Under the pieces are notes generated by a model. That model was not told where the DNA came from and made no database searches. It saw only the letters and a program-made list of their open reading frames with translations. Position numbers and translations under genes: made by a program. From positions 62,764 through 126,763 of the forward strand of contig JBAZTW010000002.1 of the NCBI GenBank assembly GCA_041661665.1: a DNA stretch of 64,000 nt. The letters are read 5' to 3'. How positions within the stretch are numbered: position 1 is the stretch's first letter; every line of letters starts with the position of its first letter. Source of the DNA: Phycisphaerae bacterium. GTDB lineage: Bacteria; Planctomycetota; Phycisphaerae; Sedimentisphaerales; UBA12454. Shown piece by piece: positions 1-64,000 of the stretch.

Positions 1-1
1 T

Positions 2-1075
2 ATGACACCAAAAGACAGATTTACAGCGGCTATCAATCATAAAATACCAGATAGGGTTCCGCTGGGGTTTGCCGGCATAAACGATGAAATTGACCGGCGT
101 TTAAAGAAGCACTTCGGATTGGCAGATTCTGATAACGACGGCCTGCTTGAGTCGCTTGGGATTGACAGTCGCATGGTCTTCCCAACTTACACAGGAGCAA
201 GACTGCATTATGATTTAGGTGATATTAAAGCCGATCCCTTGTGGGGCTGGAGAACGCGTTTGATAAAAAATGATTCCGGCAGTTATTGGGACTACTGCGA
301 CTTTCCACTAAAAAACGCGACACTTGAGGATGTGGAAGCATGGCCTTTGCCAAATCCTGATGATTTTGATTACGACGGATTAATTCAGCAGTGTGAAAAA
401 TACGCGAAGTATTGTGTCATTTTTGGTAGTCCTTCAATGGCGGAGGTACTGAACTCTACCAGTTGTTTGCGAACAATGGAACAGGTACTCGTTGATTTGA
501 TCACAGATGATGAGGTTGGCCTGCGTCTTATTGACAGAAAGAATGAGGCTACCTATGGCATTATGGAACGAGTATTGGAAAAAGTCGGGGACAGAATCGA
601 CCTGATTTGGACAGGCGAAGATTTAGGTACGCAGCATTCTCCGATTATCAGCAAAGAATTATTCAGAAAGCATTTTCGTCCTCGCCATCAAAAGTACATT
701 GATCTTGCAAAAAAATACAACATTCCGGTTATGATACATAGTTGCGGTTCAAGCAGCTGGGCATTCAATGATTTCATTGATATGGGAATCCGAGTTGTAG
801 ATACGCTGCAGCCGGAGGCTCGGGACATGGCTCCCTGCTACCTCAAACAGAATTTTGGCGACAAATTAAGTTTTCACGGATGCATCTCCACGGCAGGACC
901 TCTTGCGTATGGAAGCGTTGACGATGTTGTTAAGAATGTACAAGATACATTGAACGTGATGATGCCAAATGGCGGTTATGTAATGGCTCCAACGCACCAA
1001 ATACAGGACAACAATCCTGTTGAAAATATTGTCGCTGCTTATGAGACCGTTCGAAAATATGGTGTCTACCGGTAA
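2..1075 (+). CDS. Uroporphyrinogen decarboxylase (URO-D) family protein, MtaA/CmuA-like
   Basis: 357-aa ORF from ATG at 2. N-terminal KDRF..A......DRVP and central GEDLGTQ..P.IS...F...F.P......IPVMIHSCG layout are typical of the URO-D TIM-barrel family. First gene of a same-strand glycan-utilisation cluster. Confidence 0.7.
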   Translation: MTPKDRFTAAINHKIPDRVPLGFAGINDEIDRRLKKHFGLADSDNDGLLESLGIDSRMVFPTYTGARLHYDLGDIKADPLWGWRTRLIKNDSGSYWDYCDFPLKNATLEDVEAWPLPNPDDFDYDGLIQQCEKYAKYCVIFGSPSMAEVLNSTSCLRTMEQVLVDLITDDEVGLRLIDRKNEATYGIMERVLEKVGDRIDLIWTGEDLGTQHSPIISKELFRKHFRPRHQKYIDLAKKYNIPVMIHSCGSSSWAFNDFIDMGIRVVDTLQPEARDMAPCYLKQNFGDKLSFHGCISTAGPLAYGSVDDVVKNVQDTLNVMMPNGGYVMAPTHQIQDNNPVENIVAAYETVRKYGVYR

Positions 1076-1147
1076 CATTCTTAAAAACGCCGCGTGGCAG
1101 CACTGGTATGATAACGGACTGGTTCTATAGAGGCAAAGATGTTTTTC

Positions 1148-1175
1148 GAAATCCTCTTCTTGAAATCCTCTTCTT
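1148..1175. repeat. Perfect 14-bp tandem duplication GAAATCCTCTTCTT x2
   Basis: Read directly: 1148-1161 and 1162-1175 are identical. Confidence 0.9.
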
Positions 1176-1193
1176 GAGTGTAATATAAAGGCA

Positions 1194-1312
1194 ATCTCTA
1201 AAAATTGACAATCAAACATAATAAACCTTGTTTTTGACCGGTCGCTTCCGTCTTCGCTGTGCTACGCCGCGACAGGTACGCTTGCGGCTCTGATTTACGC
1301 ATTTTTAGAGAT
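1194..1312. mobile_element. MITE-like element, copy A (119 bp) with 12-bp terminal inverted repeats ATCTCTAAAAAT / ATTTTTAGAGAT
   Basis: Terminal inverted repeats read directly. The body is homologous in reverse orientation to 53367-53454 (shared TTATGTTTGATTGTCAATTTTTAGAG, GACCGGTCGCT, CAGAGCCGC). Copy A carries about 30 extra internal bases. No ORF is conserved between copies. Confidence 0.5.
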
Positions 1313-1547
1313 ACCCTAAAGGTTAGTTTTGAAATTGTTAATCATACAATACCCGCAAAAACAAGAGCAATGCAGCATGCCTGACAAACAAGCTTGGAAA
1401 TATGAGTGAAAGCGGCTATAATAAGACCAAGTTGTATAGGTGCTCAGGTGTGCCGAGCGGTAATAAAAGAGTGTGAGTGTCGTAAATCCTCTCACTTTAA
1501 CTGGTATACGCCTATCATGAACGGCATTTTATTGGGAAAAATACATC

Positions 1548-4412
1548 ATGACAAAAAACATATCGAAGGCCAAGTGGATATGGACAAGTAAGGAAAGCAG
1601 TAAAAAATATAATCAAACGATTATTGCCAAAAAAACTTTTTCATATCACTCGGCGGTAACAAAGGCTGTTATTCGTATAACTGCCGATAGTTTCTATCGG
1701 CTCTATGTGAATAATGTATGGATCAATGATGGTCCGTGCAGAGCATGGCCTGAAAACTATTACTATGATGAACTTGATATAACACAACACCTTGTAAAAG
1801 ATTCGAATGAACTCCTCGTCGTTGCCAGATATTATGGAACAGGCGATTTTCATAGAGTTCCTATCCAGGGAGGACTTCTCGCGCAGCTCGATTTGAAGTT
1901 TTTAGACAATACCGAACAGAGTATAATCACAGACAGGTCGTGGCAGGTAAAGCAAGCCAATCAATGGATAAGTAACACCCCAAAAGCAAGTATTCAAATG
2001 GAACCGTACGAATACTACGATGCAAGACTTGAGAACTCGGGCAATTATACCGATGCGACGGAATTGTACGAGTCCGATAAGGGGCCATGGAAAGATTTGA
2101 GAAGTAGAGATGTCAGTCTGCTTACAAAAAATTATTTTGCTATTAAATCGTTAGCAGGCATGAACATTGTTGAAAATAATAAGGATAGCTGTTATTGTCT
2201 TGCCGCCGCACAACTTGTTCATCCGGAACTCATCGAAGCAAACATAAATACCAGCGTGCCGTGCGCGATTGCTTCAGAATTCGATGTCCAGCAAGATACT
2301 ACTATCAAATTTCTGACAAATGATTTTAAAGTCGCGATAGATGGCCGAATAATAGCTAATTATAAAGAGCACAGTCTGAATAAAGGAAAACATTTTGTAT
2401 TCGCGACCATTGATGATTTAACAGGGCATCAAAAGGCGCGGATATTAAGATATAGCTGCTCACAACATATTCTTTTGTCAAATCCTGTCAAGCCGCTTAA
2501 TGCGAACCCATGGTGTTTTGTAAACTTCAAAGAATTCGCTTTTGCCAAAAACGATCTGATCTGGCTGGATTTTTCTGATGAAGATAATGAGCTGGTACAA
2601 GCCAAAAGTGGTTATGCCGATTTGACTCAAAATCTGTTATGCACTATAACAAGCGCCCAGGATTTTAAAGCCAATCTTGCCAACAGATGCCAATGTCTTG
2701 ATTTTGACACGATGTTTTTTAAAGACCAAAGTTGGAAGTTCGAAAATAGAAAAGTACTCGTACCGGCAAATGCTTATGTGTTTGAGCCTTCGGCGTTGAT
2801 AAAGGATGACCAAAATGTAACGGTGGTGAATCCATCTAAAAAGGGCGATATAGAACTGGTTTATGACCTTGGAGAGCAAAACTGCGGTTATTACTCTTTC
2901 GACTTAAATGCCGATGAAGGAGTACAGATAGACATAAATGAAGTGGAATATATAACAGACAGCGGTATTGTTCAGCATACCCCGCTTTACAAAAATGGCC
3001 TGACCTATATTACCAAACAAGGTAACAATCATTTCATTTCCTTAAAGAGACGTTCAGGCAGATATCTCTTTGTCGCATTTCGAAACATGGTTGCACCTGT
3101 CAGAATTAGGAATATAAAGCTAATTGAATCAACATATCCCATTGATAAAATCGCTAATTTTGTTTGCAGCGATGAACATCTGAATAAAATTTGGGATATT
3201 TCGATTAGAACGCTGAAATTGTGCATGGAAGACACATTTACGGATTGCCCGCTCTATGAGCAAACGCTATGGGTTGGAGATGCCAGAAACGAGGCTTTAT
3301 TCGCCTTGTCTGCATTTAACAGTATAGATATTACAAAACGATGCATCAAATTAGCCGCTCAATCATTAGAGAGGTTTCCGATGATTAGCTGTCAGGTGCC
3401 TTCATGTTGGGAGACTATCATACCTGCGTGGAGTTTTCTGTGGGTAATCTCTGCATGGGATTATTATTACTACAGTGGCGATAAGGCCTTTTTGGAAGAA
3501 ATGTGGCCTGCGATAACAAAAAATCTCAAATCAGCAGAATCCTATATCGATAGCAACGGCTTGTTCAGCAGTACTTTCTGGAACTTGTTTGACTGGGCCG
3601 CTATTGACTGGAATAAGAAAAAAGTTGTTATGCACAACAGTATGCTCCTGGTTGGCGCTGTTCAAGCCGCATTAAGATGTTCGCAGGCAATAGGAATGGA
3701 TGGCGAACAAAATTGGTTGAAAAGTCTTGCTTCCCGCCTAAGCAATTCAATTAATAAATTCTGGAATGATGAAAAAAAGGCATACCCTGATAGCCTGGAT
3801 GATAATGGGCTGCCTTCAAATTCGACCTGTCAGCACACAAGCTTTCTTTCGATATTGTATGAGATAGTAGAAAAGAATCGTCTTGATGCGGCAATGAAAA
3901 ACCTGCTTGATCCCCCGAAAATAATGGTAAAGGTAGGTTCACCATTTGCCATTTTTTATCTTTATGAGGCATTGGAGAAGAGAGGCAGAGATGATGAGAT
4001 TGTAAAATCCATAATTCAGAACTATCTGCCAATGTTGGAATACGGTTCAACAACCGTTTGGGAGAGCTTTGCGGAAGGCACACTATCGCACGACACATTC
4101 CCAACCAGAAGTCATTGCCATGCATGGTCGGCCGCACCTATCTACTTTTTTACCAGAATCATACTTGGTGTTAAGGCAGTTTCTCCCGCAGGTAAGGAAA
4201 TCATAATCAGCCCAAGACCCAACGGTCTGACATTTGCCCGAGGTTCTGTTGCCACAATAAACGGGCCGGTTGAAGTGAGTTGGCGTATCAATGACAAACA
4301 AATGGAGCTAAACTACGCGCTGCCCAAGAATGCCAGTGGACATTTTATTAGGAACGATTCCCTTGACGGTCTCGAGGTAATTGTGAACGGGAAGCCATGC
4401 CAGTCACAATAA
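1548..4412 (+). CDS. Glycoside hydrolase family 78-like (alpha-L-rhamnosidase-like) six-hairpin glycosidase
   Basis: 954 aa. N-terminal AKWIW....A.IRITADSFYRLYVNN..I..GP matches the Bac_rhamnosid N-domain pattern. FTDCPLYEQTLWVGDA resembles the GH78 DCP.RE+.GW.GD motif. Confidence 0.75.
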   Translation: MTKNISKAKWIWTSKESSKKYNQTIIAKKTFSYHSAVTKAVIRITADSFYRLYVNNVWINDGPCRAWPENYYYDELDITQHLVKDSNELLVVARYYGTGDFHRVPIQGGLLAQLDLKFLDNTEQSIITDRSWQVKQANQWISNTPKASIQMEPYEYYDARLENSGNYTDATELYESDKGPWKDLRSRDVSLLTKNYFAIKSLAGMNIVENNKDSCYCLAAAQLVHPELIEANINTSVPCAIASEFDVQQDTTIKFLTNDFKVAIDGRIIANYKEHSLNKGKHFVFATIDDLTGHQKARILRYSCSQHILLSNPVKPLNANPWCFVNFKEFAFAKNDLIWLDFSDEDNELVQAKSGYADLTQNLLCTITSAQDFKANLANRCQCLDFDTMFFKDQSWKFENRKVLVPANAYVFEPSALIKDDQNVTVVNPSKKGDIELVYDLGEQNCGYYSFDLNADEGVQIDINEVEYITDSGIVQHTPLYKNGLTYITKQGNNHFISLKRRSGRYLFVAFRNMVAPVRIRNIKLIESTYPIDKIANFVCSDEHLNKIWDISIRTLKLCMEDTFTDCPLYEQTLWVGDARNEALFALSAFNSIDITKRCIKLAAQSLERFPMISCQVPSCWETIIPAWSFLWVISAWDYYYYSGDKAFLEEMWPAITKNLKSAESYIDSNGLFSSTFWNLFDWAAIDWNKKKVVMHNSMLLVGAVQAALRCSQAIGMDGEQNWLKSLASRLSNSINKFWNDEKKAYPDSLDDNGLPSNSTCQHTSFLSILYEIVEKNRLDAAMKNLLDPPKIMVKVGSPFAIFYLYEALEKRGRDDEIVKSIIQNYLPMLEYGSTTVWESFAEGTLSHDTFPTRSHCHAWSAAPIYFFTRIILGVKAVSPAGKEIIISPRPNGLTFARGSVATINGPVEVSWRINDKQMELNYALPKNASGHFIRNDSLDGLEVIVNGKPCQSQ

Positions 4413-4599
4413 ACGTAAATTTAAGCGGTTTTCTGTCTCGGCATCGCCCTAACGCTCGGGGTGTTCTCCAGCAGAGTCTGTCATTCAGAGCGATATGGAA
4501 AATAACGGAAATGAACTATAATGGCAAGTGTGAAGTGACGTTGCGTAGCCTGTCGATAAGGCCATTTACACAGTTAGATGAACAGACTCATGAGAAAGA

Positions 4600-6012
4600 A
4601 TGATGGACAAGACAACAAAAACACCTTTTTTACATATTTTTTCCTATTCGCTCGGTGATGGTGCATTTTCCCTGATGATGAATACTATCTGGGGGTTTGC
4701 GATGTTCTTCTACACGCAGGCATTGGGCATTAGGCCTGAGTTGACCGGTTTGATTTTAGCTTTGCCGATGTTTTGGGATGCCATAATCGACCCGATAATG
4801 GGATTCATTACGGACGCTACACGCAGCAGATTCGGTACACGCCATCCGCATATTCTTGTTGGCGGTGTGTTGTTGGTATTAAGCAATTTCTTTCTTTGGT
4901 ATGTGCCAAATGTTTTCCAGACAAGCCAGATGTCTATGGTTATTTATCTGATAGTAGTTAATCTGATTTCACGAACTTTCTTGGCGTGGTATTATGTGCC
5001 ATACATTGCTTTGGGATTTGAGATTAGTTCGGATTACAGCCAGCGGTCAAAAATACAAAGTGTGCGTTGTATAACGAATATGGTTTTTAATCTGCTTTTC
5101 AGTGGTATTTTAGTCTGGCGTGTCTTTCTTGTTAACAGTGAAGGTGGCCGAGATACTACCATTCAGGAAAATTATGCTCGAATGGGTTTTTGGTTCAGTA
5201 TTATCATCCTCATACTTATCCTGATAACAGTTTTCTCAACGAAGAAATATATTGTAGATAGCCGCAAATCTTCATCTGTGATGGATAAAAGTTTGAATGG
5301 GTTTGTCCGTGATATGAGGGGCATTTTCAGAGACAGGAATGCTTTGTCGGTATTTCTGTTTTACTGTACGGTCAGTTGCAGCTTCGTGTTTGTTTCGTCA
5401 ATACAGATGTATGTCTACATTTCTTTTATGGATTTAACGCCATCAGAAGCATCATATACACACAGTTCCGGCATGATCGGTTTTGCACTGGGGTCGCTTT
5501 TGGCGGGAGCAATCGCAAGGAAAATTGATAAAAAGCAAACTATATACATTGGCGCTGCAATCAATATTTTAGCTAATATCTCCTTGGGATTAATCTTCCT
5601 GACAGGCTTGTTAAACCCCCGTATGTTTCCGGTAGGCGAAACGTCTGTAGCCAGTATTGTGTTCGGGTTTTTCCAGGCTTCTTACTGGTTTGGAAGCGGC
5701 TTACTTTTGCCTGTCATATTCTCTATGGTTGCAGATATTTCAGAAATCAATCGTATAAAAACCGGTCTGAATAAGGATGGAAGTTATTCCGCTGTTCTGG
5801 CATTTATGATGAAAATAAGCAGCTCAATTGCCTTAATATTTGTCGGCAAAATACTGGCTTATATCGGTTTTGTAGTGGGACAAGATGCTCAGTATCCGGA
5901 TGTGACTTATCGGTTGACGAAAATGATGATATTTCTGGGTATCTTTTTTACTGTGTTGGCGGTGTTTTTTATAGTCAAATATCCAATAAATAGAAGTTTA
6001 TGGAAAAAATAA
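4600..6012 (+). CDS. GPH-family (MelB/glycoside-pentoside-hexuronide) cation symporter
   Basis: 470 aa, about 12 hydrophobic segments. GPH signature DAIIDPIMGFITDATRSRFGTRHP lies after TM2. Confidence 0.8.
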   Translation: MMDKTTKTPFLHIFSYSLGDGAFSLMMNTIWGFAMFFYTQALGIRPELTGLILALPMFWDAIIDPIMGFITDATRSRFGTRHPHILVGGVLLVLSNFFLWYVPNVFQTSQMSMVIYLIVVNLISRTFLAWYYVPYIALGFEISSDYSQRSKIQSVRCITNMVFNLLFSGILVWRVFLVNSEGGRDTTIQENYARMGFWFSIIILILILITVFSTKKYIVDSRKSSSVMDKSLNGFVRDMRGIFRDRNALSVFLFYCTVSCSFVFVSSIQMYVYISFMDLTPSEASYTHSSGMIGFALGSLLAGAIARKIDKKQTIYIGAAINILANISLGLIFLTGLLNPRMFPVGETSVASIVFGFFQASYWFGSGLLLPVIFSMVADISEINRIKTGLNKDGSYSAVLAFMMKISSSIALIFVGKILAYIGFVVGQDAQYPDVTYRLTKMMIFLGIFFTVLAVFFIVKYPINRSLWKK

Positions 6013-6050
6013 GAAGCGAAAATCTTTAGCGTAAAGATTAAGGTGTTATT

Positions 6051-8222
6051 ATGCCGTCTAAAAAAACTTTACTCGTTATTACTTGCTTGTTATTAACTGA
6101 AATCTCTTACGCAAAACCCTTGTCTATGCCATCAAAGTGGTTCAGCATTCCCGTCGTAGGCATAACAGAATTTGACGCGACATATGACGGCATCTCTGCC
6201 CAATACAAAGGTACAATAGCTTACAAAAACAAATTATCGTTTAAAAGTTTAGACTTTGACTTCTTTTGTCAATATCAAGGAACTGACGGCAAGGCGGTGC
6301 TGTTCCAGTTTAATAAGGAACGCCGCGACAGCAGTATTGACGATCATCATTTGCATGGCATGGAGAAATACAATCGCGGTTACGGAGTGTTGTTTGGTTC
6401 AGATGGCTCTGTTGCTATTGAAAAAACATCGGGACAAAACCAACTTGATGAGTTGTTAAACTTATGTCAAAAATACGATATGTCCCATCCTATCCATGTT
6501 CGCATTACACAGCACAAACAGGAAGACAAAATTAAGATTGGCCTGGAAATAAACCGATCAGGTAAGATTTTCAATGTCAGTGATAAGCTCGAAAAAGGTT
6601 TTAGCGACGAAGGCTATATTGGCTTAACAATTTATTCTGGACGCAGCGATGTAAGCCTGAAAAACATTAGTTATGAAGGCGAAGAGTGCGACACAGACCT
6701 TAATGAATCACCGAGGCCATTATATATGGCCGATTACTTTGAGCAGAACAATAGGCGTTTGGTTCATTGGCGTTACGATGAAGGGACGACGGACTTTGAT
6801 AAAGTTCTTATTAATTCATCAGATGGAAGATTGTTAGATACATTGCGTTACCCTCAGGATTACTGGGTTATACCTGCTGATTATACCAGTGATACTCTGT
6901 TGTTATATGCGGAAAATATTGATGGCGATATAAGTTCGCCTGTCACAGTCAGACTCAAAGACAATCACGCAGATTATTACGCCAGGCAATCGCCTGAAAG
7001 AATAACTGTGCGCAAAGGGGATGGGTTTGCCGGTTTTTATAAAAAAGACTCGAAAGAGGTTTTCTTTGTTAAAGGTATGAATTACGTCAGACTTCGTTAT
7101 GGAGACCATTGCACTTTTGAGGCTGATACAAAGGTCGGACCGGCTTGCTATGACCCATATGATGCTGAGACATTGTTTAAGTTAATGAGCAAGTATGGTT
7201 TTAACACGGTGCGTGTGTTTATATCTGGTAGGCGAATTGACAATCCCGGGGTCTCTGGATATTATGAAAATGATGGTATTTATAGTTCTTATGTGGATAA
7301 CTTTATTGATTTCGTCAGACGAGCCAAGAAATACGGTCTTTACGTTTTTCCTGCTTTCTGTGATGGAGAACTGCCGCGTAATAAATTCTATTGGGATATG
7401 ATAAAAGATGCCAAAGAGGGGCTGGTTATTGATGATGTAACAATCAGAACACACAATGCGGTATATGTTACTGTTCAGGGGCACAATGCTCGTAGCCGGT
7501 ATCTAAAAGATTTTCTCGGTTATATTAAATCAAAAGATGCCTTGCTGTTGAAATCACTACTGGCTGTGCAATGTCAGAATGAGTTGTCAATGAATGGGTT
7601 GCAATGGCCTTTTGATATTGTGGAGGGGAGTTTTAACGGGCCGGATGGAAAAGTTTATGATATGAACAATAACGACGAGCGGCAACTGCTGTTTGAAAAC
7701 TCTCTAAATAAATATCATGCCCAAATGGTAAAAGCTATAAAAGAAGTTGATTCTGAGTTATTAATTGGCGAAGGTATTTTTGTGCCTCGTATTGTTGGCA
7801 AGGATTACGACGGAGATAATTATGGCATCCGTAATATTAGCGAATCTGAAAATAGATGTCCGCCAAAGGCATTGACGGTTCTGAACAGTCCGCTGGATTT
7901 TGTTGATATACACATCTACCTCGTGGACAAAAGATATCCGTTGGCCGACAGCTATAAATATGATATGGAATCTACAGGACTATATAGCAGCAAAATGAAG
8001 GAACTGTTGAAAACAAAACCTTTTATTATGGGTGAATTTGGCTCATTCAAGTTTATGGATTCAACATTTGATAAGGCCAAAGGGAGCATCTTGAAAACTC
8101 GCAGTTTGGCCATAAAGGATAATGCGCAGGGTTATATGATGTGGACATGTGATACCTTCGAGCAAAGAAGCATCTGGCATGCAATGGAAAACGAAGACTT
8201 TTTAAAAGATTTATCCAGATAA
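6051..8222 (+). CDS. Secreted glycoside hydrolase, GH5-like catalytic domain with N-terminal accessory domain
   Basis: 723 aa with a signal peptide (MPSKKTLLVITCLLLTEISYA). GFNTVRVFI, a QNELS candidate acid/base and a MGEFGS candidate nucleophile are spaced as in clan GH-A/GH5. Confidence 0.6.
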   Translation: MPSKKTLLVITCLLLTEISYAKPLSMPSKWFSIPVVGITEFDATYDGISAQYKGTIAYKNKLSFKSLDFDFFCQYQGTDGKAVLFQFNKERRDSSIDDHHLHGMEKYNRGYGVLFGSDGSVAIEKTSGQNQLDELLNLCQKYDMSHPIHVRITQHKQEDKIKIGLEINRSGKIFNVSDKLEKGFSDEGYIGLTIYSGRSDVSLKNISYEGEECDTDLNESPRPLYMADYFEQNNRRLVHWRYDEGTTDFDKVLINSSDGRLLDTLRYPQDYWVIPADYTSDTLLLYAENIDGDISSPVTVRLKDNHADYYARQSPERITVRKGDGFAGFYKKDSKEVFFVKGMNYVRLRYGDHCTFEADTKVGPACYDPYDAETLFKLMSKYGFNTVRVFISGRRIDNPGVSGYYENDGIYSSYVDNFIDFVRRAKKYGLYVFPAFCDGELPRNKFYWDMIKDAKEGLVIDDVTIRTHNAVYVTVQGHNARSRYLKDFLGYIKSKDALLLKSLLAVQCQNELSMNGLQWPFDIVEGSFNGPDGKVYDMNNNDERQLLFENSLNKYHAQMVKAIKEVDSELLIGEGIFVPRIVGKDYDGDNYGIRNISESENRCPPKALTVLNSPLDFVDIHIYLVDKRYPLADSYKYDMESTGLYSSKMKELLKTKPFIMGEFGSFKFMDSTFDKAKGSILKTRSLAIKDNAQGYMMWTCDTFEQRSIWHAMENEDFLKDLSR

Positions 8223-8346
8223 GTGGGCCTCATAATTACCGAACGCGACCAATTAGACAAAAAGATGGAACAGAGCATATCTCATTGTAAATAAATAACT
8301 TATGGTTTTTCCAATAAACCATAATTATTGGGATGGTTCTCTTTTC

Positions 8347-8374
8347 TTGACTTTTTATGGTTTTGCTCTACAAT
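8347..8374 (+). promoter_or_regulatory. Sigma70-like promoter upstream of the STAS gene
   Basis: TTGACT (8347-8352), 16-nt spacer, TACAAT (8369-8374). AAGGAG Shine-Dalgarno lies 8 nt before the ATG at 8411. Confidence 0.5.
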
Positions 8375-8410
8375 CAAATTTTTATGGATGAAATATAAGG
8401 AGTAAAGCCA

Positions 8411-8767
8411 ATGGAACAGCTTAAACCAAGGATTAGTGTGTACTATGCCCAGAATGCTACGGTTGTTACGCTCACCGATGAGAAACTGCTTGAAGACGAC
8501 GACATCAAGGCGCTTGAAGAATCCATAATGCCTTTGGTTGACGATTCGCGGATAAATCTTGTGATAGATTTCAGCAATGTCCAGTTTTTATCAAGCGCTG
8601 TTTTGGGACTTTTGATAAGGATAAGCAAAAAGATTAGCGAAAATAAAGGCAGGCTGAAATTCTGCTGCATAAATTCGAAGATATTTGACATATTCAAAAT
8701 CACTCGGCTGGATGAGATTTTTGAAATATATGATGATGCTAAAAAGGCGCTGCAGTCGCTTAAATAG
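8411..8767 (+). CDS. STAS-domain anti-sigma-factor antagonist (SpoIIAA/RsbV-like)
   Basis: 118 aa. DFSNVQFLSSAVLGLL carries the conserved phosphorylatable Ser context. Followed by a cognate kinase-like gene. Confidence 0.8.
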   Translation: MEQLKPRISVYYAQNATVVTLTDEKLLEDDDIKALEESIMPLVDDSRINLVIDFSNVQFLSSAVLGLLIRISKKISENKGRLKFCCINSKIFDIFKITRLDEIFEIYDDAKKALQSLK

Positions 8768-8835
8768 CAGCCGATGGTTCGTTTTTCTGTTTGCATAAGT
8801 TATGTTATTGTTTTTTTGAGACGATATACGGTTTC

Positions 8836-9261
8836 ATGACAATAAAAGTATTCAACCATGAAAAGATAGTTTCAAAGGGTATAATATCGGAGTTGAGGAA
8901 GATATGCTCCCGTATTCTCTGCCATGCTAATGTTCTGGGCTATTCCAAAGACGACCAGTTTGCTATTCATTTGGCATTAGAGGAAGCCGTTGTCAACGCT
9001 GTTAGGCATGGCAACAAGCAGGACACTGAAAAGGACGTTGTTATAGAATATGAACTAAGCCCAGAAAAAATTGAGCTTTGGGTTACCGATCAGGGCGGGG
9101 GGTTTAAGCTGGACGATGTTGCAGACCCTCGTTCAGGCGAGAATATTTACAAGGCCGGCGGCAGGGGAGTTTTGCTCATAAAGTCCTATATGAACAGTGT
9201 TGAGTACAATAAGACCGGTAATTCCGTGCATATGACTAAATTAAACAGCAAACCGGCATAA
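8836..9261 (+). CDS. Anti-sigma regulatory factor, HATPase_c Ser kinase (SpoIIAB/RsbW-like)
   Basis: N-box EEAVVNAVRHGN, G1 DQGGGF, G2 GGRGVLLI. ATG at 8836 is preferred over the upstream extension of the track ORF (8791). Confidence 0.75.
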   Translation: MTIKVFNHEKIVSKGIISELRKICSRILCHANVLGYSKDDQFAIHLALEEAVVNAVRHGNKQDTEKDVVIEYELSPEKIELWVTDQGGGFKLDDVADPRSGENIYKAGGRGVLLIKSYMNSVEYNKTGNSVHMTKLNSKPA

Positions 9262-9282
9262 TATTTTCACTCCATTTGCTTT

Positions 9283-9332
9283 ACTCCAGTTTAGTTCTTA
9301 TGTTTTTCGCATAGAACGAGTTTAACTGGAGT
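9283..9332 (+). promoter_or_regulatory. Long stem-loop whose 3' arm contains the amidase Shine-Dalgarno
   Basis: ACTCCAGTT (9283-9291) pairs with AACTGGAGT (9324-9332), plus an inner GTTCT(T)ATG/CATAGAAC stem. GGAG (9328-9331) lies 6 nt before the ATG at 9338. Confidence 0.35.
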
Positions 9333-9337
9333 GGACA

Positions 9338-10054
9338 ATGTTTAAGAAAATAGCAGCAAGATGTATCGTTTCGGTTGGGTTGGCATCTGTAGCGGTTTTG
9401 TTTGTCGGTTGTGCGGACGAGGAGTCCTATACGCCTCAAATATCGGGCGTTGTTTCCGGCCTTCATCACAGTTCGGGATATTCATCCTCCTACAGCGCAA
9501 GACCAAAGACGACTTATTCGTCAACTTATTCATCGAGCAGTTACAAGCCTTATAAGCCGCAGTCGAATTCAGGCTCATCCGCTTACGGCTGGGTTCCTTC
9601 TCACGCCAGCGAAAGAAGATGGAAAGCAATAGTAATCCATAATTCAGCAACGGCCAGCGGCAATATGGCAACCATTGACTCAGCTCATCGTGCCAACGGC
9701 TGGGATGGCGTAGGTTATGACTTTGTTATCGGCAACGGTTCAGGCAGCAGCAATGGCCAAATTGAGCCGACCTTCCGCTGGACAGGCCAGAAAACAGGAG
9801 CGCATTGCAAAACAGACGCATCGAACTGGGCAAACGAAAACGCAATAGGCATTTGCCTGATTGGTAACTTTAATAATACCAGGCCGACCGCCTCGCAGAT
9901 GACAGCGGTTAACAAACTTGTCAAATTTCTGATGAATAGATATGGTATTCCTGCTTCTAAAGTATATGGGCATAAAGAAGTTCCGGGCCACATTACAGCG
10001 ACAGATTGCCCCGGCAGAAACTTTTCTATGAGTTCTTTTAGGGCTGGGCTGTAA
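9338..10054 (+). CDS. Lipoprotein N-acetylmuramoyl-L-alanine amidase (Amidase_2/PGRP fold)
   Basis: Lipobox LFVGC, Ser/Tyr-rich linker, then IVIHNSAT....ID..H...GW.G.GYDFVIGNG and TDCPG, typical of AmpD-type amidases. Confidence 0.8.
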   Translation: MFKKIAARCIVSVGLASVAVLFVGCADEESYTPQISGVVSGLHHSSGYSSSYSARPKTTYSSTYSSSSYKPYKPQSNSGSSAYGWVPSHASERRWKAIVIHNSATASGNMATIDSAHRANGWDGVGYDFVIGNGSGSSNGQIEPTFRWTGQKTGAHCKTDASNWANENAIGICLIGNFNNTRPTASQMTAVNKLVKFLMNRYGIPASKVYGHKEVPGHITATDCPGRNFSMSSFRAGL

Positions 10055-10086
10055 AAAGGTAATAATTGTTAGTTGATAATATATTA

Positions 10087-10117
10087 AACCGCCGGCGTTA
10101 AAACCGGCGGTTTTTTT
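10087..10117 (+). terminator. Rho-independent terminator after the amidase gene
   Basis: AACCGCCGG (10087-10095) / CCGGCGGTT (10104-10112) perfect 9-bp stem, 8-nt loop, T7 run. Confidence 0.8.
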
Positions 10118-10266
10118 ATGCGCGAAAATAAAAAATTCACAAAAAACTTGCGCATTATGAGGCAACCGGCGGAGATGATAAATAATCTATCCCCTCTGAC
10201 GATTAGTAGAAAAAAATGTGGCAAGCCGCCTTGACAATATCTCACACAGCAAATACACTACGAATT

Positions 10267-11907
10267 ATGTCTGAATCTGAGAAAAAACCATTTGTCATTT
10301 TCATATATTCTGTCTTGATATTGAGTGCCTTGCTGGTCTTCTGGCGGGTCCGCAATTTCAATTTTGTCACCTACGATGATAATAAATATGTCTACGGAAA
10401 TCAGTACGTTTTAAACGGCCTCACATCCTCCGGCGTCATTTGGGCTTTTACAACCAACGTGTCCAGCCATTGGCATCCTCTGACATGGCTGTCTCTAATG
10501 CTCGACTGCCAGTTGTTCGGCACCAATCCCGGCCGGATGCATCTTGTAAATCTCTTTCTGCATATTGTAAATACTTTGCTGCTTTTCTATATTCTCAAAA
10601 AAATGACAGGCTCATTATGGCCGAGTGCATTTGTCGCCGCCGCCTTTGCCATTCATCCGATGCATGTGGAGTCGGTTGTATGGATAGCGGAACGAAAGGA
10701 TATTTTGAGCGCATTATTCTGGCTCCTTACGACGGCAGCGTATCTTGCCTATGTCCGTCGTCCAGGCGTGTTTCGATATACCATAACTCTGACGCTTTTT
10801 GCGCTTGGCCTTATGGCCAAACCGATGCTCGTAACATTGCCGTTTGTTCTGCTTCTTCTGGACTATTGGCCGCTGGGTCGATTTGCGGCGCATCGAACCG
10901 TCAAGACTGCAGGCGGTAAATCACGCAAACCTGCCCCCGCTTGCGACCGACGCGCGATTCTGTATAAGATAATAATCGAAAAAATTCCCTTTTTAATTCT
11001 TGTTGTTATTTCAAGTGTAATCACTTTCCTGGTGATGCGAAGTAACAGAATAATAGTTGATATGGACGCGTTTCCTCTGAACCGTAGAATTGCCAATGCT
11101 GTCGTTTCTTATGCGAGGTATATGGGTAAAGTATTCTGGCCGCAAAATCTCGCGGTTTTTTATCCTTTGGATGCCAATAGCTTTGTATTCTGGCGGGTTG
11201 TGCTTTGTGCCGTGCTATTGGTTGGTATATCTTTTCTCGTGATTCGCTTTGGACGGAAACAAAAGTATTTGCCGGTTGGCTGGTTCTGGTTTGCCGGAAC
11301 GCTTATACCAGTCATAGGCCTTGTTCAGGTTGGCGGCCAGGCGTATGCCGACCGATACACCTACATCTCGTATATAGGTCTTTTTATAATGATTGCGTGG
11401 GGGCTGCCGGAGCTTTTTTTGAGATGGCCGCTGCGAAAAATCGTTCTCGGCCTATCGATGGTAATAGTACTGACAACACTCGGAATATGCGCCAGCCTGC
11501 AGGTAAGCCATTGGAAGAACAGCGTCAGCCTTTTTACCCATGCGATTAAAGTAACGAAGGATAATTATATTGCGTACAGCAATCTTGGAGCTGCCTACGG
11601 CAAACTTGGCCGCTATCAGGATGAGATAGAATCCTGTAAACAGGCTATCAGAATCAAGCCGGATTTGGCCGAGGCGTACAATAATGTTGGCAATGCCTGC
11701 GGCAACCTCGGTCGTTGGCAGGATGCGATAGAGGCCTATAAGCAGGCTGTAAGAATCAGGCCTGATTTAGCCGAGGCGCACTATAATCTTGGAGCGGCGT
11801 ATTTAACAACCGGCAGCAAAGGTTTAGCCATTGAAGAATATAAAATCTTAAAAACACTGAACGCTGAGATGGCAAACGAATTGTTTAACTTGATTGATTA
11901 TAAGTAG
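10267..11907 (+). CDS. TMTC-like GT-C glycosyltransferase (DUF1736-type membrane domain) with C-terminal TPR repeats
   Basis: Polytopic N-terminal domain with the first-loop FVTYDDNKYV acidic motif. Three or more C-terminal TPRs (AYSNLGAAYGKLGRYQDEIESCKQAIRIKPDLAEAYNN...). ATG at 10267 preferred; the track ORF starts at 10216. Confidence 0.65.
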   Translation: MSESEKKPFVIFIYSVLILSALLVFWRVRNFNFVTYDDNKYVYGNQYVLNGLTSSGVIWAFTTNVSSHWHPLTWLSLMLDCQLFGTNPGRMHLVNLFLHIVNTLLLFYILKKMTGSLWPSAFVAAAFAIHPMHVESVVWIAERKDILSALFWLLTTAAYLAYVRRPGVFRYTITLTLFALGLMAKPMLVTLPFVLLLLDYWPLGRFAAHRTVKTAGGKSRKPAPACDRRAILYKIIIEKIPFLILVVISSVITFLVMRSNRIIVDMDAFPLNRRIANAVVSYARYMGKVFWPQNLAVFYPLDANSFVFWRVVLCAVLLVGISFLVIRFGRKQKYLPVGWFWFAGTLIPVIGLVQVGGQAYADRYTYISYIGLFIMIAWGLPELFLRWPLRKIVLGLSMVIVLTTLGICASLQVSHWKNSVSLFTHAIKVTKDNYIAYSNLGAAYGKLGRYQDEIESCKQAIRIKPDLAEAYNNVGNACGNLGRWQDAIEAYKQAVRIRPDLAEAHYNLGAAYLTTGSKGLAIEEYKILKTLNAEMANELFNLIDYK

Positions 11908-12144
11908 GTATTCCCTGCCGGCAATATTTTTACTTTTTGGCTTGGGCAGATAAAGATGAAATTGACGCGTCGGCCTTGGGTGAGTGCGTTTTCGACGGAA
12001 CTGCTGAAGCTTCTATGCCGCCTTATGACTGGGCATTGTTGGCTGATTTGGATAATAACGGCGCTGTAGGTTTTTCAGAAGCCGGTTTCTTCGTAGCCTT
12101 GCGAAGTATAATGGCGATGGCGGATGCCGGGGGTAATAAAAAAT

Positions 12145-12531
12145 CAGAGCCCAAGCGACAGCGCAGGGTGTTTCGTAGGGGCAGACCTATGTGTCTGCCC
12201 ACTGTCATTCCTCGAAGACCCCTTTGGGGGAGCGCAGTCGAACCAAGGCGGGAATCCATTGTATTTAGCCCCCTGGCCTGCCAGGGGGTTCATCATTCCA
12301 ATCGCATCAGAACGCAGGGTGTTTCGTAGGGGCAGACCTATGTGTCTGCCCACTGTCATTCCTCGAAGACCACTTTGGGGGAGCGCAGTCGAACCAAGGC
12401 GGGAATCCATTGTATTTAGCCCCCTGGCCTGCCAGGGGGTTCATCATTCCAACCGCATCAGAGCGTAGGGTGTTTCGTAGGGGCAAGACCTATGTGTCTG
12501 CCCACAAACAGAGCCCCAAGGGTAACGCGGG
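12145..12531. repeat. REP/BIME-like array: 151-bp composite unit x about 2.3, bounded by CAGAGCCC.AAG...GCG.GGG motifs
   Basis: GGGTGTTTCG recurs at 12166, 12317 and 12468 (period 151). Units 1 and 2 differ at about 4 positions. Each unit contains hairpins GGCAGAC-CTATGT-GTCTGCC and CCCCCTGG-CCTG-CCAGGGGG. The flanking motif 12145-12168 is the exact reverse complement of 26075-26098. Confidence 0.9.
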
Positions 12532-12544
12532 GTCATTAAATCTC

Positions 12545-12594
12545 ATCGGCCATCAGGCCGATTCCTCAATTCTTCATTCTTCAATCTTCAATTC
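12545..12594 (+). repeat. GC hairpin + pyrimidine-rich low-complexity tail module
   Basis: ATCGGCC-ATCA-GGCCGAT followed by TCCTCAATTCTTCATTCTTCAATCTTCAATTC. Same architecture as 28656-28737, 34305-34356 and 58085-58133. Confidence 0.6.
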
Positions 12595-12608
12595 TATCCC
12601 CTATTCCA

Positions 12609-12864
12609 GAATTGTTTGGTCTTTAATTCCGCCCTGCAAAAACCACTCAAAACTCACCAAAACTTGCAAAAAATCCGTAAAATCCGTGCAATCCGTGGTT
12701 AAAACTATTTAAAATTTGTCAAAACTTTACGAAATTTTTCATTTTCTTGCGCTTTTGGCAAGGGTCTATAATGTCCAGAATGTATTTTTAGCCTAAAAAA
12801 CGAGTTTATCCCCCAAAATCACTCAAAAAAAGTGTCCGAAAACGCGCAAGTTTTCAATTTTTTT
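12609..12864 (-). repeat. About 255-bp intergenic repeat, copy 1 (inverted relative to copy 2 at 28878-29130)
   Basis: The reverse complement aligns along its length with 28878-29130. Shared blocks: AAAACTTGCGC, TTCTGGA.ATTA.AGACCC, AAAAGCGCAAGAAAATG, TTAACCAC.GATT.CACGGATTT.AC.GATTTTTGCAAGTTTT. Roughly three quarters of positions match by eye. Confidence 0.8.
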
Positions 12865-12934
12865 GTTTTTTCAGATGTTTTAACAACTTTGTTTTTCATT
12901 GAAAAAAGATTCAAATCTGGTTTAATTGCCGACT

Positions 12935-13927
12935 ATGAAAAATATATCAATTATTGGCGATGGGGCAATGGGCAGTGTTTGTGCGATGATGCTCTGTCAA
13001 AAGCATTATGCGGTTCGTATGTGGGGCTATGATGCGAAACAACTCGGCGAGATTGAAAAGAAAAGAGAAAATTTTAAATTCCTGCCCGGCTATAAACTCC
13101 CCGATGAACTTGCGTTTGAATCGCGAGATTCAGAAATTCTAAAAGACGCTGATTTAATCGTCTCGGCGGTACCTTGTCAATATATGCGAAGTGTATTTGC
13201 CCGGCTTAAAAATCATTTTAATCCCGCTGTGCCGATAGTATCTGTAACCAAAGGCGTTGAAAACGGCACATTGCTGCGGCCAAGTCAGATACTTGCCGAT
13301 GTTCTCGGCGGCGATATAAAAGTTGTCGCATTGAGCGGGCCTACGATTGCTGATGAGCTTGTGAGAAAACTGCCCGCTACGGCGACGGCAGCGTGCGAAG
13401 ATGAAGAGCTTGCCAAAATTGTTCAGGATATTTTCACAATGCCTTATTTCAGGATTTATCGTAATACCGATATTGTCGGCGTTGAGTTGGCAGGGGCGAT
13501 GAAAAATGTAATTGCTATCGCGGCGGGCATTGTTGACGGCATTAAAGTCGGCGATAACGCAAAGGCTGCGCTGCTGTGCAGAGGACTTGCGGAGATTACA
13601 AGGCTCGGCCTTGCGCTTGGCGCAAAGGAACAGACCTTTGCAGGTTTAAGCGGATTGGGAGATTTGGTTACAACATGTATTTCGCCGATGGGCAGGAACA
13701 GAACCTTTGGCCAGAGAATTGGAAAAGGTCAAAGTGTCAAAGAGGCTCTCGCTGCCACAGCAAGCGTTGTTGAAGGTGCGGCAACGTGCAAATCCATTGT
13801 GGAATTAGCCAAAAAACGCAATATAGATATGCCTATCACAGAGTCGGTTTATCAGATATTATTCTGCGGCAAAGGCGTATTAGAGGCTATTGAAGAGCTT
13901 ATGAAGCGGAAATTGAAGGCTGAGTAA
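12935..13927 (+). CDS. gpsA: NAD(P)H-dependent glycerol-3-phosphate dehydrogenase
   Basis: MKNISIIGDGAMGSV Rossmann start and full-length GpsA-like sequence (LSGPT.A.E, GDL..TC.S..GRNR..G). ATG at 12935; the track ORF begins at a TTG at 12926. Confidence 0.9.
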   Translation: MKNISIIGDGAMGSVCAMMLCQKHYAVRMWGYDAKQLGEIEKKRENFKFLPGYKLPDELAFESRDSEILKDADLIVSAVPCQYMRSVFARLKNHFNPAVPIVSVTKGVENGTLLRPSQILADVLGGDIKVVALSGPTIADELVRKLPATATAACEDEELAKIVQDIFTMPYFRIYRNTDIVGVELAGAMKNVIAIAAGIVDGIKVGDNAKAALLCRGLAEITRLGLALGAKEQTFAGLSGLGDLVTTCISPMGRNRTFGQRIGKGQSVKEALAATASVVEGAATCKSIVELAKKRNIDMPITESVYQILFCGKGVLEAIEELMKRKLKAE

Positions 13928-14073
13928 AATCGGCCTATAAGGGCAGACACGCGGGTCTGTCTCTATCTAGAGGAGAGGCATATTTTTTCGGACGCACATC
14001 CATAAATTTGCGATTTTCGTTCTATTACTTATATTTTATCAGGCGGAAATTTCCCCGCGCCTATAGATAATAG

Positions 14074-14166
14074 TATGTGTTTTAGAAAGTTGTGAATTGA
14101 GATGCAATGTTTGACGATAAATATGTGTTATGGGAATATGAATTGAGACGCAGTGTTTAAATTTTT
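14074..14166 (+). repeat. Tandem about 46-bp duplication spanning the pilM start
   Basis: TATGTGTT...TGAATTGAGATGCAATGTTTGA (to 14114) is repeated as TATGTGTT...TGAATTGAGACGCAGTGTTTAA (14139-14160). The 22-nt cores match 19/22. Confidence 0.8.
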
Positions 14167-15157
14167 CTCACAAAAGGCTTTTCCAATCGGAGTGGAAATT
14201 ACCGCTAAAACCGTGCGGATGGCGCAGCTCGGCCTGTCTGATGGCAGGGTAACGCTGATTGCAGGCGGCAGCGAGGTTTTGCCGGACGGAATCGAGCCGT
14301 ACAGCGGACAGTGGCAGCGGTGCATCATTGAGGCGGTAAAGAGCATTTACTCGGCAGCTCCGTTCAAGTCAAAAGATGTTGTAACGGTAATGCCGTCTGT
14401 TGATGTTTTCAGCAAAGAGATAAAAAAGAGGCTGAATCCCGGACAGGATGCCGGATTGGCTCTGGATGCGGAAGCTAAAAAATTGCTGCCGTTTGCGGAT
14501 AATGGAGCTATGGTCAGGCATATTGTCCTGGATGATAATCGAGGGCCTGCGGAGGAAAAGGATATACTGATTCTGGCGGCTGAAAAATTTAAAGTCGAAA
14601 GACATCTGGCGATTTTTGAAAAAGCTCGGCTCAATGTAAAGGCTATAAGCGTTTGGCCGATTATTCTTGTGAACAGCTATGTGAATTTTTTTGGCAGAAG
14701 AAAAGCCGACGCTGATGCGGTTGTTATGCTGATAAACGCTTCTCAGGCTGATTGCAGCGTTGTTATATGCAGAGGCCGGAGTATTCTCTTCGCAAGGACG
14801 ATACCGTTCGGAATAAATTCTCTTAATCAGAGTATGGGGCCGGAAAAACTTACCGGCCAAATCGATGTCTGCATCAGATATTTTCAGAATACAGACAGGA
14901 CATCGACAATAGAAAGAATTCTGCTGTTTGCCAATGATGGGGCAGGCCATGGGCTTGTACAGTGCGTTCTGGCCGTTGCGAAAAAGCATACGACTGTCGC
15001 ACATATCGGCGATGTGCTTCGAGCCATAGATAATAACGACCTGTTCAAACGCGGCATTGACGCAAGGGGCGCAAAAGATGACTGGACAACGGCATTTGGT
15101 CTGAGCCTATCCGCCGAGAAGGGCTGGGGGCTGGAGGGTTTAATATGGCACAGATAG
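14153..15157 (+). CDS. pilM: Type IV pilus assembly protein PilM-like (actin-like ATPase fold)
   Basis: 334 aa with a GTG start. N-terminal PIGVEITAKTVRMAQL pattern. First gene of a pilMNO-pilB-pilT-pilC operon with overlapping junctions. Confidence 0.7.
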   Translation: MFKFFSQKAFPIGVEITAKTVRMAQLGLSDGRVTLIAGGSEVLPDGIEPYSGQWQRCIIEAVKSIYSAAPFKSKDVVTVMPSVDVFSKEIKKRLNPGQDAGLALDAEAKKLLPFADNGAMVRHIVLDDNRGPAEEKDILILAAEKFKVERHLAIFEKARLNVKAISVWPIILVNSYVNFFGRRKADADAVVMLINASQADCSVVICRGRSILFARTIPFGINSLNQSMGPEKLTGQIDVCIRYFQNTDRTSTIERILLFANDGAGHGLVQCVLAVAKKHTTVAHIGDVLRAIDNNDLFKRGIDARGAKDDWTTAFGLSLSAEKGWGLEGLIWHR

Positions 15158-15828
15158 ATTTTGTACCTGATGATTATATTCAGCGAAAAGAATCGCGAAG
15201 AGCGAACTTCTTTTACCTTGCGCTTCTGGCTCTGATAGTGGCTGGAATAACAGGGTCTTTCGGCATTATCAAAGTTCGCCAGCATGCGGTCAAAAATGAG
15301 ACAAAAGCGGTTGACGCGAGAATGGCTATTGTACAGCAGGCAGTAAAACAGCTTGAGCAGCTTCAGGTTAAAAAGCAGGAAATGATGAAAACCGCGCTGC
15401 TTACCGCCGAACTTATCGAGCCTGTGCCGAGAAGTCTGATTGTCGCGATGCTTACAAATTTTCTGCCGGACAGTGTATCTCTGTCGAAGATTAAGATTGT
15501 GCAAAAAGCTTCATCTAATCAGAAACTCAGCCAATACGACGCTGCCAAGGCGGCAGCGGTGCAAAAGTCGCCTGTGCAGGATGTTATCACGGAGCTTGAA
15601 ATTGAAGGCCTTGCCGCCAGCGACATCGGCGTTGCCGATTATATCGCAAATCTGAGTAAATCGAATATGCTGGAAAACGTTAGTCTTGTGCAGTCGAAAC
15701 AGAAAGACACGGTTGGGGGCGGCAGTTATAGAGAGTTTAAGCTGACAGCTCAGATTCGCAGGAGTTTTACGGCAGGCAATGATGAAGTTGAAAAAATTCG
15801 CAATTATCAAAGTGTAAAAAAGTTATAA
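15145..15828 (+). CDS. pilN: PilN-like bitopic pilus assembly protein
   Basis: 227 aa with a short cytoplasmic N-terminus, one TM segment (FFYLALLALIVAGITGSFGII) and a coiled-coil periplasmic part. Overlaps the pilM end by 13 nt. Confidence 0.55.
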   Translation: MAQIDFVPDDYIQRKESRRANFFYLALLALIVAGITGSFGIIKVRQHAVKNETKAVDARMAIVQQAVKQLEQLQVKKQEMMKTALLTAELIEPVPRSLIVAMLTNFLPDSVSLSKIKIVQKASSNQKLSQYDAAKAAAVQKSPVQDVITELEIEGLAASDIGVADYIANLSKSNMLENVSLVQSKQKDTVGGGSYREFKLTAQIRRSFTAGNDEVEKIRNYQSVKKL

Positions 15829-15841
15829 GGCATAAGGGATA

Positions 15842-16369
15842 ATGAACAGTAGTTTTAGAAAATTTGTTTTATTTATAACGCTTGTCGCCCTGGCGTGGTT
15901 TTCATACGTCTATATGATAAAACCAGCCAATGCGGAGATAGCTAATCAGCGAAGCGGGATAAATGCCAAACAGGCGAAACTTAATGAACTTGAGAAGTTA
16001 AGCGGCGCCGCCGACGATGCCGGCAGGCAGCTTTCAAAACTTGCAGAGGCGGTAAAGTTCTTTCAGGATAAACTGCCGCCCGAAAGCGAAATACACAAAG
16101 TCCTTGAAAGCATTACGCTGATAGCGCAAAAACAGGGGCTCGACTGCGGCAAAATTACCGCGATGAAATCGAAAGACTGCAACGGCTATATCGAACAGCC
16201 TTTGGAAATGGAACTCAGCGGAAATTTTCAGGCGTTTTACAACTTTCTAATCGAAGTGGAAAAATTGCAGAGAATTATCAGAGTTAGAGAGCTTGAGCTG
16301 AAAAAGGATGCGACTAAACCCGGTCAGCTTAATGCGGATATGACAATAAGCGTATTTTTCAGTACATAA
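15842..16369 (+). CDS. pilO: PilO-like bitopic pilus assembly protein
   Basis: 175 aa with an N-terminal TM segment, a coiled coil, then a ferredoxin-like C-terminal part (MELSGNFQAFYNFLIEVEKL). Positional support in the operon. Confidence 0.55.
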   Translation: MNSSFRKFVLFITLVALAWFSYVYMIKPANAEIANQRSGINAKQAKLNELEKLSGAADDAGRQLSKLAEAVKFFQDKLPPESEIHKVLESITLIAQKQGLDCGKITAMKSKDCNGYIEQPLEMELSGNFQAFYNFLIEVEKLQRIIRVRELELKKDATKPGQLNADMTISVFFST

Positions 16370-16383
16370 AGCAGTAGATAAAA

Positions 16384-17001
16384 ATGACACTACTTAACGA
16401 ATTAAACGGTCGAACGGAATCGGAAGATTCCAAACAAAGCGAAATAATCCAGCCGCAGGTGCAGGAGAAAAACGTCAGACAGACGACGTTTATCCTCATC
16501 GGCGCAATAGCGATTGTTTTTGCAGGCGTATGGGTAATGCACAAAAAAAACACGCCGGCGAAAGCGACTGCGGCGGTTAATGAGCAGCAGCTCCAGATTG
16601 AGTCGGCTATATCGCAGCTCACCGGTATGAACAAGGAAAATGTCAGCCAGGTTGATGAAGTTGTAAAAAGGTTTTATGAGTTCGCTGATTTCGAACAGGT
16701 CAGGCCTGAGCAGCTTAAAGCAGACCCGTTCGGTCTTAACTGGGCAGCGGCGATTATGTCCGCTCCTGTCGGTGCGAATAAAAGTGGAATGACAGAATCG
16801 ACCGCCAATGCCCCGAAAATGGAGCTTTTGAGCATTCTTAAATCGAAATACGGCAATTGCTGTATGATTGATGATATGCTTTTGTATAAGGGCGATAAGA
16901 TAAACGGCTTTGAGGTTGTGGAAATAGGCGACGATTTCGCAAGACTGCAATCCGCAGGCCATACCATAACTTTGTATCTTCAGACAGAGAATGATAAATA
17001 A
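16384..17001 (+). CDS. Hypothetical single-pass membrane protein in the PilP position
   Basis: 205 aa with one TM segment (TFILIGAIAIVFAGVWV) and a C-terminal beta-rich segment (GNCCMIDDMLLYKGDKINGFEVVEIGDDFARLQ). No family recognised with confidence. Confidence 0.5.
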   Translation: MTLLNELNGRTESEDSKQSEIIQPQVQEKNVRQTTFILIGAIAIVFAGVWVMHKKNTPAKATAAVNEQQLQIESAISQLTGMNKENVSQVDEVVKRFYEFADFEQVRPEQLKADPFGLNWAAAIMSAPVGANKSGMTESTANAPKMELLSILKSKYGNCCMIDDMLLYKGDKINGFEVVEIGDDFARLQSAGHTITLYLQTENDK

Positions 17002-18844
17002 AATAAAAAAAATATTGGACTCAACAGGAATGTATTTTGACGATGGCAGAGGCCAGTCAATAACGCTGAATTCCTCTGGAAAAGTGGCAGGGCTTACCAC
17101 GATTTATTCGCCGCAGGACGAAACAAAAAATACCGCCGGCGGCTGCGTAAGAGATGTAGCCGATGCGCTCGTTGCTATCGGAAGACTCACTAATGACGAA
17201 TTAGCAAACGTAAGAGGGGAGCAGTTTAAAAACACCGGCGAAGACACCTCCCAAATTCTGCTGCGGCTCGGATATGTTGATAAAGAGGATATTTTTGCCG
17301 CAAAAGCGCACATATACGGATTTGAATTCAGGCATATAAAACCCGAGCAAATCGACCGTCGGGCGTTTGAAAAACTTGATGCCGGGTTTATGGCAGGCAA
17401 TAGAATTGTGCCAATGACCATCGAGGACAATCTTTTTACCATCGCCACGGCAGAACCGGAAAATGTTTTCGCTATCGACGAGGTCAAAGTACGCACAGGT
17501 CTGGATGTGAACGTTATAGTGTGCAGCGCGGAAGATATAGATAATGCAATCAATGTGCTGAGCGGCAAAAGAGCCGATTACCGCGTCGAGGAATTTCTCG
17601 CTGATATATCCGAAGTGGAAGTTGTAGAAAAAACCCAGGAACAGACCGAAGACCTCGAAAAAATGGCCGGTGAGTCTCCGGTAATAAAATTCGTGAATTA
17701 TTTAATCAGCCACGCCATAAGACAGGGCGCAAGCGATATTCATATCGAGCCTAAGGGCAAGGAAACAAAAATCCGTTACAGAATAGACGGAGTTTTGTTT
17801 GAGGAAATGCTGCCTCCGGCACAAATGCATGCTGCGATTGTGTCGCGACTGAAAATTATGAGCAATCTTGATATTTCTGAACGAAGACTGCCGCAGGATG
17901 GAAAAATAGCTGTTGTTGTCGGTGGGAGAGGAATTGATTTGCGAGTTTCTTCTCTGCCGACAACGTATGGCGAAAAGGTCGTTATCAGAGTTCTCGACAG
18001 CAGGTCGATTCTGAGAGGCTTAGACAATTCCGGAATGGCCGAAGCAATGAAAACAGAATTCATCGAGCAAATACACAGGCCAAACGGAATATTGCTCGTT
18101 ACAGGCCCTACCGGAAGCGGAAAAAGCACGACGCTTTATTCATCGCTGGGCCTTATGGACGGCAAGAGCCTTAATATATCCACGGTTGAAGACCCGGTCG
18201 AATATGAACTCCAGTTCGCTAATCAGGTTAATGTTAACGACCGCATTGGGATGACATTCGCTGCCGCGCTTAGAAGTCTGCTCAGGCAGGACCCTGATAT
18301 TATAATGGTTGGTGAAATCCGAGACTGTGAAACCGCGCGTATCGCGGTTCAGGCGGCGCTGACCGGCCATCTGGTGCTGTCAACGCTGCATACCAACGAT
18401 GCGCCGGGTTCGATTACAAGATTGGTAAATATCGGCGTTGAGCCTTATCTGATTTCGGCAGCTCTTAATGCGGTTTTGGCGCAGAGACTTGTCAGAAAAA
18501 TTTGCCCCAACTGCAAAGAACGGTACAGGCCGTCAGATAACCTTCGCAGATGTGCGGCGAAAATGGGCGTTGAGCCGGAAGCATTATATCGCGGCAAAGG
18601 CTGCGATAACTGCCGCAAAAGCGGCTACATCGGCAGAATAGGCATTTATGAGCTGCTTGTTATTGATGAAGAGTTTAAGGCTATAATAAATGAAAACTGC
18701 TCTATGGATAGTTTAAAAGCGGCCTTTGAAAAAAAGAATAAAGGCTCGTTATATCAGGATGGTATGCAAAAAGTTCGTGACGGCATAACGACAATAGATG
18801 AAGTTCTTCGTGTTACGGAAGCATATCAGCATAAGTCGGTATAA
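16991..18844 (+). CDS. pilB: GspE/PilB-family type II/IV secretion assembly ATPase
   Basis: 617 aa. T2SSE_N-like N-domain, Walker A GPTGSGKST, Asp/His boxes, and the tetracysteine motif CPNC...CDNC. Confidence 0.9.
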   Translation: MINKIKKILDSTGMYFDDGRGQSITLNSSGKVAGLTTIYSPQDETKNTAGGCVRDVADALVAIGRLTNDELANVRGEQFKNTGEDTSQILLRLGYVDKEDIFAAKAHIYGFEFRHIKPEQIDRRAFEKLDAGFMAGNRIVPMTIEDNLFTIATAEPENVFAIDEVKVRTGLDVNVIVCSAEDIDNAINVLSGKRADYRVEEFLADISEVEVVEKTQEQTEDLEKMAGESPVIKFVNYLISHAIRQGASDIHIEPKGKETKIRYRIDGVLFEEMLPPAQMHAAIVSRLKIMSNLDISERRLPQDGKIAVVVGGRGIDLRVSSLPTTYGEKVVIRVLDSRSILRGLDNSGMAEAMKTEFIEQIHRPNGILLVTGPTGSGKSTTLYSSLGLMDGKSLNISTVEDPVEYELQFANQVNVNDRIGMTFAAALRSLLRQDPDIIMVGEIRDCETARIAVQAALTGHLVLSTLHTNDAPGSITRLVNIGVEPYLISAALNAVLAQRLVRKICPNCKERYRPSDNLRRCAAKMGVEPEALYRGKGCDNCRKSGYIGRIGIYELLVIDEEFKAIINENCSMDSLKAAFEKKNKGSLYQDGMQKVRDGITTIDEVLRVTEAYQHKSV

Positions 18845-18895
18845 AATCAGACCGATAATAAACTAATAGTAAATAGCCAATGGTTGGTAGATAAT

Positions 18896-20044
18896 ATGAA
18901 TGATGGATTTAAACATAATGCGGCGGTGATGGATTCAATCGATGAAAAGTCGCAGATAAAGCAGCTTCTTGCCGGGGCAGTTGCCGCAGGAGCCAGCGAT
19001 TTGCATATAAACGTCGGTATGCCGCCTATGATGAGAATAAATACAGAACTTGTCCCTGTGGAGTCTGCACCTGTAAGTTTGCAGCAGGTAAAACAAATGC
19101 TGCTCGATATGGTCAGCGTAGAAAAATTTGAGAACTTTGAAAAAAGACGCGATTATGATTTTTCAACAACCATCAGCGATGGCAGCAGATTCAGAGTCAA
19201 CGCTCATTATCAACGCGATACGATTGCGCTGTCGTTCAGGCTTATTCCAAACCAGATACCGCAGTTAAGCGAACTGCATCTGCCGAAAATCGTTGAAGAG
19301 CTTGCCAGGCTGCCCAGAGGTCTTGTTTTGGTTACGGGGCATACCGGCAGCGGCAAAAGCACAACGCTGGCGGCAATGATAAATATGGTGAACTCCACCG
19401 TAAGCTCAAGAATAATTACGCTCGAAGACCCGGTCGAATATGTCTTCGAAAATAATATGTCAATGATAGAGCAGCGGGAGATTGGTTCGGATTGTTTGGA
19501 TTTCGCCTCCGGCCTCAAACACGCTCTCCGTCAGGACCCGGAATTGATATTAGTCGGCGAAATGAGAGACCTTGAAACTACCGGTGCAACCGTAACCGCC
19601 GCGGAGACAGGCCACCTCGTTCTCAGTACGCTTCATACGATAAACGCCACGCAAACCGTGGAACGCATAATAGATATTTATCCAGCCGCTCAGCAGAACC
19701 AGATAAGAACTATGCTGGCGAACACTTTGCACGCGGTTATATCTCAAACGCTTTTTAAACGCATAGACCAAAGCGGTATGGTTCCTGCTGTTGAGATTCT
19801 GCTCTGCAATTCCGCTGTGAGAAACTGCATCAGAGAAAACAGAATTTATGAAATACCGAATATCATCGCGACCTCTCGCAAAATCGGTATGCAGGAAATG
19901 GACAACAGTATTGCCGAGATGTATTTTAAGGGCTTTATCGGCAAAGATGACGCTATTGACAGCTCGACAAATCCGCCAAAGATGGAAAAAACGCTTTCGC
20001 CGGATAATAAAACAACTTTTTTAAAAAATATGCAGGGACAGTAA
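18896..20044 (+). CDS. pilT: PilT-family twitching-motility/retraction ATPase
   Basis: Walker A GHTGSGKSTT, GEMRD, LSTLHT. ATG at 18896; the track ORF starts at a TTG at 18884. Confidence 0.9.
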   Translation: MNDGFKHNAAVMDSIDEKSQIKQLLAGAVAAGASDLHINVGMPPMMRINTELVPVESAPVSLQQVKQMLLDMVSVEKFENFEKRRDYDFSTTISDGSRFRVNAHYQRDTIALSFRLIPNQIPQLSELHLPKIVEELARLPRGLVLVTGHTGSGKSTTLAAMINMVNSTVSSRIITLEDPVEYVFENNMSMIEQREIGSDCLDFASGLKHALRQDPELILVGEMRDLETTGATVTAAETGHLVLSTLHTINATQTVERIIDIYPAAQQNQIRTMLANTLHAVISQTLFKRIDQSGMVPAVEILLCNSAVRNCIRENRIYEIPNIIATSRKIGMQEMDNSIAEMYFKGFIGKDDAIDSSTNPPKMEKTLSPDNKTTFLKNMQGQ

Positions 20045-20059
20045 GAATTAAAACTGAAG

Positions 20060-20075
20060 ATTGAAAATTTTCAAT
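20060..20075. promoter_or_regulatory. Perfect 16-bp palindrome ATTGAAAATTTTCAAT between pilT and pilC
   Basis: Self-complementary as read. Function unknown (operator or small hairpin). Confidence 0.3.
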
Positions 20076-20099
20076 GTTAAATAATGATGGGGTTAAACA

Positions 20100-21251
20100 A
20101 TGACTGCGGTAATGACTGCTGAAAGACCGTTGGTACAGCAAAGCCGGCCGGCAAACAATCGACAGCAGACATCCCTCAAACGTCTTTCGGAATTCAGCCT
20201 TGAATTGGGGCCGGGCCTTAAGGATGTTCTGAACTTCACCAACCAGTTATCTGTTATGGTTAAGGCTGGTATCGCTCTGCCTGAAGCGATAGAGGCAATA
20301 GGACTTCAGATTGAAAACAAAAAATTTAGAAAAATCATTCTCGATTTAAAGAGCAGAATCGAATCCGGCGAGAGTTTTTCACAGGCTCTGGCTCGTTATC
20401 CCAAAGTTTTCGGCAGACTGTATATCAATATGATTGCCGCAGCGGAGCTGAGCGGCTCGCTTAGTCTGATGTTAAGAAAAATTACCGAATATCTCGACCA
20501 GGAAATTCAGACGCGCTCGCAGGTCGTCGGCGCGATGATTTATCCGGGCATAATAGCCGTTATGGCCGTTACCTGTACGACATTTTTGCTTGTGTTTGTT
20601 CTGCCTCGTTTTACGGCGCTGTTCGCAGGCAAAGAAGCGATGCTGCCAAAGCCGACTATTATAATTATGGCTATCAGCGGATTTTTGAGGGGTAATTGGC
20701 TCTATGTTCTCATCGGCGTAGCGGTTGCTGTTTTTGGTTTATGCGCTTATATCAAAACGCCCACGGGGCGATTCTGGATAGACAAAATCAAACTCGTTGT
20801 GCCGGTAATGAAGACGCTGTGCAATAGTCTTTATATTACCCGTTCGCTCGGCGCGATGGGTATTCTTACCAATGCAGGCGTGCCGATTCTTGAAACTCTT
20901 GAAATAACCGCCGAGGTCAGCGGAAATGTTCACTACAAAAAAATGTGGCGCGATGTGTATAACTCTGTAAAGCAGGGCAAGAGAATCGCTCAGAGTTTTT
21001 CAGCCAAACCGCTGCTGCCGATTTCGGCGATTCAAATGATTCGCTCCGGCGAAGATTCGGGTACGCTTGGCCAGGTGCTTGAGGATGTGAGCGAATTTTA
21101 TCAGAGGCAGCTCAAAGCCACGATTAAAATCGTTACCGCGATGATTGAACCTTTGATGATTATCGTAATGGGTTTTTTAGTCGGCTTTATAGCGATGGCG
21201 GTCATACTGCCGATTTTCAAGATGTCTGCCATAGCATCGGGACGACATTAA
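20100..21251 (+). CDS. pilC: GspF/PilC-family platform protein
   Basis: 383 aa with duplicated T2SSF domains, three TM blocks and the conserved MIRSGE.SG.L motif. Confidence 0.9.
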   Translation: MTAVMTAERPLVQQSRPANNRQQTSLKRLSEFSLELGPGLKDVLNFTNQLSVMVKAGIALPEAIEAIGLQIENKKFRKIILDLKSRIESGESFSQALARYPKVFGRLYINMIAAAELSGSLSLMLRKITEYLDQEIQTRSQVVGAMIYPGIIAVMAVTCTTFLLVFVLPRFTALFAGKEAMLPKPTIIIMAISGFLRGNWLYVLIGVAVAVFGLCAYIKTPTGRFWIDKIKLVVPVMKTLCNSLYITRSLGAMGILTNAGVPILETLEITAEVSGNVHYKKMWRDVYNSVKQGKRIAQSFSAKPLLPISAIQMIRSGEDSGTLGQVLEDVSEFYQRQLKATIKIVTAMIEPLMIIVMGFLVGFIAMAVILPIFKMSAIASGRH

Positions 21252-21267
21252 AAGTTTTGAGTTTTGT

Positions 21268-21298
21268 AGGGTGGGCTTTAGCCCACGCTGTTTTTTTT
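21268..21298 (+). terminator. Intrinsic terminator/attenuator between pilC and the pseudopilin genes
   Basis: AGGGTGGGC-TTTA-GCCCACGCT stem (one mismatch) followed by a T8 run (21291-21298). Confidence 0.65.
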
Positions 21299-21311
21299 AC
21301 ATTTGGCTAAA

Positions 21312-21755
21312 ATGTTACAAAAAATCAAAAATAACGGATTTACGCTTATTGAGATTTTGGTTGCCGTTGTTCTGCTTGGCATAGCGATAGCGGCCATCGT
21401 AGGCTCAAACGCTGCCTTTAGCCTGCAAACCTCACAGGCAGGGGAGCTTTCAACCGCTGAATTTCTCATCGAACAAATCCGTGAACTTACCGCATTGATG
21501 CCGGTAAACGACCCGAATCAGGTCAGTATTTATGGTTTTGACGGCGATACGTTTAATCCGCCAATCGACGGCCAGCGAAGACCGCTGGCAAATTTTTCAG
21601 CTTACAGCCAGGTCGTTACGGTTGATTATGTAAACGCGACAAACTTTCAGCAGATTGTTGCGGATAATTCCAGCGATTTTGTCAGGATAACTGTAAAGAT
21701 ATTATATAACGGTTCGGAAATTTCGCAGGCAAAATGGATTAGATGTATAGAATGA
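21312..21755 (+). CDS. Prepilin-type N-terminal cleavage/methylation domain protein (pseudopilin)
   Basis: MLQKIKNNG|FTLIEILVAVVLLGIAIAA class III signal. ATG at 21312; the track ORF starts at a TTG at 21303. Confidence 0.85.
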   Translation: MLQKIKNNGFTLIEILVAVVLLGIAIAAIVGSNAAFSLQTSQAGELSTAEFLIEQIRELTALMPVNDPNQVSIYGFDGDTFNPPIDGQRRPLANFSAYSQVVTVDYVNATNFQQIVADNSSDFVRITVKILYNGSEISQAKWIRCIE

Positions 21756-22225
21756 AAAATAATATAAAAAAACCAGCTTTCACGCTCATCGAATTGATGA
21801 TGAGTATTTCAATTCTCGCGATAATTATGGTCGCTGTTGGCATCGCTCTTAACGCAAGCGTGATGAATTACGAAGCCAACAGGGATATATCCGAGGCAGT
21901 TATAAAAGCCAATCAGGCAATATCGAGAATAACCGCCGATTTACGCTGCGCAAGAGATGTTCAAACTACTGAGCCGAATAATCAATGTTCAATGCACACC
22001 TCTGATGGCTCTGATATTACATATAGTTTTGACTCAAGCCAGAGGAAATTATATCTCATTAAAGGCGGCACATCGTATGTTTTGTGCGATAATATAGGTT
22101 CAGCCGTATTTGACAGGGAAGTAAGCGGCGGAAAAGTCAAAAGCGTGCAGATTATACTCACGGTTACTGTCGGCACTTTCACTCAAAACGCCTGTGCCGC
22201 GGTTGTTATCCGCAAAAATATGTGA
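21752..22225 (+). CDS. Prepilin-type N-terminal cleavage/methylation domain protein (pseudopilin)
   Basis: MKNNIKKPA|FTLIELMMSISILAIIMVAV. ATGA overlap with the previous gene. An in-frame ATG at 21743 is an alternative start. Confidence 0.8.
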   Translation: MKNNIKKPAFTLIELMMSISILAIIMVAVGIALNASVMNYEANRDISEAVIKANQAISRITADLRCARDVQTTEPNNQCSMHTSDGSDITYSFDSSQRKLYLIKGGTSYVLCDNIGSAVFDREVSGGKVKSVQIILTVTVGTFTQNACAAVVIRKNM

Positions 22226-22233
22226 TGTTTTTT

Positions 22234-23787
22234 TTATTTTCTGCTGAGCTTTTCAAGTGTTGCTTTTCGCAAAATTTCCATCGGGCAATCAGTGTGCGTG
22301 AAATGCTTAAATTGTTCGCCGGCCTGACCGATAAACATCTCAACACCGCTTATAGTTCTTGCGTTTGCCTGTTTCGCCTGCTTTAATAACAGCGTTTCCA
22401 TCGGATTATAAACCGTATCGAAAACTGTCATCGATGATTTCAGACATTCAGCCGGCACGGGACTTGCGTTAATTTCAGGATACATTCCGATACTTGTACA
22501 GTTGACAACGATTTCGGCATCTAAATTTTTAATGCCTTCTAATCCTTCGCTATGGCAGCCGAATTCGAGCGCGAGATTGTGTGCTCTTGAGATTGTTCGA
22601 TTATAAATTATGACCTTTGCTCCGACATCGACGAGTCCTGCGATAATTGCTCTTGCCGCTCCGCCTGCGCCGACTACGGCGACAGCTTTATTATGCAGTT
22701 GTTTTCTTGTTATGCCCATTGCGTTTGTCAATGCGTCCATTGCCCCTGCGTAGTCAGTGTTGAAAGCGTTGATTCTTTCATTTATGCCTATTGTCATAGT
22801 ATTGACAGCGCCGATTTTTACCGCCAAAGGCTCGATGTGTTCGCCTTTTTCTCTGGCGTATTCCAATGCGCTGGTCTTGTGCGGAAGCGTTATGCTCAAG
22901 CCCTTAAAATCAAGGTATGGCCTCGATGTGATATTGTCCATAAATTCGTTAAAATCATTTTGACCGCCGGAAACGAGGAGCGGCAGATAAACCCTGTTCA
23001 TTTTTTCCGCCGCAAAGCAGGCGTTGTGAACGGCAGGGCTGATTGAATGAGCCACCGGGTCGGCTATTATACCGAAGAATTCAGTTTCGCTGTTTATAAT
23101 ATCGAAGCGATATGATTTCATTTGCTCGATTGTCAATTGTCCAGGCGCTGTGGCGGCGTTGTCCTCAATGCTCGCGAATGTCATAAACGCATCGAGTTTT
23201 TTCGCTATTATCCTGCTGACAACGCCGGCCTGTCCCATACATATAGCAATTGTTTTTTTGCCGTGTTTTTGGAGAATGTCAAACGCCTCAAAACAATCGT
23301 TTATATGATTGGCCTGATATGCGGTCTTGGCGATGGCGGCAGGGCAGAGGGTGAAAATCTGTTCGTATATCTGGCTTAAGTTCTCAAATTTGTTTTTGAA
23401 ATTATGAGCGGAAATTATTAGTTTGGTTTTGCTGTTTTCTGCTAAAGTTTTTTTGATTATGCCGCCAAAATAGCCGTGTTTGAAATTTTCATATTCGCAG
23501 TCGATAAAACCCACGCCGAGTTTTACGGCTTTGACAAGGATTTCCATTCTAACGGCGGGAGATAAATTGTTTTGCCCACCCTCTTTTGGGTCTCGGCAGG
23601 TAACTATGACGGGCAGCTTTGTTTGTTTAGCAGCACAAACCACTTCGGCTAATTTATCAGCGTCCAGACTTTCTATGTAGTCTGTACGCAGTTCGAGAGC
23701 CTCCGCTCCCGCTGCGCAGGCTGTTTTAATCTGCTCTTTGCAGGCGTTTAAATCTTTTGCCGAAATTGGTATCGCTAAATAAGTCAT
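22234..23787 (-). CDS. aroDE: Bifunctional 3-dehydroquinate dehydratase (type I) / shikimate 5-dehydrogenase
   Basis: 517 aa. The N-terminal half is AroD-like (LELRTDY, type I DHQase). The C-terminal half is AroE-like (FGIIADPVAHSISP..HN, VVGAGGAARA). Confidence 0.9.
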   Translation of the reverse strand: MTYLAIPISAKDLNACKEQIKTACAAGAEALELRTDYIESLDADKLAEVVCAAKQTKLPVIVTCRDPKEGGQNNLSPAVRMEILVKAVKLGVGFIDCEYENFKHGYFGGIIKKTLAENSKTKLIISAHNFKNKFENLSQIYEQIFTLCPAAIAKTAYQANHINDCFEAFDILQKHGKKTIAICMGQAGVVSRIIAKKLDAFMTFASIEDNAATAPGQLTIEQMKSYRFDIINSETEFFGIIADPVAHSISPAVHNACFAAEKMNRVYLPLLVSGGQNDFNEFMDNITSRPYLDFKGLSITLPHKTSALEYAREKGEHIEPLAVKIGAVNTMTIGINERINAFNTDYAGAMDALTNAMGITRKQLHNKAVAVVGAGGAARAIIAGLVDVGAKVIIYNRTISRAHNLALEFGCHSEGLEGIKNLDAEIVVNCTSIGMYPEINASPVPAECLKSSMTVFDTVYNPMETLLLKQAKQANARTISGVEMFIGQAGEQFKHFTHTDCPMEILRKATLEKLSRK

Positions 23788-24368
23788 TCTAATTGCCTGT
23801 CTATTCTATCGAGTACGATATTTATTGCCATAAGATAAGCTTTTGCAGTCGCTTCGAGCATATCAATCGAGCAGGCCTTTGTTCTAACCTGTCGATTGTG
23901 GTATTCAGCGGTAATGCTCGCCTGTCCCAGTGCGTTTGTCCCGCTGCTTATCATACTGAAATTAAAATCCTTCAGAAATATCCTTATGCCGGTGGCTTCT
24001 GTGATTGCCTGGCATATAGCGTCGGTCGAACTGCTGCCCGCCGCTTCAGCGGTTGTTCTTTTGCCCTCAGGCGAAATTAGAACAACCATCGCCGCCGGCA
24101 GAACCTTTGGCCCGATTGTCGTTTTAAGCGAAACCAAATCCCAGCCGATTTGCGGCTGAGCCAAAATCTCGTCGGCAATCGCTTCAATCTCCTCTGCGAA
24201 AATACTGCCCTTTAATTCAAATAAATCGAAAATTCGTCCATAAGCCTGCTGAAACTGCCGAGGCGCAAGCTCTTTGCCCATTGCCGCTATTCGTGCGTGG
24301 ACAGTCTCCCTGCAGGGCGGGGTATTGATTGTGAACAACGGATTGTCAGGGTTTCGTAAAACCATCAA
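23784..24368 (-). CDS. Stand-alone LeuA-type C-terminal (subdomain II + allosteric LeuA_dimer) domain protein
   Basis: 194 aa. HARIAAMGKELAPRQFQQAYGRIFDLFELKGSIFAEEIEAI resembles the post-barrel linker of 2-isopropylmalate synthase. GSSSTDAICQAI....I.L.DF....ISSGTNALGQASITAEY....V..KACSIDMLEATAKAYLMAIN resembles its regulatory domain. There is no catalytic TIM barrel. ATGA overlap with aroDE. Confidence 0.6.
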   Translation of the reverse strand: MMVLRNPDNPLFTINTPPCRETVHARIAAMGKELAPRQFQQAYGRIFDLFELKGSIFAEEIEAIADEILAQPQIGWDLVSLKTTIGPKVLPAAMVVLISPEGKRTTAEAAGSSSTDAICQAITEATGIRIFLKDFNFSMISSGTNALGQASITAEYHNRQVRTKACSIDMLEATAKAYLMAINIVLDRIDRQLE

Positions 24369-24460
24369 CCTGCCATTATAATCTGTTTGTTTTCAGGCTC
24401 AAACGAATTTTTGTTAAATTTTATCCTGAATTCAAAAAAAATATAATTTGATAAATATAC

Positions 24461-24488
24461 TTCATATTTTCGTCTTTTTTGGTAGAAT
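24461..24488 (+). promoter_or_regulatory. Candidate promoter of ribF (extended -10)
   Basis: TTCATA (24461-24466), 16-nt spacer, TGgTAGAAT (24480-24488). ATG at 24520. Confidence 0.4.
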
Positions 24489-24519
24489 CCGCCATAGTTT
24501 TGTGTTTTGATTTTCTTTT

Positions 24520-25503
24520 ATGCAGATTATAGAAAAATTTGAAAATATCCCGACCAAAGCCAAAGGCTGCTGCCTGACAATCGGCAACTTTGACGGTGTG
24601 CATTTGGGGCATACGAAAATAATTGCCTCTGCGCATCAGACCGCAAAAAAGTTTGGCAAATGCCCTATTGCCGCGATGACTTTTGAGCCGCATCCGGCGG
24701 CGATTCTGCATCCCGAAAAAGCTATGCAGGTTTTAACGCCTTTGCCGCTGAAGCAGGCTTTGCTCGAAAAAACTGGCGTTGATTACCTGCTCGTCGTAAG
24801 GGACAGTTATAAACTTTTGTCGCTTTCGCCGGAAAATTTTGTGAACGATTTTTTAGTTAAAACAATCGCTCCTAAAGCTGTCATTGAGGGAGGCAATTTC
24901 CATTTTGGCTATGGTCGCAGCGGCAACGCCGGGGTTCTCGCGACGCTTGGCAGAGAGCGGGGGTTCGATGTTGTTATCGTTGACGATGTGGAAATAGATT
25001 TCGGTACAGGCCCCACAAAAGTTTCAAGCACGCTTATTCGTCTTATGCTCCAGAGCGGCAACGCCTCGCAGGCCGCGATGGCTCTGGGCAGGCCTTACAG
25101 ATTGATGGGAAAGGTTGTAAAGGGCAGAGGCAAAGGAACGGAACTCGGCTTTCCGACCGCAAACATCGAGCCGCACGACCAGATAATACCCGCAGAGGGT
25201 GTCTACGCCGGTTTTGTTTCGGTGGCAGATAGTGTTGAAAAACTTTGTATGGCCCAGCAGAAAATTCCTGCCGTTTTTAGTCTTGGCAGGGCAAAGACGT
25301 TTATTTCTGACCATCCGCTGCTGATTGAGGCGCATTTGCTTGACGGCGGCGGCGAAAATCTTTACGATAAATTTTTAGCGCTCGATTTCGTTGATTTTAT
25401 CCGCGGCCAGAGACGTTTTGAAACGGAAGAAAAACTGAAGGAACAAATTAAACAGGATTGTGCTATTGCCGCCAACAGAGCCTGGAGCGAAAGCGACAGG
25501 TGA
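24520..25503 (+). CDS. ribF: Bifunctional riboflavin kinase / FMN adenylyltransferase
   Basis: 327 aa. GNFDGVHLGH nucleotidyltransferase motif and C-terminal kinase PTAN / GVY motifs. The last 10 codons lie inside the RAYT-flanking repeat. Confidence 0.9.
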   Translation: MQIIEKFENIPTKAKGCCLTIGNFDGVHLGHTKIIASAHQTAKKFGKCPIAAMTFEPHPAAILHPEKAMQVLTPLPLKQALLEKTGVDYLLVVRDSYKLLSLSPENFVNDFLVKTIAPKAVIEGGNFHFGYGRSGNAGVLATLGRERGFDVVIVDDVEIDFGTGPTKVSSTLIRLMLQSGNASQAAMALGRPYRLMGKVVKGRGKGTELGFPTANIEPHDQIIPAEGVYAGFVSVADSVEKLCMAQQKIPAVFSLGRAKTFISDHPLLIEAHLLDGGGENLYDKFLALDFVDFIRGQRRFETEEKLKEQIKQDCAIAANRAWSESDR

Positions 25504-25515
25504 AATTCTCCCTGC
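25473..25515 (+). repeat. RAYT-flanking direct repeat, left copy
   Basis: CAACAGAGCCTGGAGCGAAAGCGACAGGTGAAATTCTCCCTGC versus 26041-26080. Identical except one A/G difference and a 3-nt indel. Confidence 0.9.
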
Positions 25516-25547
25516 TGAACGATTCACAATTTGAGAGAAAGTTATAT

Positions 25548-26099
25548 ATGGATTATCCATTGGCGTATTTGATAACTTTTACGACCTATGGCGTGTGGTT
25601 GCACGGCGATATTCGCGGCAGTGTTGATAAGGAACATAACAAGTATGGAGACGATTTTTTGCCGCGAACGGAGAGTTTTGAAAGACAGGATCGCAAATTT
25701 CTGAAAAATGATGCGGTTTTACTTGCCGAAAATGATAGGAACATCGTGCTTAATGCCATTCTTAGCCAATGTAGTTTTAGAGGCTGGTTTGCCTATGCGA
25801 TTCATGTCAGAAGCAATCATATTCATATTGTTGTTTCGGCCGCGGAAAAGCCTGAAAAGATAATGTCCACTTTTAAATCTTATTCAACCAGAGCATTGCG
25901 AGCATCTGGTATTAACAGGTTGAAATTTTGGACTGTACACGGAAGCACACGGTATTTGTGGGATAAAGAAAAACTTGAAAAGGCGATAAAATATGTTAGA
26001 GATGAACAGGGCAAAATGATGGCCTATGGAAATTCAAAGACAACAGAGCCTGGAGCGAAAGCGACGGGTGTTCTCCCTGCGCTGTCGCTTGGGCTCTGA
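25548..26099 (+). mobile_element. REP-associated tyrosine transposase (RAYT; IS200/IS605 TnpA-like HUH Y1 enzyme)
   Basis: 184 aa from ATG at 25548. YLITFTTYG start, HUH motif SNHIHIVV, downstream Tyr in KSYSTRAL. Flanked by direct repeats and a REP hairpin. The track ORF start (25458) overlaps ribF and is rejected. Confidence 0.7.
26041..26098 (+). repeat. RAYT-flanking direct repeat, right copy, extended into an imperfect REP hairpin
   Basis: CAGAGCC..AAGCGAC pairs with GTCGCTTGGGCTCTG. The 24-nt core 26075-26098 is the exact reverse complement of 12145-12168. Confidence 0.9.
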
Positions 26100-26125
26100 A
26101 TGCTGAACTTATAAAAAGGAATTTA

Positions 26126-27124
26126 ATGACAACAACTGACGGTTTTAAAAAAGCGATTGATTTAATAAATAAGTCTCATAGCTGGCTGATTACCTCTCAC
26201 ACCCGGCCGGACGGCGATGCTGTCGGCTGTATGAAAAGTTTTTACGATTTGGCGGCTCAATTAGGCAAAAAGGCGCAGCCGATTTTGCTTTCTCTGCCGG
26301 CGAAATGGTATCAATCCATATTCGATGAGCCTGTGCCTGTCCTTGGCAACGATATAAAAATCGAAGATTTAAAAACCGAGCGGTTTGACCTCATTATAAT
26401 TGTCGATACCAATAGTTATATTCAGTTGACGGAATTTGATAAATGGCTCAAAAAGTCGAAGATTCCCGTGCTTGTGGTAGACCATCATCTCAGCGGCGAC
26501 GGACTTGGCGATGTTGAGATTATCGACCCAGCCGCCGCGGCGACAGGCGAAATAGTATTCGACCTTTTCAAATACGCAGGCTGGAAAATCACGCCGGCCA
26601 TTGCGGAGGCTTTGTTTGTTGCGATTTCAACCGATACAGGCTGGTTCAGATTTGACAACACCGACAGCAGAGTAATGAATAACGCCGCTGAACTGATTGG
26701 GCTGGGAGTTAAGGTTTCGGATGTTTATCATAAAATGTTTCAGAATTATTCGCCCGCCAGGCTTAAACTCCTCGGCAAAATGCTCGAAACTCTCGAATTG
26801 TACTGCGATGGTAAAATCGCGTTGCAATTCATTATGCGGGCTGATTTCGACGCGGCAGGGGCGATTGGAAGCGATACCGAGGAATTCGTCAACGAATGCC
26901 AAAAGATAAATACTATCGAGGCGGCGGCTCTATTCGTGGAATTAAAGGACGGCGGATTCAGATGTTCGCTGCGAAGCAACGGCTCAATTGATGTTCGCCA
27001 AATCGCCCAAAAATTCGGCGGCGGCGGACACAGGGTCGCGGCAGGCGTAAATCTCAATGGCCCGCTCGATACCGCAAAAAAAATGATTCTCGACGAACTT
27101 AAAAAAACGATGAACGTAGTATAG
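26126..27124 (+). CDS. nrnA: DHH/DHHA1 phosphoesterase, NrnA-like oligoribonuclease/pAp phosphatase
   Basis: 332 aa. HTRPDGDAVGC, VDTN, VVDHH and C-terminal GGGH motifs. Confidence 0.85.
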   Translation: MTTTDGFKKAIDLINKSHSWLITSHTRPDGDAVGCMKSFYDLAAQLGKKAQPILLSLPAKWYQSIFDEPVPVLGNDIKIEDLKTERFDLIIIVDTNSYIQLTEFDKWLKKSKIPVLVVDHHLSGDGLGDVEIIDPAAAATGEIVFDLFKYAGWKITPAIAEALFVAISTDTGWFRFDNTDSRVMNNAAELIGLGVKVSDVYHKMFQNYSPARLKLLGKMLETLELYCDGKIALQFIMRADFDAAGAIGSDTEEFVNECQKINTIEAAALFVELKDGGFRCSLRSNGSIDVRQIAQKFGGGGHRVAAGVNLNGPLDTAKKMILDELKKTMNVV

Positions 27125-27179
27125 TATGAGTGATTTTATGAGACTAATAGAAAATTATGTTAAAATAGACAAAATTTTC

Positions 27180-27208
27180 TTGACTTTTGGGCGATTATTT
27201 GCTTTAAT
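27180..27208 (+). promoter_or_regulatory. Sigma70-like promoter about 290 nt upstream of the PEP-CTERM gene pair
   Basis: TTGACT (27180-27185), 17-nt spacer, TTTAAT (27203-27208). Confidence 0.45.
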
Positions 27209-27398
27209 AGGGTAAGTACAAACGAGTCTTAATTGGGGTTGGGAAGTAACATCATTTTCTTAGTTTAAACAACTGCGGATTTTTCTGCACAGATTATTTA
27301 TTGGGGTGTCCCGTTATAAAAATGACGGGTCTGAACATCTAAAATTGGGGTAATAACCTATTGCGATATAGAGATACTATGCGCACTGACAGATTTAT

Positions 27399-27423
27399 GT
27401 CATTCCCGCGAAGGCGGGAATCC
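27399..27423. repeat. REP-type hairpin GTCATTCCCGC-GAAG-GCGGGAATCC
   Basis: 8-bp perfect stem ATTCCCGC/GCGGGAAT. The same element occurs in reverse orientation inside hypF at 41523-41546. Confidence 0.85.
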
Positions 27424-27501
27424 AGTTTTGAGTTTTGTTTAATTCGGATTTGTTTAGGATTTAGATATTAGAATTTCGATTTTTTTTATGGGGTGGTTGT
27501 T

Positions 27502-28095
27502 ATGAAGAATTTTAAATCGGTTGTAATTGCTCTATCAGTTTTGTTTTGCGTTTGTGCAAATGCCTCGCTAATCGGCATTCCAGCGTATTCCGGCACAACG
27601 ACATTCAACTTGTCGAATGGCACAAGCGTTCTAAATGCAAATGTGGAATATGCGGTTTTTGCTCCCGGTCAATACACCGGCAATGATATTTCTGGCGGCA
27701 GCGACTACATATACGCATATCAGATTTTCAGCAATTCGCCCGCATCGAATGTCGCGGTCGATTTCTTCTCGGTTGGGATTCCCATCGGCAGCGGCATAAA
27801 TGCTGTCGGCACTGATTCGACTTACGGCACATTGGGCGGCGTAAATCCGCTGGCATTTAATTTCCCGCAAAGCGCTGGGTATATGTTTATCTATTCGGCG
27901 CTTAATCCCGGTCAGCATTCTACGGTGCTTTTGTTTAGTTCCGATTATTCGCCGACGATGGGCTTTGGCACGGTCAGCGGCGGCGGTCTGAGCGGTATGG
28001 GTGCATTACCTACGCCATCTCTTGTACCTGAGCCTGCGACAATAGCGCTGCTCGTTCCGGCAATTATGGCATTAAGAATCAAACGAAAGAAATAA
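27502..28095 (+). CDS. PEP-CTERM sorting-domain protein
   Basis: Signal peptide. C-terminal VPEPATIALLVPAIMALRIKRKK (PEP motif + TM segment + basic tail). Confidence 0.85.
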   Translation: MKNFKSVVIALSVLFCVCANASLIGIPAYSGTTTFNLSNGTSVLNANVEYAVFAPGQYTGNDISGGSDYIYAYQIFSNSPASNVAVDFFSVGIPIGSGINAVGTDSTYGTLGGVNPLAFNFPQSAGYMFIYSALNPGQHSTVLLFSSDYSPTMGFGTVSGGGLSGMGALPTPSLVPEPATIALLVPAIMALRIKRKK

Positions 28096-28121
28096 TTGCA
28101 ATGATTACTAATGGGGGAAAA

Positions 28122-28655
28122 ATGAAATATTTGACTTTTACAATTTGCCTGACGCTCGCTGTCTGTACGACGGGTTTTGCGGGTGGCAACTATGCGGTGC
28201 TTATGCAGGAAAGTCCTGCGGGGGCAGGCGAAATACAACCCGGCCCTGGCGTACACACGTTTGGCGTAAATGAAAAGGTAACGCTCAATACTGTTCCGAA
28301 AAAAGGCTATAAGTTTGTGTATTGGCTTGGCGATGTGAGCGACCCGACAACTAACCGGACAACAATGTCGGTTGATGGGCCGAAAATTATTATCGCAGTT
28401 TTTGAAAGGGACGCTTATGAGCTGCCCAGTATGGATGGCGCGATTTCTCAGGGGCCGGAAAGTCTTACGCCTCGAAATGATTTGTTCGGCGGAGACTTGC
28501 CGTCAATTTCACCGCCGCCTTCACCGCCATCGCCGCCGGATGGCCCGAAGCCTCCGGATAATCCTGTGCCGGAACCTGGAACTATGATTCTGCTTGCATC
28601 GGGTATTTTTATATTGCGAAAGAGATTTTTTGGAAAACAGCGGTTTTTAAAATAG
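28122..28655 (+). CDS. PEP-CTERM sorting-domain protein with a bacterial-repeat (InlB B-repeat-like) domain
   Basis: Signal peptide MKYLTFTICLTLAVCTTGFAGG. VTLNTVPKKGYKFVYWLGDV repeat, Pro-rich linker, C-terminal PVPEPGTMILLASGIFILRKR. Confidence 0.85.
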   Translation: MKYLTFTICLTLAVCTTGFAGGNYAVLMQESPAGAGEIQPGPGVHTFGVNEKVTLNTVPKKGYKFVYWLGDVSDPTTNRTTMSVDGPKIIIAVFERDAYELPSMDGAISQGPESLTPRNDLFGGDLPSISPPPSPPSPPDGPKPPDNPVPEPGTMILLASGIFILRKRFFGKQRFLK

Positions 28656-28737
28656 TCTCGGCCGCCTGTCATGAGCTTGTCGAATGATGAGGCCGAAACC
28701 TTGATTTTGATTTTTAATCTTTGATTTTTGATATTTA
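28656..28737 (+). terminator. GC hairpin + T-rich low-complexity tail directly after the PEP-CTERM stop (terminator-like repeat module)
   Basis: TCTCGGCC...GGCCGA stem arms, then AACCTTGATTTTGATTTTTAATCTTTGATTTTTGATATTT. The AAAATAGTCTCGGC lead-in is shared with 34297-34310. Confidence 0.45.
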
Positions 28738-28748
28738 AATAAACGCCT

Positions 28749-28788
28749 GCGACATCAGGAGCCTGGTCCCCGGAATCCCTGATGTCGC
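28749..28788. repeat. REP-type hairpin with 11-bp perfect stem
   Basis: GCGACATCAGG (28749-28759) / CCTGATGTCGC (28778-28788), 18-nt loop. Confidence 0.85.
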
Positions 28789-28839
28789 TGGTAAAAATAC
28801 AGTGAAGCCCGGTTCTTGGGTATAGGAAGAAGATGCGGT

Positions 28840-28874
28840 CGGCGGTTTTAAAAAACCGCCGGCCAATTTTTTTT
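28840..28874 (+). repeat. Hairpin CGGCGGTTTT/AAAACCGCCG followed by a T8 run
   Basis: Read directly. The GC-hairpin / T-run / A-rich spacer / AAAACTTGCGCATT arrangement is also seen at 10087-10156. Confidence 0.6.
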
Positions 28875-28877
28875 AAA

Positions 28878-29130
28878 AAAATAAAAACTTGCGCATTTTC
28901 AGCCACCTTTTTAAGAGGAGTTTTGGTAAAAAAGTTTGTTTACAAGTTAAAAACCGCTTCTGGATATTAAAGACCCGTAGAAAAAGCGCAAGAAAATGGA
29001 AAAATTTCGCAAATTTCTTCAAAAAAAGTCAAATTTCGAACGACTTTAACCACAGATTACACGGATTTCACAGATTTTTGCAAGTTTTGAATGATTTTTA
29101 GAGGGTGAAATTGACGACTAAACAATTCGT
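28878..29130 (+). repeat. About 255-bp intergenic repeat, copy 2
   Basis: Aligns with the reverse complement of 12609-12864 (see that feature). Indels and a stop codon in copy 1 argue against coding. Confidence 0.8.
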
Positions 29131-29140
29131 CTTTTAACAT

Positions 29141-29177
29141 GAAGGCACAAAGTAGCAAAGGCACATAGGCACAAAGA
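29141..29177. repeat. Low-complexity GGCAC(A/G)(A/T)AG-type microrepeat
   Basis: GAAGGCACAAAGTAGCAAAGGCACATAGGCACAAAG. A related CACAAAGGCACGAAGACACGAAG lies at 40289-40312. Confidence 0.7.
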
Positions 29178-29468
29178 ATTGGAACCGCTGATTTCGCAGG
29201 TTTTTTTAGACGGGATAACAGGATAGTTTGGATATTAAAATTGTGGAGTTGACGGGGCTATTTTTCTGTGAGGGTGGGAAGGGATTTTTTTTATTTTTGG
29301 ATTGCTATTGTCCTGCTCAAGATTGATAATGTCTTTTAATTACTTTGGATTGTAATTGCAGGTTGGAGGCAGTCCTTACGGTTCGTTGTGGGACCATTTC
29401 AAACTGCATATCATTTGGTGAATAATGAAATATAATAAAATTAGTGGTTGAGGTAAGGTGGTAGAAGC

Positions 29469-31217
29469 ATGAAGCTAAAAAGATTCAAAATTAATGGTGT
29501 TAAGTCTATCATTGATAGTGGCAATTGTTATCTTTCAGATGACAACATTACCATATTTGCAGGTCAAAACGAAGCTGGTAAAACAGCAATTCTGCAAGCA
29601 TTGAATTATTTTTCTAATGGTATGACTCCAGAATTTAAAAAATACTCTTTACGTAGTGATATGCCCCCCCGTGTTGAATGTGAATTTGAACTTTCGAAAA
29701 GTGATATTGGTACGATATGTGAAAAGGATGTAAGATTCCGTGCAGTAACTAATGATCTGAAGAACTTTGTATTTTTCCGAGATGCCGAAAGTAAAGGATT
29801 TATATTTGATAATGGACTGCATTTGAATGTCATTGATTTATTGAAAAAAGACAGTTCTACCAAAAAAGATGTGGCCAAATTAGTGATAGAAAAAAACCCT
29901 AATGGCACCGACGAAGAAAAGGAAAATGCATTTAATAAGCAAGTTGACGTTTTAGCTAAAACTTTCGTAACAACAGTAATTAGTTTAATACCTGAGTTTA
30001 TATATTACGATACATTTAAGGATATTCTGCCAGATTCAATACAAGTTGGAAGCATTTCTAATAATCAAGCAGTCAAAGATTTAGAAAAGATATTAGGTAT
30101 TAGTTTTGCCACGGTTGTTAATTTGGATAAGCTTCAAAGAAAAAATAGATTAGATAGTGCCTTTGCAAGCTTAGCTATAAACTTTAATGAATATTGGTCG
30201 CAACAATTAACAGATGAGCAGGATACGTCTTACAAATTCCAATGGACGATCGATGGCACTGAAATTCAATTTTTTATAAATAGAAATGTTGGCGAATCTC
30301 TCTATTTGGCGCAAAAAAGTCAAGGGTTTAAGTGGTTTAACTCATTTTATCTTAGGCTTAAATCGCATCATTTGGAAAATAAAAAAAATAATTGTATTTT
30401 ATTAATTGATGAACCTGGTCAAGGACTCCATGAAACAGCGCAAATGGACGTTAAAAGGGTTATTGAAGATTTAGTATCACAGGGAATGCAAATAATATAT
30501 TCAACACATCATTCATTATTAATAGATGTTGATGATAAGATAAGCAGATTAAGACTGGTTTATCACGATAAAAAGGGATCTAAGATTGGAACTATTTCGC
30601 AATTTGCCTCAGGTAAAAGGCAAGCATTGGAAACTCTCTCCCCAATTGTTACTGCTATGGGGCTTGTGCGTGTTGATTTTTGCAATGGCAAGCTCAATGT
30701 TGTTTTAGAAGGCATTACAGATAAGTTCTATATAGAAGCGTTCAAAATACTTCTTGGTAATAAAAAAGAATATAATTTTATTCCTGCGGCGGGTGCGGAT
30801 AATATAAAGCATGTGGTTAGTATATTGTTAGGTTGGGGACATGACTTTAGAGTTATGCATGATAAAAAGCAGAACGTATATAATAAACTAAAGACGACTT
30901 TTTTTCCTTATCTTAAGCCCGAAGAAATAGATGAAAAGATTTTGCAACTTGAGCAAAACGGAATCGAGGATTTATTCACAAATAAAGATTTTCTAAAACA
31001 TGTTCTTGCTAAAACTGATATTCCTAATATTGATGAAAAACTTACTAACTCAGAGAATGCCAAACTATTAGGAAAGAAAGAATTGCTTGCAAGACTTTTC
31101 CTTGAGCAAGTAAAACAACCCGCTACGACAATAACAAAAGCAACATTGCAAAATGAAACTATCCAAAATTTTCAAAAGTTTTTTAATTGGCTAGATAGTA
31201 AAAGCATTGTCGTGTAA
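29469..31217 (+). CDS. ABC/OLD-type AAA ATPase fused to a C-terminal TOPRIM-like domain (OLD-family or fused PARIS-like candidate defence nuclease)
   Basis: 582 aa. Walker A GQNEAGKT (res 32-39), signature-like QKSQGFKW, Walker B ILLIDEPGQGLH, H-loop YSTHH, then NVVLEGITDKFYIEAF (E414) ... IPAAGADN ... FRVMHDKK. Markedly AT-rich relative to neighbours. Confidence 0.6.
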   Translation: MKLKRFKINGVKSIIDSGNCYLSDDNITIFAGQNEAGKTAILQALNYFSNGMTPEFKKYSLRSDMPPRVECEFELSKSDIGTICEKDVRFRAVTNDLKNFVFFRDAESKGFIFDNGLHLNVIDLLKKDSSTKKDVAKLVIEKNPNGTDEEKENAFNKQVDVLAKTFVTTVISLIPEFIYYDTFKDILPDSIQVGSISNNQAVKDLEKILGISFATVVNLDKLQRKNRLDSAFASLAINFNEYWSQQLTDEQDTSYKFQWTIDGTEIQFFINRNVGESLYLAQKSQGFKWFNSFYLRLKSHHLENKKNNCILLIDEPGQGLHETAQMDVKRVIEDLVSQGMQIIYSTHHSLLIDVDDKISRLRLVYHDKKGSKIGTISQFASGKRQALETLSPIVTAMGLVRVDFCNGKLNVVLEGITDKFYIEAFKILLGNKKEYNFIPAAGADNIKHVVSILLGWGHDFRVMHDKKQNVYNKLKTTFFPYLKPEEIDEKILQLEQNGIEDLFTNKDFLKHVLAKTDIPNIDEKLTNSENAKLLGKKELLARLFLEQVKQPATTITKATLQNETIQNFQKFFNWLDSKSIVV

Positions 31218-31276
31218 GAATGCCACCCTTACGAACCCGTCGAATAAATCGGCGGGCTAACTACGAAAAGAAATGA

Positions 31277-31312
31277 CCCCCGCAATTTCTTTGCAGAAAT
31301 TAAGCGCGGGGG
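31277..31312. repeat. Long bulged hairpin between the OLD-like gene and uvrB
   Basis: CCCCCGCAATTTCT-TTGC-AGAAATT(AAGC)GCGGGGG. No T-run follows, so it is not a canonical terminator. A second palindromic element CCCGTCGA..TCGGCGGG lies at 31236-31256. Confidence 0.7.
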
Positions 31313-31365
31313 CTAAACAAAATAATTCGTGAAATATGGGGGATATATGGTTAGAATCCCCGATT

Positions 31366-33351
31366 ATGACGGAATTTAAGTTAATAAGTGATTTTAAACC
31401 CAAGGGTGACCAGCCGAAGGCGATTGAGCAACTTGTTGGTAATCTGCGCTCCGGCAGGCAGTATCAGACGCTGCGTGGCGTTACAGGCAGCGGAAAGACC
31501 TTTACGATGGCTAATGTCATCGCTCAATACAAAAGGCCTGCGCTGGTTGTCAGCCATAATAAGACCCTTGCCGCCCAGCTTTATGAGGAATTCAAGGAGC
31601 TTTTCCCCAACAACGCGGTCGAATATTTTGTCAGCTACTACGATTATTACCAGCCTGAGGCGTATATTCCGCAGCGCGATATTTATATCGAAAAGGATGC
31701 ATCGCGAAACGATGAACTCGACAGGTTAAGGCTGGCGGCTACAGCCAGTCTGACAGGCAGAAAAGACGTAATTATTGTCGCTTCGGTTTCGTGCATTTTC
31801 GGATTAGGTTCGCCGGAGGATTATAAAGCAAGCGTTCTGGCTGTCTGCGTCGGCGATTCTGTCGAGCGAAACGAGCTGCTTGGAAAATTAGCTGATATTC
31901 AATACACCCGCAACGATATTGATTTTAAACGTGGGACATTTCGCGTGCGGGGCGATGTTGTCGAGCTTTGGCCGAGCTATGAATCGTTTGCTGTTCGGCT
32001 TGAGTTCTTCGGCGATGAAATCGAGAAAATAAATTATATAAATCCGACCAGCGGAGAAATTTTGTCATCTGACCAGCGGCTTTTCGTCTATCCGGCAGGT
32101 CATTATGTAATGCCCGCGGACAGGATTGAAGCCGCGACGGAGAGCATAAAGGAAGAATTGGCTCATCAAATGATGATGCTGCGGCAGGAAGGCAAACTTT
32201 TAGAAGCGCAAAGACTTCAGGCAAGGACGATGTACGATATTGAAATGCTCAAGGAAGTCGGCTTTTGCAGCGGGATTGAAAATTATTCAAGGCATTTGAG
32301 CGGTCTTGCGCCGGGGACGAGGCCTTATACTTTGATAGATTACTTCGGCGACGATTTTCTTTTGTTTATTGATGAATCGCACGTAAGCATTCCGCAGATT
32401 CGCGCGATGCACGCGGGCGACAAGAGCAGAAAGACTGTTTTGGTTGAACACGGTTTTCGACTGCCCAGTGCGCTTGATAACAGGCCATTGCGATTCGAGG
32501 AGTTTCAGGAGAACTGGAAAAAGGTGATATTTGTTTCGGCAACGCCTGCGGAGTTTGAACTGAATCTAAGCGGTGATGCGGTTATTGAGCAGGTTGTAAG
32601 GCCGACGGGTTTGCTCGACCCTGAGATTTTTGTCGAGCCGGCATCGAATCAGGTGCCTCATCTGCTTGGAGAAATTGAAAAACGGGTCAGTGCAAATCAG
32701 CGTGTTTTGGTTACGACTCTGACCAAAAGGCTTGCAGAGGATTTATCTTCTTATATAACGAAGAAGGGTTTTCGCTGCCGATATTTGCACAGCGAGATTA
32801 AGACGCTTGAACGGGTCGAGATACTCAGGGCTTTGCGAAACGGCGACTTTGATGTGCTGGTAGGCATAAATCTGCTTCGTGAAGGTCTGGATTTGCCTGA
32901 GGTTTCGCTTGTCGCGATTCTCGATGCGGACAAGCAGGGATTTCTGCGAAGTGAGACATCGCTGGTTCAGACTATCGGCAGGGCGGCTCGAAATGTCGAT
33001 GCTGCGGTTATTTTTTATGCTGATAAAGTAACCGAGGCGATGCAAAAAGCAATTGACGAAACAGCCAGACGGCGTAAAATACAATTCCAATATAATAAAG
33101 ATAATAATATCACGCCCGAAACAGTGAAAAAGCAGATTTATCATGGTCTGGCGGAAAAATTGAAGGCTCGCCAGATTGCCCGCGAGGCGGTGAATCTTGA
33201 TGATAGAGAATATGATGCAGCCGAGATTGTTGCGCAGATAGAAGAAGAAATGCTCGCGGCGGCTGAAAAACTTGACTTTGAAAAGGCGGCTTTTCTTAGA
33301 GACCAGTTGAAAGATTTAAAAGAGCTGCCGCAGATAAGGAATGCAAAATGA
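31366..33351 (+). CDS. uvrB: Excinuclease ABC subunit B
   Basis: MTEFKLISDFKPKGDQP.AI, Walker A GVTGSGKTFT, helicase motifs, C-terminal UVR domain. ATG at 31366 preferred over the track start at 31336. Confidence 0.95.
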   Translation: MTEFKLISDFKPKGDQPKAIEQLVGNLRSGRQYQTLRGVTGSGKTFTMANVIAQYKRPALVVSHNKTLAAQLYEEFKELFPNNAVEYFVSYYDYYQPEAYIPQRDIYIEKDASRNDELDRLRLAATASLTGRKDVIIVASVSCIFGLGSPEDYKASVLAVCVGDSVERNELLGKLADIQYTRNDIDFKRGTFRVRGDVVELWPSYESFAVRLEFFGDEIEKINYINPTSGEILSSDQRLFVYPAGHYVMPADRIEAATESIKEELAHQMMMLRQEGKLLEAQRLQARTMYDIEMLKEVGFCSGIENYSRHLSGLAPGTRPYTLIDYFGDDFLLFIDESHVSIPQIRAMHAGDKSRKTVLVEHGFRLPSALDNRPLRFEEFQENWKKVIFVSATPAEFELNLSGDAVIEQVVRPTGLLDPEIFVEPASNQVPHLLGEIEKRVSANQRVLVTTLTKRLAEDLSSYITKKGFRCRYLHSEIKTLERVEILRALRNGDFDVLVGINLLREGLDLPEVSLVAILDADKQGFLRSETSLVQTIGRAARNVDAAVIFYADKVTEAMQKAIDETARRRKIQFQYNKDNNITPETVKKQIYHGLAEKLKARQIAREAVNLDDREYDAAEIVAQIEEEMLAAAEKLDFEKAAFLRDQLKDLKELPQIRNAK

Positions 33352-34220
33352 AAAGTTTGAATATGGAAAAGGTTGCCAAACTGATTGATATGGCTGTTGA
33401 AGAAGATTATGGCGGGGGCGACCCATCATCAGAGCTTACGATACCGGCAAACGCGAAGGGCAAGGCGTATATCATAACGCGTGAAGAAATTGTCGTCGGC
33501 GGAATGCTCGTCGCGAAGGAAGTGCTTAAGCGGTATGACCCTCGGCTTAAGCTGAAAGTTTTTAAACGCGATGGTCAGCGAGCCAATGTCGCAGACAAAC
33601 TTGCGGTTATAGAAGGGCCTATGCGTTCTATGCTTTCGGCGGAGCGGGTTGTGCTGAATTTTCTTCAGAGGCTTTGCGGTGTCGCAACGATGACTTATAA
33701 ATATGTGCACGCAGTTCGCGGAACCAAGGCGAAAATTTATGATACCCGCAAGACGATGCCGGGCTGGCGGGAACTTGATAAATATGCAGTCCGCTGCGGC
33801 AAAGGGCATAACCACCGATATAATCTCAGCGAGGCGGTGATGTTTAAGGATAATCACGTCGCTCAAATGGGGAAAAATTTAAGCTCAAGACTGAAGGAGC
33901 TTGTTGCCAAAGCGAAAAAAATAAAAACCGTAAAATTTATCTGCGTTGAGGTTGACCACGTTGACGACCAGTTGAATTATGTTCTCAAAATCCCCGGCAT
34001 AGATGTTGTGCTTTTGGATAATATGGGGCAGTGGCAGTATAAGTATGCTGTCGCTATGAGAAATAAAATGTGCGGCGATAAGCCGCTCCTCGAAGCCAGC
34101 GGCGGAATTACCTTAAATAACGTAAGACAGATTGCCCTGTGCGGCGTGGATAGAATATCCATCGGAGCGATAACACACAGCGCAGTTTCTGTCGATATAG
34201 GCCTGGATAGAGAATTCTAA
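33348..34220 (+). CDS. nadC: Nicotinate-nucleotide (quinolinate) pyrophosphorylase
   Basis: 290 aa. YDTRKTMPGWRELDKYAVRCG.GHNHR..LS.AVMFKDNH. 4-nt overlap with uvrB. Confidence 0.9.
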   Translation: MKSLNMEKVAKLIDMAVEEDYGGGDPSSELTIPANAKGKAYIITREEIVVGGMLVAKEVLKRYDPRLKLKVFKRDGQRANVADKLAVIEGPMRSMLSAERVVLNFLQRLCGVATMTYKYVHAVRGTKAKIYDTRKTMPGWRELDKYAVRCGKGHNHRYNLSEAVMFKDNHVAQMGKNLSSRLKELVAKAKKIKTVKFICVEVDHVDDQLNYVLKIPGIDVVLLDNMGQWQYKYAVAMRNKMCGDKPLLEASGGITLNNVRQIALCGVDRISIGAITHSAVSVDIGLDREF

Positions 34221-34256
34221 GAACCTCTAAGGGAAAAGACAGCCGCAGTGATATAA

Positions 34257-34356
34257 ATTGAAGAATGAAGATTGTAGATTGAAGATTTTTAATTTTAAAA
34301 TAGTCTCGGCACAGCCGAAGCCACAAATCTTCATTTTTCAATCTTCAATTTTCATT
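34257..34356. repeat. Long imperfect palindrome: purine-rich low-complexity arm, central GC hairpin, pyrimidine-rich arm (terminator-like after nadC)
   Basis: Left arm ATTGAAGAATGAAGATTGTAGATTGAAGATTT. Centre TCGGC-ACA-GCCGA (34306-34318). Right arm AAATCTTCATTTTTCAATCTTCAATTTTCATT. Confidence 0.7.
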
Positions 34357-34396
34357 TTTTAAATCCAGTTTTTTCAGATATATTGGAACTTCTAAA

Positions 34397-35182
34397 TTGC
34401 TTGATGCTGATTTAATAAAATCAAATCTTAAAACCGTGCGAATCGGCAGAGAGATAATTGTTTATAAAAGCACATCAAGTACGAATGATATTGCCGCACA
34501 ATACGCAATCGGCGGCGAAAAAAATGACGGTTTCGTTGTTTTGGCAGAGCAGCAGACCGCGGGAAGAGGAAGAAGAGCCGCCAAATGGCTAAGTCAAACC
34601 GGCAAAAGCATTCTCTGTTCAATCCTTCTTCGCGATACCGGTATATCGTCGGGCATCATCGCGATAGCGTCAGCCGTTGCCGCCGCAGAGACAATCAGCA
34701 AATGCGGTTGCGCGGATTCCAAAATTAAATGGCCGAACGATATCTTTCTGGCAGGCAAAAAAGTCGCAGGGATTTTGATTGACGGCATCGTCAGGGCAGG
34801 GCAAAAATTTTATGTGATTGGCATTGGGATAAACTGCCATCAGACGCGGGAAGATTTTAACGGCGAACTGCGAGATATCGCTACAAGCATTGATATTCAA
34901 ATCGGCAATGTTTGCGACAGAAATAAAATTGCCGCTGAACTGCTGACAAGTCTTGAGCATTATTTGACGGCCGCGTTGGATAATCCCGCGGGCATAACCG
35001 AAAAATGGCAAAACCGAAATATGCTGCTGGGAAAAAAAATTGCCATTGAGCATAAAGGCGAAAAATTTACAGGCAACTGCATCGGTATCGAGCCGACAGA
35101 AGGGCTTATTGTTCAGCTTGAATGCGGGAATATCAGGACGTTTGATGCTGCGTTCACAACGGTTCTAAAAAGTCGGGAGTGA
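34397..35182 (+). CDS. birA: Biotin--[acetyl-CoA-carboxylase] ligase (class I, no HTH)
   Basis: 261 aa. GRGRRAAKW (GRGR.GR.W) biotin-binding loop and KWPNDI. Probable TTG start at 34397. Confidence 0.85.
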   Translation: MLDADLIKSNLKTVRIGREIIVYKSTSSTNDIAAQYAIGGEKNDGFVVLAEQQTAGRGRRAAKWLSQTGKSILCSILLRDTGISSGIIAIASAVAAAETISKCGCADSKIKWPNDIFLAGKKVAGILIDGIVRAGQKFYVIGIGINCHQTREDFNGELRDIATSIDIQIGNVCDRNKIAAELLTSLEHYLTAALDNPAGITEKWQNRNMLLGKKIAIEHKGEKFTGNCIGIEPTEGLIVQLECGNIRTFDAAFTTVLKSRE

Positions 35183-35272
35183 TAAAAACGCCATTTTTAA
35201 AGCAAAAACAGCGTTTGTGTTTTTGTTTAACTAACTATTGTCGGCAATATGACACCGAAAACATAAATTTTG

Positions 35273-35301
35273 TTGACATTTAAACTTTTTTTGTGCATAA
35301 T
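35273..35301 (+). promoter_or_regulatory. Strong sigma70-like promoter of the GT2 synthase gene
   Basis: TTGACA (35273-35278), 17-nt spacer, CATAAT (35296-35301). About 100-nt leader with hairpin GTTGCGG..CCGCAAC. Confidence 0.55.
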
Positions 35302-35407
35302 AGAGGGTTATATAGATGTTGCGGTGTCGTGTAGAACCGCAACTTTCAAACCCTTTGGAACACGCCTGATTCCAGTATCCTCGGCGGGCGCGAAGGAAAT
35401 TTTTCTT

Positions 35408-36898
35408 ATGTTGGATGTTAATAAGGTCGGTATTCGTACATTTACCGCTCGGCTTGGAAACAAGCTGTCGGAGATAGTTTCATCGCAGCGCAAACAGTTG
35501 CGCGAGCAGTTGGAGTCTCCGCTGTTCGATGACCTGAGCGCAAAATGTCTGATAGTTTTCGCAATCGGCATAATTGTTTACAGCGGGCTGATGAGCGGAG
35601 ACAATTTTAAATCTACTATAGAGACAATGCGGTCGCACAAACTTGGTCTGTTTTATGTATATACGCTGAAGTTCCTTTTGTTTTTGAATTTGGGCGTGTT
35701 TATCTGGAGAATTGTGCTGGTAGCCAGATATAAGGCTGTTCCAGGCTGTTCTGATAAGGAACTGCCTAAATGCACAGTGATTGTTCCCGCTTATAACGAA
35801 GGCAGGCAGGTGTTAGAGACTCTTGAAACAGTTGTTGCAAGCGATTATCCGGCTGATAAACTTCAGATAATTGCCATTGACGACGGCAGTAAAGATGACA
35901 CATTCAAATGGATAGAAGCCGCGTGCAGTTCGATGCCGGGCAGAATTGAGAGTTTTAAACAGCCTGTGAACAAAGGCAAGAGAGAGGCTATTTATGAAGG
36001 CGTTATGCGAAGCAGCGGCAGGATAATTGTTACAATCGACAGCGATTCAACAATTGAACCCGATACAATCAGGAATCTTGTCAGTCCGTTTGTAAAAGAC
36101 AAGACCGTTGGCGCAGTTGCCGGCAACGTGAGGGTTTTAAATGCCTCCGAAGGCATTATACCAAAGATGCTCGATGTTATTTTTGCCTATAGTTTTGACT
36201 TTTTGCGTGCAAGTCAGAGTATGGTGGACACTGTTTTCTGCACTCCCGGCGCTCTTTCAGCGTATCGCAAAGATGTCGTGATAAAAAATCTCAAAGAATG
36301 GGTCAATCAGACCTTTATGGGGACAAAGGCGGGTATCGGCGAAGACAGAGCCTTAACCAATATGATTCTCGATTGCGGCTGGGCTGTCAGATTTCAATCC
36401 AATTCCATTGTATATACCAATGTGCCTACCGACTATCTTCAGCTCTGCAAAATGCTTTTGCGATGGGCCAGAAGCAATGTTCGCGAAACGCTGGCAATGG
36501 GAAAATTTATCTTCAAAAAATTCCGTACCGGTTCTACTATCGGGGCGAGAATCAATTTTATAATGTCGTGCATAAGCCTGATTTTTCCAAAAGCTCTGGT
36601 CGGAATGTTTATAGCCATAATGTTTTTTGATTCGCAGACATATCTGTCGCAGCTTATGTTCGGAACGGTCATAGCTTCTACAGCGCCTGCGGTTTTTTAT
36701 GCCATTCGGTTAAAAGACTCGGACTTGCTCTGGGCTCATGCTTATGGCCTGTTCTGGATGGCCAGCCTGTGGTGGATTACGCCCTGGTCTATCCTTACAG
36801 CCAAAAACGGCAATTGGCTCACGCGAGAACTGCCGCAGCAAAGACCTGTAACCAGCAGCAAGACAAGCCTGCAATTGGGCGTTGGCGCCGCTGCCTGA
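35408..36898 (+). CDS. Processive family-2 glycosyltransferase, NodC/HasA/chitin-synthase-like, membrane-embedded
   Basis: VIVPAYNEG, IAIDDGSKD, TIDSDS, GEDRALT, LLRWARS (Q.xRW-type) and flanking TM helices. ATG at 35408 preferred; the track ORF (35270) runs through the promoter. Confidence 0.8.
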   Translation: MLDVNKVGIRTFTARLGNKLSEIVSSQRKQLREQLESPLFDDLSAKCLIVFAIGIIVYSGLMSGDNFKSTIETMRSHKLGLFYVYTLKFLLFLNLGVFIWRIVLVARYKAVPGCSDKELPKCTVIVPAYNEGRQVLETLETVVASDYPADKLQIIAIDDGSKDDTFKWIEAACSSMPGRIESFKQPVNKGKREAIYEGVMRSSGRIIVTIDSDSTIEPDTIRNLVSPFVKDKTVGAVAGNVRVLNASEGIIPKMLDVIFAYSFDFLRASQSMVDTVFCTPGALSAYRKDVVIKNLKEWVNQTFMGTKAGIGEDRALTNMILDCGWAVRFQSNSIVYTNVPTDYLQLCKMLLRWARSNVRETLAMGKFIFKKFRTGSTIGARINFIMSCISLIFPKALVGMFIAIMFFDSQTYLSQLMFGTVIASTAPAVFYAIRLKDSDLLWAHAYGLFWMASLWWITPWSILTAKNGNWLTRELPQQRPVTSSKTSLQLGVGAAA

Positions 36899-37012
36899 TA
36901 AAATATGCGGTAATTGCAGGGGTATATACTTTTACACCTTTAGAAAACATTTCACTTGGCGAGTCTGCCCATAGCTGCGGAGGATTTGCTGATAGCTAAG
37001 TAAGTTTGCTGT

Positions 37013-37570
37013 TTAATGCATATCGAACAGGCTTTGTGTTTTGATAATCGTAACCTGGTCGGGATACGCGTGGAAAGCGTGGATGTGCAGTTCATCTTTT
37101 CTCGCTTCGAAGTCTATATAGCTGAAAGGCTCAAGACCGCCGATAGCGAGTTTTGGGAACTTAACAAATATGCCTCGATTGCGGGCGAATCTCTCAAGGT
37201 CGCTGTGGCTTTGACGATAGAGATTAGGACTCATCTTTTCAACCTGAAAATCAGTCATATAGCTAAGGCCTTTGGCCAATGTGCACTTATGGCTTCTTTG
37301 GCCGGAGAATCTGAATCTTTCAATCAGGCCTCGGCGGGGCAGCAGTTGGGTTGGTGTGCTGATTAACTCTGAAAGGCAAAGTTCGTTTGCGAATACACTG
37401 ACAACGTGCGAACCGCCGGTTACCCAAATCAAAGCCTCATATTTGTCTGTCTTTATCGTTCGCTTTTCGTGAATAGTGAAAAGCTCCGGATGAAGAGGCC
37501 TTTGGTAAAGGGTGAAGGTCAATTCGCTTACAATAACATTTGTGTTTGGTAGTTCCATTGCAAAACCCAT
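37013..37570 (-). CDS. Conserved hypothetical protein (possibly DUF2617-like)
   Basis: 185-aa ORF with LYQRPLHPELF near the N-terminus. The family assignment is from memory only. Confidence 0.4.
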   Translation of the reverse strand: MGFAMELPNTNVIVSELTFTLYQRPLHPELFTIHEKRTIKTDKYEALIWVTGGSHVVSVFANELCLSELISTPTQLLPRRGLIERFRFSGQRSHKCTLAKGLSYMTDFQVEKMSPNLYRQSHSDLERFARNRGIFVKFPKLAIGGLEPFSYIDFEARKDELHIHAFHAYPDQVTIIKTQSLFDMH

Positions 37571-37778
37571 ATAAGACTCAAGTTAGCTGCTGCTTCTTAT
37601 GGGTGTATTATATCAAAAAACACGATTCAATACAAGTGCGTTTTCAGTACTGATAATGCGGTTTTGGGCTATTATAGGACGATTATAACACAAGTGTTTA
37701 AAGCTGCTGGAATAAGGATTTACAAAAAAAGTGATAATTTTTTAATAATCGGTTTGCTTTTGCGATTTTTTTTGCCTT

Positions 37779-38699
37779 TCAGCAATGCTCAAACAGCCAG
37801 GCGTTGAGTAAAGTGGCGATTATATCGTAAAAAGCATGTGTTCCTGCGGCGATTCCAAAGCCCCGAACCGCGAAGATAATCGCGAAAAATACCCCCGCGA
37901 TTGTCCGAAAAGCGAAGGGCATTATTCTGAAAATTTCAGCGTTTGCGAACTGGCCGTTCAGGAATACAAAGTGGTGATGAAGGCTGAAAAGGACAGATGA
38001 GATAATTACCGATGCGATAATTGAGTTTAACTTTGGCATACCAAGAACCAACTCGAAAAACGTCATTGAAAGACTTATCAACACTAATCTGAAAATAAGT
38101 TCTTCATAAATGCCCGCTCCGATGCCCGTGAGTATATCCATTTTTACGCTTCGGCGGTGGAGACCTGCGGTGGTTTGGTTGCTGCTGTTGCTTGGCTGGT
38201 CGGTTTGCAGAGGAGCGATGGAACTGCACGCTGTTATTTCATTGAAAACGCCCGCGGCAGATTGAGGTCTTGGCGCCCTGTTAAGAACCAGCGCAAGTAC
38301 GATTAGGGGTATAGCCAGAACAATACATTCGCCGGCCATTACCGCAAAATCGGTTAGCTTGACCTTCCAGCTCTGTCTGCACGTCATCTGGAGCGTTATA
38401 AGCGTTAAAATCACAACCGCCGGTGCGAAAAACCAGGCGTTTTTTGTGGTCATTCCGAGGGATTGGAGAAAATTCTGCACCCATACAAACGAAACAACCG
38501 CTCCGCGAACATTGCTTGCCGGGGCGCTGAGCAGTTGCGGATTGACCATTAGAACCAGAACTTCATAAAGGATTATAAAAGGCAGAATGAACCAAAGGCC
38601 ATAGATAGGCCTTGCAGTCCGTGCATAGTAGCTGTTTTGCTCGGCAGCCTTGCTCTTCCTTGAGGGCTTGTCAGTTCCATCTGATTTTCGCTTTGCCAT
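37779..38699 (-). CDS. CPBP-family intramembrane glutamic endopeptidase (CAAX protease/Abi fold)
   Basis: 306 aa, polytopic. Motifs YEELIFR, FSLHHH and HAFYD. Confidence 0.8.
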   Translation of the reverse strand: MAKRKSDGTDKPSRKSKAAEQNSYYARTARPIYGLWFILPFIILYEVLVLMVNPQLLSAPASNVRGAVVSFVWVQNFLQSLGMTTKNAWFFAPAVVILTLITLQMTCRQSWKVKLTDFAVMAGECIVLAIPLIVLALVLNRAPRPQSAAGVFNEITACSSIAPLQTDQPSNSSNQTTAGLHRRSVKMDILTGIGAGIYEELIFRLVLISLSMTFFELVLGMPKLNSIIASVIISSVLFSLHHHFVFLNGQFANAEIFRIMPFAFRTIAGVFFAIIFAVRGFGIAAGTHAFYDIIATLLNAWLFEHC

Positions 38700-38807
38700 T
38701 GCTGTGGGAGTTTAACCGAAAGAATTAAAAAACGCAAAAGAAAACGTTTTTTTAGACACGAATTAACACGGATTTTTTTATAACCAGCGTGGGCTAATAG
38801 CCCCGCT

Positions 38808-39272
38808 CTACGAAACTGTTTTTGATTTTGGTTTTCTGAGGGAGAAATTTTTATTAGGGTAGTTGATAGTCAAAACATAATCCTTTAAAAAATCTTTCTC
38901 GCCCAAAATAACCATATGCAAATTAGGAACAACCGCAAATTCTTTTTTGGGAACCCTTATTGCGAACCTGTTTGGGTCCACTTTTCCGTTTGAATCCGAG
39001 TACAAAACATCTAAAGAAAAGGTATGCATATAGACTTTGACTTCGCCGCCAATCCCCGAACTCATATCTTTTTTGGCCTTATGACTTCTTACATCGTGAT
39101 ACAGAGCCTTGGCAATGTACTCAGGAATGCAGGTCATATCGGCTCCTGTATCAATAAGTCCCCATGTTTCATAGCTGAAGTCATTTGCGGGATTATGCAA
39201 CACCACTGGGACTAACGGCTTATTAAAAGGGCACTCCGCAGAAACTCTGAATGGATAAGAGTCTATTGGCAT
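38808..39272 (-). CDS. Retropepsin-like clan AA aspartic protease
   Basis: 154 aa with the catalytic GLIDTGADMTCIP (DTGA) motif. Size and layout are those of small bacterial/archaeal retropepsin-like proteins. Confidence 0.7.
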   Translation of the reverse strand: MPIDSYPFRVSAECPFNKPLVPVVLHNPANDFSYETWGLIDTGADMTCIPEYIAKALYHDVRSHKAKKDMSSGIGGEVKVYMHTFSLDVLYSDSNGKVDPNRFAIRVPKKEFAVVPNLHMVILGEKDFLKDYVLTINYPNKNFSLRKPKSKTVS

Positions 39273-39281
39273 TGGCAGGCT

Positions 39282-39476
39282 TTAGTAAATGTGTATAGCG
39301 TTTTTTCTGGGTATAAAAAATACGACAGGCGATTTACAGCCTTTATCAATTGCTTTTTGTCTTACGCCGCCGGGGTCTTTGCCTGAAGCGACAACATCTT
39401 TATGATTAAACGAGCGCGTAGCAACAAACTTGCCGGCATATTTCCCGCCGTTATTTATAATTGATTTAGCTGCCAT
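39282..39476 (-). CDS. Small DUF5678-like protein, upstream partner of the aspartic protease
   Basis: 64 aa. GKYAGKFVA.....VVASGKD......KAIDKGCKSPVVFFIP pattern. 9-nt gap to the protease gene. Confidence 0.5.
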   Translation of the reverse strand: MAAKSIINNGGKYAGKFVATRSFNHKDVVASGKDPGGVRQKAIDKGCKSPVVFFIPRKNAIHIY

Positions 39477-39592
39477 AACATCTCCGTTTTCTATTTGCTT
39501 TAAAGAATCTATTTAATTATACACAAAAACCAGCGAAAAAGACAAATGATTATTTTAAACACGACTTTTGGCCGCCAGAACCCCGAATTCTA

Positions 39593-39620
39593 TTGCCTCT
39601 AAGTCCAAAATTCGTATAAT
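39593..39620 (+). promoter_or_regulatory. Candidate promoter giving a leaderless EndoIII-like mRNA
   Basis: TTGCCT (39593-39598), 16-nt spacer, TATAAT (39615-39620). ATG at 39628 lies 7 nt after the -10 element. Confidence 0.3.
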
Positions 39621-39627
39621 TTCTGCA

Positions 39628-40287
39628 ATGAATATAACCGGACAAAAATTAAAAGAGATATACGCTCTGCTGTTTGAGCGGTTTGGCTGTCAGCACTGGT
39701 GGCCGGGCGAAACGAAAGACGAAATCATCGCAGGAGCAATCCTCACCCAGAATACCAATTGGCAAAACGTCGAAAAGGCGCTGAACAATCTCAAAAACGC
39801 GGGCCTTATGACTATAGAAAAGCTCCACGGCCTCGACCACGACACTTTGGCAGGGCTGATTAGGCCGGCAGGCTATTACAACATCAAGGCGAAGCGACTG
39901 AAAAATTTTCTCAACTGGTTTTTTGAGCAGCGGGGCGGCTCAACAGAGGGTCTGGAAAAATTAAGCACGGCGGTATTTAGAGAAGAACTGCTTAGTATCA
40001 ACGGCATAGGCAGAGAAACGGCTGATTCGATTCTGCTGTACGCATTCGAGCGGCCTGTGTTTGTGGTTGATGCTTATACATACAGAATCGCTGTCCGCCA
40101 TCAGCTTATCGAGCCGGAATGCGATTATGAGCAGCTTAAGAGTTTATTTGAGGATAATCTCGAAACGGATGTTAAACTTTTTAATGAATTCCACGCTTTA
40201 ATTGTTCGGGCTGGAAAAGAATTTTGCAGACCACAGGCAAAATGCGAAAAATGCCCGCTGGAAAATCTGCCGCATAGAATTGAATAG
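39628..40287 (+). CDS. Endonuclease III-related HhH-GPD protein with 4Fe-4S loop
   Basis: WWPGETKDEIIAGAILTQNTNW, HhH INGIGRETADSILLY, C-terminal C..QAKCEKCPL. ATG at 39628 preferred over the track start at 39568. Confidence 0.75.
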   Translation: MNITGQKLKEIYALLFERFGCQHWWPGETKDEIIAGAILTQNTNWQNVEKALNNLKNAGLMTIEKLHGLDHDTLAGLIRPAGYYNIKAKRLKNFLNWFFEQRGGSTEGLEKLSTAVFREELLSINGIGRETADSILLYAFERPVFVVDAYTYRIAVRHQLIEPECDYEQLKSLFEDNLETDVKLFNEFHALIVRAGKEFCRPQAKCEKCPLENLPHRIE

Positions 40288-40322
40288 CCACAAAGGCACG
40301 AAGACACGAAGAAAAAAAATAT

Positions 40323-42770
40323 ATGAGAAAAAAAATACAATTATGCGGACAGGTGCAGGGCATCGGGTTTCGGCCATACGTTTATAAACTGGCGAAGGAG
40401 CTTGGCCTGACAGGCATAGTCTATAATCACAGCGAGGGGGCGGCAATTGAAGTCCAGGGCGAAAAGAAAAACATCGATGAATTTATCTCAAGATTAAAAC
40501 TGGCGGAAAAAAGCGATTTGCCGCTGCTGAAAATTATCTCGATGGAAATTTCAGATATTGCCTTAAAAAGCGAAAACACTTTCGAGATTAAGCAAAGTCA
40601 AACCGCAGGGGCGGCAAGGGCGGAAATTACGCCTGATATGGCTATCTGCAAAGATTGTCTGCGCGAGCTTTTTGACAAGAATGATTTTCGCTATCGCTAT
40701 CCATTTATCAACTGCACAAACTGCGGCCCTCGCTATTCGATAATCAAAACCATACCATACGACAGACCGAACACAACAATGTCCGCATTCAAACTGTGCG
40801 ACAAATGCAATGGGCAATATGGCAATCCCGCGGACAGACGATTCCACGCCCAGCCTGTCGCCTGCGCGGTTTGCGGGCCTAAGATAAAGCTATGCGATAA
40901 TAAAGGCAGCACAATTGAAGCTGACTCCGATTCGGCGATTAGAAAAACGGCGGAATTATTGGCTGCCGGCAAAATAGCGGCAATCAAAGGGCTTGGCGGA
41001 TACCATTTAGCCTGCGACGCTGAAAATGATGATGCGGTCAAATTGCTAAGAACCCGCAAAATGCGAGATTATAAACCGTTTGCGATTATGGCAGGGAGCG
41101 TCGATATAATTCGTAAGTTCGCCTGTGTGGATGAGATTTCAGAGAAAGTTCTTAAGAGCATTCAGTCGCCGATTGTGCTATTGCCTAAAAAAACGCCGAA
41201 CACAATCGCGGCATCCGTCGCGGCGGGCGTGAACACGTTCGGTTTTATGCTGCCTTATACGCCTTTGCATTATTTGCTTTTTGCCGAGAAAAAATTTGAT
41301 TGCCTGATTATGACCAGCGGCAATGTTTCCGATGAACCGCTGATTTGCAAAGACCAGCAGGCTTTTGAAAAATTAGCTGATATTGCTGATGTTTTTTTGA
41401 TTCACGACAGGGAAATTTACAGGCAGGTTGACGATTCGGTTGTGCATATTGTCAAAAACGAACCTGTGCCCCTTCGCCGGTCGAGGGGTTTTGTTCCGCA
41501 GACATTTGTTTTGAAAGGGATAGATTCCCGCCTGCGCGGGAATGACAAAGAGATTGCCGCGTCGTCCCGAAGCGGAACTCCTCGCAATGACATATTTGCC
41601 GCGGGGGCGGATTTGAAAAATACTTTCTGCCTTGCGAAGCAAAATCGTTTTGCCGTCAGCGAGCATATAGGCGATTTAGCTGATTCCAATGTTTATAAAC
41701 ACTGGATAGACTCCATTGGGCATTTAAAAAAACTGCTTGATATTGAGCCGGAAGTCTTCGCCTGCGACCTGCACCCAAACTATTTTACAAGCCAATACAC
41801 AAGAAAAATCTCAAAGGGCAAAAAACTCATCGAAATTCAGCATCATTGGGCGCATATCGCATCGGTGATTGCCGAGCATAATATAGCCGACAGTGTAATC
41901 GGCCTTGTCGCTGATGGCACAGGCTTCGGCACGGATGGGGCTGTCTGGGGATGCGAATGTCTTATCGCTTCATTAACGGAGTTTAAGCGTTTTGGGCATT
42001 TGGCGTATTATCCTCTTGGCGGCGGCGATTCGGCCGCAAAGCAGGCAATCAGGCCTCTGTTGGGACTGGCGGCAAAATACAATTTAACTATTCCACAGGA
42101 TATTCTGGAATCCATTGAATCGGACGGCGAAAAAATAAATATTATAAAAACGCAGTTGGAAAAAAATATCAATACCGTCCAGACATCGAGCTTGGGCAGA
42201 TTGTTTGACGCTGTCGCGGCAGTTTGCGGACTTGGCGGCAAAAATAATTTTGAAGCTGAATTGCCGATGGCACTTGAAGCCGCCGCGGACAAAAACATCA
42301 AAGATTATTATACGTTTGAACTGATAAATGGCGAAATTCAAATAGGGAAAATGCTCGAAGAAATTTTAACAGATACAAAAAAGTTGTCATTTCGACCGGA
42401 ATTCGTCCCGAAAATCGGGACGAATGAAGCGGAGAAATCTGTTTTAAATAGATTTCTCGATTCCGGCGACAAAGTCGCCTCCACTCGAAATGACAGGGCT
42501 GAAGCATATTCTAATGTGGGCACAATTTCCGCGAAATTCCATAACACCATCGCGCAATTTTTTCTCACTCTGGCCAAATCCGCAAAAGAACAGACCGGTA
42601 TAAACATCGTTGCGGTGAGCGGGGGGGTATTTTGCAACAGATTTTTGCTTGCTCGGCTGATTGAGCTTTTGGAGGCAAACGGGTTTGAGGTTTTTTATAA
42701 TCGGCTTGTGCCGGCAAACGATGGCGGAATCTCGTTAGGCCAGGCAGCGATAGCGGCAAACAGAGAATAA
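40323..42770 (+). CDS. hypF: [NiFe]-hydrogenase maturation carbamoyltransferase HypF
   Basis: 815 aa. Acylphosphatase domain (GQVQGIGFRPYVY), two Zn-finger pairs (CKDC...CTNCGPR, CDKC...CAVCGP), YrdC-like and Kae1-like domains. Contains two in-frame palindromic-element segments. Confidence 0.9.
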   Translation: MRKKIQLCGQVQGIGFRPYVYKLAKELGLTGIVYNHSEGAAIEVQGEKKNIDEFISRLKLAEKSDLPLLKIISMEISDIALKSENTFEIKQSQTAGAARAEITPDMAICKDCLRELFDKNDFRYRYPFINCTNCGPRYSIIKTIPYDRPNTTMSAFKLCDKCNGQYGNPADRRFHAQPVACAVCGPKIKLCDNKGSTIEADSDSAIRKTAELLAAGKIAAIKGLGGYHLACDAENDDAVKLLRTRKMRDYKPFAIMAGSVDIIRKFACVDEISEKVLKSIQSPIVLLPKKTPNTIAASVAAGVNTFGFMLPYTPLHYLLFAEKKFDCLIMTSGNVSDEPLICKDQQAFEKLADIADVFLIHDREIYRQVDDSVVHIVKNEPVPLRRSRGFVPQTFVLKGIDSRLRGNDKEIAASSRSGTPRNDIFAAGADLKNTFCLAKQNRFAVSEHIGDLADSNVYKHWIDSIGHLKKLLDIEPEVFACDLHPNYFTSQYTRKISKGKKLIEIQHHWAHIASVIAEHNIADSVIGLVADGTGFGTDGAVWGCECLIASLTEFKRFGHLAYYPLGGGDSAAKQAIRPLLGLAAKYNLTIPQDILESIESDGEKINIIKTQLEKNINTVQTSSLGRLFDAVAAVCGLGGKNNFEAELPMALEAAADKNIKDYYTFELINGEIQIGKMLEEILTDTKKLSFRPEFVPKIGTNEAEKSVLNRFLDSGDKVASTRNDRAEAYSNVGTISAKFHNTIAQFFLTLAKSAKEQTGINIVAVSGGVFCNRFLLARLIELLEANGFEVFYNRLVPANDGGISLGQAAIAANRE
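41523..41591. repeat. Palindromic REP-like segment 1 inside hypF (in frame)
   Basis: GATTCCCGC-CTGC-GCGGGAATGAC is the near-exact reverse complement of 27399-27423. It is followed by GAGATTGCCGCG...CTCGCAATGAC. Encodes DSRLRGNDKEIAASSRSGTPRND. Confidence 0.75.
42386..42494. repeat. Nested palindromic MITE/REP-like segment 2 inside hypF (in frame)
   Basis: Outer inverted repeats GTCATTTCGA/TCGAAATGAC and CCGGAAT/ATTCCGG. Inner perfect stems ATTCGTCCCGA/TCGGGACGAAT, GAGAAATCT/AGATTTCTC and GGCGAC/GTCGCC. Confidence 0.75.
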
Positions 42771-42887
42771 ACACAGATTGTCGTTTATTCATTCGCAACG
42801 TCTTTTCTTTAAATAAGTTATGCAATTTTTAGCAAAATAGTGTCAATTTTAATTTTATATGCTATAATTTGCCGACGTATATAAAAT

Positions 42888-44150
42888 ATGGAAAAACCAC
42901 CGTTCACAAAACAAAATTTTGCGAAAATAGAAACCGCTTTCCACAGCAATTTTAATATGAGGCTGGAGACGACTGATGCGGCAGGCAGGGAGATTCTCTC
43001 ACTTTGCAATAAAGACTGTCATCCGGCGTTCTGTAAAATAATCCGCAGCAGCCCGGCAGGCCTTAAACGATGCAGACAGGACAGGCTGCGAAGTGTAAAA
43101 ATGGCTTTTGAAACCGGCCAGCCATACATAAGTGTATGCCATGCCGGCATCGTTCTGGCATGCGTACCGGCGATGGATAAAGACGAGCCGCTTGGCGGCG
43201 TGTTCTTCGGCAAGTGCCTCTGGGATAAGCCGGACGATATTACTATTGACGAAATAAATAAACGCGTCAAAGGCATCAGAATCAACAGGGATAAGTTAGT
43301 TAGTGCGATTGAAAAACTCCCAGTTGTGTCGGGCAGGAAAGTTCACGAAGCGGCGGAATTTTTATTTGTCGCTCTTTACGAAATCACCGGCCTTGACCCG
43401 CATATAATTCAGTGGCGAAGACAGCGAAGTCAGCAGCAGTCCGAAATCGGCGAACTTATAAGGAAAGAAAAAGAAAAAAGCAGGGCAGGCCAGTATCCGC
43501 TTGAAGCTGAAAAAAAATTGATGGACAAGGTCAAAATCGGCGACCGGCTCGGAGCAAGAGAAATTCTCAATATGATTCTGGCATGTATTATGCTAAACGA
43601 CCCCGGCGATTTGGCGGTACTCAAGGCCAGAATGCTTGAATTGCTCAGTATCCTCAGCAGAAGCGCAGTCGAAGGCGGAGTTGATATAAATTTCCTGCTC
43701 GAAAAAAATCTTGACTATATAAATAAAGTGATGCTGATTGACAATCAGCAGGATTTATGCGCGTGGATTGGAAACGCCCTCAACGATTTTATTGAGCAGG
43801 TTTATTCCACACAGGACAGCAGAAGAGTTTCGCAGATTAAACCGGCGATTGATTATATTATGACGCATTACTGCGAGCCGATTACACTTAGCGATGTTGC
43901 CAAAGCGACTCATTTAAGCGTTTCAAGATTAAGCCATGTGTTTAAAGAGCAGACCGGCTTTACGATAGTCGATTATATGACCAACGCGAGAATCGAATAC
44001 GCAAAGGAACTTTTAATATCCACCAATAAAAACTGCACGGAGGTGTGTTTTGAGGCGGGATATAATAATCAGAGTTATTTTACAAGAACATTTAAAGAGG
44101 TCGTCGGCGTTACGCCGAGAAATTTCAGGGATATCAATAGACGGAAGTAA
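42888..44150 (+). CDS. AraC-family transcriptional regulator with N-terminal PocR sensory domain
   Basis: 420 aa. Cys-rich PocR-like region (CHPAFCKII....GLKRCRQD....CHAGI) and a C-terminal double HTH_18 (LSDVAKATHLSVSRLSHVFKE...YFTRTFKEVVGVTPRNFR). Confidence 0.8.
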   Translation: MEKPPFTKQNFAKIETAFHSNFNMRLETTDAAGREILSLCNKDCHPAFCKIIRSSPAGLKRCRQDRLRSVKMAFETGQPYISVCHAGIVLACVPAMDKDEPLGGVFFGKCLWDKPDDITIDEINKRVKGIRINRDKLVSAIEKLPVVSGRKVHEAAEFLFVALYEITGLDPHIIQWRRQRSQQQSEIGELIRKEKEKSRAGQYPLEAEKKLMDKVKIGDRLGAREILNMILACIMLNDPGDLAVLKARMLELLSILSRSAVEGGVDINFLLEKNLDYINKVMLIDNQQDLCAWIGNALNDFIEQVYSTQDSRRVSQIKPAIDYIMTHYCEPITLSDVAKATHLSVSRLSHVFKEQTGFTIVDYMTNARIEYAKELLISTNKNCTEVCFEAGYNNQSYFTRTFKEVVGVTPRNFRDINRRK

Positions 44151-45311
44151 ATGAAAAAGAATATAGCGATATTTGGTTCGACAGGTTCGATAGGGACAAA
44201 CGCCCTGCGGGTTATTGAGGCTCTTGGCGATGAATATAAAGCAGTTGCCCTTAGCGCACATAATAATATAAGACTGCTGACAGAGCAGGTAAAAAAGTTC
44301 AAGCCGCAAACAGTCATTTTGACCAACCCAGCGAAAATCGACGAATTCAAAAAATTGCTCGGCAGGACAAATGTCGAAATACTTACCGGCAACGCCGGCC
44401 TTTTGGCAGCGGCGGCTGATAAGAATACTAATGTTATAATCGCTGCGGTTGTCGGCTCGGCCGGGCTTGAGGCGCTTTTGGCCACGGCAAAGACCGGAAA
44501 AGTTTTGGCTGTCGCCAACAAGGAGCCGCTTGTCATTGCGGGTGAACTGCTCACAAAAGTTGCTGCGGAAAACAACGCTAAAATTCTGCCGGTTGACAGC
44601 GAACATTCGGCAGTTTTTCAGGCTTTGCAGGCAGGGGACGCAAAGGAAGTCAGCAGGATTATTCTTACTGCCAGCGGCGGGCCTTTTAGAGGAGCAACGG
44701 CGGAACAAATTGAAAACGCCACGCTCCAGCAGGCTCTTGCGCATCCGACCTGGAATATGGGCAAAAAAATCACTATCGATTCTGCCACGATGATGAATAA
44801 GGCTCTGGAAATAATCGAAGCCAAATGGCTATTTGATGTTCCTGTGGAAAAAATCGAAGTGATTGTCCATCCTGAGTCGATAATTCATTCTATGGTGGAG
44901 TTTGTTGACGGCTCGGTGATAGCGCAGATGTCCCCGCCTGATATGTGTCTGCCGATTCAATACGCCCTGACCTTCCCGCACAGGGTGAAAGGCATAACAA
45001 AGCACCTGAAATTGGAAGAAATCGGCAAGTTGACCTTTGAAAAACCCGATATGGAAGTTTTCAAGGCTCTAAAGATTGGTTATCAGGTCGCAAAGGCCGG
45101 CGGGACTGCCGCAGCGGTGTTTAACGCCGCAAATGAGGCTGCCGTAGAAGAATTTCTGGCGGGAAATATAAAATTTGTTAATATCGTCGAACTTATTGAG
45201 CGTTGTCTCGATAAACATAATGTGAAAATGAACGCGACGCTGGAAGAACTGCTTTCAGCCGACAATTGGGCAAGAAATGAGGTAAAGAAATGTCTGAACA
45301 AGGTAATGTAA
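44151..45311 (+). CDS. dxr: 1-deoxy-D-xylulose 5-phosphate reductoisomerase
   Basis: IAIFGSTGSIGTNAL, LPVDSEHSA, ILTASGGPFR, NKALE.IEA motifs. Confidence 0.95.
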   Translation: MKKNIAIFGSTGSIGTNALRVIEALGDEYKAVALSAHNNIRLLTEQVKKFKPQTVILTNPAKIDEFKKLLGRTNVEILTGNAGLLAAAADKNTNVIIAAVVGSAGLEALLATAKTGKVLAVANKEPLVIAGELLTKVAAENNAKILPVDSEHSAVFQALQAGDAKEVSRIILTASGGPFRGATAEQIENATLQQALAHPTWNMGKKITIDSATMMNKALEIIEAKWLFDVPVEKIEVIVHPESIIHSMVEFVDGSVIAQMSPPDMCLPIQYALTFPHRVKGITKHLKLEEIGKLTFEKPDMEVFKALKIGYQVAKAGGTAAAVFNAANEAAVEEFLAGNIKFVNIVELIERCLDKHNVKMNATLEELLSADNWARNEVKKCLNKVM

Positions 45312-47410
45312 AATCAAAAAATATGACTAATCTGCTGTTTTTGGCGGCGCTGATTGGAATCGTGATATATTTCATTTCCAAAAACGTTGAAAAGAGCGCC
45401 AGTATCATTCTGTCTTTTGTCGGGCTGGGTGTGGTGATATTTGTTCATGAGTTTGGCCATTTTATTGCTGGTAAACTGTCGGATATTTGCGTCGAGGCAT
45501 TCGCGATAGGATTTGGTCCGGTTGTCATAGGCGTTAAACGATGCGAGAAATTTCTGCGGTTCAGAATCCTGCCAACTATATTGCTCAAGGACAATGACCC
45601 GGACGGCGAAGGGCTTTTGTGCTTAAAACTGCCGATGAACTGCAAAGCAGGCGAAACGGAATATCAATTGAGAATTTTCCCGCTGGGAGGGTTTGTAAAA
45701 CTGCTCGGCCAGGAAGATGTCGGCGCAGACAAGCCAAGCGATAACCCACGCTCATTTTTGAACAGGCCTATTTGGAAAAGAATAATGGTCGGTTCTGCCG
45801 GCGTGATATTTAACGTCATTCTTGCGATAGCTTTTTTTGTCGTTGTTTTCACCAGAGGTATAAATATGCCGCCGGCGATTGTAGGCGGTACAATACCGGG
45901 CTATCCAGCCGAGAAGGCCGGATTGATGCCGGGCGATGAGATAATTTCGGTTGATGGAAAAAACAATATAGATTTTACTACTGTCGCTATGGCAGCGGCT
46001 CTGTCAGGCAAAGGCGAGCCTGTCAATATGACTGTAAAGCGGGCAGACGGCAAAATAGAAGATGTTAATATAATTGCAAAAGAGCTGCCGGGAGCCGGTT
46101 TCAGAGGCTTTGGCATATTACCATCGTTCACGCTTGAAATGGCAAAGATTGAAACCCCTGAAGCATTTTTGGCCGCGACAGGCTTAAAAGCCGGCGATAT
46201 CCTGACAACTGTTGATGGCGAGAAAATTGAACAGCCCTGGCAATATACTGAAAAAATACAGCAAGTTTTTGAGCCGACAGTTGAGTTGTCATTCCAAAGG
46301 CCGGGACAAAATAAGCCTGTAGTTTTCACAGACAGGCTTGAATTTAATGCATGTATAGAATATCAGGATGGCGGAGAATTTATACCTTCGCATATCGGCG
46401 GGATTATTCCGAGACTTAAAATTATTTCCGTAGAATCGGCCAATGGCAACCAAAACCTTAAAAGGATTTCCAAAATTATTTCTGTCGAATCGGCGGATGT
46501 CAATCAAATACTGCAGAAGGGCGATATTATTGTCCGTGTCGCCGATATCGCCAATCCCACGTATCAGGAACTGCGTCAGGCGACAATTACATATGCCGAG
46601 CAGGATTTAAAACTCACAGTGCTTAGAAACAGCGAACTTATTGAAGCAACGGTAGTTCCGAAAATCGGCAAAGACGGCAGGGCGGTCATAGGAATAGGTG
46701 TAGGCCTTGATATTGATAATCCAATCGTCGCGGCTGTCGCTGATGCCAACACATCGCAGATTGGCAGTTTGCCCAGAGGGGCGGAGATTGTTTCCTTTGC
46801 GGGCGAAGGAGTGAAAAACTTTTTTGATATCGCCGCAGCCCTTGAAAAAAACAGGGGCAAAACAGTTAAAATCATTTACAGAAGTACATTGGATGAAAAA
46901 CAAATGGATTATGCTGTGGGGCAATATGGCGATATTTTAGCCGTAAGTCCGATTACAGCGTATGAATTGCCGTTCAAGCCGCTCAGGAAACTCTATCGTG
47001 CTGACGGCGCTGTTGATGCTATGAAAATGGGAACTCGAAAAACAGTTGAATTTATCGCACAGACTTATATGACGATAAAAGGGTTGATTGTCGGCGATAT
47101 AAGTCCCAAGAGCCTGATGGGTCCGGTCGGTATGATTTCCGCCAGTTCGAAGATTATCGAAAGTAAGGAGTATATTCATTATCTTAACTTTATGGGTATT
47201 ATCAGCGCCTGTCTTGCGGTAATGAATTTTCTGCCGCTGCCGATACTTGACGGCGGACTGGTTTTGATGCTGATTATCGAAAAAATAAAAGGCTCGCCAG
47301 TGCACACAAAGATACAGGAATGGCTTGTTTATATCGGCCTTGCCCTCATTGGCGGACTGTTTGTGCTGATAACCTATAACGACATTTTAAGAGTATTCTT
47401 CGACAAATAG
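45290..47410 (+). CDS. rseP: RIP metalloprotease RseP (site-2 protease, M50) with multiple PDZ domains
   Basis: HEFGHF zinc motif in TM1, several PDZ-like segments, C-terminal NFLPLPILDGG. The start could instead be the ATG at 45323. Confidence 0.85.
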   Translation: MSEQGNVKSKNMTNLLFLAALIGIVIYFISKNVEKSASIILSFVGLGVVIFVHEFGHFIAGKLSDICVEAFAIGFGPVVIGVKRCEKFLRFRILPTILLKDNDPDGEGLLCLKLPMNCKAGETEYQLRIFPLGGFVKLLGQEDVGADKPSDNPRSFLNRPIWKRIMVGSAGVIFNVILAIAFFVVVFTRGINMPPAIVGGTIPGYPAEKAGLMPGDEIISVDGKNNIDFTTVAMAAALSGKGEPVNMTVKRADGKIEDVNIIAKELPGAGFRGFGILPSFTLEMAKIETPEAFLAATGLKAGDILTTVDGEKIEQPWQYTEKIQQVFEPTVELSFQRPGQNKPVVFTDRLEFNACIEYQDGGEFIPSHIGGIIPRLKIISVESANGNQNLKRISKIISVESADVNQILQKGDIIVRVADIANPTYQELRQATITYAEQDLKLTVLRNSELIEATVVPKIGKDGRAVIGIGVGLDIDNPIVAAVADANTSQIGSLPRGAEIVSFAGEGVKNFFDIAAALEKNRGKTVKIIYRSTLDEKQMDYAVGQYGDILAVSPITAYELPFKPLRKLYRADGAVDAMKMGTRKTVEFIAQTYMTIKGLIVGDISPKSLMGPVGMISASSKIIESKEYIHYLNFMGIISACLAVMNFLPLPILDGGLVLMLIIEKIKGSPVHTKIQEWLVYIGLALIGGLFVLITYNDILRVFFDK
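46418..46525 (+). repeat. In-frame 54-nt tandem duplication inside rseP
   Basis: AAAATTATTTCCGTAGAATCGGCC... versus AAAATTATTTCTGTCGAATCGGCG.... Encodes KIISVESANGNQNLKRIS / KIISVESADVNQILQKGD at the start of a PDZ-like segment. Confidence 0.8.
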
Positions 47411-47421
47411 GAATAATACTG

Positions 47422-48816
47422 ATGAACGAAGACAAAAAGAATATTCTCAAGTGGCGAAAAAAAAATTCCTATTACTATCGGTGGATTGAGAAAATTCACA
47501 AATTCGTCATAAGGCCGAACAGCAGAGTTTTGCAAATCGGCTGCGAAACCGGTGAATTGCTGGCAGGGGTTAATCCATCTTATGGTCTTGGCATTGATGC
47601 CGATGCCGCAAAAATCGCCGTTGCCAAAGAACAGTTTGGTCATTTGAATTTTCAGGTTGCCGACCCGCATCAGTTCACAATCGATGAAAAATTTGATTAT
47701 GTGATTATCTGTAATTCGCTTGGCGGCTGGCACGATGTGCAGAAAGTTTTTGAAAATATCCGCCCAGCCGCGACTCCGGATACGCGGATTATCATCGCGT
47801 ATTATAATTATCTGTGGGAGTTTGCCCTTGAGCTTGGCTCGCTGCTTAAAATAAGAAGGCCTTATGAGTATCAAAACTGGCTTTCGCAAAACGATATAGT
47901 GAATTTGCTCGATTTGGCGGGCTTTGAATCCATAAGGCAGAATTCATTTATGCTGCTGCCAAAGCGAATTTGGCCGATTACGTCAATTTTCAATTATTTT
48001 CTAACGCTGCTGCCGGGCTTTAGATGTTTTAACCTCATCAATCTGATAATAGCCAGACCTATTCCGCCGCAAAAACCGCAAAACGAACTTTCAGTTTCGG
48101 TTATTGTTCCCTGCAGAAACGAAAAGGGCAACATCGCCGATGCGATATTGCGAATTCCGCCGATGGGCAGAGAAACCGAAATAATTTTTGTCGATGGCAG
48201 CAGCAGCGACGGCACTGTTGAGGAAATAGAAAAACAAATCGCTTACCACCCCGAAAGAAAAATCAAACTGATTCATCAGGGCGATGGAATCGGCAAAGGC
48301 GATGCCGTTCGCAAAGGATTTGCCGCAGCCGCCGGCGATGTGCTTGTGATTCAGGATGCCGACTTAACCGCTCCGCCGGAGGATTTGCCGAAATTTTTCA
48401 AGGCAATCTGCGATGGCAAAGGAGAGTATATCAACGGCTCTCGGCTTGTTTATCCAATGGAAAAGCAGGCGATGAGATTTCTGAACCTGCTCGGCAACAA
48501 ATTTTTCAGTATGCTGTTCACCTGGCTGCTTGGTCAGAAATTCAAAGATACCCTCTGCGGAACGAAAATGATTAGCCGAAAAAATTACGAGCTTATCGCA
48601 GCAAATCGTTCGTATTTCGGCGAGTTTGACCCGTTTGGCGATTTCGATTTGATTTTCGGCGCTGTCAGGCAGAACCTGAAAGTTGTCGAAGTTCCGGTTA
48701 ATTATAAGGCCAGAACTTATGGCGAAACAAACATCAGCAGATTTAGACACGGTTGGCTGCTGCTGAAAATGAGCTGGATTGCGTTTAAAAAAATTAAATG
48801 GCTGGGTAAATATTGA
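47422..48816 (+). CDS. Fusion protein: class I SAM-dependent methyltransferase + DPM1/ArnC/GtrB-type family-2 glycosyltransferase
   Basis: N-terminal VLQIGCETGELL motif I. C-terminal VSVIVPCRNE, VDGSSSDGT, IQDADLT (DxD) and a C-terminal amphipathic/TM tail. Confidence 0.75.
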   Translation: MNEDKKNILKWRKKNSYYYRWIEKIHKFVIRPNSRVLQIGCETGELLAGVNPSYGLGIDADAAKIAVAKEQFGHLNFQVADPHQFTIDEKFDYVIICNSLGGWHDVQKVFENIRPAATPDTRIIIAYYNYLWEFALELGSLLKIRRPYEYQNWLSQNDIVNLLDLAGFESIRQNSFMLLPKRIWPITSIFNYFLTLLPGFRCFNLINLIIARPIPPQKPQNELSVSVIVPCRNEKGNIADAILRIPPMGRETEIIFVDGSSSDGTVEEIEKQIAYHPERKIKLIHQGDGIGKGDAVRKGFAAAAGDVLVIQDADLTAPPEDLPKFFKAICDGKGEYINGSRLVYPMEKQAMRFLNLLGNKFFSMLFTWLLGQKFKDTLCGTKMISRKNYELIAANRSYFGEFDPFGDFDLIFGAVRQNLKVVEVPVNYKARTYGETNISRFRHGWLLLKMSWIAFKKIKWLGKY

Positions 48817-49589
48817 AGTTTTTAAAAATTGCAAAGCATAAGGATTCGGCTGAACTTGATATGCCTGAAACAACGATTCGGCATTGTCAGATTATTCAGC
48901 AAAAGCGGTTTCTTAAAAACATATATGTCGATTTTTACAGCCGATTCAAAAAAGCGTTCGGCAATCCTGAAAATAAACGCCTTGTCGAACTTGGCAGCGG
49001 CGGCGGCTTTATAAAAGAAATTATCCCAAACGCAATTACCTCTGATGTAATAAAAGTGCCCGGCGTTGATATGTCCTTTTCAGCAGAGCAAATGCCATTT
49101 GAGAATGGAAGCGTTGATGCGTTTTTTATGTTCGATGTGCTGCATCATATTCCAAATCCGAGGCTGTTTTTCAGAGAAGCCTGCCGATGTCTCAGACCCG
49201 GCGGCAAAATAGTTATGATTGAGCCTGCCAATACTTTATGGGGGCGTTTCATATACAAAAATTTTCATCACGAGGCGTTTGATGAAAAAGCCGGCTGGCA
49301 AATGGAATCGACTGGCCCGCTTTCCAGTGCCAATGGCGCTGTTCCATGGATAATTTTTAATCGCGACAGAAAAATTTTTGAAAATGAATTTCCTGAATTG
49401 CAGATTTTGAAAATTTCGTTTCATACGCCGCTGCGGTATTTGATTAGCGGAGGGCTTACTTTGCGTCAACTGCTTCCGGGTTGTTGCTATGGGTTAGTGG
49501 CGGGATTGGAATGGCTGCTTTCACCGGCTAACAATATTTTGGGGATGTTTCAGACTATTGAGATTGAGAAAAGACACAACAGAGGTTAA
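48813..49589 (+). CDS. Class I SAM-dependent methyltransferase
   Basis: LVELGSGGGF motif I and LRPGGKIVMIEP. The TTG start overlaps the previous stop; ATG at 48861 is an alternative. Confidence 0.7.
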   Translation: MKFLKIAKHKDSAELDMPETTIRHCQIIQQKRFLKNIYVDFYSRFKKAFGNPENKRLVELGSGGGFIKEIIPNAITSDVIKVPGVDMSFSAEQMPFENGSVDAFFMFDVLHHIPNPRLFFREACRCLRPGGKIVMIEPANTLWGRFIYKNFHHEAFDEKAGWQMESTGPLSSANGAVPWIIFNRDRKIFENEFPELQILKISFHTPLRYLISGGLTLRQLLPGCCYGLVAGLEWLLSPANNILGMFQTIEIEKRHNRG

Positions 49590-49651
49590 TTTAACGATAT
49601 AGACATGTATAAAAGAATAAAAAAACAATATTTAAGAAAGTTGGAAGTCCT

Positions 49652-50506
49652 ATGATTGGATTGATTGATAGATTGGCCATAACACGAATTAAGCTGTTTT
49701 TTGCCCGGATACTTTATTGTCTGATACATCTAATATATCGCAAAGACAAACGTATTATCACTAGGAATGGAATTACTTATGAAATTGATTTATCGGAATG
49801 TGTCGATTTATCCATTTTTTTATTGGGCCATTTCCAAAAACATGTTTCTAATAATAAACGTCTCTCTTTGTCTGAGAATGCAATAATTTTTGATGTGGGG
49901 GCGAATATAGGGGCCATGGCTCTGCAATTTGCCAAACAGTCCCCATTGGGAAGAGTATATGCATTTGAGCCTACTTTTTATGCCTTCGCAAAGCTGAAAA
50001 GAAATCTTGCACTAAATCCTGAACTTGCGAATAGAATTGTTGCAATTCAAAGTTTTGTCTCCTCGGAAACGTCGGGTGAAGCTAATATAAAGGCGTATGC
50101 AAGTTGGAAAGTAGGAGGTTCTGACGATAGCGGCAAGCACTTGATTCACGGAGGAACCGTAAAGCCTGCCCAGGGGATAGGGGCGATATCTCTCGATGAT
50201 TTCTGTGAACAGAACAACATCGAGAAGCTGGACTTTATCAAAATAGATACCGATGGACACGAATTGGAGGTTTTAAAAGGAGCACAGAAAATTATTGGAA
50301 AGTTCAAGCCTGCTATCATTTTTGAAATCGGAATATACCTATTGCAGGAAAGAGGCGTTGATTTTTCAGACTATTTAAAATTTTTCGCATCCTTAAACTA
50401 TTGTTTATTAAACTGCGATAGCCTCAGGGAAATAACTGCGGATAATTATCGCAGGCATGTTCCATTAAATAGAACAAGTGATATTTTGGCAGTCGCCAAT
50501 ACTTGA
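49652..50506 (+). CDS. FkbM-family methyltransferase
   Basis: IFDVGANIGAM and IKIDTDGHELEVLKGA, characteristic of FkbM-type methyltransferases. Confidence 0.8.
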   Translation: MIGLIDRLAITRIKLFFARILYCLIHLIYRKDKRIITRNGITYEIDLSECVDLSIFLLGHFQKHVSNNKRLSLSENAIIFDVGANIGAMALQFAKQSPLGRVYAFEPTFYAFAKLKRNLALNPELANRIVAIQSFVSSETSGEANIKAYASWKVGGSDDSGKHLIHGGTVKPAQGIGAISLDDFCEQNNIEKLDFIKIDTDGHELEVLKGAQKIIGKFKPAIIFEIGIYLLQERGVDFSDYLKFFASLNYCLLNCDSLREITADNYRRHVPLNRTSDILAVANT

Positions 50507-50524
50507 AAATCAAAAGGGTTAATA

Positions 50525-52318
50525 ATGGCTGTGCAAAAAGGAATTAAAATTCGCCGAAGGCATAAAAAGCCAGCGAATGAAAACTCTATTCAGATAGTTT
50601 CTCCTGAAATTATAGCGCAACGTGAAAAATACTTCGGTATTTTAACCATTGTCGTTCTTTTTGCCTTTGGCGTTTACCACTCAATTCTTTATTTCGGTCA
50701 TACGGCTGTCCCCAATTCGGATTTTCCTGCCTTTTTCTCTACCGGCCGGCAGCTTTTATCTTTTCACATCCCATCAAGTTTTAAGCGTGTTCCGGTTCTT
50801 GGGATTTTGCAAGTTCTTCTTTCCTGGATCATCGGCGGCCAACATCCCGGCTTGACAGCCGGTTGGCTGCTGAATGCGATATTGCATCCGTTCAATCTTA
50901 TCCTGCTGTGGCTCATCTGTAGAAAGTTCGTAGGTAAATCGGGCTTGTGGATTGCAATAATTGCAATACTCAATCCAATGGTTATTTATCTGCTGACTGA
51001 ACCGATAGTAGAAACTACATTTTTATTTTTTATACTTTTGACTTTCTATTTTATTCTGAAAAATTCCCGGTGGAGTTATCTTTTTGCATCAATCGCAACG
51101 ATGACTCGTTACGAAGGCGCAGCTCTTATTCTTGCGGCTTTTATAATCGATATGATAAACAGCAAAACAAAACAGGAACGATTCCGAATTTTCCTCTATT
51201 CAGCATTGGCGGCGACACCCGTGGCAATTTGGATGGTCGGTATTTTGATGACCCCGCATGCAGAATCGTATTTAACTGTTTATGGAAAAGAGTATGCCAA
51301 ATTGTATGCGCAACCGGAAGAAAGCAGAACTGGTTTTTTTATGAATTTAGGCGTGTTATGGGAAACAGGATTTCAACCTCTGCTGATACCTTTTTTCAGC
51401 GATAACAGCGAAGACATAAATATGGTTTGGGGATTGAGTAAATTTTTTGCGATTATGGGGTTTGCTTTTGGTTCGATTTATGGACTATTCAAACGCCGAT
51501 GGGAAGTGCTCGCTTTGCTCATATTTCTGATATCATATTTTGCGATTCATTTAAAATTTCCTGTTCAGTATTCGCGATACTATATGCCGATTTCCTGGGT
51601 CGCACTTTTACTGTGTTGGTTCGGCTTGCAAAACATCTGGAACCTGCTGAATAAAAACAGGCGTATCCCTAAGCCGATTATATTCCTCTTACAGGCAATT
51701 ATTTTGACAATTACTATTATATGGCTGATCAGCCTTCCTCTATCGTTGCCGAAATTAACTCCTGCCAGCGCCGTATCCGTTTCAATGCCGTATGTTGCAA
51801 TTGTGGTCGTGTTACTTTTGCTTGCCGGACGTACTTATATTTATAAAATTAAAAACATATTTTCTCAGGTGGTTATTCTTGCGGTATTGGGGCTTATTAT
51901 CGCATCGAATCAATTTATACTCGCTCCCACGCTTGGTAACGGCCAAAGAGATATAGAGTTCAAACTTCTGGGGAATTGGTACGTTGCAAATGCTAAACCC
52001 GGCGAAAAAATGGGGCTTTTTTTGTCACATGTGGTACAGATATATGCGCCTAAATACGCCGACAATCTTGTTTACCTGCCCACTTCCGATAACCCTGTGA
52101 ATTTTGTAAAGGCCTGCTACGATGCAAACATCACTTATGTCGTCTGGGCATCACGCGAAGGATTGAGTAGGGATGCCAGCTACCATCAGACGAATTTAGA
52201 TAAAAACATAGCTATGCTTCGCGAACCAAAGAGTATCGGCCCGTATGAGTATATAACAACTATTAAGGCAAACCAATACCGCTATGTTAATATTTTTAGA
52301 CTCAAGCCTCGGCCATAA
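50525..52318 (+). CDS. Large polytopic membrane protein, GT-C/ArnT-PMT-like glycosyltransferase candidate
   Basis: 597 aa with 12 or more hydrophobic segments and a soluble C-terminal part of about 130 aa. The GT-C assignment is inferred from topology and context (adjacent polyprenyl-phosphate-type GT2). Confidence 0.4.
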   Translation: MAVQKGIKIRRRHKKPANENSIQIVSPEIIAQREKYFGILTIVVLFAFGVYHSILYFGHTAVPNSDFPAFFSTGRQLLSFHIPSSFKRVPVLGILQVLLSWIIGGQHPGLTAGWLLNAILHPFNLILLWLICRKFVGKSGLWIAIIAILNPMVIYLLTEPIVETTFLFFILLTFYFILKNSRWSYLFASIATMTRYEGAALILAAFIIDMINSKTKQERFRIFLYSALAATPVAIWMVGILMTPHAESYLTVYGKEYAKLYAQPEESRTGFFMNLGVLWETGFQPLLIPFFSDNSEDINMVWGLSKFFAIMGFAFGSIYGLFKRRWEVLALLIFLISYFAIHLKFPVQYSRYYMPISWVALLLCWFGLQNIWNLLNKNRRIPKPIIFLLQAIILTITIIWLISLPLSLPKLTPASAVSVSMPYVAIVVVLLLLAGRTYIYKIKNIFSQVVILAVLGLIIASNQFILAPTLGNGQRDIEFKLLGNWYVANAKPGEKMGLFLSHVVQIYAPKYADNLVYLPTSDNPVNFVKACYDANITYVVWASREGLSRDASYHQTNLDKNIAMLREPKSIGPYEYITTIKANQYRYVNIFRLKPRP

Positions 52319-52329
52319 ATCACAAAAAA

Positions 52330-52351
52330 GGGCGGGGTTATAACCCCGCCC
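52330..52351 (-). terminator. Perfect 22-bp palindrome terminator between convergent genes
   Basis: GGGCGGGGTTA/TAACCCCGCCC, preceded by A6 on the + strand. This is a T6 run after the hairpin for the minus-strand PEP-CTERM gene. Confidence 0.7.
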
Positions 52352-52377
52352 ATAATATAAATATATCATGACCGTTT

Positions 52378-53073
52378 TTAGCCGCGTCTTCTAAGCATCA
52401 TACCACCTATAAAAAGTAGTCCCAGCGTCGCAGGCTCCGGTACCGCGAAAATATAATTGAATCTTGAATCTTTTGCGACTATCTCACCAGCAAAACCAGA
52501 CATAGGACTCAGTACAGAAGGGTCCATTGCATACAACCTGTTTACACCGGCAACACAGGGATGACTTGAGAAGCTCGTTACAGATGCGCTGCCTATGCCT
52601 ACATAAGCATCAGTCATCGAAATATTATATGAGTTGAGCAGAATACTCGCTTCTGAGGCTCCCCAACTCCAACCTCCCACATACATAACATTGCCGCCCG
52701 AATTTGCATAATCACGCATTTTGGAACCTAAGCCCGCACCTGCCCAGAGCCAAACGACAGCAGAATAACTGCTCAAGTCTGATGATATCCAGTTCTGGGG
52801 GTCAGAAATGGTGACGGTATAACCGGCACTTTGAAGCGATTGCAGTAAATTTGAGCCAGTTAGCTGACGATCATAGTAGGCTTTGTCAAAAAGAATTGAT
52901 TTGTTGGAAGAATCGGCCGTGAGCCAGTTAAGCGAACTTACGGCGAAATGCTGATAATCCTGTGAGCTGGACGTAAGCATCCAGTCATCGGCAACCGCGA
53001 CAAGCTTCCCTGCGGCAAATGCGGAACTGCCAAACACTGATACAAAAACTAAACTCCACAATACGTTTTTCAT
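52378..53073 (-). CDS. PEP-CTERM sorting-domain protein
   Basis: Signal peptide MKNVLWSLVFVSVFGSSAFA. C-terminal VPEPATLGLLFIGGMMLRRRG. Confidence 0.85.
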   Translation of the reverse strand: MKNVLWSLVFVSVFGSSAFAAGKLVAVADDWMLTSSSQDYQHFAVSSLNWLTADSSNKSILFDKAYYDRQLTGSNLLQSLQSAGYTVTISDPQNWISSDLSSYSAVVWLWAGAGLGSKMRDYANSGGNVMYVGGWSWGASEASILLNSYNISMTDAYVGIGSASVTSFSSHPCVAGVNRLYAMDPSVLSPMSGFAGEIVAKDSRFNYIFAVPEPATLGLLFIGGMMLRRRG

Positions 53074-53107
53074 GTTCTCCCTTCCAAAAATAGTTTATGG
53101 TTATTAA

Positions 53108-53125
53108 TTAGTGTACATACACTAA
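53108..53125. promoter_or_regulatory. Operator-like palindrome TTAGTGTA-CA-TACACTAA upstream of the PEP-CTERM gene
   Basis: 8-bp perfect inverted repeat 35-52 nt upstream of the start at 53073. Further hairpins lie at 53146-53181 and 53235-53273. Confidence 0.3.
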
Positions 53126-53366
53126 CATCACAGATTTAATTTAGAGGAGAGAATTCAAACGGCATGATATGTATTCTCTCCGCCTCCAAGTGGTAATTAT
53201 AGATTACTTTCTATCTGATTGCAACTATTTTTTCGGACTTTTGTGAAAAAAATTGGATTTTTCACAATCCGAAACAGTCAATCTATCAAGCAGACAAGCC
53301 AAGCAGCCTGATATGCCTGACTGCGGCAGGGCGGCAGCTATTGCGGTAAGGGTATCCTTAAGGCAA

Positions 53367-53454
53367 CCTCTAAAAATGCGTAAATTCAGAGCCGCGAGCG
53401 TAAGCGACCGGTCAAAAACAACGTCTATTATGTTTGATTGTCAATTTTTAGAGG
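53367..53454. mobile_element. MITE-like element, copy B (88 bp) with terminal inverted repeats CCTCTAAAAAT / ATTTTTAGAGG
   Basis: Homologous to the reverse complement of 1194-1312. Ends 5 nt from the dapA stop codon. Confidence 0.5.
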
Positions 53455-53459
53455 CATCC

Positions 53460-54332
53460 TTAAACTTTCAGACCGTAATCAGCCAGCAGTTTTTTAAGTT
53501 CTTCTTTCTGGCCGGCGGTCAGCGGTGTCATCGGCAGCCGCATTTCTTCCGAAGCCATACCAAGCAGGGCGATGGCAGCCTTTACCGGTATCGGGTTTGT
53601 GGCCATACTTAGCATCGTCCGCGAAAGCTTGAACAGCTTGTTATGCCATTTTCTTGCTGATACAAAATCACCCTCTAAAATCAAATCCATCATCGCCTTT
53701 ACATCGGTTGGCACGATGTTAGCAACGACACTGATAACGCCCTTGCCGCCAACCGAGCAAATCGGCAGGGTGAGCGAGTCGTCGCCCGACAGAATCGTAA
53801 TATCGCAGGAATTTGCTATATCGCTTGAAACGTCCAATTGGCCGGTCGCCTCTTTAACCGCGACGATATTTTCAATTTGAGCAAGTCTGGCTATTGTCGC
53901 AGCAGTCATACCGGCTCCGCATCTGCCGGGGATATTGTAAAGAATTATCGGCAAATCCACTTCCTCGGCTATCGCTGCGAAGTGCTGATAAAAACCTTCC
54001 TGTGTCGGCTTGTTGTAGTAGGGCGTAACCTGCAATGAAGCGTCCGCTCCGGCCTTACGCGCAAATGCGGTCAATTCAATCGCCTCAGCGGTGCTGTTTG
54101 AGCCTGTTCCCGCGATTACAGGAACTTTGCCGTTAGCGACTTTTACAACCCGTTCGATTACCTGTTTGTGTTCGGTGTGGCTAAGTGTCGGCGATTCGCC
54201 GGTTGTGCCGCAGGGGACAATACCATCAATGCCGCTTTTTATTTGAAATTCGACTAATTCATCAAGCGTATTGAAATCGACCTGGCCGTTATCAAACGGC
54301 GTTATGAGAGCTACCATTGCTCCGGTGAACAT
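53460..54332 (-). CDS. dapA: 4-hydroxy-tetrahydrodipicolinate synthase
   Basis: 290 aa. GAMVALITPF, GTTGESPTL, YNIPGR motifs. Confidence 0.95.
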   Translation of the reverse strand: MFTGAMVALITPFDNGQVDFNTLDELVEFQIKSGIDGIVPCGTTGESPTLSHTEHKQVIERVVKVANGKVPVIAGTGSNSTAEAIELTAFARKAGADASLQVTPYYNKPTQEGFYQHFAAIAEEVDLPIILYNIPGRCGAGMTAATIARLAQIENIVAVKEATGQLDVSSDIANSCDITILSGDDSLTLPICSVGGKGVISVVANIVPTDVKAMMDLILEGDFVSARKWHNKLFKLSRTMLSMATNPIPVKAAIALLGMASEEMRLPMTPLTAGQKEELKKLLADYGLKV

Positions 54333-54344
54333 TTTACAAACTCC

Positions 54345-55082
54345 TTACGAATTTTCTTTCAGTATTTTACAGTATGCCTTGACGGCGTTTGCCAGACCCA
54401 TATCGAGCGCATCAGCGATAAGAGCGTGCCCTATGGAAACTTCCATTACCGGCCTTACCTTTTTACAGAAATAGCCGAGATTGTCAAGGTTCAAATCGTG
54501 GCCGGCATTCACGCCGAGGCCGATTTCGGCGGCTTTTTTAGCTGCCGCGGCATAATCCGCAGTCAGGGATTCGAGGTCTTTTTTCTGGGCAAAAGCAGCC
54601 GCAAAAGGCTCGGTATAAAGTTCTATACGGTCTGCACCAATTTTTTTGGCCTTTTCGACCATCTCAATTACAGGGTTCACAAAGAGACTTACCCTTATGC
54701 CCAGCGATTTCAGTTTTTCGATGACCGGCAGGAGTCTTTCGCAGTTTTTATCGTTCAAATCCCAGCCGTGGTCAGAGGTATTCTGACCTGGCATATCAGG
54801 AACCAAAGTGGCCTGTGTCGGACGTATTTGGGGCATTAAGTCCATATATTTGCCTGTAAATGGATTGCCTTCGATATTAAACTCAACCCGGCTTACGACA
54901 TTCTTCAGTTCGTGAACATCGGAATATCTTATGTGCCGCTCATCAGGCCGGGGGTGGACGGTAATGCCATAAGCGCCAGCGGAAATACAGGTCGCGGCAG
55001 CATTAACCACGCTTGGAATACCCAGCGAACGGGAATTGCGAACGAGAGCTATCTTATTCAAATTTACGCTTAAATGTGTCAT
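54345..55082 (-). CDS. pdxJ: Pyridoxine 5'-phosphate synthase
   Basis: 245 aa. LSVNLNKIALVRNSR start, TVHPRPDERH and EVSIGHALI motifs. Confidence 0.9.
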   Translation of the reverse strand: MTHLSVNLNKIALVRNSRSLGIPSVVNAAATCISAGAYGITVHPRPDERHIRYSDVHELKNVVSRVEFNIEGNPFTGKYMDLMPQIRPTQATLVPDMPGQNTSDHGWDLNDKNCERLLPVIEKLKSLGIRVSLFVNPVIEMVEKAKKIGADRIELYTEPFAAAFAQKKDLESLTADYAAAAKKAAEIGLGVNAGHDLNLDNLGYFCKKVRPVMEVSIGHALIADALDMGLANAVKAYCKILKENS

Positions 55083-55445
55083 CGTGGGTTAGTTTATACA
55101 GCAGCCAATAGCCGGTAGTCAATAGCCAATAGAAATTAGCTTCGCCGTGTGATATGCCTTTATTGAGCGTAGAACAAACCTGAATGAAACATAACATATA
55201 TTATAGGACGTTGATGGTAATGCAAAATCTTGGCTTTTAAGCTTCTATTTAGACACTAATACAACATTCGACTTTTCATCCTGAGCAACTGTGTACGCTC
55301 ATTCATCTTTATTTAATAGAATAGAAAATCGGTAATCTTAAGAAATTTATCGGAATTTAGCCTTGCAAAACACACCTTAAACCAATTATAATTATCTATC
55401 AGTTATATCCTTCAAATGTAAATTACTTTTTTTTGGAGAAACACT

Positions 55446-55826
55446 ATGAAAAGGATTGGAATTGGACTGTTTGTTTGTGCCGCTGTTTGTATCGCTATTG
55501 GTTTCGCAGGCTGTACCAACAAGGCCGATGAAAACAAGCCCCTTAGTGAAGTACAGGCTGATGCTCAAAAAATGGATGTTGAGCAGTTGAAAGCAATGGC
55601 AACAAAATACAAAGAGGCCATTACAGCTAAAAAGGCGGATGTGGACAAGGTTATGGCCAAGATGAAAGATGTACCCCTTGCCGATGCTATGGGCAAAGAA
55701 GCTACATCGCTAAAGCAGGAAGTTGATGCTCTCGCCAAGTCCATAAAGGCGCTCAACGAGCGTTTTGACGTTTATTACAACAAGCTCGTTGAAAAAGGCG
55801 CGGATGTTTCAGGACTGAGCATTTAA
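55446..55826 (+). CDS. Small coiled-coil lipoprotein, unknown function
   Basis: Lipobox IGFAGC, Lys/Ala/Glu-rich helical sequence. GGAGA Shine-Dalgarno upstream. Confidence 0.6.
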   Translation: MKRIGIGLFVCAAVCIAIGFAGCTNKADENKPLSEVQADAQKMDVEQLKAMATKYKEAITAKKADVDKVMAKMKDVPLADAMGKEATSLKQEVDALAKSIKALNERFDVYYNKLVEKGADVSGLSI

Positions 55827-55954
55827 TCAGCTTCTTTTCTTGGATAAATCGCTTATTTTGCCATAAATAAGGCTTTTTTGTTGACAGTTAAGCCTTATAA
55901 CCTATAATGACTTGGCGTATTTTTTAATTAACGCTGGCTTTGCGGAGCGGGTCT

Positions 55955-57724
55955 ATGAAGAATTGTAAAATTTTGGTCTTATTAGGTTGTGTATTTCTGA
56001 GTACGGCAGTTTTTGCCGAACAACTGCGGGATGACTGGAACGACTTCCTGCATTATACGGTCATTGGTCGATTCGACCTTGCCGCCGGCTTTGCCCAGAA
56101 AATTATCGACAGCAACGCCAACCCGGTTGAACTGCTTCGGCTCAGCGAAGAAAATCCCCGCGGCTACGCCATTGTTGTAAAGGTTCACGCAAACAACCCG
56201 CAGCTTGCGCCCCTTGCGGAAAAAATCCTCGGCATCATAGAGCAAGGCCGATTCGCAAGACGCACTGATTCTGAAATTATCGTTGAGGAAGTCAAAAGGC
56301 TCAGCGGCACTGTTCGAGGCAAATACACCGCCATCGAAAGACTTCGCAACGCCGGTGAATACGCCATCCCATATATGGTTGACGCAATGGCTGACCAGAA
56401 TCGCAAGGCCGAGTTCCCAAACATTACGACCGCCCTGCCTGAAGTCGGAAAATCCGCAATTAGACCTCTTGCCGCCGCCCTTGCGATGGACAATCTGATT
56501 GTCAAAGCCGAAATAATAAAAGCTATGGGCAAAATCGGCTATCCAGAATCGCTTGGCTATCTGAAATACATCGCGGAAAAAGATTCTTCACAGCAGCTTC
56601 GCCAGCTTGCTCTTGAAAGCATCGGCCAGATTGATTCTTCCGCATCAGCTAAAACAGCGGCGGAGCTTTTCTTCCAGACCGCCGAAAATTATTACTATAA
56701 AGCCGATTCTCTGATGCCGGCATCAGATGTCAATTTTGCCAATATATGGTTCTGGAGCAAAGAATCAAACGGCCTGGTAAAAGAAGCAATCAGCAGAACT
56801 TATTTCAGCGAAATGATGACTATGCGCTGCTGCGAGCTTTCTTTACAGGCAAATCCAGACTTCGGTGAGGCTATTTCGCTGTGGATTGCGGCGTTCTTTC
56901 GTGCCGAAGGCATAAGTAAGGTTTATCCAAAATATTTCGGCCAGGGCCACGCTAATGCGATGACTTACGCCACAACCGCAGGAGCCGAATATCTGCACAG
57001 CGCTCTTGCCCGCGCGGTTAAGGATAAGGATGCCGTTATTGCCCTGGGTGTGGTTGAGTCGCTCGTTCGCAACGCCGGCGAAAAATCACTTATGTACAGA
57101 CTGAAAACTTCCCAGCCTCTGATTGATGCCCTGACCTTTGACGACAGAGCCGTCAGATTCAGCGCTGCTATCGCTATTTCTCTGGCGGGGCCTGCCGAGC
57201 CGTTTAAGGAAAGCTCATTAGTTGTCAAAAATCTTGCTGAAGCGATTTCAGCCCCTGCCGATGAAAAATGGCAGAAAGACACCGCTGATACTTACGCAAT
57301 TAGAGCCTGCGATGCGATGCTCAAACTTGCTCAGACAAAAAATCAGGTCATAGACCTTTCAGCCGCCCTTTCGCAGCTTGTCTCTGCCACAAAAGATTCG
57401 AGAAATGAAATTAAAATTTTTGCCGCTCAGATACTCGCTTATCTTTCCAGCCCGGATGCTCAAAGGGCAATCGCGGATATGGCGATTATGGACAGCAATC
57501 AAACCGACGTTAAAATTGCTGCTTTTGATTCTCTTGCAGTCTCAGCAAAGGTCAACGCCAATCTGCTGCGGGACGAGCAGGTTAATCAGATATACTTGAT
57601 TGTTCAGTCAACAACGATAGATACCGAGTTGCGTTCAAGCGCAGCGGCTGCATTTGGTGCGTTGAATCTGCCGAGCAGAAAGGTAAAGGATTTGATACTT
57701 TACCAGGCAAAAACCAGCCTCTGA
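55955..57724 (+). CDS. Secreted HEAT-repeat protein
   Basis: Signal peptide MKNCKILVLLGCVFLSTAVFA. Repeated A...LG.IG...A...L HEAT/PBS-lyase-like units (for example IIKAMGKIGYPESLGYL). Confidence 0.6.
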   Translation: MKNCKILVLLGCVFLSTAVFAEQLRDDWNDFLHYTVIGRFDLAAGFAQKIIDSNANPVELLRLSEENPRGYAIVVKVHANNPQLAPLAEKILGIIEQGRFARRTDSEIIVEEVKRLSGTVRGKYTAIERLRNAGEYAIPYMVDAMADQNRKAEFPNITTALPEVGKSAIRPLAAALAMDNLIVKAEIIKAMGKIGYPESLGYLKYIAEKDSSQQLRQLALESIGQIDSSASAKTAAELFFQTAENYYYKADSLMPASDVNFANIWFWSKESNGLVKEAISRTYFSEMMTMRCCELSLQANPDFGEAISLWIAAFFRAEGISKVYPKYFGQGHANAMTYATTAGAEYLHSALARAVKDKDAVIALGVVESLVRNAGEKSLMYRLKTSQPLIDALTFDDRAVRFSAAIAISLAGPAEPFKESSLVVKNLAEAISAPADEKWQKDTADTYAIRACDAMLKLAQTKNQVIDLSAALSQLVSATKDSRNEIKIFAAQILAYLSSPDAQRAIADMAIMDSNQTDVKIAAFDSLAVSAKVNANLLRDEQVNQIYLIVQSTTIDTELRSSAAAAFGALNLPSRKVKDLILYQAKTSL

Positions 57725-57780
57725 TTTTCTTTAAAAGTGGTTGTTTTGCCTGTACTATGCCCCCGCAGCGAGGTGCCAGT

Positions 57781-58080
57781 ATGGCTAAAATTACCGAAAA
57801 AACCGGCAAAATTGACGAAAAAGAACGCAAAAATGCGATAAGCGATTTCGTCAAAACTCTCTCGGCTGAACACAGAATGCTGATTATACTTAAAAGTCAG
57901 CTCTATGGCGGCGATTGGGACCCGATGTACAATGATTTGAAAAATCGCCTTGATGGAAAACCGTATATTTTCAAACTGGCAAATCGCATTAACGATGACA
58001 TTGAGAGAATCGAAAAAATGAGACAGTTTGAGCGGCAGTTTGACTGCAATCTCTGCGATTTTGTAGATTCAGTTGAATAA
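57781..58080 (+). CDS. Small hypothetical protein
   Basis: 99 aa from ATG at 57781 (GAGGTG Shine-Dalgarno 6 nt upstream). The track ORF begins at 57757. No family recognised. Confidence 0.45.
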   Translation: MAKITEKTGKIDEKERKNAISDFVKTLSAEHRMLIILKSQLYGGDWDPMYNDLKNRLDGKPYIFKLANRINDDIERIEKMRQFERQFDCNLCDFVDSVE

Positions 58081-58084
58081 TAGC

Positions 58085-58133
58085 TTCGGCCAATGGCCGA
58101 ATCCTCATTTTTGATTTTTTATCTTTGATTTTT
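58085..58133 (+). terminator. GC hairpin + T-rich low-complexity tail (terminator-like repeat module)
   Basis: TTCGGCC-AAT-GGCCGAA, then TCCTCATTTTTGATTTTTTATCTTTGATTTTT. Starts 5 nt after the stop codon. Confidence 0.55.
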
Positions 58134-58152
58134 AAAAAATAGGAGCTATACG

Positions 58153-59223
58153 TTGAAGAACTTTAGTTTTATTTGTTTATTTGTTGTTATATTTTCTGCG
58201 ACTGTTTACGGCGGAGGTATCAGCGAAAAACTTCTAAATCAGGCCGGTCTTTCGACCGTCTGGCAAACCGCTGTCGCTCTGGATGCTGGAGAGAACATTC
58301 AGAGAATAGACATTCTCGGCGATTATATCTATATATTAACAGGCACAAATTATTTATTCTGTCTCGACAGAAACACCGGCAAACTAAGTTTTTCCGCAAC
58401 CGTCGCCCTGCCGAAAATGCCGGCCTCGGCTCCTTCATCTTATAAAAACACAGCTTATATTGTCGCCGAAAATAAACTTATCGCTTTTGACATTCTGCAA
58501 AGGACTGAAATTTCCAGAATTATTTTGCCTATGCCTGTTTCTGCTGCCGTAGCCGCTAACGAAAAATACCTCTATTTGCCGGGTATGGACAAAAGATTGC
58601 ACATCCTCGATGCTAACAGCGGGCATGAACTTTTCAAAGTTACCGCTGATAATTTCTCAGGCATTACCAGCATTTCGGCAACCGAAACCTCCGTCATTTT
58701 CGCCACAGCCGGTGGAAATGTAATATGTATGGAAGCCTCATCGCCGAAACGGATTTGGCAGTTTAACGCCGTCGGTGGAATTGTTGCTCCGCTCGCTTCA
58801 GCGTCAAACTATATATACGCAGCCAGCAAAGACACTAACCTTTACAAAATAGATCCCAACAGCGGAAAAATGGTATGGAACTTCCCATTCCACGCCGGCT
58901 CTGCTCTTACAACCCAGCCAAGAGCAACACAGACGACCGTTTATCAGTACGCCGAAAATAAAGGTGTTTACGCCATAGATGCCGACAGCGGAAAACAGCT
59001 TTGGCTCTTGCCAGATGGCACAGACCTGCTCGCAGAAAACGGCAGCACCGCATATATTATGGACAAAAATAACAACTGCGTCGCGATGGATAACCGGCAG
59101 GCCAAAAAGATTTGTATAATAAATTTCGCTCCAGTAACCGCTTATGCCGCCAATACCGCTGACGCGAAGATTTATATAATGGACGGCAAAAACATTTCCT
59201 GTATCGCCCCGGCTGCAAAATAA
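58153..59223 (+). CDS. PQQ-like beta-propeller repeat protein (BamB-like fold), secreted
   Basis: Signal peptide. Recurrent L..LD..TGK..W-type blades (LFCLDRNTGKL, LHILDANSGHELF, LYKIDPNSGKMVW, VYAIDADSGKQLW). TTG start. Confidence 0.7.
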   Translation: MKNFSFICLFVVIFSATVYGGGISEKLLNQAGLSTVWQTAVALDAGENIQRIDILGDYIYILTGTNYLFCLDRNTGKLSFSATVALPKMPASAPSSYKNTAYIVAENKLIAFDILQRTEISRIILPMPVSAAVAANEKYLYLPGMDKRLHILDANSGHELFKVTADNFSGITSISATETSVIFATAGGNVICMEASSPKRIWQFNAVGGIVAPLASASNYIYAASKDTNLYKIDPNSGKMVWNFPFHAGSALTTQPRATQTTVYQYAENKGVYAIDADSGKQLWLLPDGTDLLAENGSTAYIMDKNNNCVAMDNRQAKKICIINFAPVTAYAANTADAKIYIMDGKNISCIAPAAK

Positions 59224-59252
59224 AAATATATCAGGGAAGAAAGACGATTCAA

Positions 59253-60863
59253 ATGGATGTGAAAATCAGCACCGCCTTAATCAGCGTATCAGACAAAACC
59301 GGCATCGTTGACTTTGCAAAGAGCCTTTCAGCAATGGGCGTTAAAATTATCAGTACCGGTGGAACCGCGAAAGCCCTCGCACAGGCCGGCATAAACGTCG
59401 TAAGCGTCGATTCAGTTACCGGCTTCCCCGAAATGATGGATGGCAGAGTAAAAACTCTCCACCCCAAAATCCACGGCGGACTGCTCAGTATCCGCGACAA
59501 CGCCGAACATCAGGCCGCGATGAAAAAACACGCCATCGAGCCGATTGACCTTGTCTGCATAAACCTTTATCCGTTTGAACAGACCATCGCAAAGCCCGAT
59601 TGCAAATTTGCGGATGCCATAGAAAATATCGACATCGGCGGACCAAGTATGGTTCGCTCGGCTGCGAAAAATCATAAATTTGTAACCGTCGTTACAAACT
59701 CCACCCAATATGAAAAGGTAATCGCAGAGATGAAAGCAAACAAAGGCTCGGTGAGTGAAGCAACACGAACTGACTTTGCCAGAATCGCCTTCGGTATGAC
59801 GGCATCCTACGATTCAGCCATCTCAAAATACCTCAATAAACAGGCAGGCGTAAGCTATCCTGAGCGAATGACAATATCGCTTGCCAAAACGATGGAACTT
59901 CGCTACGGCGAAAATCCGCACCAGAGCGGAGCATTTTATAAACTTCCAGCAAATTCTGAAATGAGTGTGTCCTCCGCAAAACTTATGGAAGACGAAACTC
60001 AAATCAGCTTCAACAATCTGCTCGATGCCAATGCCGCCTTTGAATTAGTCAAGGAATTTTCAGAGCCTGCCGCCGTTGTCGTCAAACATCTGAACCCCTG
60101 CGGCTGCGCCGTTGACGATGACATTCACAAGGCCTATCAAAAAGCCTATGAAACCGACGTAACAAGCGCATTCGGCGGCATCATTGCACTGAACAGAAAC
60201 GTTGATAAAGCTCTTGCCACTACAATTATGGAATCTTATTCGCTCTTCGGCAAAGCAAAGGGAGCGGCTGGATTTTTCGCTGAGGTCATTATCGCCCCTG
60301 AATTCTCCGCAGAGGCTCTGGAAATTATACGCAATCTAAAACCCTGGGGCAAACGAGTAAGACTTATGGAAACAGGCGCAATCGACCGTATGAAAATTGA
60401 CTGCGGCGAATTTGACATCCGCTGTATTATCGGCGGAATGCTGCTCCAGCAAAGAGACCTCGCAGGCTGGGAGCCGCAAAATCTCACATATCCCACAAAA
60501 GTAAAGCCCGACAAAAAACAGCTTGAGGATTTGAGAATCGCCTGGCTCTGCGCAAAGCACGTCAAGAGCAACACTATCACGCTTGTCAAAAATAAAAAAC
60601 TCATCGGCGTTGGAGCCGGCCAAATGAATCGTGTCGAATCAGGTCTGCTCGCCTTCAAAGGCGCAGGCAGCGAAGCAAAAGGCTCTGCCATGGGCTCGGA
60701 TGCTTTCTTCCCATTCCCGGACAATATCGAAAATGCCGCACAGCACGGCGTTGCCTGCATAATCCAGCCGGGCGGCTCTAAGAAAGACGATGAAATCATC
60801 GCCGCCGCTGACAAACACGGCATCGCTATGGTCTTCACCGGCAAACGGCACTTTAAACACTAA
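59253..60863 (+). CDS. purH: Bifunctional AICAR transformylase / IMP cyclohydrolase
   Basis: 536 aa. ALISVSDKTG, TGGTAK, VKTLHPKIHGG and C-terminal FFPF.D motifs. Confidence 0.95.
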   Translation: MDVKISTALISVSDKTGIVDFAKSLSAMGVKIISTGGTAKALAQAGINVVSVDSVTGFPEMMDGRVKTLHPKIHGGLLSIRDNAEHQAAMKKHAIEPIDLVCINLYPFEQTIAKPDCKFADAIENIDIGGPSMVRSAAKNHKFVTVVTNSTQYEKVIAEMKANKGSVSEATRTDFARIAFGMTASYDSAISKYLNKQAGVSYPERMTISLAKTMELRYGENPHQSGAFYKLPANSEMSVSSAKLMEDETQISFNNLLDANAAFELVKEFSEPAAVVVKHLNPCGCAVDDDIHKAYQKAYETDVTSAFGGIIALNRNVDKALATTIMESYSLFGKAKGAAGFFAEVIIAPEFSAEALEIIRNLKPWGKRVRLMETGAIDRMKIDCGEFDIRCIIGGMLLQQRDLAGWEPQNLTYPTKVKPDKKQLEDLRIAWLCAKHVKSNTITLVKNKKLIGVGAGQMNRVESGLLAFKGAGSEAKGSAMGSDAFFPFPDNIENAAQHGVACIIQPGGSKKDDEIIAAADKHGIAMVFTGKRHFKH

Positions 60864-60920
60864 TAAACAGTTGGCGGATGGAACTTTTGCTTTACAATAA
60901 TTGGCCGACTGGTTATATTC

Positions 60921-61023
60921 AGGACAAAGGAGGCAAAGAGGTAAGGAATCAAGGATTTTACAGAGCCGCGACAGTACTATAGCGGTAAATCCTTATTTCT
61001 TTACATCTTTATTTCCTTATTTT
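60921..61023. repeat. Imperfect long palindrome of purine-rich and pyrimidine-rich low-complexity arms directly upstream of tRNA-Thr
   Basis: Left arm AGGACAAAGGAGGCAAAGAGGTAAGGAATCAAGGATTT. Centre contains CAGAGCCGCGACAG and a CCGC..GCGG stem. Right arm AAATCCTTATTTCTTTACATCTTTATTTCCTTATTTT. Confidence 0.65.
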
Positions 61024-61025
61024 GT

Positions 61026-61097
61026 GCCGATGTAGCTCAATGGTAGAGCACGGCTTTCGTAAAGCCGGGGTTATGGGTTCAAGTCCCGTCATCGGCT
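61026..61097 (+). tRNA. tRNA-Thr (anticodon CGU)
   Basis: 72 nt, folded by hand: acceptor GCCGATG/CATCGGC, D arm GCTC-AATGGTA-GAGC, anticodon arm CGGCT-TTCGTAA-AGCCG (CGT), variable GGGTT, T arm ATGGG-TTCAAGT-CCCGT, discriminator T. No encoded CCA. Confidence 0.9.
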
Positions 61098-61105
61098 TTA
61101 TGTGT

Positions 61106-62413
61106 TTAGTTCGTCAGTCCCGCAATTGCGGCACCGATTAGCGTGGCATTATCAACGCTGATAATTTCCCAGTAAATCCCAACCTCATTTTCAAGATACT
61201 GCTTGAGGTAGAATTCAATCCTGCTTTTCAATCCTTTCATCTGATAAAACGTCGTGCCTTCCGCAACAATACACATAGGTTTATCCGGGCGAGTATCACA
61301 ACCGGATTTAATCGCCATTGCTGAAAGATTTATCGCCGCCAGCTTTGCCGCTCGCTCAATCATTCTGTCCGCCAGATAATACATCTTAACCGCATCATCG
61401 TTGTCTCCGTTTTTGCATGCTATTGCCAAAGGATTTTCATCATACGGATAAAACATAAAATCATTTAGCTGCTTAGTTTCAAGCCCCCGCATTTGCGAAA
61501 TCGCTTTAGCCGCATCGCTCGAAAACAAACCGTCATCGCAGGCCTTTTGAATTGTCGCAAAACATATCGCCCCCAAATATGCGCCTGAAATCATTTTCTC
61601 GAATATATGTTCTCCGGGATTAGCCGTAGTCTTGTCAAATTCCTTATCAATCGTCCCTCTTTGACAACGCGAAAAATTCGCCGACTCCGCATTAATAATC
61701 TGCCCTCGAAGCAAATCGGGGCCTTTTTGTTTTTTGATATTGCTGTTCTTTTCCACATAACAGCAGTTTGTCCCCGTGCCGAGAATGAAACCAAGATAAC
61801 CGCTGAATATTCTGTTGTTATATCCCACGCCGGCCAGAAGCGTCGCCACTGTATCGTTCAAAATTACGATATGCTTATCGCCGCCTGATTTCATCTCAGC
61901 CATAGCACGATTAAGATTTTCACCGATTAACTGCCCTGCAACATCTTTGGCTTTGACCTCTTTTGTTAGACGAATAAGTTTACCGTCTCTATTGGGTAAA
62001 ATTTCCGACGGGTATGAAAAACAAAAACCGATATTCTCCGATGTTCCAGCAACATCCTTAACATAATCCGCCATTGCTCTAAAAAATTCATCCCTACTCA
62101 CCTGCCGCTGTACGCCGGGCATTTGATACTTTTTAATATTTTCCACGACGGGCTGTTTTTGCTCATCAAAGCGAACGACAGCAACTCGAAAATTTGTTCC
62201 ACCGGCATCTATAACTATAACAGGCTTGTTGGCCGGAACATCCGAGCCGACTTCGATATAGGTCGGTATCATTTCAAGGCTGCTCTTTTGCCCGTCAAGT
62301 CCCTTTCGCATTTCATCGAGAAACGCCTTTATATTCGTCTCAATATCGACGCTCAGATAGTCCATCTGATATTTATCGAGAAATTTTAATACGTCGTTTT
62401 TTATCTTGTCCAT
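61106..62413 (-). CDS. Hexokinase-family (eukaryote-type) sugar kinase
   Basis: 435 aa. VIDAGGTNFRVAVV, GFCFSYP, LNDTVATLLAG and LGTGTNCCYVE correspond to hexokinase phosphate-1, sugar-binding and connect motifs. Confidence 0.85.
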   Translation of the reverse strand: MDKIKNDVLKFLDKYQMDYLSVDIETNIKAFLDEMRKGLDGQKSSLEMIPTYIEVGSDVPANKPVIVIDAGGTNFRVAVVRFDEQKQPVVENIKKYQMPGVQRQVSRDEFFRAMADYVKDVAGTSENIGFCFSYPSEILPNRDGKLIRLTKEVKAKDVAGQLIGENLNRAMAEMKSGGDKHIVILNDTVATLLAGVGYNNRIFSGYLGFILGTGTNCCYVEKNSNIKKQKGPDLLRGQIINAESANFSRCQRGTIDKEFDKTTANPGEHIFEKMISGAYLGAICFATIQKACDDGLFSSDAAKAISQMRGLETKQLNDFMFYPYDENPLAIACKNGDNDDAVKMYYLADRMIERAAKLAAINLSAMAIKSGCDTRPDKPMCIVAEGTTFYQMKGLKSRIEFYLKQYLENEVGIYWEIISVDNATLIGAAIAGLTN

Positions 62414-62425
62414 AATTAAATCTTG

Positions 62426-63409
62426 TCATCGGCTGTAGCCGTTCGGGTTTTTGCTGTGCCATTTCCACGCTGTTTCAACTATTTTTTCAAGTTCCGGAAA
62501 TTTAACTTTCCAGCCCAACTCCTTTTTCGCCTTCGTCGCATCAGCCGTCAAAACCGCAGGGTCTCCATTTCTTCGCGGTACTATCGTTACCTTAAAATCG
62601 GTTCCTGACACCTTTTTAACAGTCTCGATTACCTGCCTAACAGAATACCCCTTTCCATTGCCGAGATTATAAATCTGCTCGCTGCCGCTTTGAAGTTTTT
62701 CAAGCGCAAGCAAATGCGCTGAACACAAATCCTCAATATGAATATAATCCCTTACGCACGTCCCATCTTCAGTCGGGTAATCGTCGCCAAAAACTTTTAT
62801 ATCTTCCCTTTTGCCCATTGCCGCTGCGATTATGAGCGGAATAAGATGGCTTTCAGGCTTATGGTCTTCGCCAAGCGTTCCGTCTCCGCCAGCGCCGGCA
62901 GCGTTAAAATATCTCAACGCCGCATAATTAAGCCTCCCCGTCAAACTCTGAAAATGGCACATCCTTTCAACAGCCCACTTTGTCTCGCCATAAGGATTGA
63001 TGGCTTTTTTTTGCAGTTCTTCGGTAATAGGTGTTTGAGCGGGAATGCCGTAAACTGCCGCTGTGCTGGAAAAAACAAACTTGCCGACCCCGCATTTCTC
63101 CATCGCACTGAGCAAGTTATGCGTATTGCACAAATTATTGCGATAAAATTTCAAAGGCTCTTTTACCGACTCGCCAACCTCAATAAACGCGGCAAAATGC
63201 ATTACCGCATCTATTTTTTTATCCGTCAAAACTTTTTTAAGCAAATCGAAATCAGCCAAATCCCCTTTAACAAACTCAGCATCTCTGACTGCTTCTCTGT
63301 GGCCGGAACTTAAATTATCAAAAACCGTCGGCTGATGCCCTGCCTCTGCGAGCATTGCCGTCATATTGCTGCCAATATATCCCGCCCCGCCGCAAACCAA
63401 AACTTTCAT
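62426..63409 (-). CDS. galE: UDP-glucose 4-epimerase
   Basis: MKVLVCGGAGYIGSN, YGETK (YxxxK), full-length SDR-extended pattern. Confidence 0.9.
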   Translation of the reverse strand: MKVLVCGGAGYIGSNMTAMLAEAGHQPTVFDNLSSGHREAVRDAEFVKGDLADFDLLKKVLTDKKIDAVMHFAAFIEVGESVKEPLKFYRNNLCNTHNLLSAMEKCGVGKFVFSSTAAVYGIPAQTPITEELQKKAINPYGETKWAVERMCHFQSLTGRLNYAALRYFNAAGAGGDGTLGEDHKPESHLIPLIIAAAMGKREDIKVFGDDYPTEDGTCVRDYIHIEDLCSAHLLALEKLQSGSEQIYNLGNGKGYSVRQVIETVKKVSGTDFKVTIVPRRNGDPAVLTADATKAKKELGWKVKFPELEKIVETAWKWHSKNPNGYSR

Positions 63410-63981
63410 TATTTTTTACCCTTCTTGGGATTGTTCAGTCTTTTTTCAACTTTTTTAAGGATATACGCCTCCAGACTGTTATCCCGTCCGAGATTCACCC
63501 AGTCCATTTTACTTTTCTGTTCCTCGTTGAGTCTCAATGTCTGATTTCCTTCTCTGCTCTCCGAGAACATAGCGTATGCTCTCGCCGAACTGTCTATTTC
63601 TTTTTCAGGAATTGACAGCCTCTCAAGTTTCACATTACAATTTATGCACATCTGCCCGTTGTTTTCTGAAAACCTCAGTTCCGCTGTCCGCTGAATACTG
63701 TGCAAATTCGCCATCCCGCTGTTATACCCGCCGCGGTTATCCTGCCTCCACACTTCAAGGAACTGCCCGCCCGCCAAAGGCTTTGTCCGCACAATACCGC
63801 TATCAACATCAAATTTTTCTATAACAAAATCCATTCTAATCAGAGCCTTCTCCGCCTCCAGCATAACAGAATTTGCATCCATACCCGTCAGGCATATAGG
63901 CTTAGGCTCGAAATGCTGCCTTTTTGCGCATCCGCTTATCAAACAGGCTGTTATAAACAGTAAAATTATGTATCTTGCCAT
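63409..63981 (-). CDS. Lipoprotein, unknown function
   Basis: Lipobox LISGCAK. 190 aa. Its stop overlaps the galE start by 1 nt. Confidence 0.6.
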   Translation of the reverse strand: MARYIILLFITACLISGCAKRQHFEPKPICLTGMDANSVMLEAEKALIRMDFVIEKFDVDSGIVRTKPLAGGQFLEVWRQDNRGGYNSGMANLHSIQRTAELRFSENNGQMCINCNVKLERLSIPEKEIDSSARAYAMFSESREGNQTLRLNEEQKSKMDWVNLGRDNSLEAYILKKVEKRLNNPKKGKK

Positions 63982-64000
63982 TTTTTAATCCTTTAAAACT

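What the first reader, a model, noticed from the sequence alone, without database searches (positions are those of the whole stretch)
25473..26098. RAYT-type HUH transposase flanked by direct repeats that also supply the 3' ends of ribF and of the transposase gene
Seen in sequence:
- ORF 25548-26099 has an HUH motif (SNHIHIVV) and a downstream Tyr (KSYSTRAL).
- An about 40-bp sequence CAACAGAGCCTGGAGCGAAAGCGAC(A/G)GGTG..TTCTCCCTGC occurs on both sides (25473-25515 and 26041-26080).
- The left copy encodes the last 10 codons and the stop of ribF. The right copy encodes the last about 19 codons of the transposase.
- The right copy continues into GCTGTCGCTTGGGCTCTG, forming an imperfect hairpin.
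- Its 24-nt core (26075-26098) is the exact reverse complement of 12145-12168 at the edge of the 151-bp tandem array.

Established knowledge: RAYTs are usually single-copy, domesticated Y1 transposases. They are flanked by, and thought to mobilise, REP/REPIN sequences.

Inference: this gene is the likely driver of at least one of the hairpin families that saturate the intergenic DNA of this window. Repeat DNA has been co-opted as C-terminal coding sequence of two genes.
Basis: partly seen in the sequence, partly recalled or inferred. Interest (0 to 1): 0.55.

Follow-up and report, generated by a model that had tools for sequence, protein, structure and literature searches.

The report
Hairpin-repeat (REP) transposase gene beside ribF
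This is an intact gene for a small single-strand-DNA cutting enzyme (a "class 3" HUH/tyrosine transposase) surrounded by copies of the short hairpin repeat it most likely recognises; this kind of system was described in 2018, so it is a well-preserved new example rather than a new kind of element.

Summary
ORF 25548-26099 (183 aa) is a Y1 HUH protein by three tests: it passes the Pfam Y1_Tnp cut-off, its top 30 PDB fold matches are all IS200/IS608/ISDra2 or TnpA-REP, and HUH (H91/H93) and Y149-x4-Q154 are conserved. It is flanked by near-identical copies of a ~28-nt hairpin unit, CAGAG-[4 bp]-GA-NN-GNNA-NN-GA-[4 bp]. The right copy pairs with an inverted partner to form a doublet (-18.7 kcal/mol).

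The unit is a dispersed REP family. A covariance model finds about 8 copies in the window. A degenerate 25-mer hits at least 119 places in Planctomycetota and Acidobacteriota genomes, and only 1 of these lies next to a homologous gene. Convergent doublets dominate (26 vs 5).

Protein motifs, the CnGA(G) foot and the hairpin layout match the "class 3 TnpA-Y1" of Quentin et al. 2018. The system therefore works like a RAYT but is not a canonical (class 2) RAYT.

- The catalytic Tyr is Y149, not Y112.
- The repeat-encoded tails of RibF and of the transposase are incidental. Homologues read the same DNA in all three frames.

Added here:
- The gene has co-diverged with ribF and nrnA at this site (Mantel r about 0.8).
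- The flanking 27-mer is identical across four genomes.

The parts
24520..25503 (+). ribF (bifunctional riboflavin kinase/FAD synthetase). The last 9 codons (NRAWSESDR) and the stop are encoded by the left REP copy.
   Evidence: Pfam FAD_syn and Flavokinase; NCBIfam PRK05627.1-3 at 309 bits against a cut-off of 295. Models end at residues 318-319 of 327. Relatives have other tails.
25473..25504 (+). Left REP unit, in direct orientation: CAGAG foot, CCTG/CAGG stem, GA-GC-GAAA-GC-GA core.
   Evidence: Covariance model R1, 43 bits, E 7e-7 (seed sequence). ssDNA fold -4.3 kcal/mol with the model structure.
25505..25520 (+). Remnant of the spacer and of the inverted partner (ATTCTCCCTGC then TGAAC). 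Compared with the right-hand doublet, about 23 nt are missing between two TGC triplets.
   Evidence: Direct reading. Both copies share TTCTCCCTGC and the following TGAAC.
25548..26099 (+). Class 3 Y1 HUH transposase gene (183 aa): HUH H91-I-H93, W128-T129, Y149-VRDE-Q154. Residues 165-183 are encoded by the REP doublet.
   Evidence: Pfam Y1_Tnp 27.4 bits (cut-off 23). Invariant residues in 28 homologues. AF2 core pLDDT >90, tail <35. Foldseek top 30 hits are all IS200/ISDra2/IS608 TnpA or 4ER8.
26041..26072 (+). Right REP unit. It starts 14 nt after codon 160, the position typical of the family.
   Evidence: R1 39.9 bits (seed). In 71 metagenome loci the first downstream REP most often starts 13-16 nt after codon 160.
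26071..26101 (-). Inverted REP partner (variant AA..GC type). It contains the transposase stop codon and forms a REPIN-like doublet with 26041-26072.
   Evidence: R1 35.8 bits. Doublet fold -18.7 kcal/mol, z -5.4. Exact reverse complement of 12144-12168.
26126..27124 (+). DHH/DHHA1 phosphoesterase (NrnA-like), the conserved downstream neighbour.
   Evidence: Pfam DHH and DHHA1. Downstream of the Y1 gene in 17 of 32 testable metagenome loci.
12142..12172 (+). Dispersed REP copy (AA..GC type) at the left edge of the 151-bp tandem array.
   Evidence: R1 37.9 bits (seed). ssDNA fold -5.4 kcal/mol.
12506..12536 (+). Dispersed REP copy at the right edge of the 151-bp array. It was not in the seed alignment.
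   Evidence: R1 30.9 bits, E 2e-4.
53384..53415 (+). Dispersed REP copy inside a ~115-nt repeated intergenic element.
   Evidence: R1 40.9 bits (seed). Repeat families D2, I2 and I3.
60958..60989 (+). Dispersed, degenerate REP copy upstream of a tRNA gene. It was not in the seed alignment.
   Evidence: R1 22.2 bits, E 0.013. Sequence ACAGAGCCGCGACAGTACTATAGCGGTAAA.
1263..1295 (-). Weak REP copy whose loop is interrupted by a 29-nt insertion. It is the counterpart of 53384-53415.
   Evidence: R1 17.1 bits, E 0.14. Sequence; repeat I2/I3.

Best explanation
The locus is a 'REPtron' of the class 3 Y1 HUH family: a single, vertically inherited gene for a small HUH/tyrosine single-strand-DNA endonuclease, together with copies of its cognate repeat.

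The repeat unit is about 28 nt:
- a 5' foot, CAGAG;
- a 4-bp stem of variable sequence that covaries;
- a conserved core, GA-NN-GNNA-NN-GA, read as tandem G.A pairs, a 2-bp stem and a tetraloop.

One unit sits upstream of the gene. Another begins 14 nt after codon 160, so the ORF runs into it and stops inside its inverted partner.

Proposed mechanism, inferred by analogy with IS608/ISDra2 TnpA and E. coli TnpA-REP: the protein binds the folded hairpin on single-stranded DNA, for example at the replication fork. The foot helps select the cleavage site. H91, H93 and Q154 hold a divalent metal, and Y149 forms a 5'-phosphotyrosine link. In this way REP singlets or convergent doublets are cut and rejoined, which spreads them to other intergenic sites.

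Shown here: family membership, fold and motifs, the hairpin with covariation, dispersal away from the gene, the excess of convergent doublets, the fixed position of the 3' REP, co-divergence with ribF and nrnA, and the strong conservation of the gene-flanking REP.

Inferred only: binding, cleavage and mobilisation.

The repeat-encoded tails of RibF and of the transposase are by-products of ORFs running into the repeat.
For: Protein:
- Pfam Y1_Tnp above its gathering score.
- HUH, W128, Y149 and Q154-G155 are invariant or nearly so in 28 homologues.
- The AF2 core is confident. All 30 best PDB fold matches are IS200/IS605 TnpAs or TnpA-REP 4ER8.

Repeat:
- In the 18-sequence alignment 93% of cells pair and 5 of 6 pairs show changes on both sides.
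- In 142 pattern-fetched instances the unconstrained stem positions form Watson-Crick pairs in 87% and 69% of cases. CG and GC are both common.

Dispersal:
- 8 model hits in the window, 3 of them not in the seed alignment.
Only 1 has a homologous gene nearby.
- Convergent doublets 26, against 5 divergent and 8 tandem pairs; 0 instances in shuffled sequence.

Association with the gene:
- 51 of 71 metagenome loci have a + strand REP at the 3' end of the gene, most often starting 13-16 nt after codon 160.
- The C-terminal tails of homologues are the same DNA read in three frames.

Domestication:
- ribF-Y1-DHH synteny in L001 and L010-13 and in 35 of 54 metagenome loci with at least 49% identity.
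- Mantel r 0.82 (RibF) and 0.78 (DHH), p 0.001.
- Identical proteins always sit in one genomic context.
- The 27-nt flanking REP is identical in 8 of 9 copies from four genomes, while third codon positions of their genes are 41-61% identical.

Literature: class 3 motifs, the CnGA foot and listed REPs with the same .....((((..((....))..)))). layout (PMC6006769).
Against: - The searched literature holds no biochemistry for any class 3 protein. Cleavage and mobilisation are by analogy only.
- Single REP hairpins are thermodynamically weak with standard DNA parameters: -2 to -5 kcal/mol, and z is not significant for several.
- In metagenome loci most model hits cluster within 500 nt of the gene. 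Only 6 lie further away, in 212 kb.
- G.T and A.C mismatches in the stems show no strand asymmetry.
- The NCBIfam IS200 and RAYT cut-offs are far from met.
- Positions 3-4 of the Y motif (R-D) differ from the published class 3 consensus.
- The genome-wide copy numbers of the gene and of the REP in the source organism are unknown. Only 64 kb was available.
Confidence: 0.82

Rival explanations
1. An ordinary, currently mobile IS200/IS605-type insertion sequence (left-end hairpin, tnpA, right-end hairpin) that inserted between ribF and the DHH gene.
For: In the window both flanking hairpin units lie on the same strand, as the left and right ends of IS608 do. Quentin et al. note that class 3 'resembles both IS and REPtrons' and that Solibacter has three close copies.
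Against: - The gene occupies the same ribF|DHH site in loci whose RibF and DHH proteins are only 44-72% identical, and it co-diverges with them.
- Identical proteins occur in a single context over 23, 4 and 8 contigs.
- Family-wide the nearest upstream unit is usually inverted (31 vs 13).
- The repeat is dispersed without the gene.
- NCBIfam transpos_IS200 scores 22.8 bits against a cut-off of 55.
Confidence: 0.06
2. The repeats are host cis-elements (mRNA-stabilising or regulatory hairpins, or binding sites). The protein is a domesticated REP-binding factor that no longer moves DNA, and copies spread by other means.
For: - The gene and the flanking 27-mer are conserved like housekeeping sequence.
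- The core (tandem GA plus a GNNA loop) would also make a stable RNA motif.
- ribF, the Y1 gene and the DHH gene are tightly packed on one strand, and promoter- and terminator-like sites in the region are no more numerous than in shuffled sequence.
Against: - The catalytic HUH, Y149 and Q154 are conserved across more than 500 homologues. That is unexpected for a pure binding protein.
- The excess of convergent doublets and the arrays are the known signature of REPIN-type replication.
- No Rfam family matches.
Confidence: 0.15
3. A chance similarity or an assembly artefact: the two copies and the 25-nt inverted match mean nothing.
For: None beyond the short length of the units.
Against: Shuffles give 0.00 expected matches. 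The same architecture recurs in independent assemblies from NCBI, ENA and JGI.
Confidence: 0.01

Closest known systems
Class 3 TnpA-Y1 (Quentin, Siguier, Chandler & Fichant 2018, BMC Genomics 19:475; PMC6006769)
   Same: - HUH of the NH[VI]H type, W-T, and a Y-x4-Q motif; about 180 aa with an extended conserved N-terminus.
- Planctomycetes and Acidobacteria hosts.
- Genes flanked by weak 'atypical' hairpins with a 5' CnGA foot.
- Published REPs (for example CAGAGCCGCGACCGTTAGGGAGCG and CCGAGCCGCGACCGTAAGGGAGCGGA) have the same foot / 4 bp / GA / 2 bp / GNNA / 2 bp / GA / 4 bp layout.
   Different: - Positions 3-4 of the Y motif are R/K-D/N here instead of [VI][AENY].
- The paper left open whether class 3 is IS-like or domesticated. 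In this clade the gene is fixed at ribF|nrnA and co-diverges with its neighbours.
- The fixed start of the 3' REP just after codon 160, and the repeat-encoded ORF tails, are not mentioned in the class 3 section of the paper that I read.
RAYT / TnpA-REP with REP and REPIN (class 2; E. coli YafM, PDB 4ER8; Nunvar 2010; Bertels & Rainey 2011)
   Same: - A single, vertically inherited Y1 HUH gene flanked by its own palindromic repeat.
- The repeat is dispersed in intergenic DNA, often as convergent inverted doublets and arrays.
- The fold matches 4ER8.
   Different: - The foot is CAGAG, not GT[AG]G.
- The Y motif is YVxxxQ, not YIxxNP.
- The NCBIfam RAYT model scores 21.9 bits against a cut-off of 80.
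- The hairpin is short and interrupted by non-canonical G.A pairs.
- The repeat sequence is recognisable across phyla, whereas class 2 REPs are generally treated as lineage-specific (my own knowledge).
IS200/IS605 TnpA (IS608, ISDra2, IS200)
   Same: These are the best fold matches. The Y-to-Q type motif is related to class 1. The hairpins on both sides lie on the same strand in this window.
   Different: No sign of multiple copies or varying contexts. No tnpB. NCBIfam IS200 scores 22.8 bits against a cut-off of 55. The hairpin repeat is dispersed independently of the gene.

Membership tests
Y1 HUH transposase superfamily (Pfam PF01797) | Profile match above the curated cut-off | tested here: met
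   27.4 bits against a gathering score of 23, E 4e-6, covering residues 58-129 only.
Y1 HUH transposase superfamily (Pfam PF01797) | HUH motif plus one catalytic Tyr on a C-terminal helix about 58-67 residues later, with a polar Q/N nearby | tested here: met
   H91-I-H93. Y149 and Q154 are invariant in 28 homologues. Y149 lies 58 residues after H91, on helix 140-152.
Y1 HUH transposase superfamily (Pfam PF01797) | TnpA fold | tested here: met
   The 30 best Foldseek PDB hits are all IS200, ISDra2, IS608 or Sulfolobus TnpA, or 4ER8 (E 7e-5 to 7e-3; TM about 0.6 on the target length). A sequence-only profile search of the PDB found nothing.
Y1 HUH transposase superfamily (Pfam PF01797) | Cleavage of single-stranded DNA through a 5'-phosphotyrosine intermediate | not testable with these tools
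   Needs biochemistry.
Class 3 TnpA-Y1 (Quentin et al. 2018) | Signature motifs NHVH, W[TA] and YV[VI][AENY]EQ (Y----Q); length about 178 aa; extended N-terminal conservation | tested here: met
   NHIH at 90-93, W128-T129, Y149-V-R-D-E-Q154, 183 aa. The N-terminal YLITFTTYGxWLHG is invariant (against Table 1 quoted). Positions 3-4 of the Y motif deviate.
Class 3 TnpA-Y1 (Quentin et al. 2018) | Gene flanked by atypical, weak hairpins with a 5' CnGA foot, which can be numerous in the genome | tested here: met
   CAGA(G) foot and the same dot-bracket layout as their Table S1. Weak folds. Dispersed copies.
Class 3 TnpA-Y1 (Quentin et al. 2018) | Match to the authors' class 3 HMM, or direct similarity to their listed proteins (ABJ83664, ADG69454, ABQ56422) | not tested
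RAYT / TnpA-REP (class 2) | Profile match (NCBIfam NF047646 REP_Tyr_transpos) | tested here: not met
   21.9 bits against a cut-off of 80.
RAYT / TnpA-REP (class 2) | REP with a GT[AG]G foot, and a YIxxNP Tyr motif | tested here: not met
   The foot is CAGAG and the motif is YVRDEQ.
RAYT / TnpA-REP (class 2) | Single copy, vertically inherited, flanked by REPs that also occur dispersed and as inverted doublets | tested here: met
   Synteny and Mantel test. One context per identical protein. Dispersal and doublets. Copy number in the source genome itself could not be tested; only one copy is present in 64 kb.
IS200/IS605 insertion sequence | Profile match (NCBIfam NF033573 transpos_IS200) | tested here: not met
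   22.8 bits against a cut-off of 55.
IS200/IS605 insertion sequence | Several near-identical copies in different genomic contexts | tested here: not met
   One copy in the window. Identical proteins always have the same neighbours. The site is conserved across deep divergence.

The most novel reading that the evidence does not exclude
In this Phycisphaerae/Sedimentisphaerales-like clade the class 3 gene and its REPs may be a host-retained (domesticated) system rather than a selfish one.

Observations behind this reading:
- The gene has stayed between ribF and nrnA while those housekeeping proteins diverged to about 45-50% identity.
- It evolves at about the same rate as they do.
- Its flanking 27-nt REP is identical across four genomes.
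- The 3' REP is built into the end of the ORF at a fixed offset.

This would settle, for one clade, the question left open in 2018 of whether class 3 is IS-like or REPtron-like. It would also suggest a cis role of the REP or of the protein in the ribF-nrnA transcription unit. The cross-phylum conservation of the REP core (tandem G.A plus a GNNA loop) would make class 3 an unusually tractable model for how Y1 enzymes recognise hairpins.
Probability: 0.35. Interest if true: 0.5.

Novelty: new member of a known kind. Interest (0 to 1): 0.32.

Why it matters
Class 3 Y1 HUH proteins have been described only by comparative genomics, in a small sample: 24 proteins after the authors enlarged the class. 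I found no experimental work on them. This locus and its more than 500 relatives add the following:
- a clear consensus for the cognate repeat;
- a usable covariance model;
- evidence for long-term vertical inheritance at one chromosomal site;
- evidence that the gene-flanking repeat is under stronger constraint than the gene itself.

There is also a practical point for annotation. ORFs next to these repeats gain spurious N- or C-terminal extensions:
- RibF gains 9 residues.
- The transposase gains 19.
- The JGI and NCBI gene calls for the transposase and its L001 homologue start inside or upstream of the left repeat.
- Repeat arrays generate false ORFs of 100 to 130 aa.

Tried and rejected
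1. A profile of the 28 homologues searched against PDB sequences gave no hit. Only the fold search linked the protein to the TnpA structures.
2. A look-up of the JGI gene call P0001 to recover the source contig found no record. Genome-wide counts for the source organism were therefore not possible.
3. Identity of each locus to the window alone showed no correlation between the Y1 gene and its neighbours (Spearman about -0.1). That comparison is star-like and uninformative. The all-against-all Mantel test replaced it.
4. I looked for strand asymmetry of G.T against A.C mismatches in the stems, as a sign of strand-specific folding. There is none: 7 against 11 at one pair, 0 against 3 at the other.
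5. Strand bias of REPs relative to GC skew: 6 of 8 copies lie on the G-rich + strand. The sample is too small to mean anything.
6. Rfam has no family matching the hairpin.
7. Promoter- and terminator-like sites around the three genes are not more frequent than in shuffled sequence.
8. The idea that the repeat-encoded tails are functional protein segments was rejected. Three reading frames are used among homologues, RibF relatives have different tails or none, and pLDDT is below 35.
9. Caveat on the seed alignment: 12 of the 18 seeds were picked by a scan that required pairing. The covariation count is therefore biased. The unbiased test is.
Full report
**Observation**

The region reads as the first-stage reader described it. 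ribF (24520-25503), a 183-aa ORF (25548-26099) and a DHH/DHHA1 gene (26126-27124) lie head to tail on the + strand.

A 30-nt stretch at 25473-25502 recurs at 26041-26070 with one difference. After a 3-nt indel both copies continue into TTCTCCCTGC. The exact 22-mer CAGAGCCTGGAGCGAAAGCGAC occurs only at these two places, with a 3-mismatch relative at 53387. Shuffled sequence gives 0.00 expected matches.

The right copy runs into an imperfect inverted partner. As single-stranded DNA, 26041-26101 folds at -18.7 kcal/mol (z = -5.4). 26075-26099 is the exact reverse complement of 12144-12168.

The left copy encodes RibF residues 319-327 and the stop. The right doublet encodes residues 165-183 of the ORF and its stop.

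**The protein**

- Pfam Y1_Tnp is passed narrowly: 27.4 bits against a gathering score of 23.
- The NCBIfam IS200 and RAYT models score about equally and far below their cut-offs: 22.8 against 55, and 21.9 against 80.
- More than 500 homologues exist. The named ones come from Planctomycetota, Phycisphaerae and Sedimentisphaerales.
- In an alignment of 28 homologues the invariant or nearly invariant residues include N90, H91, H93, W128, Y149 and Q154-G155. The N-terminal YLITFTTYGxWLHG block is also strongly conserved.
- An AlphaFold model has a confident core: residues 61-160 are mostly above pLDDT 90. The strand and helix order is that of IS200/IS605 TnpA. The tail, residues 166-183, is unstructured with pLDDT below 35.
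- The 30 best PDB fold matches are all IS200, ISDra2, IS608 or Sulfolobus TnpA, or the E. coli REP-associated transposase 4ER8.
- The catalytic candidate is Y149, 58 residues after H91, on helix 140-152.

**The repeat**

I compared the flanks of the gene in the window and in four other lineages (L001, L002, L008, L010). This showed one unit of about 28 nt: CAGAG, a 4-bp stem, GA, 2 bp, a GNNA-type tetraloop, 2 bp, GA, the 3' half of the stem, then usually T.

In an 18-sequence alignment 93% of cells pair, and 5 of the 6 pairs show changes on both sides. Twelve of those seeds had been picked by a scan that required pairing, so this count is biased.

The unbiased test is the genome scan. The pattern CAGAGCCNNRAGCGNNAGCGMNNGG leaves the two inner stem pairs free. 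In the 142 instances fetched, those pairs are Watson-Crick in 87% and 69% of cases, and CG and GC are both common.

Single units are weak hairpins with standard DNA parameters, at -2 to -5 kcal/mol. Doublets are strong.

**Dispersal**

A covariance model built from the alignment finds eight copies in the window:
- three at the gene;
- two bracketing the 151-bp tandem array (12142 and 12506; the latter was not a seed, E 2e-4);
- one at 53384;
- one upstream of a tRNA gene (60958, E 0.013);
- one weak, interrupted copy at 1263.

All are intergenic or at the 3' ends of genes.

Most hosts are Planctomycetota of several classes or Acidobacteriota, with a few others. Only one of those 119 stretches carries a homologue of the gene, so the repeat is dispersed away from the gene.

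Among adjacent pairs of copies, convergent (+ then -) doublets number 26. Divergent pairs number 5 and tandem pairs 8. The same heuristic finds nothing in shuffled sequence. This is the REPIN-type arrangement, and it is the one seen at 26041-26101.

**Architecture across the family**

In 74 metagenome loci searched with the model, 51 of the 71 with enough downstream sequence have a + strand unit at the 3' end of the gene. Its start is most often 13-16 nt after codon 160. In the window the offset is 14.

The nearest upstream unit is inverted in 31 loci and direct in 13. The window's direct layout is therefore the minority form. It is shared with L001, L145 and L171.

The ORFs run into the repeat, so the C-terminal tails of homologues are the same DNA read in all three frames: TEPGAKATG..LSLGL, QSLERKRQ and RAWSESDR.

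RibF behaves the same way:
- the window has NRAWSESDR;
- L145 has TEPGAKATGGN;
- in L171 the stop lies just before the repeat;
- other relatives end after the conserved ..KDCxKAxxIL with unrelated short tails.

The repeat-encoded tails are therefore incidental, not co-opted.

**Inheritance**

The order ribF, Y1 gene, DHH gene recurs in several places:
- in L001 (77% identity; a 233-aa ORF is inserted there together with a duplicated ribF 3' end);
- in L010-13 (53% identity; a BrnT/CopG pair is inserted there);
- in 35 of the 54 metagenome loci with at least 49% identity, and in none of the 20 more distant ones.

All-against-all distances of the Y1 proteins correlate with those of RibF (Mantel r 0.82, n = 23, p 0.001). 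They also correlate with those of the DHH protein (r 0.78, n = 22, p 0.001). The distance ranges are similar, up to about 0.5.

Identical proteins from other lineages always sit in a single context: 23, 4 and 8 contigs.

The 27-mer AACAGAGCCTGGAGCGAAAGCGACAGG is identical in 8 of 9 gene-flanking copies from four genomes. The third codon positions of their genes are only 41-61% identical.

Together these results argue for a resident, selected gene with a constrained cognate site, not for a mobile IS.

**Comparison with what is known**

Quentin et al. 2018 (PMC6006769) split Y1 HUH proteins into three classes: class 1 (IS200/IS605), class 2 (TnpA-REP, or RAYT) and a small new class 3. They describe class 3 as follows:
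- motifs NHVH, W[TA] and YV[VI][AENY]EQ;
- length about 178 aa;
- mainly in Planctomycetes, Acidobacteria and some Proteobacteria;
- about 600 copies of the structure in Solibacter usitatus;
- 'resemble both IS and REPtrons'.

Their Table S1 lists class 3 repeats such as CAGAGCCGCGACCGTTAGGGAGCG and CCGAGCCGCGACCGTAAGGGAGCGGA, with the layout .....((((..((....))..)))).. This is the layout of my model.

The window gene is thus a class 3 member. It works like a RAYT but fails the class 2 membership tests. I found no later experimental work on class 3.

**Mechanism and rivals**

The most likely mechanism is by analogy with IS608/ISDra2 TnpA and TnpA-REP. The hairpin is recognised on single-stranded DNA. 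H91, H93 and Q154 bind a divalent metal. Y149 forms a covalent 5'-phosphotyrosine link. REP singlets or doublets are cut and rejoined. This part is inferred, not shown.

- An active IS is unlikely, given the synteny, the co-divergence and the single context per protein.
- A purely regulatory, non-catalytic role cannot be excluded, but it fits poorly with the conserved catalytic residues.
- Chance is excluded.

**Verdict**

The finding is real, correctly spotted and largely correctly interpreted, but it belongs to a family already described. What this analysis adds for this clade:
- the fixed offset of the 3' repeat;
- the three-frame tails;
- the co-divergence with ribF and nrnA;
- the identity of the flanking 27-mer across four genomes.

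These are modest extensions. Interest 0.32; novelty: new member of a known kind.

Noticed in passing
window 12162-12505: The 151-bp tandem array (2.3 copies, 97% matches) is a mosaic of other hairpins. It contains a GTAG-footed palindrome (GTAGGGGCAGACCTATGTGTCTGCCCAC, the canonical class 2 REP type), an ATTCC..GGGAATCC hairpin and CCCCCTGGCCTGCCAGGGGG. Each unit starts with a class 3 REP that lacks its middle (TCAGA[G/A]CG[C/T]AGGGTG), and full class 3 REPs bracket the array. It looks like a BIME-type array. The mechanical ORF list gives false ORFs of 100-130 aa across it (11937-12329, 12124-12468, 12410-12712). No class 2 RAYT gene was searched for.
   Followed up: partly
window 27398-27422 and 41523-41547: A 25-nt palindromic unit, TGTCATTCCCGCGAAGGCGGGAATC, occurs twice in opposite orientation (96% complementary), with related copies inside the 151-bp array. 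It is a separate hairpin family, unrelated to the CAGAG repeat.
   Followed up: no
window 1179-1325 (-) and 53353-53470 (+): A repeated intergenic element of about 115-145 nt. Its ends are inverted (CTCTAAAAATGCGTAAA ... GTCAATTTTTAGAG) and a class 3 REP sits in the middle. In the 1263-1295 copy the REP loop is split by a 29-nt insertion. It is MITE-like.
   Followed up: partly
window 12715-12863 vs 28875-29023; also 12557-12593 / 34314-34350 and 28691-28729 / 58095-58133: Further AT-rich intergenic repeats: a 149-nt inverted pair at 70% complementarity, and GGCCGA..TTGATTTTT-type direct repeats. Their nature is unknown.
   Followed up: no
window 48000-64000: GC skew is about +0.10 over the first 48 kb. 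It then falls to +0.02 and to -0.11 in the last 8 kb, where most long ORFs lie on the - strand. This may be a replication landmark or only a strand effect of the genes.
   Followed up: no
L001 5260-6075; L010 6598-7213: The REP-flanked site has taken up other genes in relatives. L001 has a 233-aa ORF of unknown function, inserted together with a duplicated ribF 3' end. L010-13 have a BrnT/CopG toxin-antitoxin pair between the Y1 gene and the DHH gene.
   Followed up: partly
L181 456-626 and 1187-1539: Arrays of alternating + and - REP units with a 91-nt period lie on both sides of a homologous gene. L140, L182 and L136 have three tandem + units with a period of 37-40 nt after the gene.
   Followed up: no
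window 25500-25547; L001 6001-6081: Public gene calls for this protein and for its L001 homologue start too early. The JGI call has 199 aa and would start at GTG 25500, inside the left REP. The NCBI call for the L001 homologue has 211 aa and reads through its left REP. The conserved N-terminus starts at ATG 25548.
   Followed up: yes

Follow-up and report, generated by a model that had tools for sequence, protein, structure and literature searches.

Probable in-frame insertions of TGTC-tagged palindromic repeats in the hypF gene of a Phycisphaerae bacterium

The best-known cases of CGTC/NTS-type hairpin repeats that colonise protein-coding genes in frame come from Rickettsia. A survey of repeats that carry a CGTC tag describes CGTC-1, Neisseria dRS3 and Rickettsia RPE-6 as one and the same repeat (Di Nocera et al. 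2013, PMC3733652). As described in the text of that survey, the CGTC tag is often TGTC, head-out dimers predominate, and single or dimeric repeats that lie in frame within genes encode 20-30 amino acids, which are proposed to occupy linkers or loops. Chenal et al. (2025, PMC11893778) describe an NTS-ssnA-NTS architecture and cleavage of ssDNA; the role that their text gives to Ssn nucleases is the cutting of transforming ssDNA, not the movement of repeats.

Here we describe repeats of this kind in a 64,000-nucleotide stretch of a Phycisphaerae contig (the window). An earlier reading made from the sequence alone (the sequence-only reading) had proposed that hypF reads in frame through two palindromic segments. 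We confirmed the open reading frame. Segment 1 had been taken to be one element, and proved to be two separate units, 1a and 1b. The gene, the two units and the 1a-like sequences elsewhere in the window are as follows:

40323-42770, + strand: hypF, encoding carbamoyltransferase HypF (815 aa), with the frame intact through all inserted repeats
41520-41547, - strand: unit 1a, TGTCATTCCCGCGCAGGCGGGAATCTAT, a TGTC-tagged REP of the NTS/SRM (CGTC-1, dRS3) type with an 8-bp stem and a 4-nt loop; the sense strand encodes DSRLRGND
41547-41592, - strand: unit 1b, TGTCATTGCGAGGAGTTCCGCTTCGGGACGACGCGGCAATCTCTTT, TGTC-tagged, with ATTGC/GCAAT ends; encodes KEIAASSRSGTPRND, and base 41547 is common to the 1a head
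27398-27425, + strand: intergenic copy of 1a, TGTCATTCCCGCGAAGGCGGGAATCCAG, with a CCA-type tail and a single difference, at the first base, from the NTS consensus as published
12203-12258, + strand: possible long variant of 1a, TGTCATTCC...GCGGGAATCCA, with a second copy at 12354-12409; assigned on head and tail only

Unit 1a has the canonical NTS/SRM form (CGTC-1, dRS3 type). It includes GATTCCCGCCTGCGCGGGAATGAC at 41523-41546, in which a perfect 8-bp stem, ATTCCCGC/GCGGGAAT, closes a hairpin at 41524-41543; the stem ATTCCCGC is accompanied by the loop GCAG and the tail CTA, so that stem, loop and CCA-like tail are all present. The window has exactly two occurrences of the arrangement ATTCCCGC-N4-GCGGGAAT, where 0.02 are expected. 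We also searched the window with the published SRM pattern, HGTCWYN(0-2)YYVSBRHN(0-5)WNVSBRGN(0-2)RNCYNB, and obtained two matches, 1a and the copy at 27398, compared with 0.22 in shuffled sequence. As had been claimed, the segment 1 hairpin and the intergenic one at 27399-27423 are reverse complements of each other save for one loop base. The possible long variants sit within a 151-bp tandem mosaic (tandem repeat 12162-12505) in GTCATT contexts.

Unit 1b is a related, ATTGC-stem unit headed by TGTCATTGCGAG. This head is found together with the tail GGCAATCTCTTT in three intergenic copies in a relative (L001 7000-7434; same region in L002). A variant of 1b is present at the same hypF site in L005, and a 1b-type unit is present there in L246 in the opposite orientation. 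We detected no match of 1b to the SRM pattern or to the 8-9-bp stem rule for CGTC REPs.

Segment 2 consists of a single, larger palindrome, element 2, in which two ATTTC-stem units form a head-out dimer that contains additional nested hairpins:

42385-42495, no strand assigned: element 2, a 111-nt head-out (HH) dimer of two inverted TGTCATTTCGA...GAGAAATC units, encoding (L)SFRPEFVPKIGTNEAEKSVLNRFLDSGDKVASTRND
42385-42395 and 42485-42495, no strand assigned: heads of element 2, forming the outer inverted repeat TGTCATTTCGA/TCGAAATGACA, 11 bp perfect
42432-42458, no strand assigned: central hairpin of element 2, stem 9 bp perfect within 13
42401-42425 (11 bp) and 42465-42479 (6 bp), no strand assigned: nested hairpins of element 2, inverted repeats
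42496-42513, + strand: junction codons R-A-E-A-Y-S beside element 2, holding 12 extra nt; boundaries approximate, from codon comparison with L001, L004, L005, L006 and 77 orthologues

The outer inverted repeats noted before are present, extending one base further on each side, and the CCGGAAT/ATTCCGG pair and the inner stems of 11, 9 and 6 bp were all found. Only one of the three sense frames of element 2 is free of stops, and hypF uses that frame. Folded as single-stranded DNA, segment 2 reaches -38.7 kcal/mol (z=-9.1), with 0 of 200 shuffles as stable; segment 1 gives a weaker fold (z=-2.4). The SRM pattern does not match the units of element 2, which have 5-bp ATTTC stems with long loops rather than the stems of the 8-9-bp rule. 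We built a covariance model (R1) on 33 family copies, leaving element 2 out, and it assigned element 2 73.7 bits (E=3.3e-17).

The hypF units belong to a widespread family whose repeats normally lie between genes, in multiple copies; in Neisseria, repeats of this kind are cut by Ssn nucleases. The general form of these units is (C/T)GTC-ATTnC...GnAAT-C, and a TGTC tag precedes ATT in 1a, in 1b and at both ends of element 2. Sequences of the form TGTCATTTCGA-N70-100-TCGAAATGACA occur at no fewer than 120 genome loci from many phyla, where we estimate ~1-2 matches by chance, and TGTCATTTCGACCGGAAT occurs at no fewer than 119 metagenome loci. Among the matches listed, most family copies are intergenic and outside long ORFs, and 5 of 127 genome copies fall within stop-free frames of at least 150 aa. 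None of these five frames has a Pfam domain, so they give no clear case of in-frame insertion in another real gene. Near relatives, L133, L174 and L192 among them, have different hairpins at the two nested positions of element 2. RNAalifold found almost no usable covariation in the 33 copies, and MAFFT did not align the variable hairpins; the conserved stems of the family are fixed by the search patterns and therefore show no covariation. The flanks of 469 heads have a weak preference for T/C at -2 and -3, and thus no defined target site.

The window itself contains two SRM units and one copy of element 2. Neither blastn-short nor model R1 detected a further copy of element 2 in 143.7 kb of this lineage (the window with L001, L004, L005 and L006). 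The claim that the segment 1 families have intergenic copies is borne out, by the 1a copy in the window and by the 1b-type copies in L001. The broader claim that the same palindromic DNA fills the intergenic regions of the window holds for one more 1a unit and the two possible long variants; it does not hold for element 2, and the remaining intergenic palindromes belong to other families. We searched Rfam 15 with the hypF region (E<=10) and with the entire window (gathering score), and no family was returned for any element. The matches to the elements were all sub-threshold; one was to Francisella FtrB (24.3 bits vs 66), which contains the same 1a hairpin. The only match in the window at gathering score was a tRNA at 61026-61097.

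We compared the two hypF sites among orthologues. The linker at site 1 has 18 residues in 66 of 78 HypF orthologues and 37 in the window, and site 2 has 18 residues in 76 of 78 and 59 in the window. The window protein is thus longer than the orthologue majority by 19 aa at site 1 and 41 aa at site 2, which replaces the initial estimates of about 25 and about 36. Both segments are missing from the distant HypFs 3VTH, 4G9I and that of E. coli, and from most close ones, and the peptide segment of element 2 is absent from 77 other aligned HypFs. Thus, alignment with diverse HypFs agrees with the view that both segments are lineage-specific.

At the DNA level, alignment with four orthologues (82-86% nucleotide identity) revealed both filled and unfilled sites. 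Four states of site 1 were apparent among close relatives: no insert (P0003, P0004), 1a only (P0005, P0006), a 1b variant with another TGTCATTTCGACCG head (P0002), and 1a with 1b (the window). The P0006 hypF has a second 1a insertion, at a third site. In other lineages, the same linker, which joins the YrdC-like and Kae1-like domains, is occupied by at least five other repeat types. Insertion was not always clean: in the 1a-only relatives, site 1 has 24 nt in place of ~12 nt, and at site 2 the net insertion is 123 nt vs a palindrome of 111 nt, leaving the 12 nt in the junction codons that the palindrome does not account for. We conclude that both hypF segments are, very probably, lineage-specific in-frame insertions of a CGTC/TGTC-tagged REP superfamily.

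The host protein appears to be an ordinary HypF apart from the inserts. It has the full domain set, with an acylphosphatase domain, two HypF zinc fingers, a YrdC-like domain and a Kae1-like domain (five Pfam HypF domains), it matches the solved HypF 3VTH with E=1.8e-195, and it retains all invariant HypF columns. Comparison with four orthologues gave dN/dS values of 0.115-0.133. The inserts were located as the sequence-only reading had placed them, after RRSRGF and before FHNT.A: site 1 is the YrdC-Kae1 interdomain linker, with the insert after RRSRGFVPQ, and site 2 is a variable connection between two helices of the Kae1-like domain, with the insert directly before ISAKFHNT. An AlphaFold model (pTM 0.82; TM 0.78/0.84 to 3vth_A) has pLDDT <50 at residues 400-419 and 690-725, each flanked by confident elements; the two inserts are the main low-confidence stretches in the C-terminal half. 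The model is consistent with the proposal that both are surface loops, in an otherwise HypF-like predicted structure, and would put them away from the catalytic core. The repeats entered hypF without a target-site duplication. They probably persist there because their lengths preserve the reading frame, the frame in use lacks stop codons and both sites are permissive. Most likely, the inserts are translated as disordered surface loops that are neutral or nearly so.

Alternatively, the inserts might be kept for a function, either as mRNA or ssDNA structure that regulates hypF or as a new loop with a function in the protein. The 24 nt of 1a are identical (24/24) in the window, at two sites in L004 and in L006, while hypF differs at 17-18% of positions (dS 0.7-0.8) between the window and those two relatives, and copies of the family hold hairpins at fixed positions as their sequence changes. 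However, such conservation of 1a would equally be seen if the unit had inserted recently or repeatedly, or if other genomic copies had converted it. Moreover, unrelated repeat types occupy the same site in different lineages, most lineages have none, the inserts are modelled as disordered, and no terminator-like site was found at the hypF elements. We therefore regard retention for a function as improbable. We also considered and rejected an intrinsic terminator, since no T-run follows the inserts.

We also looked at genes associated with the repeats. Using a loosened regular expression and an HMM, we identified 11 small PF01541 GIY-YIG ORFs in ~1.6 Mb of element-bearing loci; a stricter expression identified none. 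Element-2-type repeats are associated with these small genes in seven loci of other genomes (L235, L112, L019, L114, L221, L241 and L170). In L235 (6555-6975), a left arm, a GIY-YIG ORF and a right arm follow one another, adjoining two short copies with near-identical arms, and in L112 a GIY-YIG gene is flanked by elements. The gene between these arms encodes a GIY-YIG nuclease of ~100 aa and is the sole gene found there, so that element 2 looks like a gene-less derivative of the arrangement in other genomes. NCBIfam returned only a sub-threshold match of the GIY-YIG proteins, to a group I intron endonuclease. Neither the window nor the loci of the relatives yielded a GIY-YIG gene.

These observations suggest a mechanism in which a small candidate GIY-YIG (Ssn-type) ssDNA nuclease would spread or maintain the elements in trans. 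New units would be added preferentially beside existing heads, and the tandem units at site 1 would follow from this. We put forward this nuclease-driven mechanism tentatively, and consider its chances to be somewhat below even. A bolder version seems to us rather unlikely, namely that (C/T)GTCATT-headed palindromes are gene-less derivatives of an insertion-sequence-like unit whose sole gene is an Ssn-type GIY-YIG ssDNA nuclease, and would constitute a class of mobile elements across many phyla that inserts without target duplication, preferentially beside heads, and occasionally creates new protein loops. If a nuclease-driven class of this kind exists, the filled and unfilled hypF sites of close Phycisphaerae would be real gain and loss events.

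The size of element 2 (111 nt) and its perfect 11-bp terminal inverted repeats are also those of a classical MITE, which a DDE transposase recognising these termini would move. We consider this very improbable: neither element 2 nor the clean 1a insertion in P0006 (L004) has a flanking direct repeat; the apparent inverted repeats are tagged heads that single 24-nt units also have; and the gene between the arms encodes a nuclease of the GIY-YIG type, not a transposase. Thus, of the suggestion that the elements are of REP/MITE type, the REP part stands, whereas the classical MITE part does not, the terminal repeats being tagged heads of inverted REP-like units. It is harder still to believe that the segments, and especially the unique 111-nt palindrome, are artefacts of metagenome assembly. 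Element 2 is known from one sequence only, the identical protein P0001 being on a single recorded contig; against this, the insertion is divisible by three in length and uses the sole stop-free sense frame, element 2 is a well-formed member of its family, and independent assemblies (ENA, NCBI, Logan) also show 1a and 1b at this hypF site. That the segments are ancestral HypF loops deleted in other lineages is scarcely credible, because the short forms dominate at both sites, the bacterial and archaeal HypFs of solved structure lack both segments and the segment DNA is identical or near-identical to intergenic repeats, even though the length of site 1 varies between lineages and a deletion between AAAGGGAT and AAAGAGAT could turn a window-like state into that of P0002. 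Inteins and introns were rejected as readings; the inserts are too small for inteins, and are in frame without stops.

With these insertions into hypF, CGTC/NTS-type hairpin repeats are seen to colonise genes in frame in free-living Planctomycetota as well, and in this case the host is an enzyme whose structure has been solved. The YrdC-Kae1 linker of HypF emerges as a recurrent permissive site that has received at least six repeat types across lineages. Filled and unfilled alleles in relatives of 82-86% nucleotide identity provide natural material on the mode of insertion, which the texts of PMC3733652 and PMC11893778 leave open, and the gene-between-arms arrangement in L235 offers a concrete candidate enzyme. 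For annotation, the peptides DSRLRGND, SFRPE...RFLDS...RND and VIARS...KQS flag repeat-derived sequence rather than protein homology.

We conclude that the hypF inserts add a clear further case to a phenomenon already described and do not represent a new type of system. Unit 1a and its intergenic copy share with the CGTC REPs an unpaired CGTC/TGTC tag, a stem starting with AT, a 4-nt loop and a CCA-type tail, as these are described in PMC3733652. In 1b and element 2 the stems (ATTGC/ATTTC) are of 5 bp and the loops are long and branched, in contrast to the 8-9-bp stems given there for CGTC REPs. The survey in PMC3733652 gives no CGTC repeats from Planctomycetes, and HypF is not among the hosts described in its text. 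Comparison with Rickettsia goes beyond the analogy first drawn, since by the account in PMC3733652 1a is of the same REP type (CGTC-1) as RPE-6. Rickettsia palindromic elements likewise lie in frame in genes for conserved proteins, with orthologues that lack them and products presumed to be functional (Ogata et al. 2000, as cited in PMC3733652). The hypF case, likened to them by description, differs in the phylum and lifestyle of the host, in having at least three unit types in one gene, and in that close relatives carry different ones.

With respect to NTS/SRM repeats as presented in PMC11893778, 1a fits CGTCATTCCCGCGMAVGCGGGAATCYRG with 1-2 mismatches as well as the SRM search pattern, and element-2-type repeats share with NTS-ssnA the repeat-gene-repeat layout with small GIY-YIG genes. 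Unlike that system, the window has no ssn gene, and 1b and element 2 are outside the SRM pattern. Furthermore, NTS/SsnA as described there involves intergenic repeats and a role in natural transformation, whereas the hypF copies are in-frame insertions. REP/REPIN-RAYT systems and bacterial MITEs are similar in being short non-coding palindromes that occur as singles, dimers or clusters and also flank a cognate gene. They differ in having a tyrosine (RAYT) or DDE transposase and a GTAG tag, where the elements described here have an associated gene for a GIY-YIG nuclease, a (C/T)GTC tag and no target-site duplication.

Two segments of hypF consist of palindromic DNA, and an inverted-repeat check of the sequence recovered every palindrome described in them by the sequence-only reading, confirming the observation of repeats within this gene. 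The features concerned are these:

40323-42770, + strand: hypF, 815 aa (ORF listing)
41520-41547, - strand: unit 1a, TGTCATTCCCGCGCAGGCGGGAATCTAT, in hypF at site 1
41547-41592, - strand: unit 1b, in hypF at site 1 (with unit 1a, segment 1)
42385-42495: element 2 (segment 2), in hypF at site 2
27398-27425: intergenic copy of unit 1a, TGTCATTCCCGCGAAGGCGGGAATCCAG

Segment 1 contains the hairpin ATTCCCGC-CTGC-GCGGGAAT (41524-41543). Segment 2 is spanned by the outer repeat TGTCATTTCGA/TCGAAATGACA (42385-42495) and also holds CCGGAAT/ATTCCGG, with inner stems of 11 bp, 9 bp (perfect, within 13) and 6 bp. As ssDNA, segment 2 is predicted to form three hairpins enclosed by the outer stem (-38.7 kcal/mol, z=-9.1), and 0 shuffles folded equally well; segment 1 folds only modestly (z=-2.4). 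Read on the antisense strand, every unit has the head TGTCATT. Elsewhere in hypF, where a conserved portion of the Kae1-like domain is encoded, 22 nt form a near-perfect palindrome (41685-41706, TCCAATGTTTATAAACACTGGA) that probably arose by chance in the coding sequence.

When the window HypF is aligned with the solved structures 3VTH and 4G9I using HMMER, gaps open exactly at both segments. We also measured the length of three stretches in an alignment of 78 HypFs with 58-88% identity.

Lengths of three HypF stretches in the 78-protein alignment
Site 1, RGFVPQ to IFAAG: usually 18 aa (66/78 HypFs); window, 37 aa
Site 2, EI..D to ISAKFHNT: usually 18 aa (76/78 HypFs); window, 59 aa
Site 3, around window aa 602: usually 17 aa (74/78 HypFs); window, 17 aa

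Of the 78 HypFs, only that of the window has the insertion at site 2. The gaps and the predominance of short forms at sites 1 and 2 support the earlier proposal that both segments are insertions, with net additions of 19 and 41 aa in place of the ~25 and ~36 aa first estimated.

Gene order is conserved in four close relatives, whose hypF DNA we then fetched and aligned to the window; hypF DNA identity within this clade is 82-86%. Site 1 lacks a repeat in P0003 and P0004, carries GATTCCCGCCTGCGCGGGAATGAC (unit 1a) alone in P0005 and P0006, carries AAAGAGATTGCCGCG...CTCGCAATGAC (a unit 1b variant) and then a fragment ending in CGGTCGAAATGAC in P0002, and carries 1a followed by 1b in the window. 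P0006 also has, at site 3 (11757-11823 of its locus, L004), a second 1a with an AATGAC-ended piece, in-frame and independent of its site 1 copy, where every other sequence is short. These four states and the site 3 copy indicate that segment 1 is two units, making three in hypF where two segments had been counted, and that units have been gained or lost several times within the clade. Units are stacked head-to-tail in a single orientation (1a then 1b in the window, two heads in P0002 and two heads at the third site of P0006). Unit 1a is identical at 24/24 positions in the window, both sites of L004 and relative locus L006, genes that differ at 17-18% of positions; assuming independent divergence at the gene-wide rate, the chance of this is ~1% per pair, which points to recent insertion, to conversion by other copies of the unit, or to the DNA sequence being itself under constraint.

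In the alignment of the relatives' DNA we found no direct repeat on either side of element 2, nor around the 1a insertion of P0006, which is evidence against a classical MITE. The REP/MITE-type designation first given to these elements is refined to REP-type (small hairpin repeats), not MITE-type. Site 2 has a net gain of 123 nt, 12 nt more than the palindrome of 111 nt accounts for; relatives with 1a alone have 24 nt in place of ~12 nt, and hence site 1 was not a clean event. Within hypF, the AATGAC heads all encode Asn-Asp, the TGA within AATGAC closes one of the three sense frames, and element 2 has a single open sense frame, the one used. Survivorship explains much of this pattern.

The 815-aa ORF has the full HypF domain set (acylphosphatase, two HypF zinc fingers, YrdC-like and both Kae1-like subdomains), it matches the solved structure of Caldanaerobacter HypF, 3VTH (E=1.8e-195), and the database record 'MAG: carbamoyltransferase HypF [Phycisphaerae bacterium]' is identical to it. 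An AlphaFold2 model built from the 78-sequence alignment (mean pLDDT 79.8, pTM 0.82) superposes on full-length HypF 3vth_A with TM 0.78/0.84; pLDDT falls below 50 in parts of the zinc-finger region, at 336-340, and in the two inserts (400-419 and 690-725). The linker that joins the YrdC-like domain to the Kae1-like domain is site 1, and site 2 is placed between helix 675-689 and a long helix ending at 758, a region in which solved HypFs likewise do not align. All invariant HypF columns are retained, dN/dS is 0.115-0.133 against the four relatives, and we found no terminator-like signal coinciding with the hypF elements. From these data and the model, window hypF appears to be a functional gene whose inserts form flexible loops, which we infer are translated as part of HypF.

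The linker itself (equivalent to window aa 396-423) holds unrelated repeats in other Phycisphaerae-like HypFs: a 70-nt palindrome encoding RRASCVMR...TQYAIRNTQYE in P0066, P0069, P0070 (L248) and P0082, two GC-rich hairpins in P0090 (L247), and further inserts in P0110 and P0115, which have two and three separate HypF inserts, respectively. P0070 has a (CAAATCT)n run at site 3. The linker is thus a recurrent permissive site.

Outside hypF, the head and tail of unit 1b (TGTCATTGCGAG...GGCAATCTCTTT) have three further copies in an intergenic mosaic of relative L001; within hypF, P0078 (L246) carries an opposite-orientation 1b-type unit (TGTCATTGCGAGG) at the same site. With each species represented by one genome, a scan for TGTCATTTCGA-N70-100-TCGAAATGACA gave at least 120 loci versus an estimated 1-2 by chance; those listed include Flavobacterium, Mucilaginibacter, Anaerolineae, Clostridia, Nitrospira, Bifidobacterium, Planctomycetota and others. 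Element 2 has an inner pair, GAGAAATC...GATTTCTC, as do nearly all 127 copies among the matches listed, and the 18-mer TGTCATTTCGACCGGAAT was found at no fewer than 119 loci in a metagenome scan. A covariance model built on 33 family copies, element 2 excluded, recovered element 2 (73.7 bits, E=3.3e-17), with no other match in 143.7 kb searched from this lineage. Only 5/127 copies among the genome matches listed lie inside stop-free frames of at least 150 aa, and no Pfam domain was found in those five; hence the family is essentially intergenic. One element-2-type copy (L025 3541-3658, a Planctomycetota MAG) lies within a 1162-aa stop-free frame without a Pfam domain. Near relatives of element 2 from the metagenome scan (L133, L174, L192) have a different-sequence hairpin at each of its two nested-hairpin positions. 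Across the CCGGAAT subfamily (L128, L133, L174, L185, L192 and others), a hairpin is kept at the same two positions with sequence and length wholly changed, which may reflect selection on shape, or small hairpins having nested there repeatedly.

The window has other repeats. An intergenic 151-bp unit is repeated 2.3 times at 97% identity (12162-12505), each unit being a mosaic in which a GTAG-tagged REP hairpin (GTAGGGGCAGACCTATGTGTCTGCCC) is combined with a TGTCATTCC...GCGGGAATCCA unit and a hairpin of sequence CCCCCTGGCCTGCCAGGGGG; hence GTAG-type and TGTC-type repeats coexist here. AT-rich inverted repeats with ~30 nt per arm and GC-rich cores lie at 34252-34361 (CTCGGCACAGCCGAAGCC) and 60927-61018 (CAGAGCCGCGACAG); the latter ends just upstream of a tRNA (61026-61097), and its core resembles a motif in the L001 mosaic. 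A 102-bp tandem repeat (11581-11792; 2.1 copies, 78% identity) lies within a 563-aa ORF (10216-11907).

CGTC-tagged REPs carry CGTC, often as TGTC, and have a stem of 8-9 bp that starts with AT, a loop of 4-5 nt and a CCA tail; CGTC-1 is Neisseria dRS3 and Rickettsia RPE-6, and head-out (HH) dimers are commonest (Di Nocera et al. 2013, PMC3733652). Unit 1a agrees with CGTC-1 in tag, stem, loop and tail. The Neisseria NTS, CGTCATTCCCGCGMAVGCGGGAATCYRG, includes dRS3, and a degenerate Ssn-related motif (SRM) has been defined, flanking small GIY-YIG nucleases (SsnA) that cut it as ssDNA (Chenal et al. 2025, PMC11893778); the two papers describe the same repeats. Both window copies of 1a match the SRM pattern (2 matches versus 0.22 in shuffles), and a 1a-type hairpin accounts for a sub-threshold Rfam match to Francisella FtrB. 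Neither unit 1b nor element 2 fits the SRM pattern in its strict form or has a stem of 8-9 bp. Both halves of element 2 (GTC-ATTTC...GAAAT-C) align with the NTS (GTC-ATTCCCGC...GCGGGAAT-C), and we therefore infer that element 2 is an HH dimer of a weaker-stemmed variant in the same superfamily.

ORFs of ~100 aa with the GIY-YIG domain (PF01541) occur in 4/120 genome and 7/119 metagenome loci listed (~1.6 Mb together), most directly adjoining element heads; in L112 the gene lies between full and half elements. No GIY-YIG gene was found in the window or the relatives' loci. In L235 (6555-6975), a left arm (TGTCATTTCGACCGGAAT...GGAGAAATC) is followed by a GIY-YIG ORF (ATG 6628 to TGA 6936), whose stop codon adjoins the right arm (GATTTCTCC...TCGAAATGACA), and just upstream are two short copies that have near-identical arms but lack the gene (whole array, 6199-6975). 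This array looks like an autonomous element with miniature derivatives. Its layout agrees with the NTS-ssnA-NTS arrangement already published. A shared layout is no proof that the nuclease moves the repeats, the published activity being cleavage of incoming ssDNA (PMC11893778). In-frame CGTC-type REPs have been documented before, with intragenic copies encoding 20-30 aa already catalogued (PMC3733652), and the novelty here is accordingly modest: a new host phylum and a new host gene, polymorphism between closely related genomes, the hotspot in the linker, and TGTCATTTCGA...GAGAAATC dimers that lie outside the published SRM pattern and also pair with small GIY-YIG genes.
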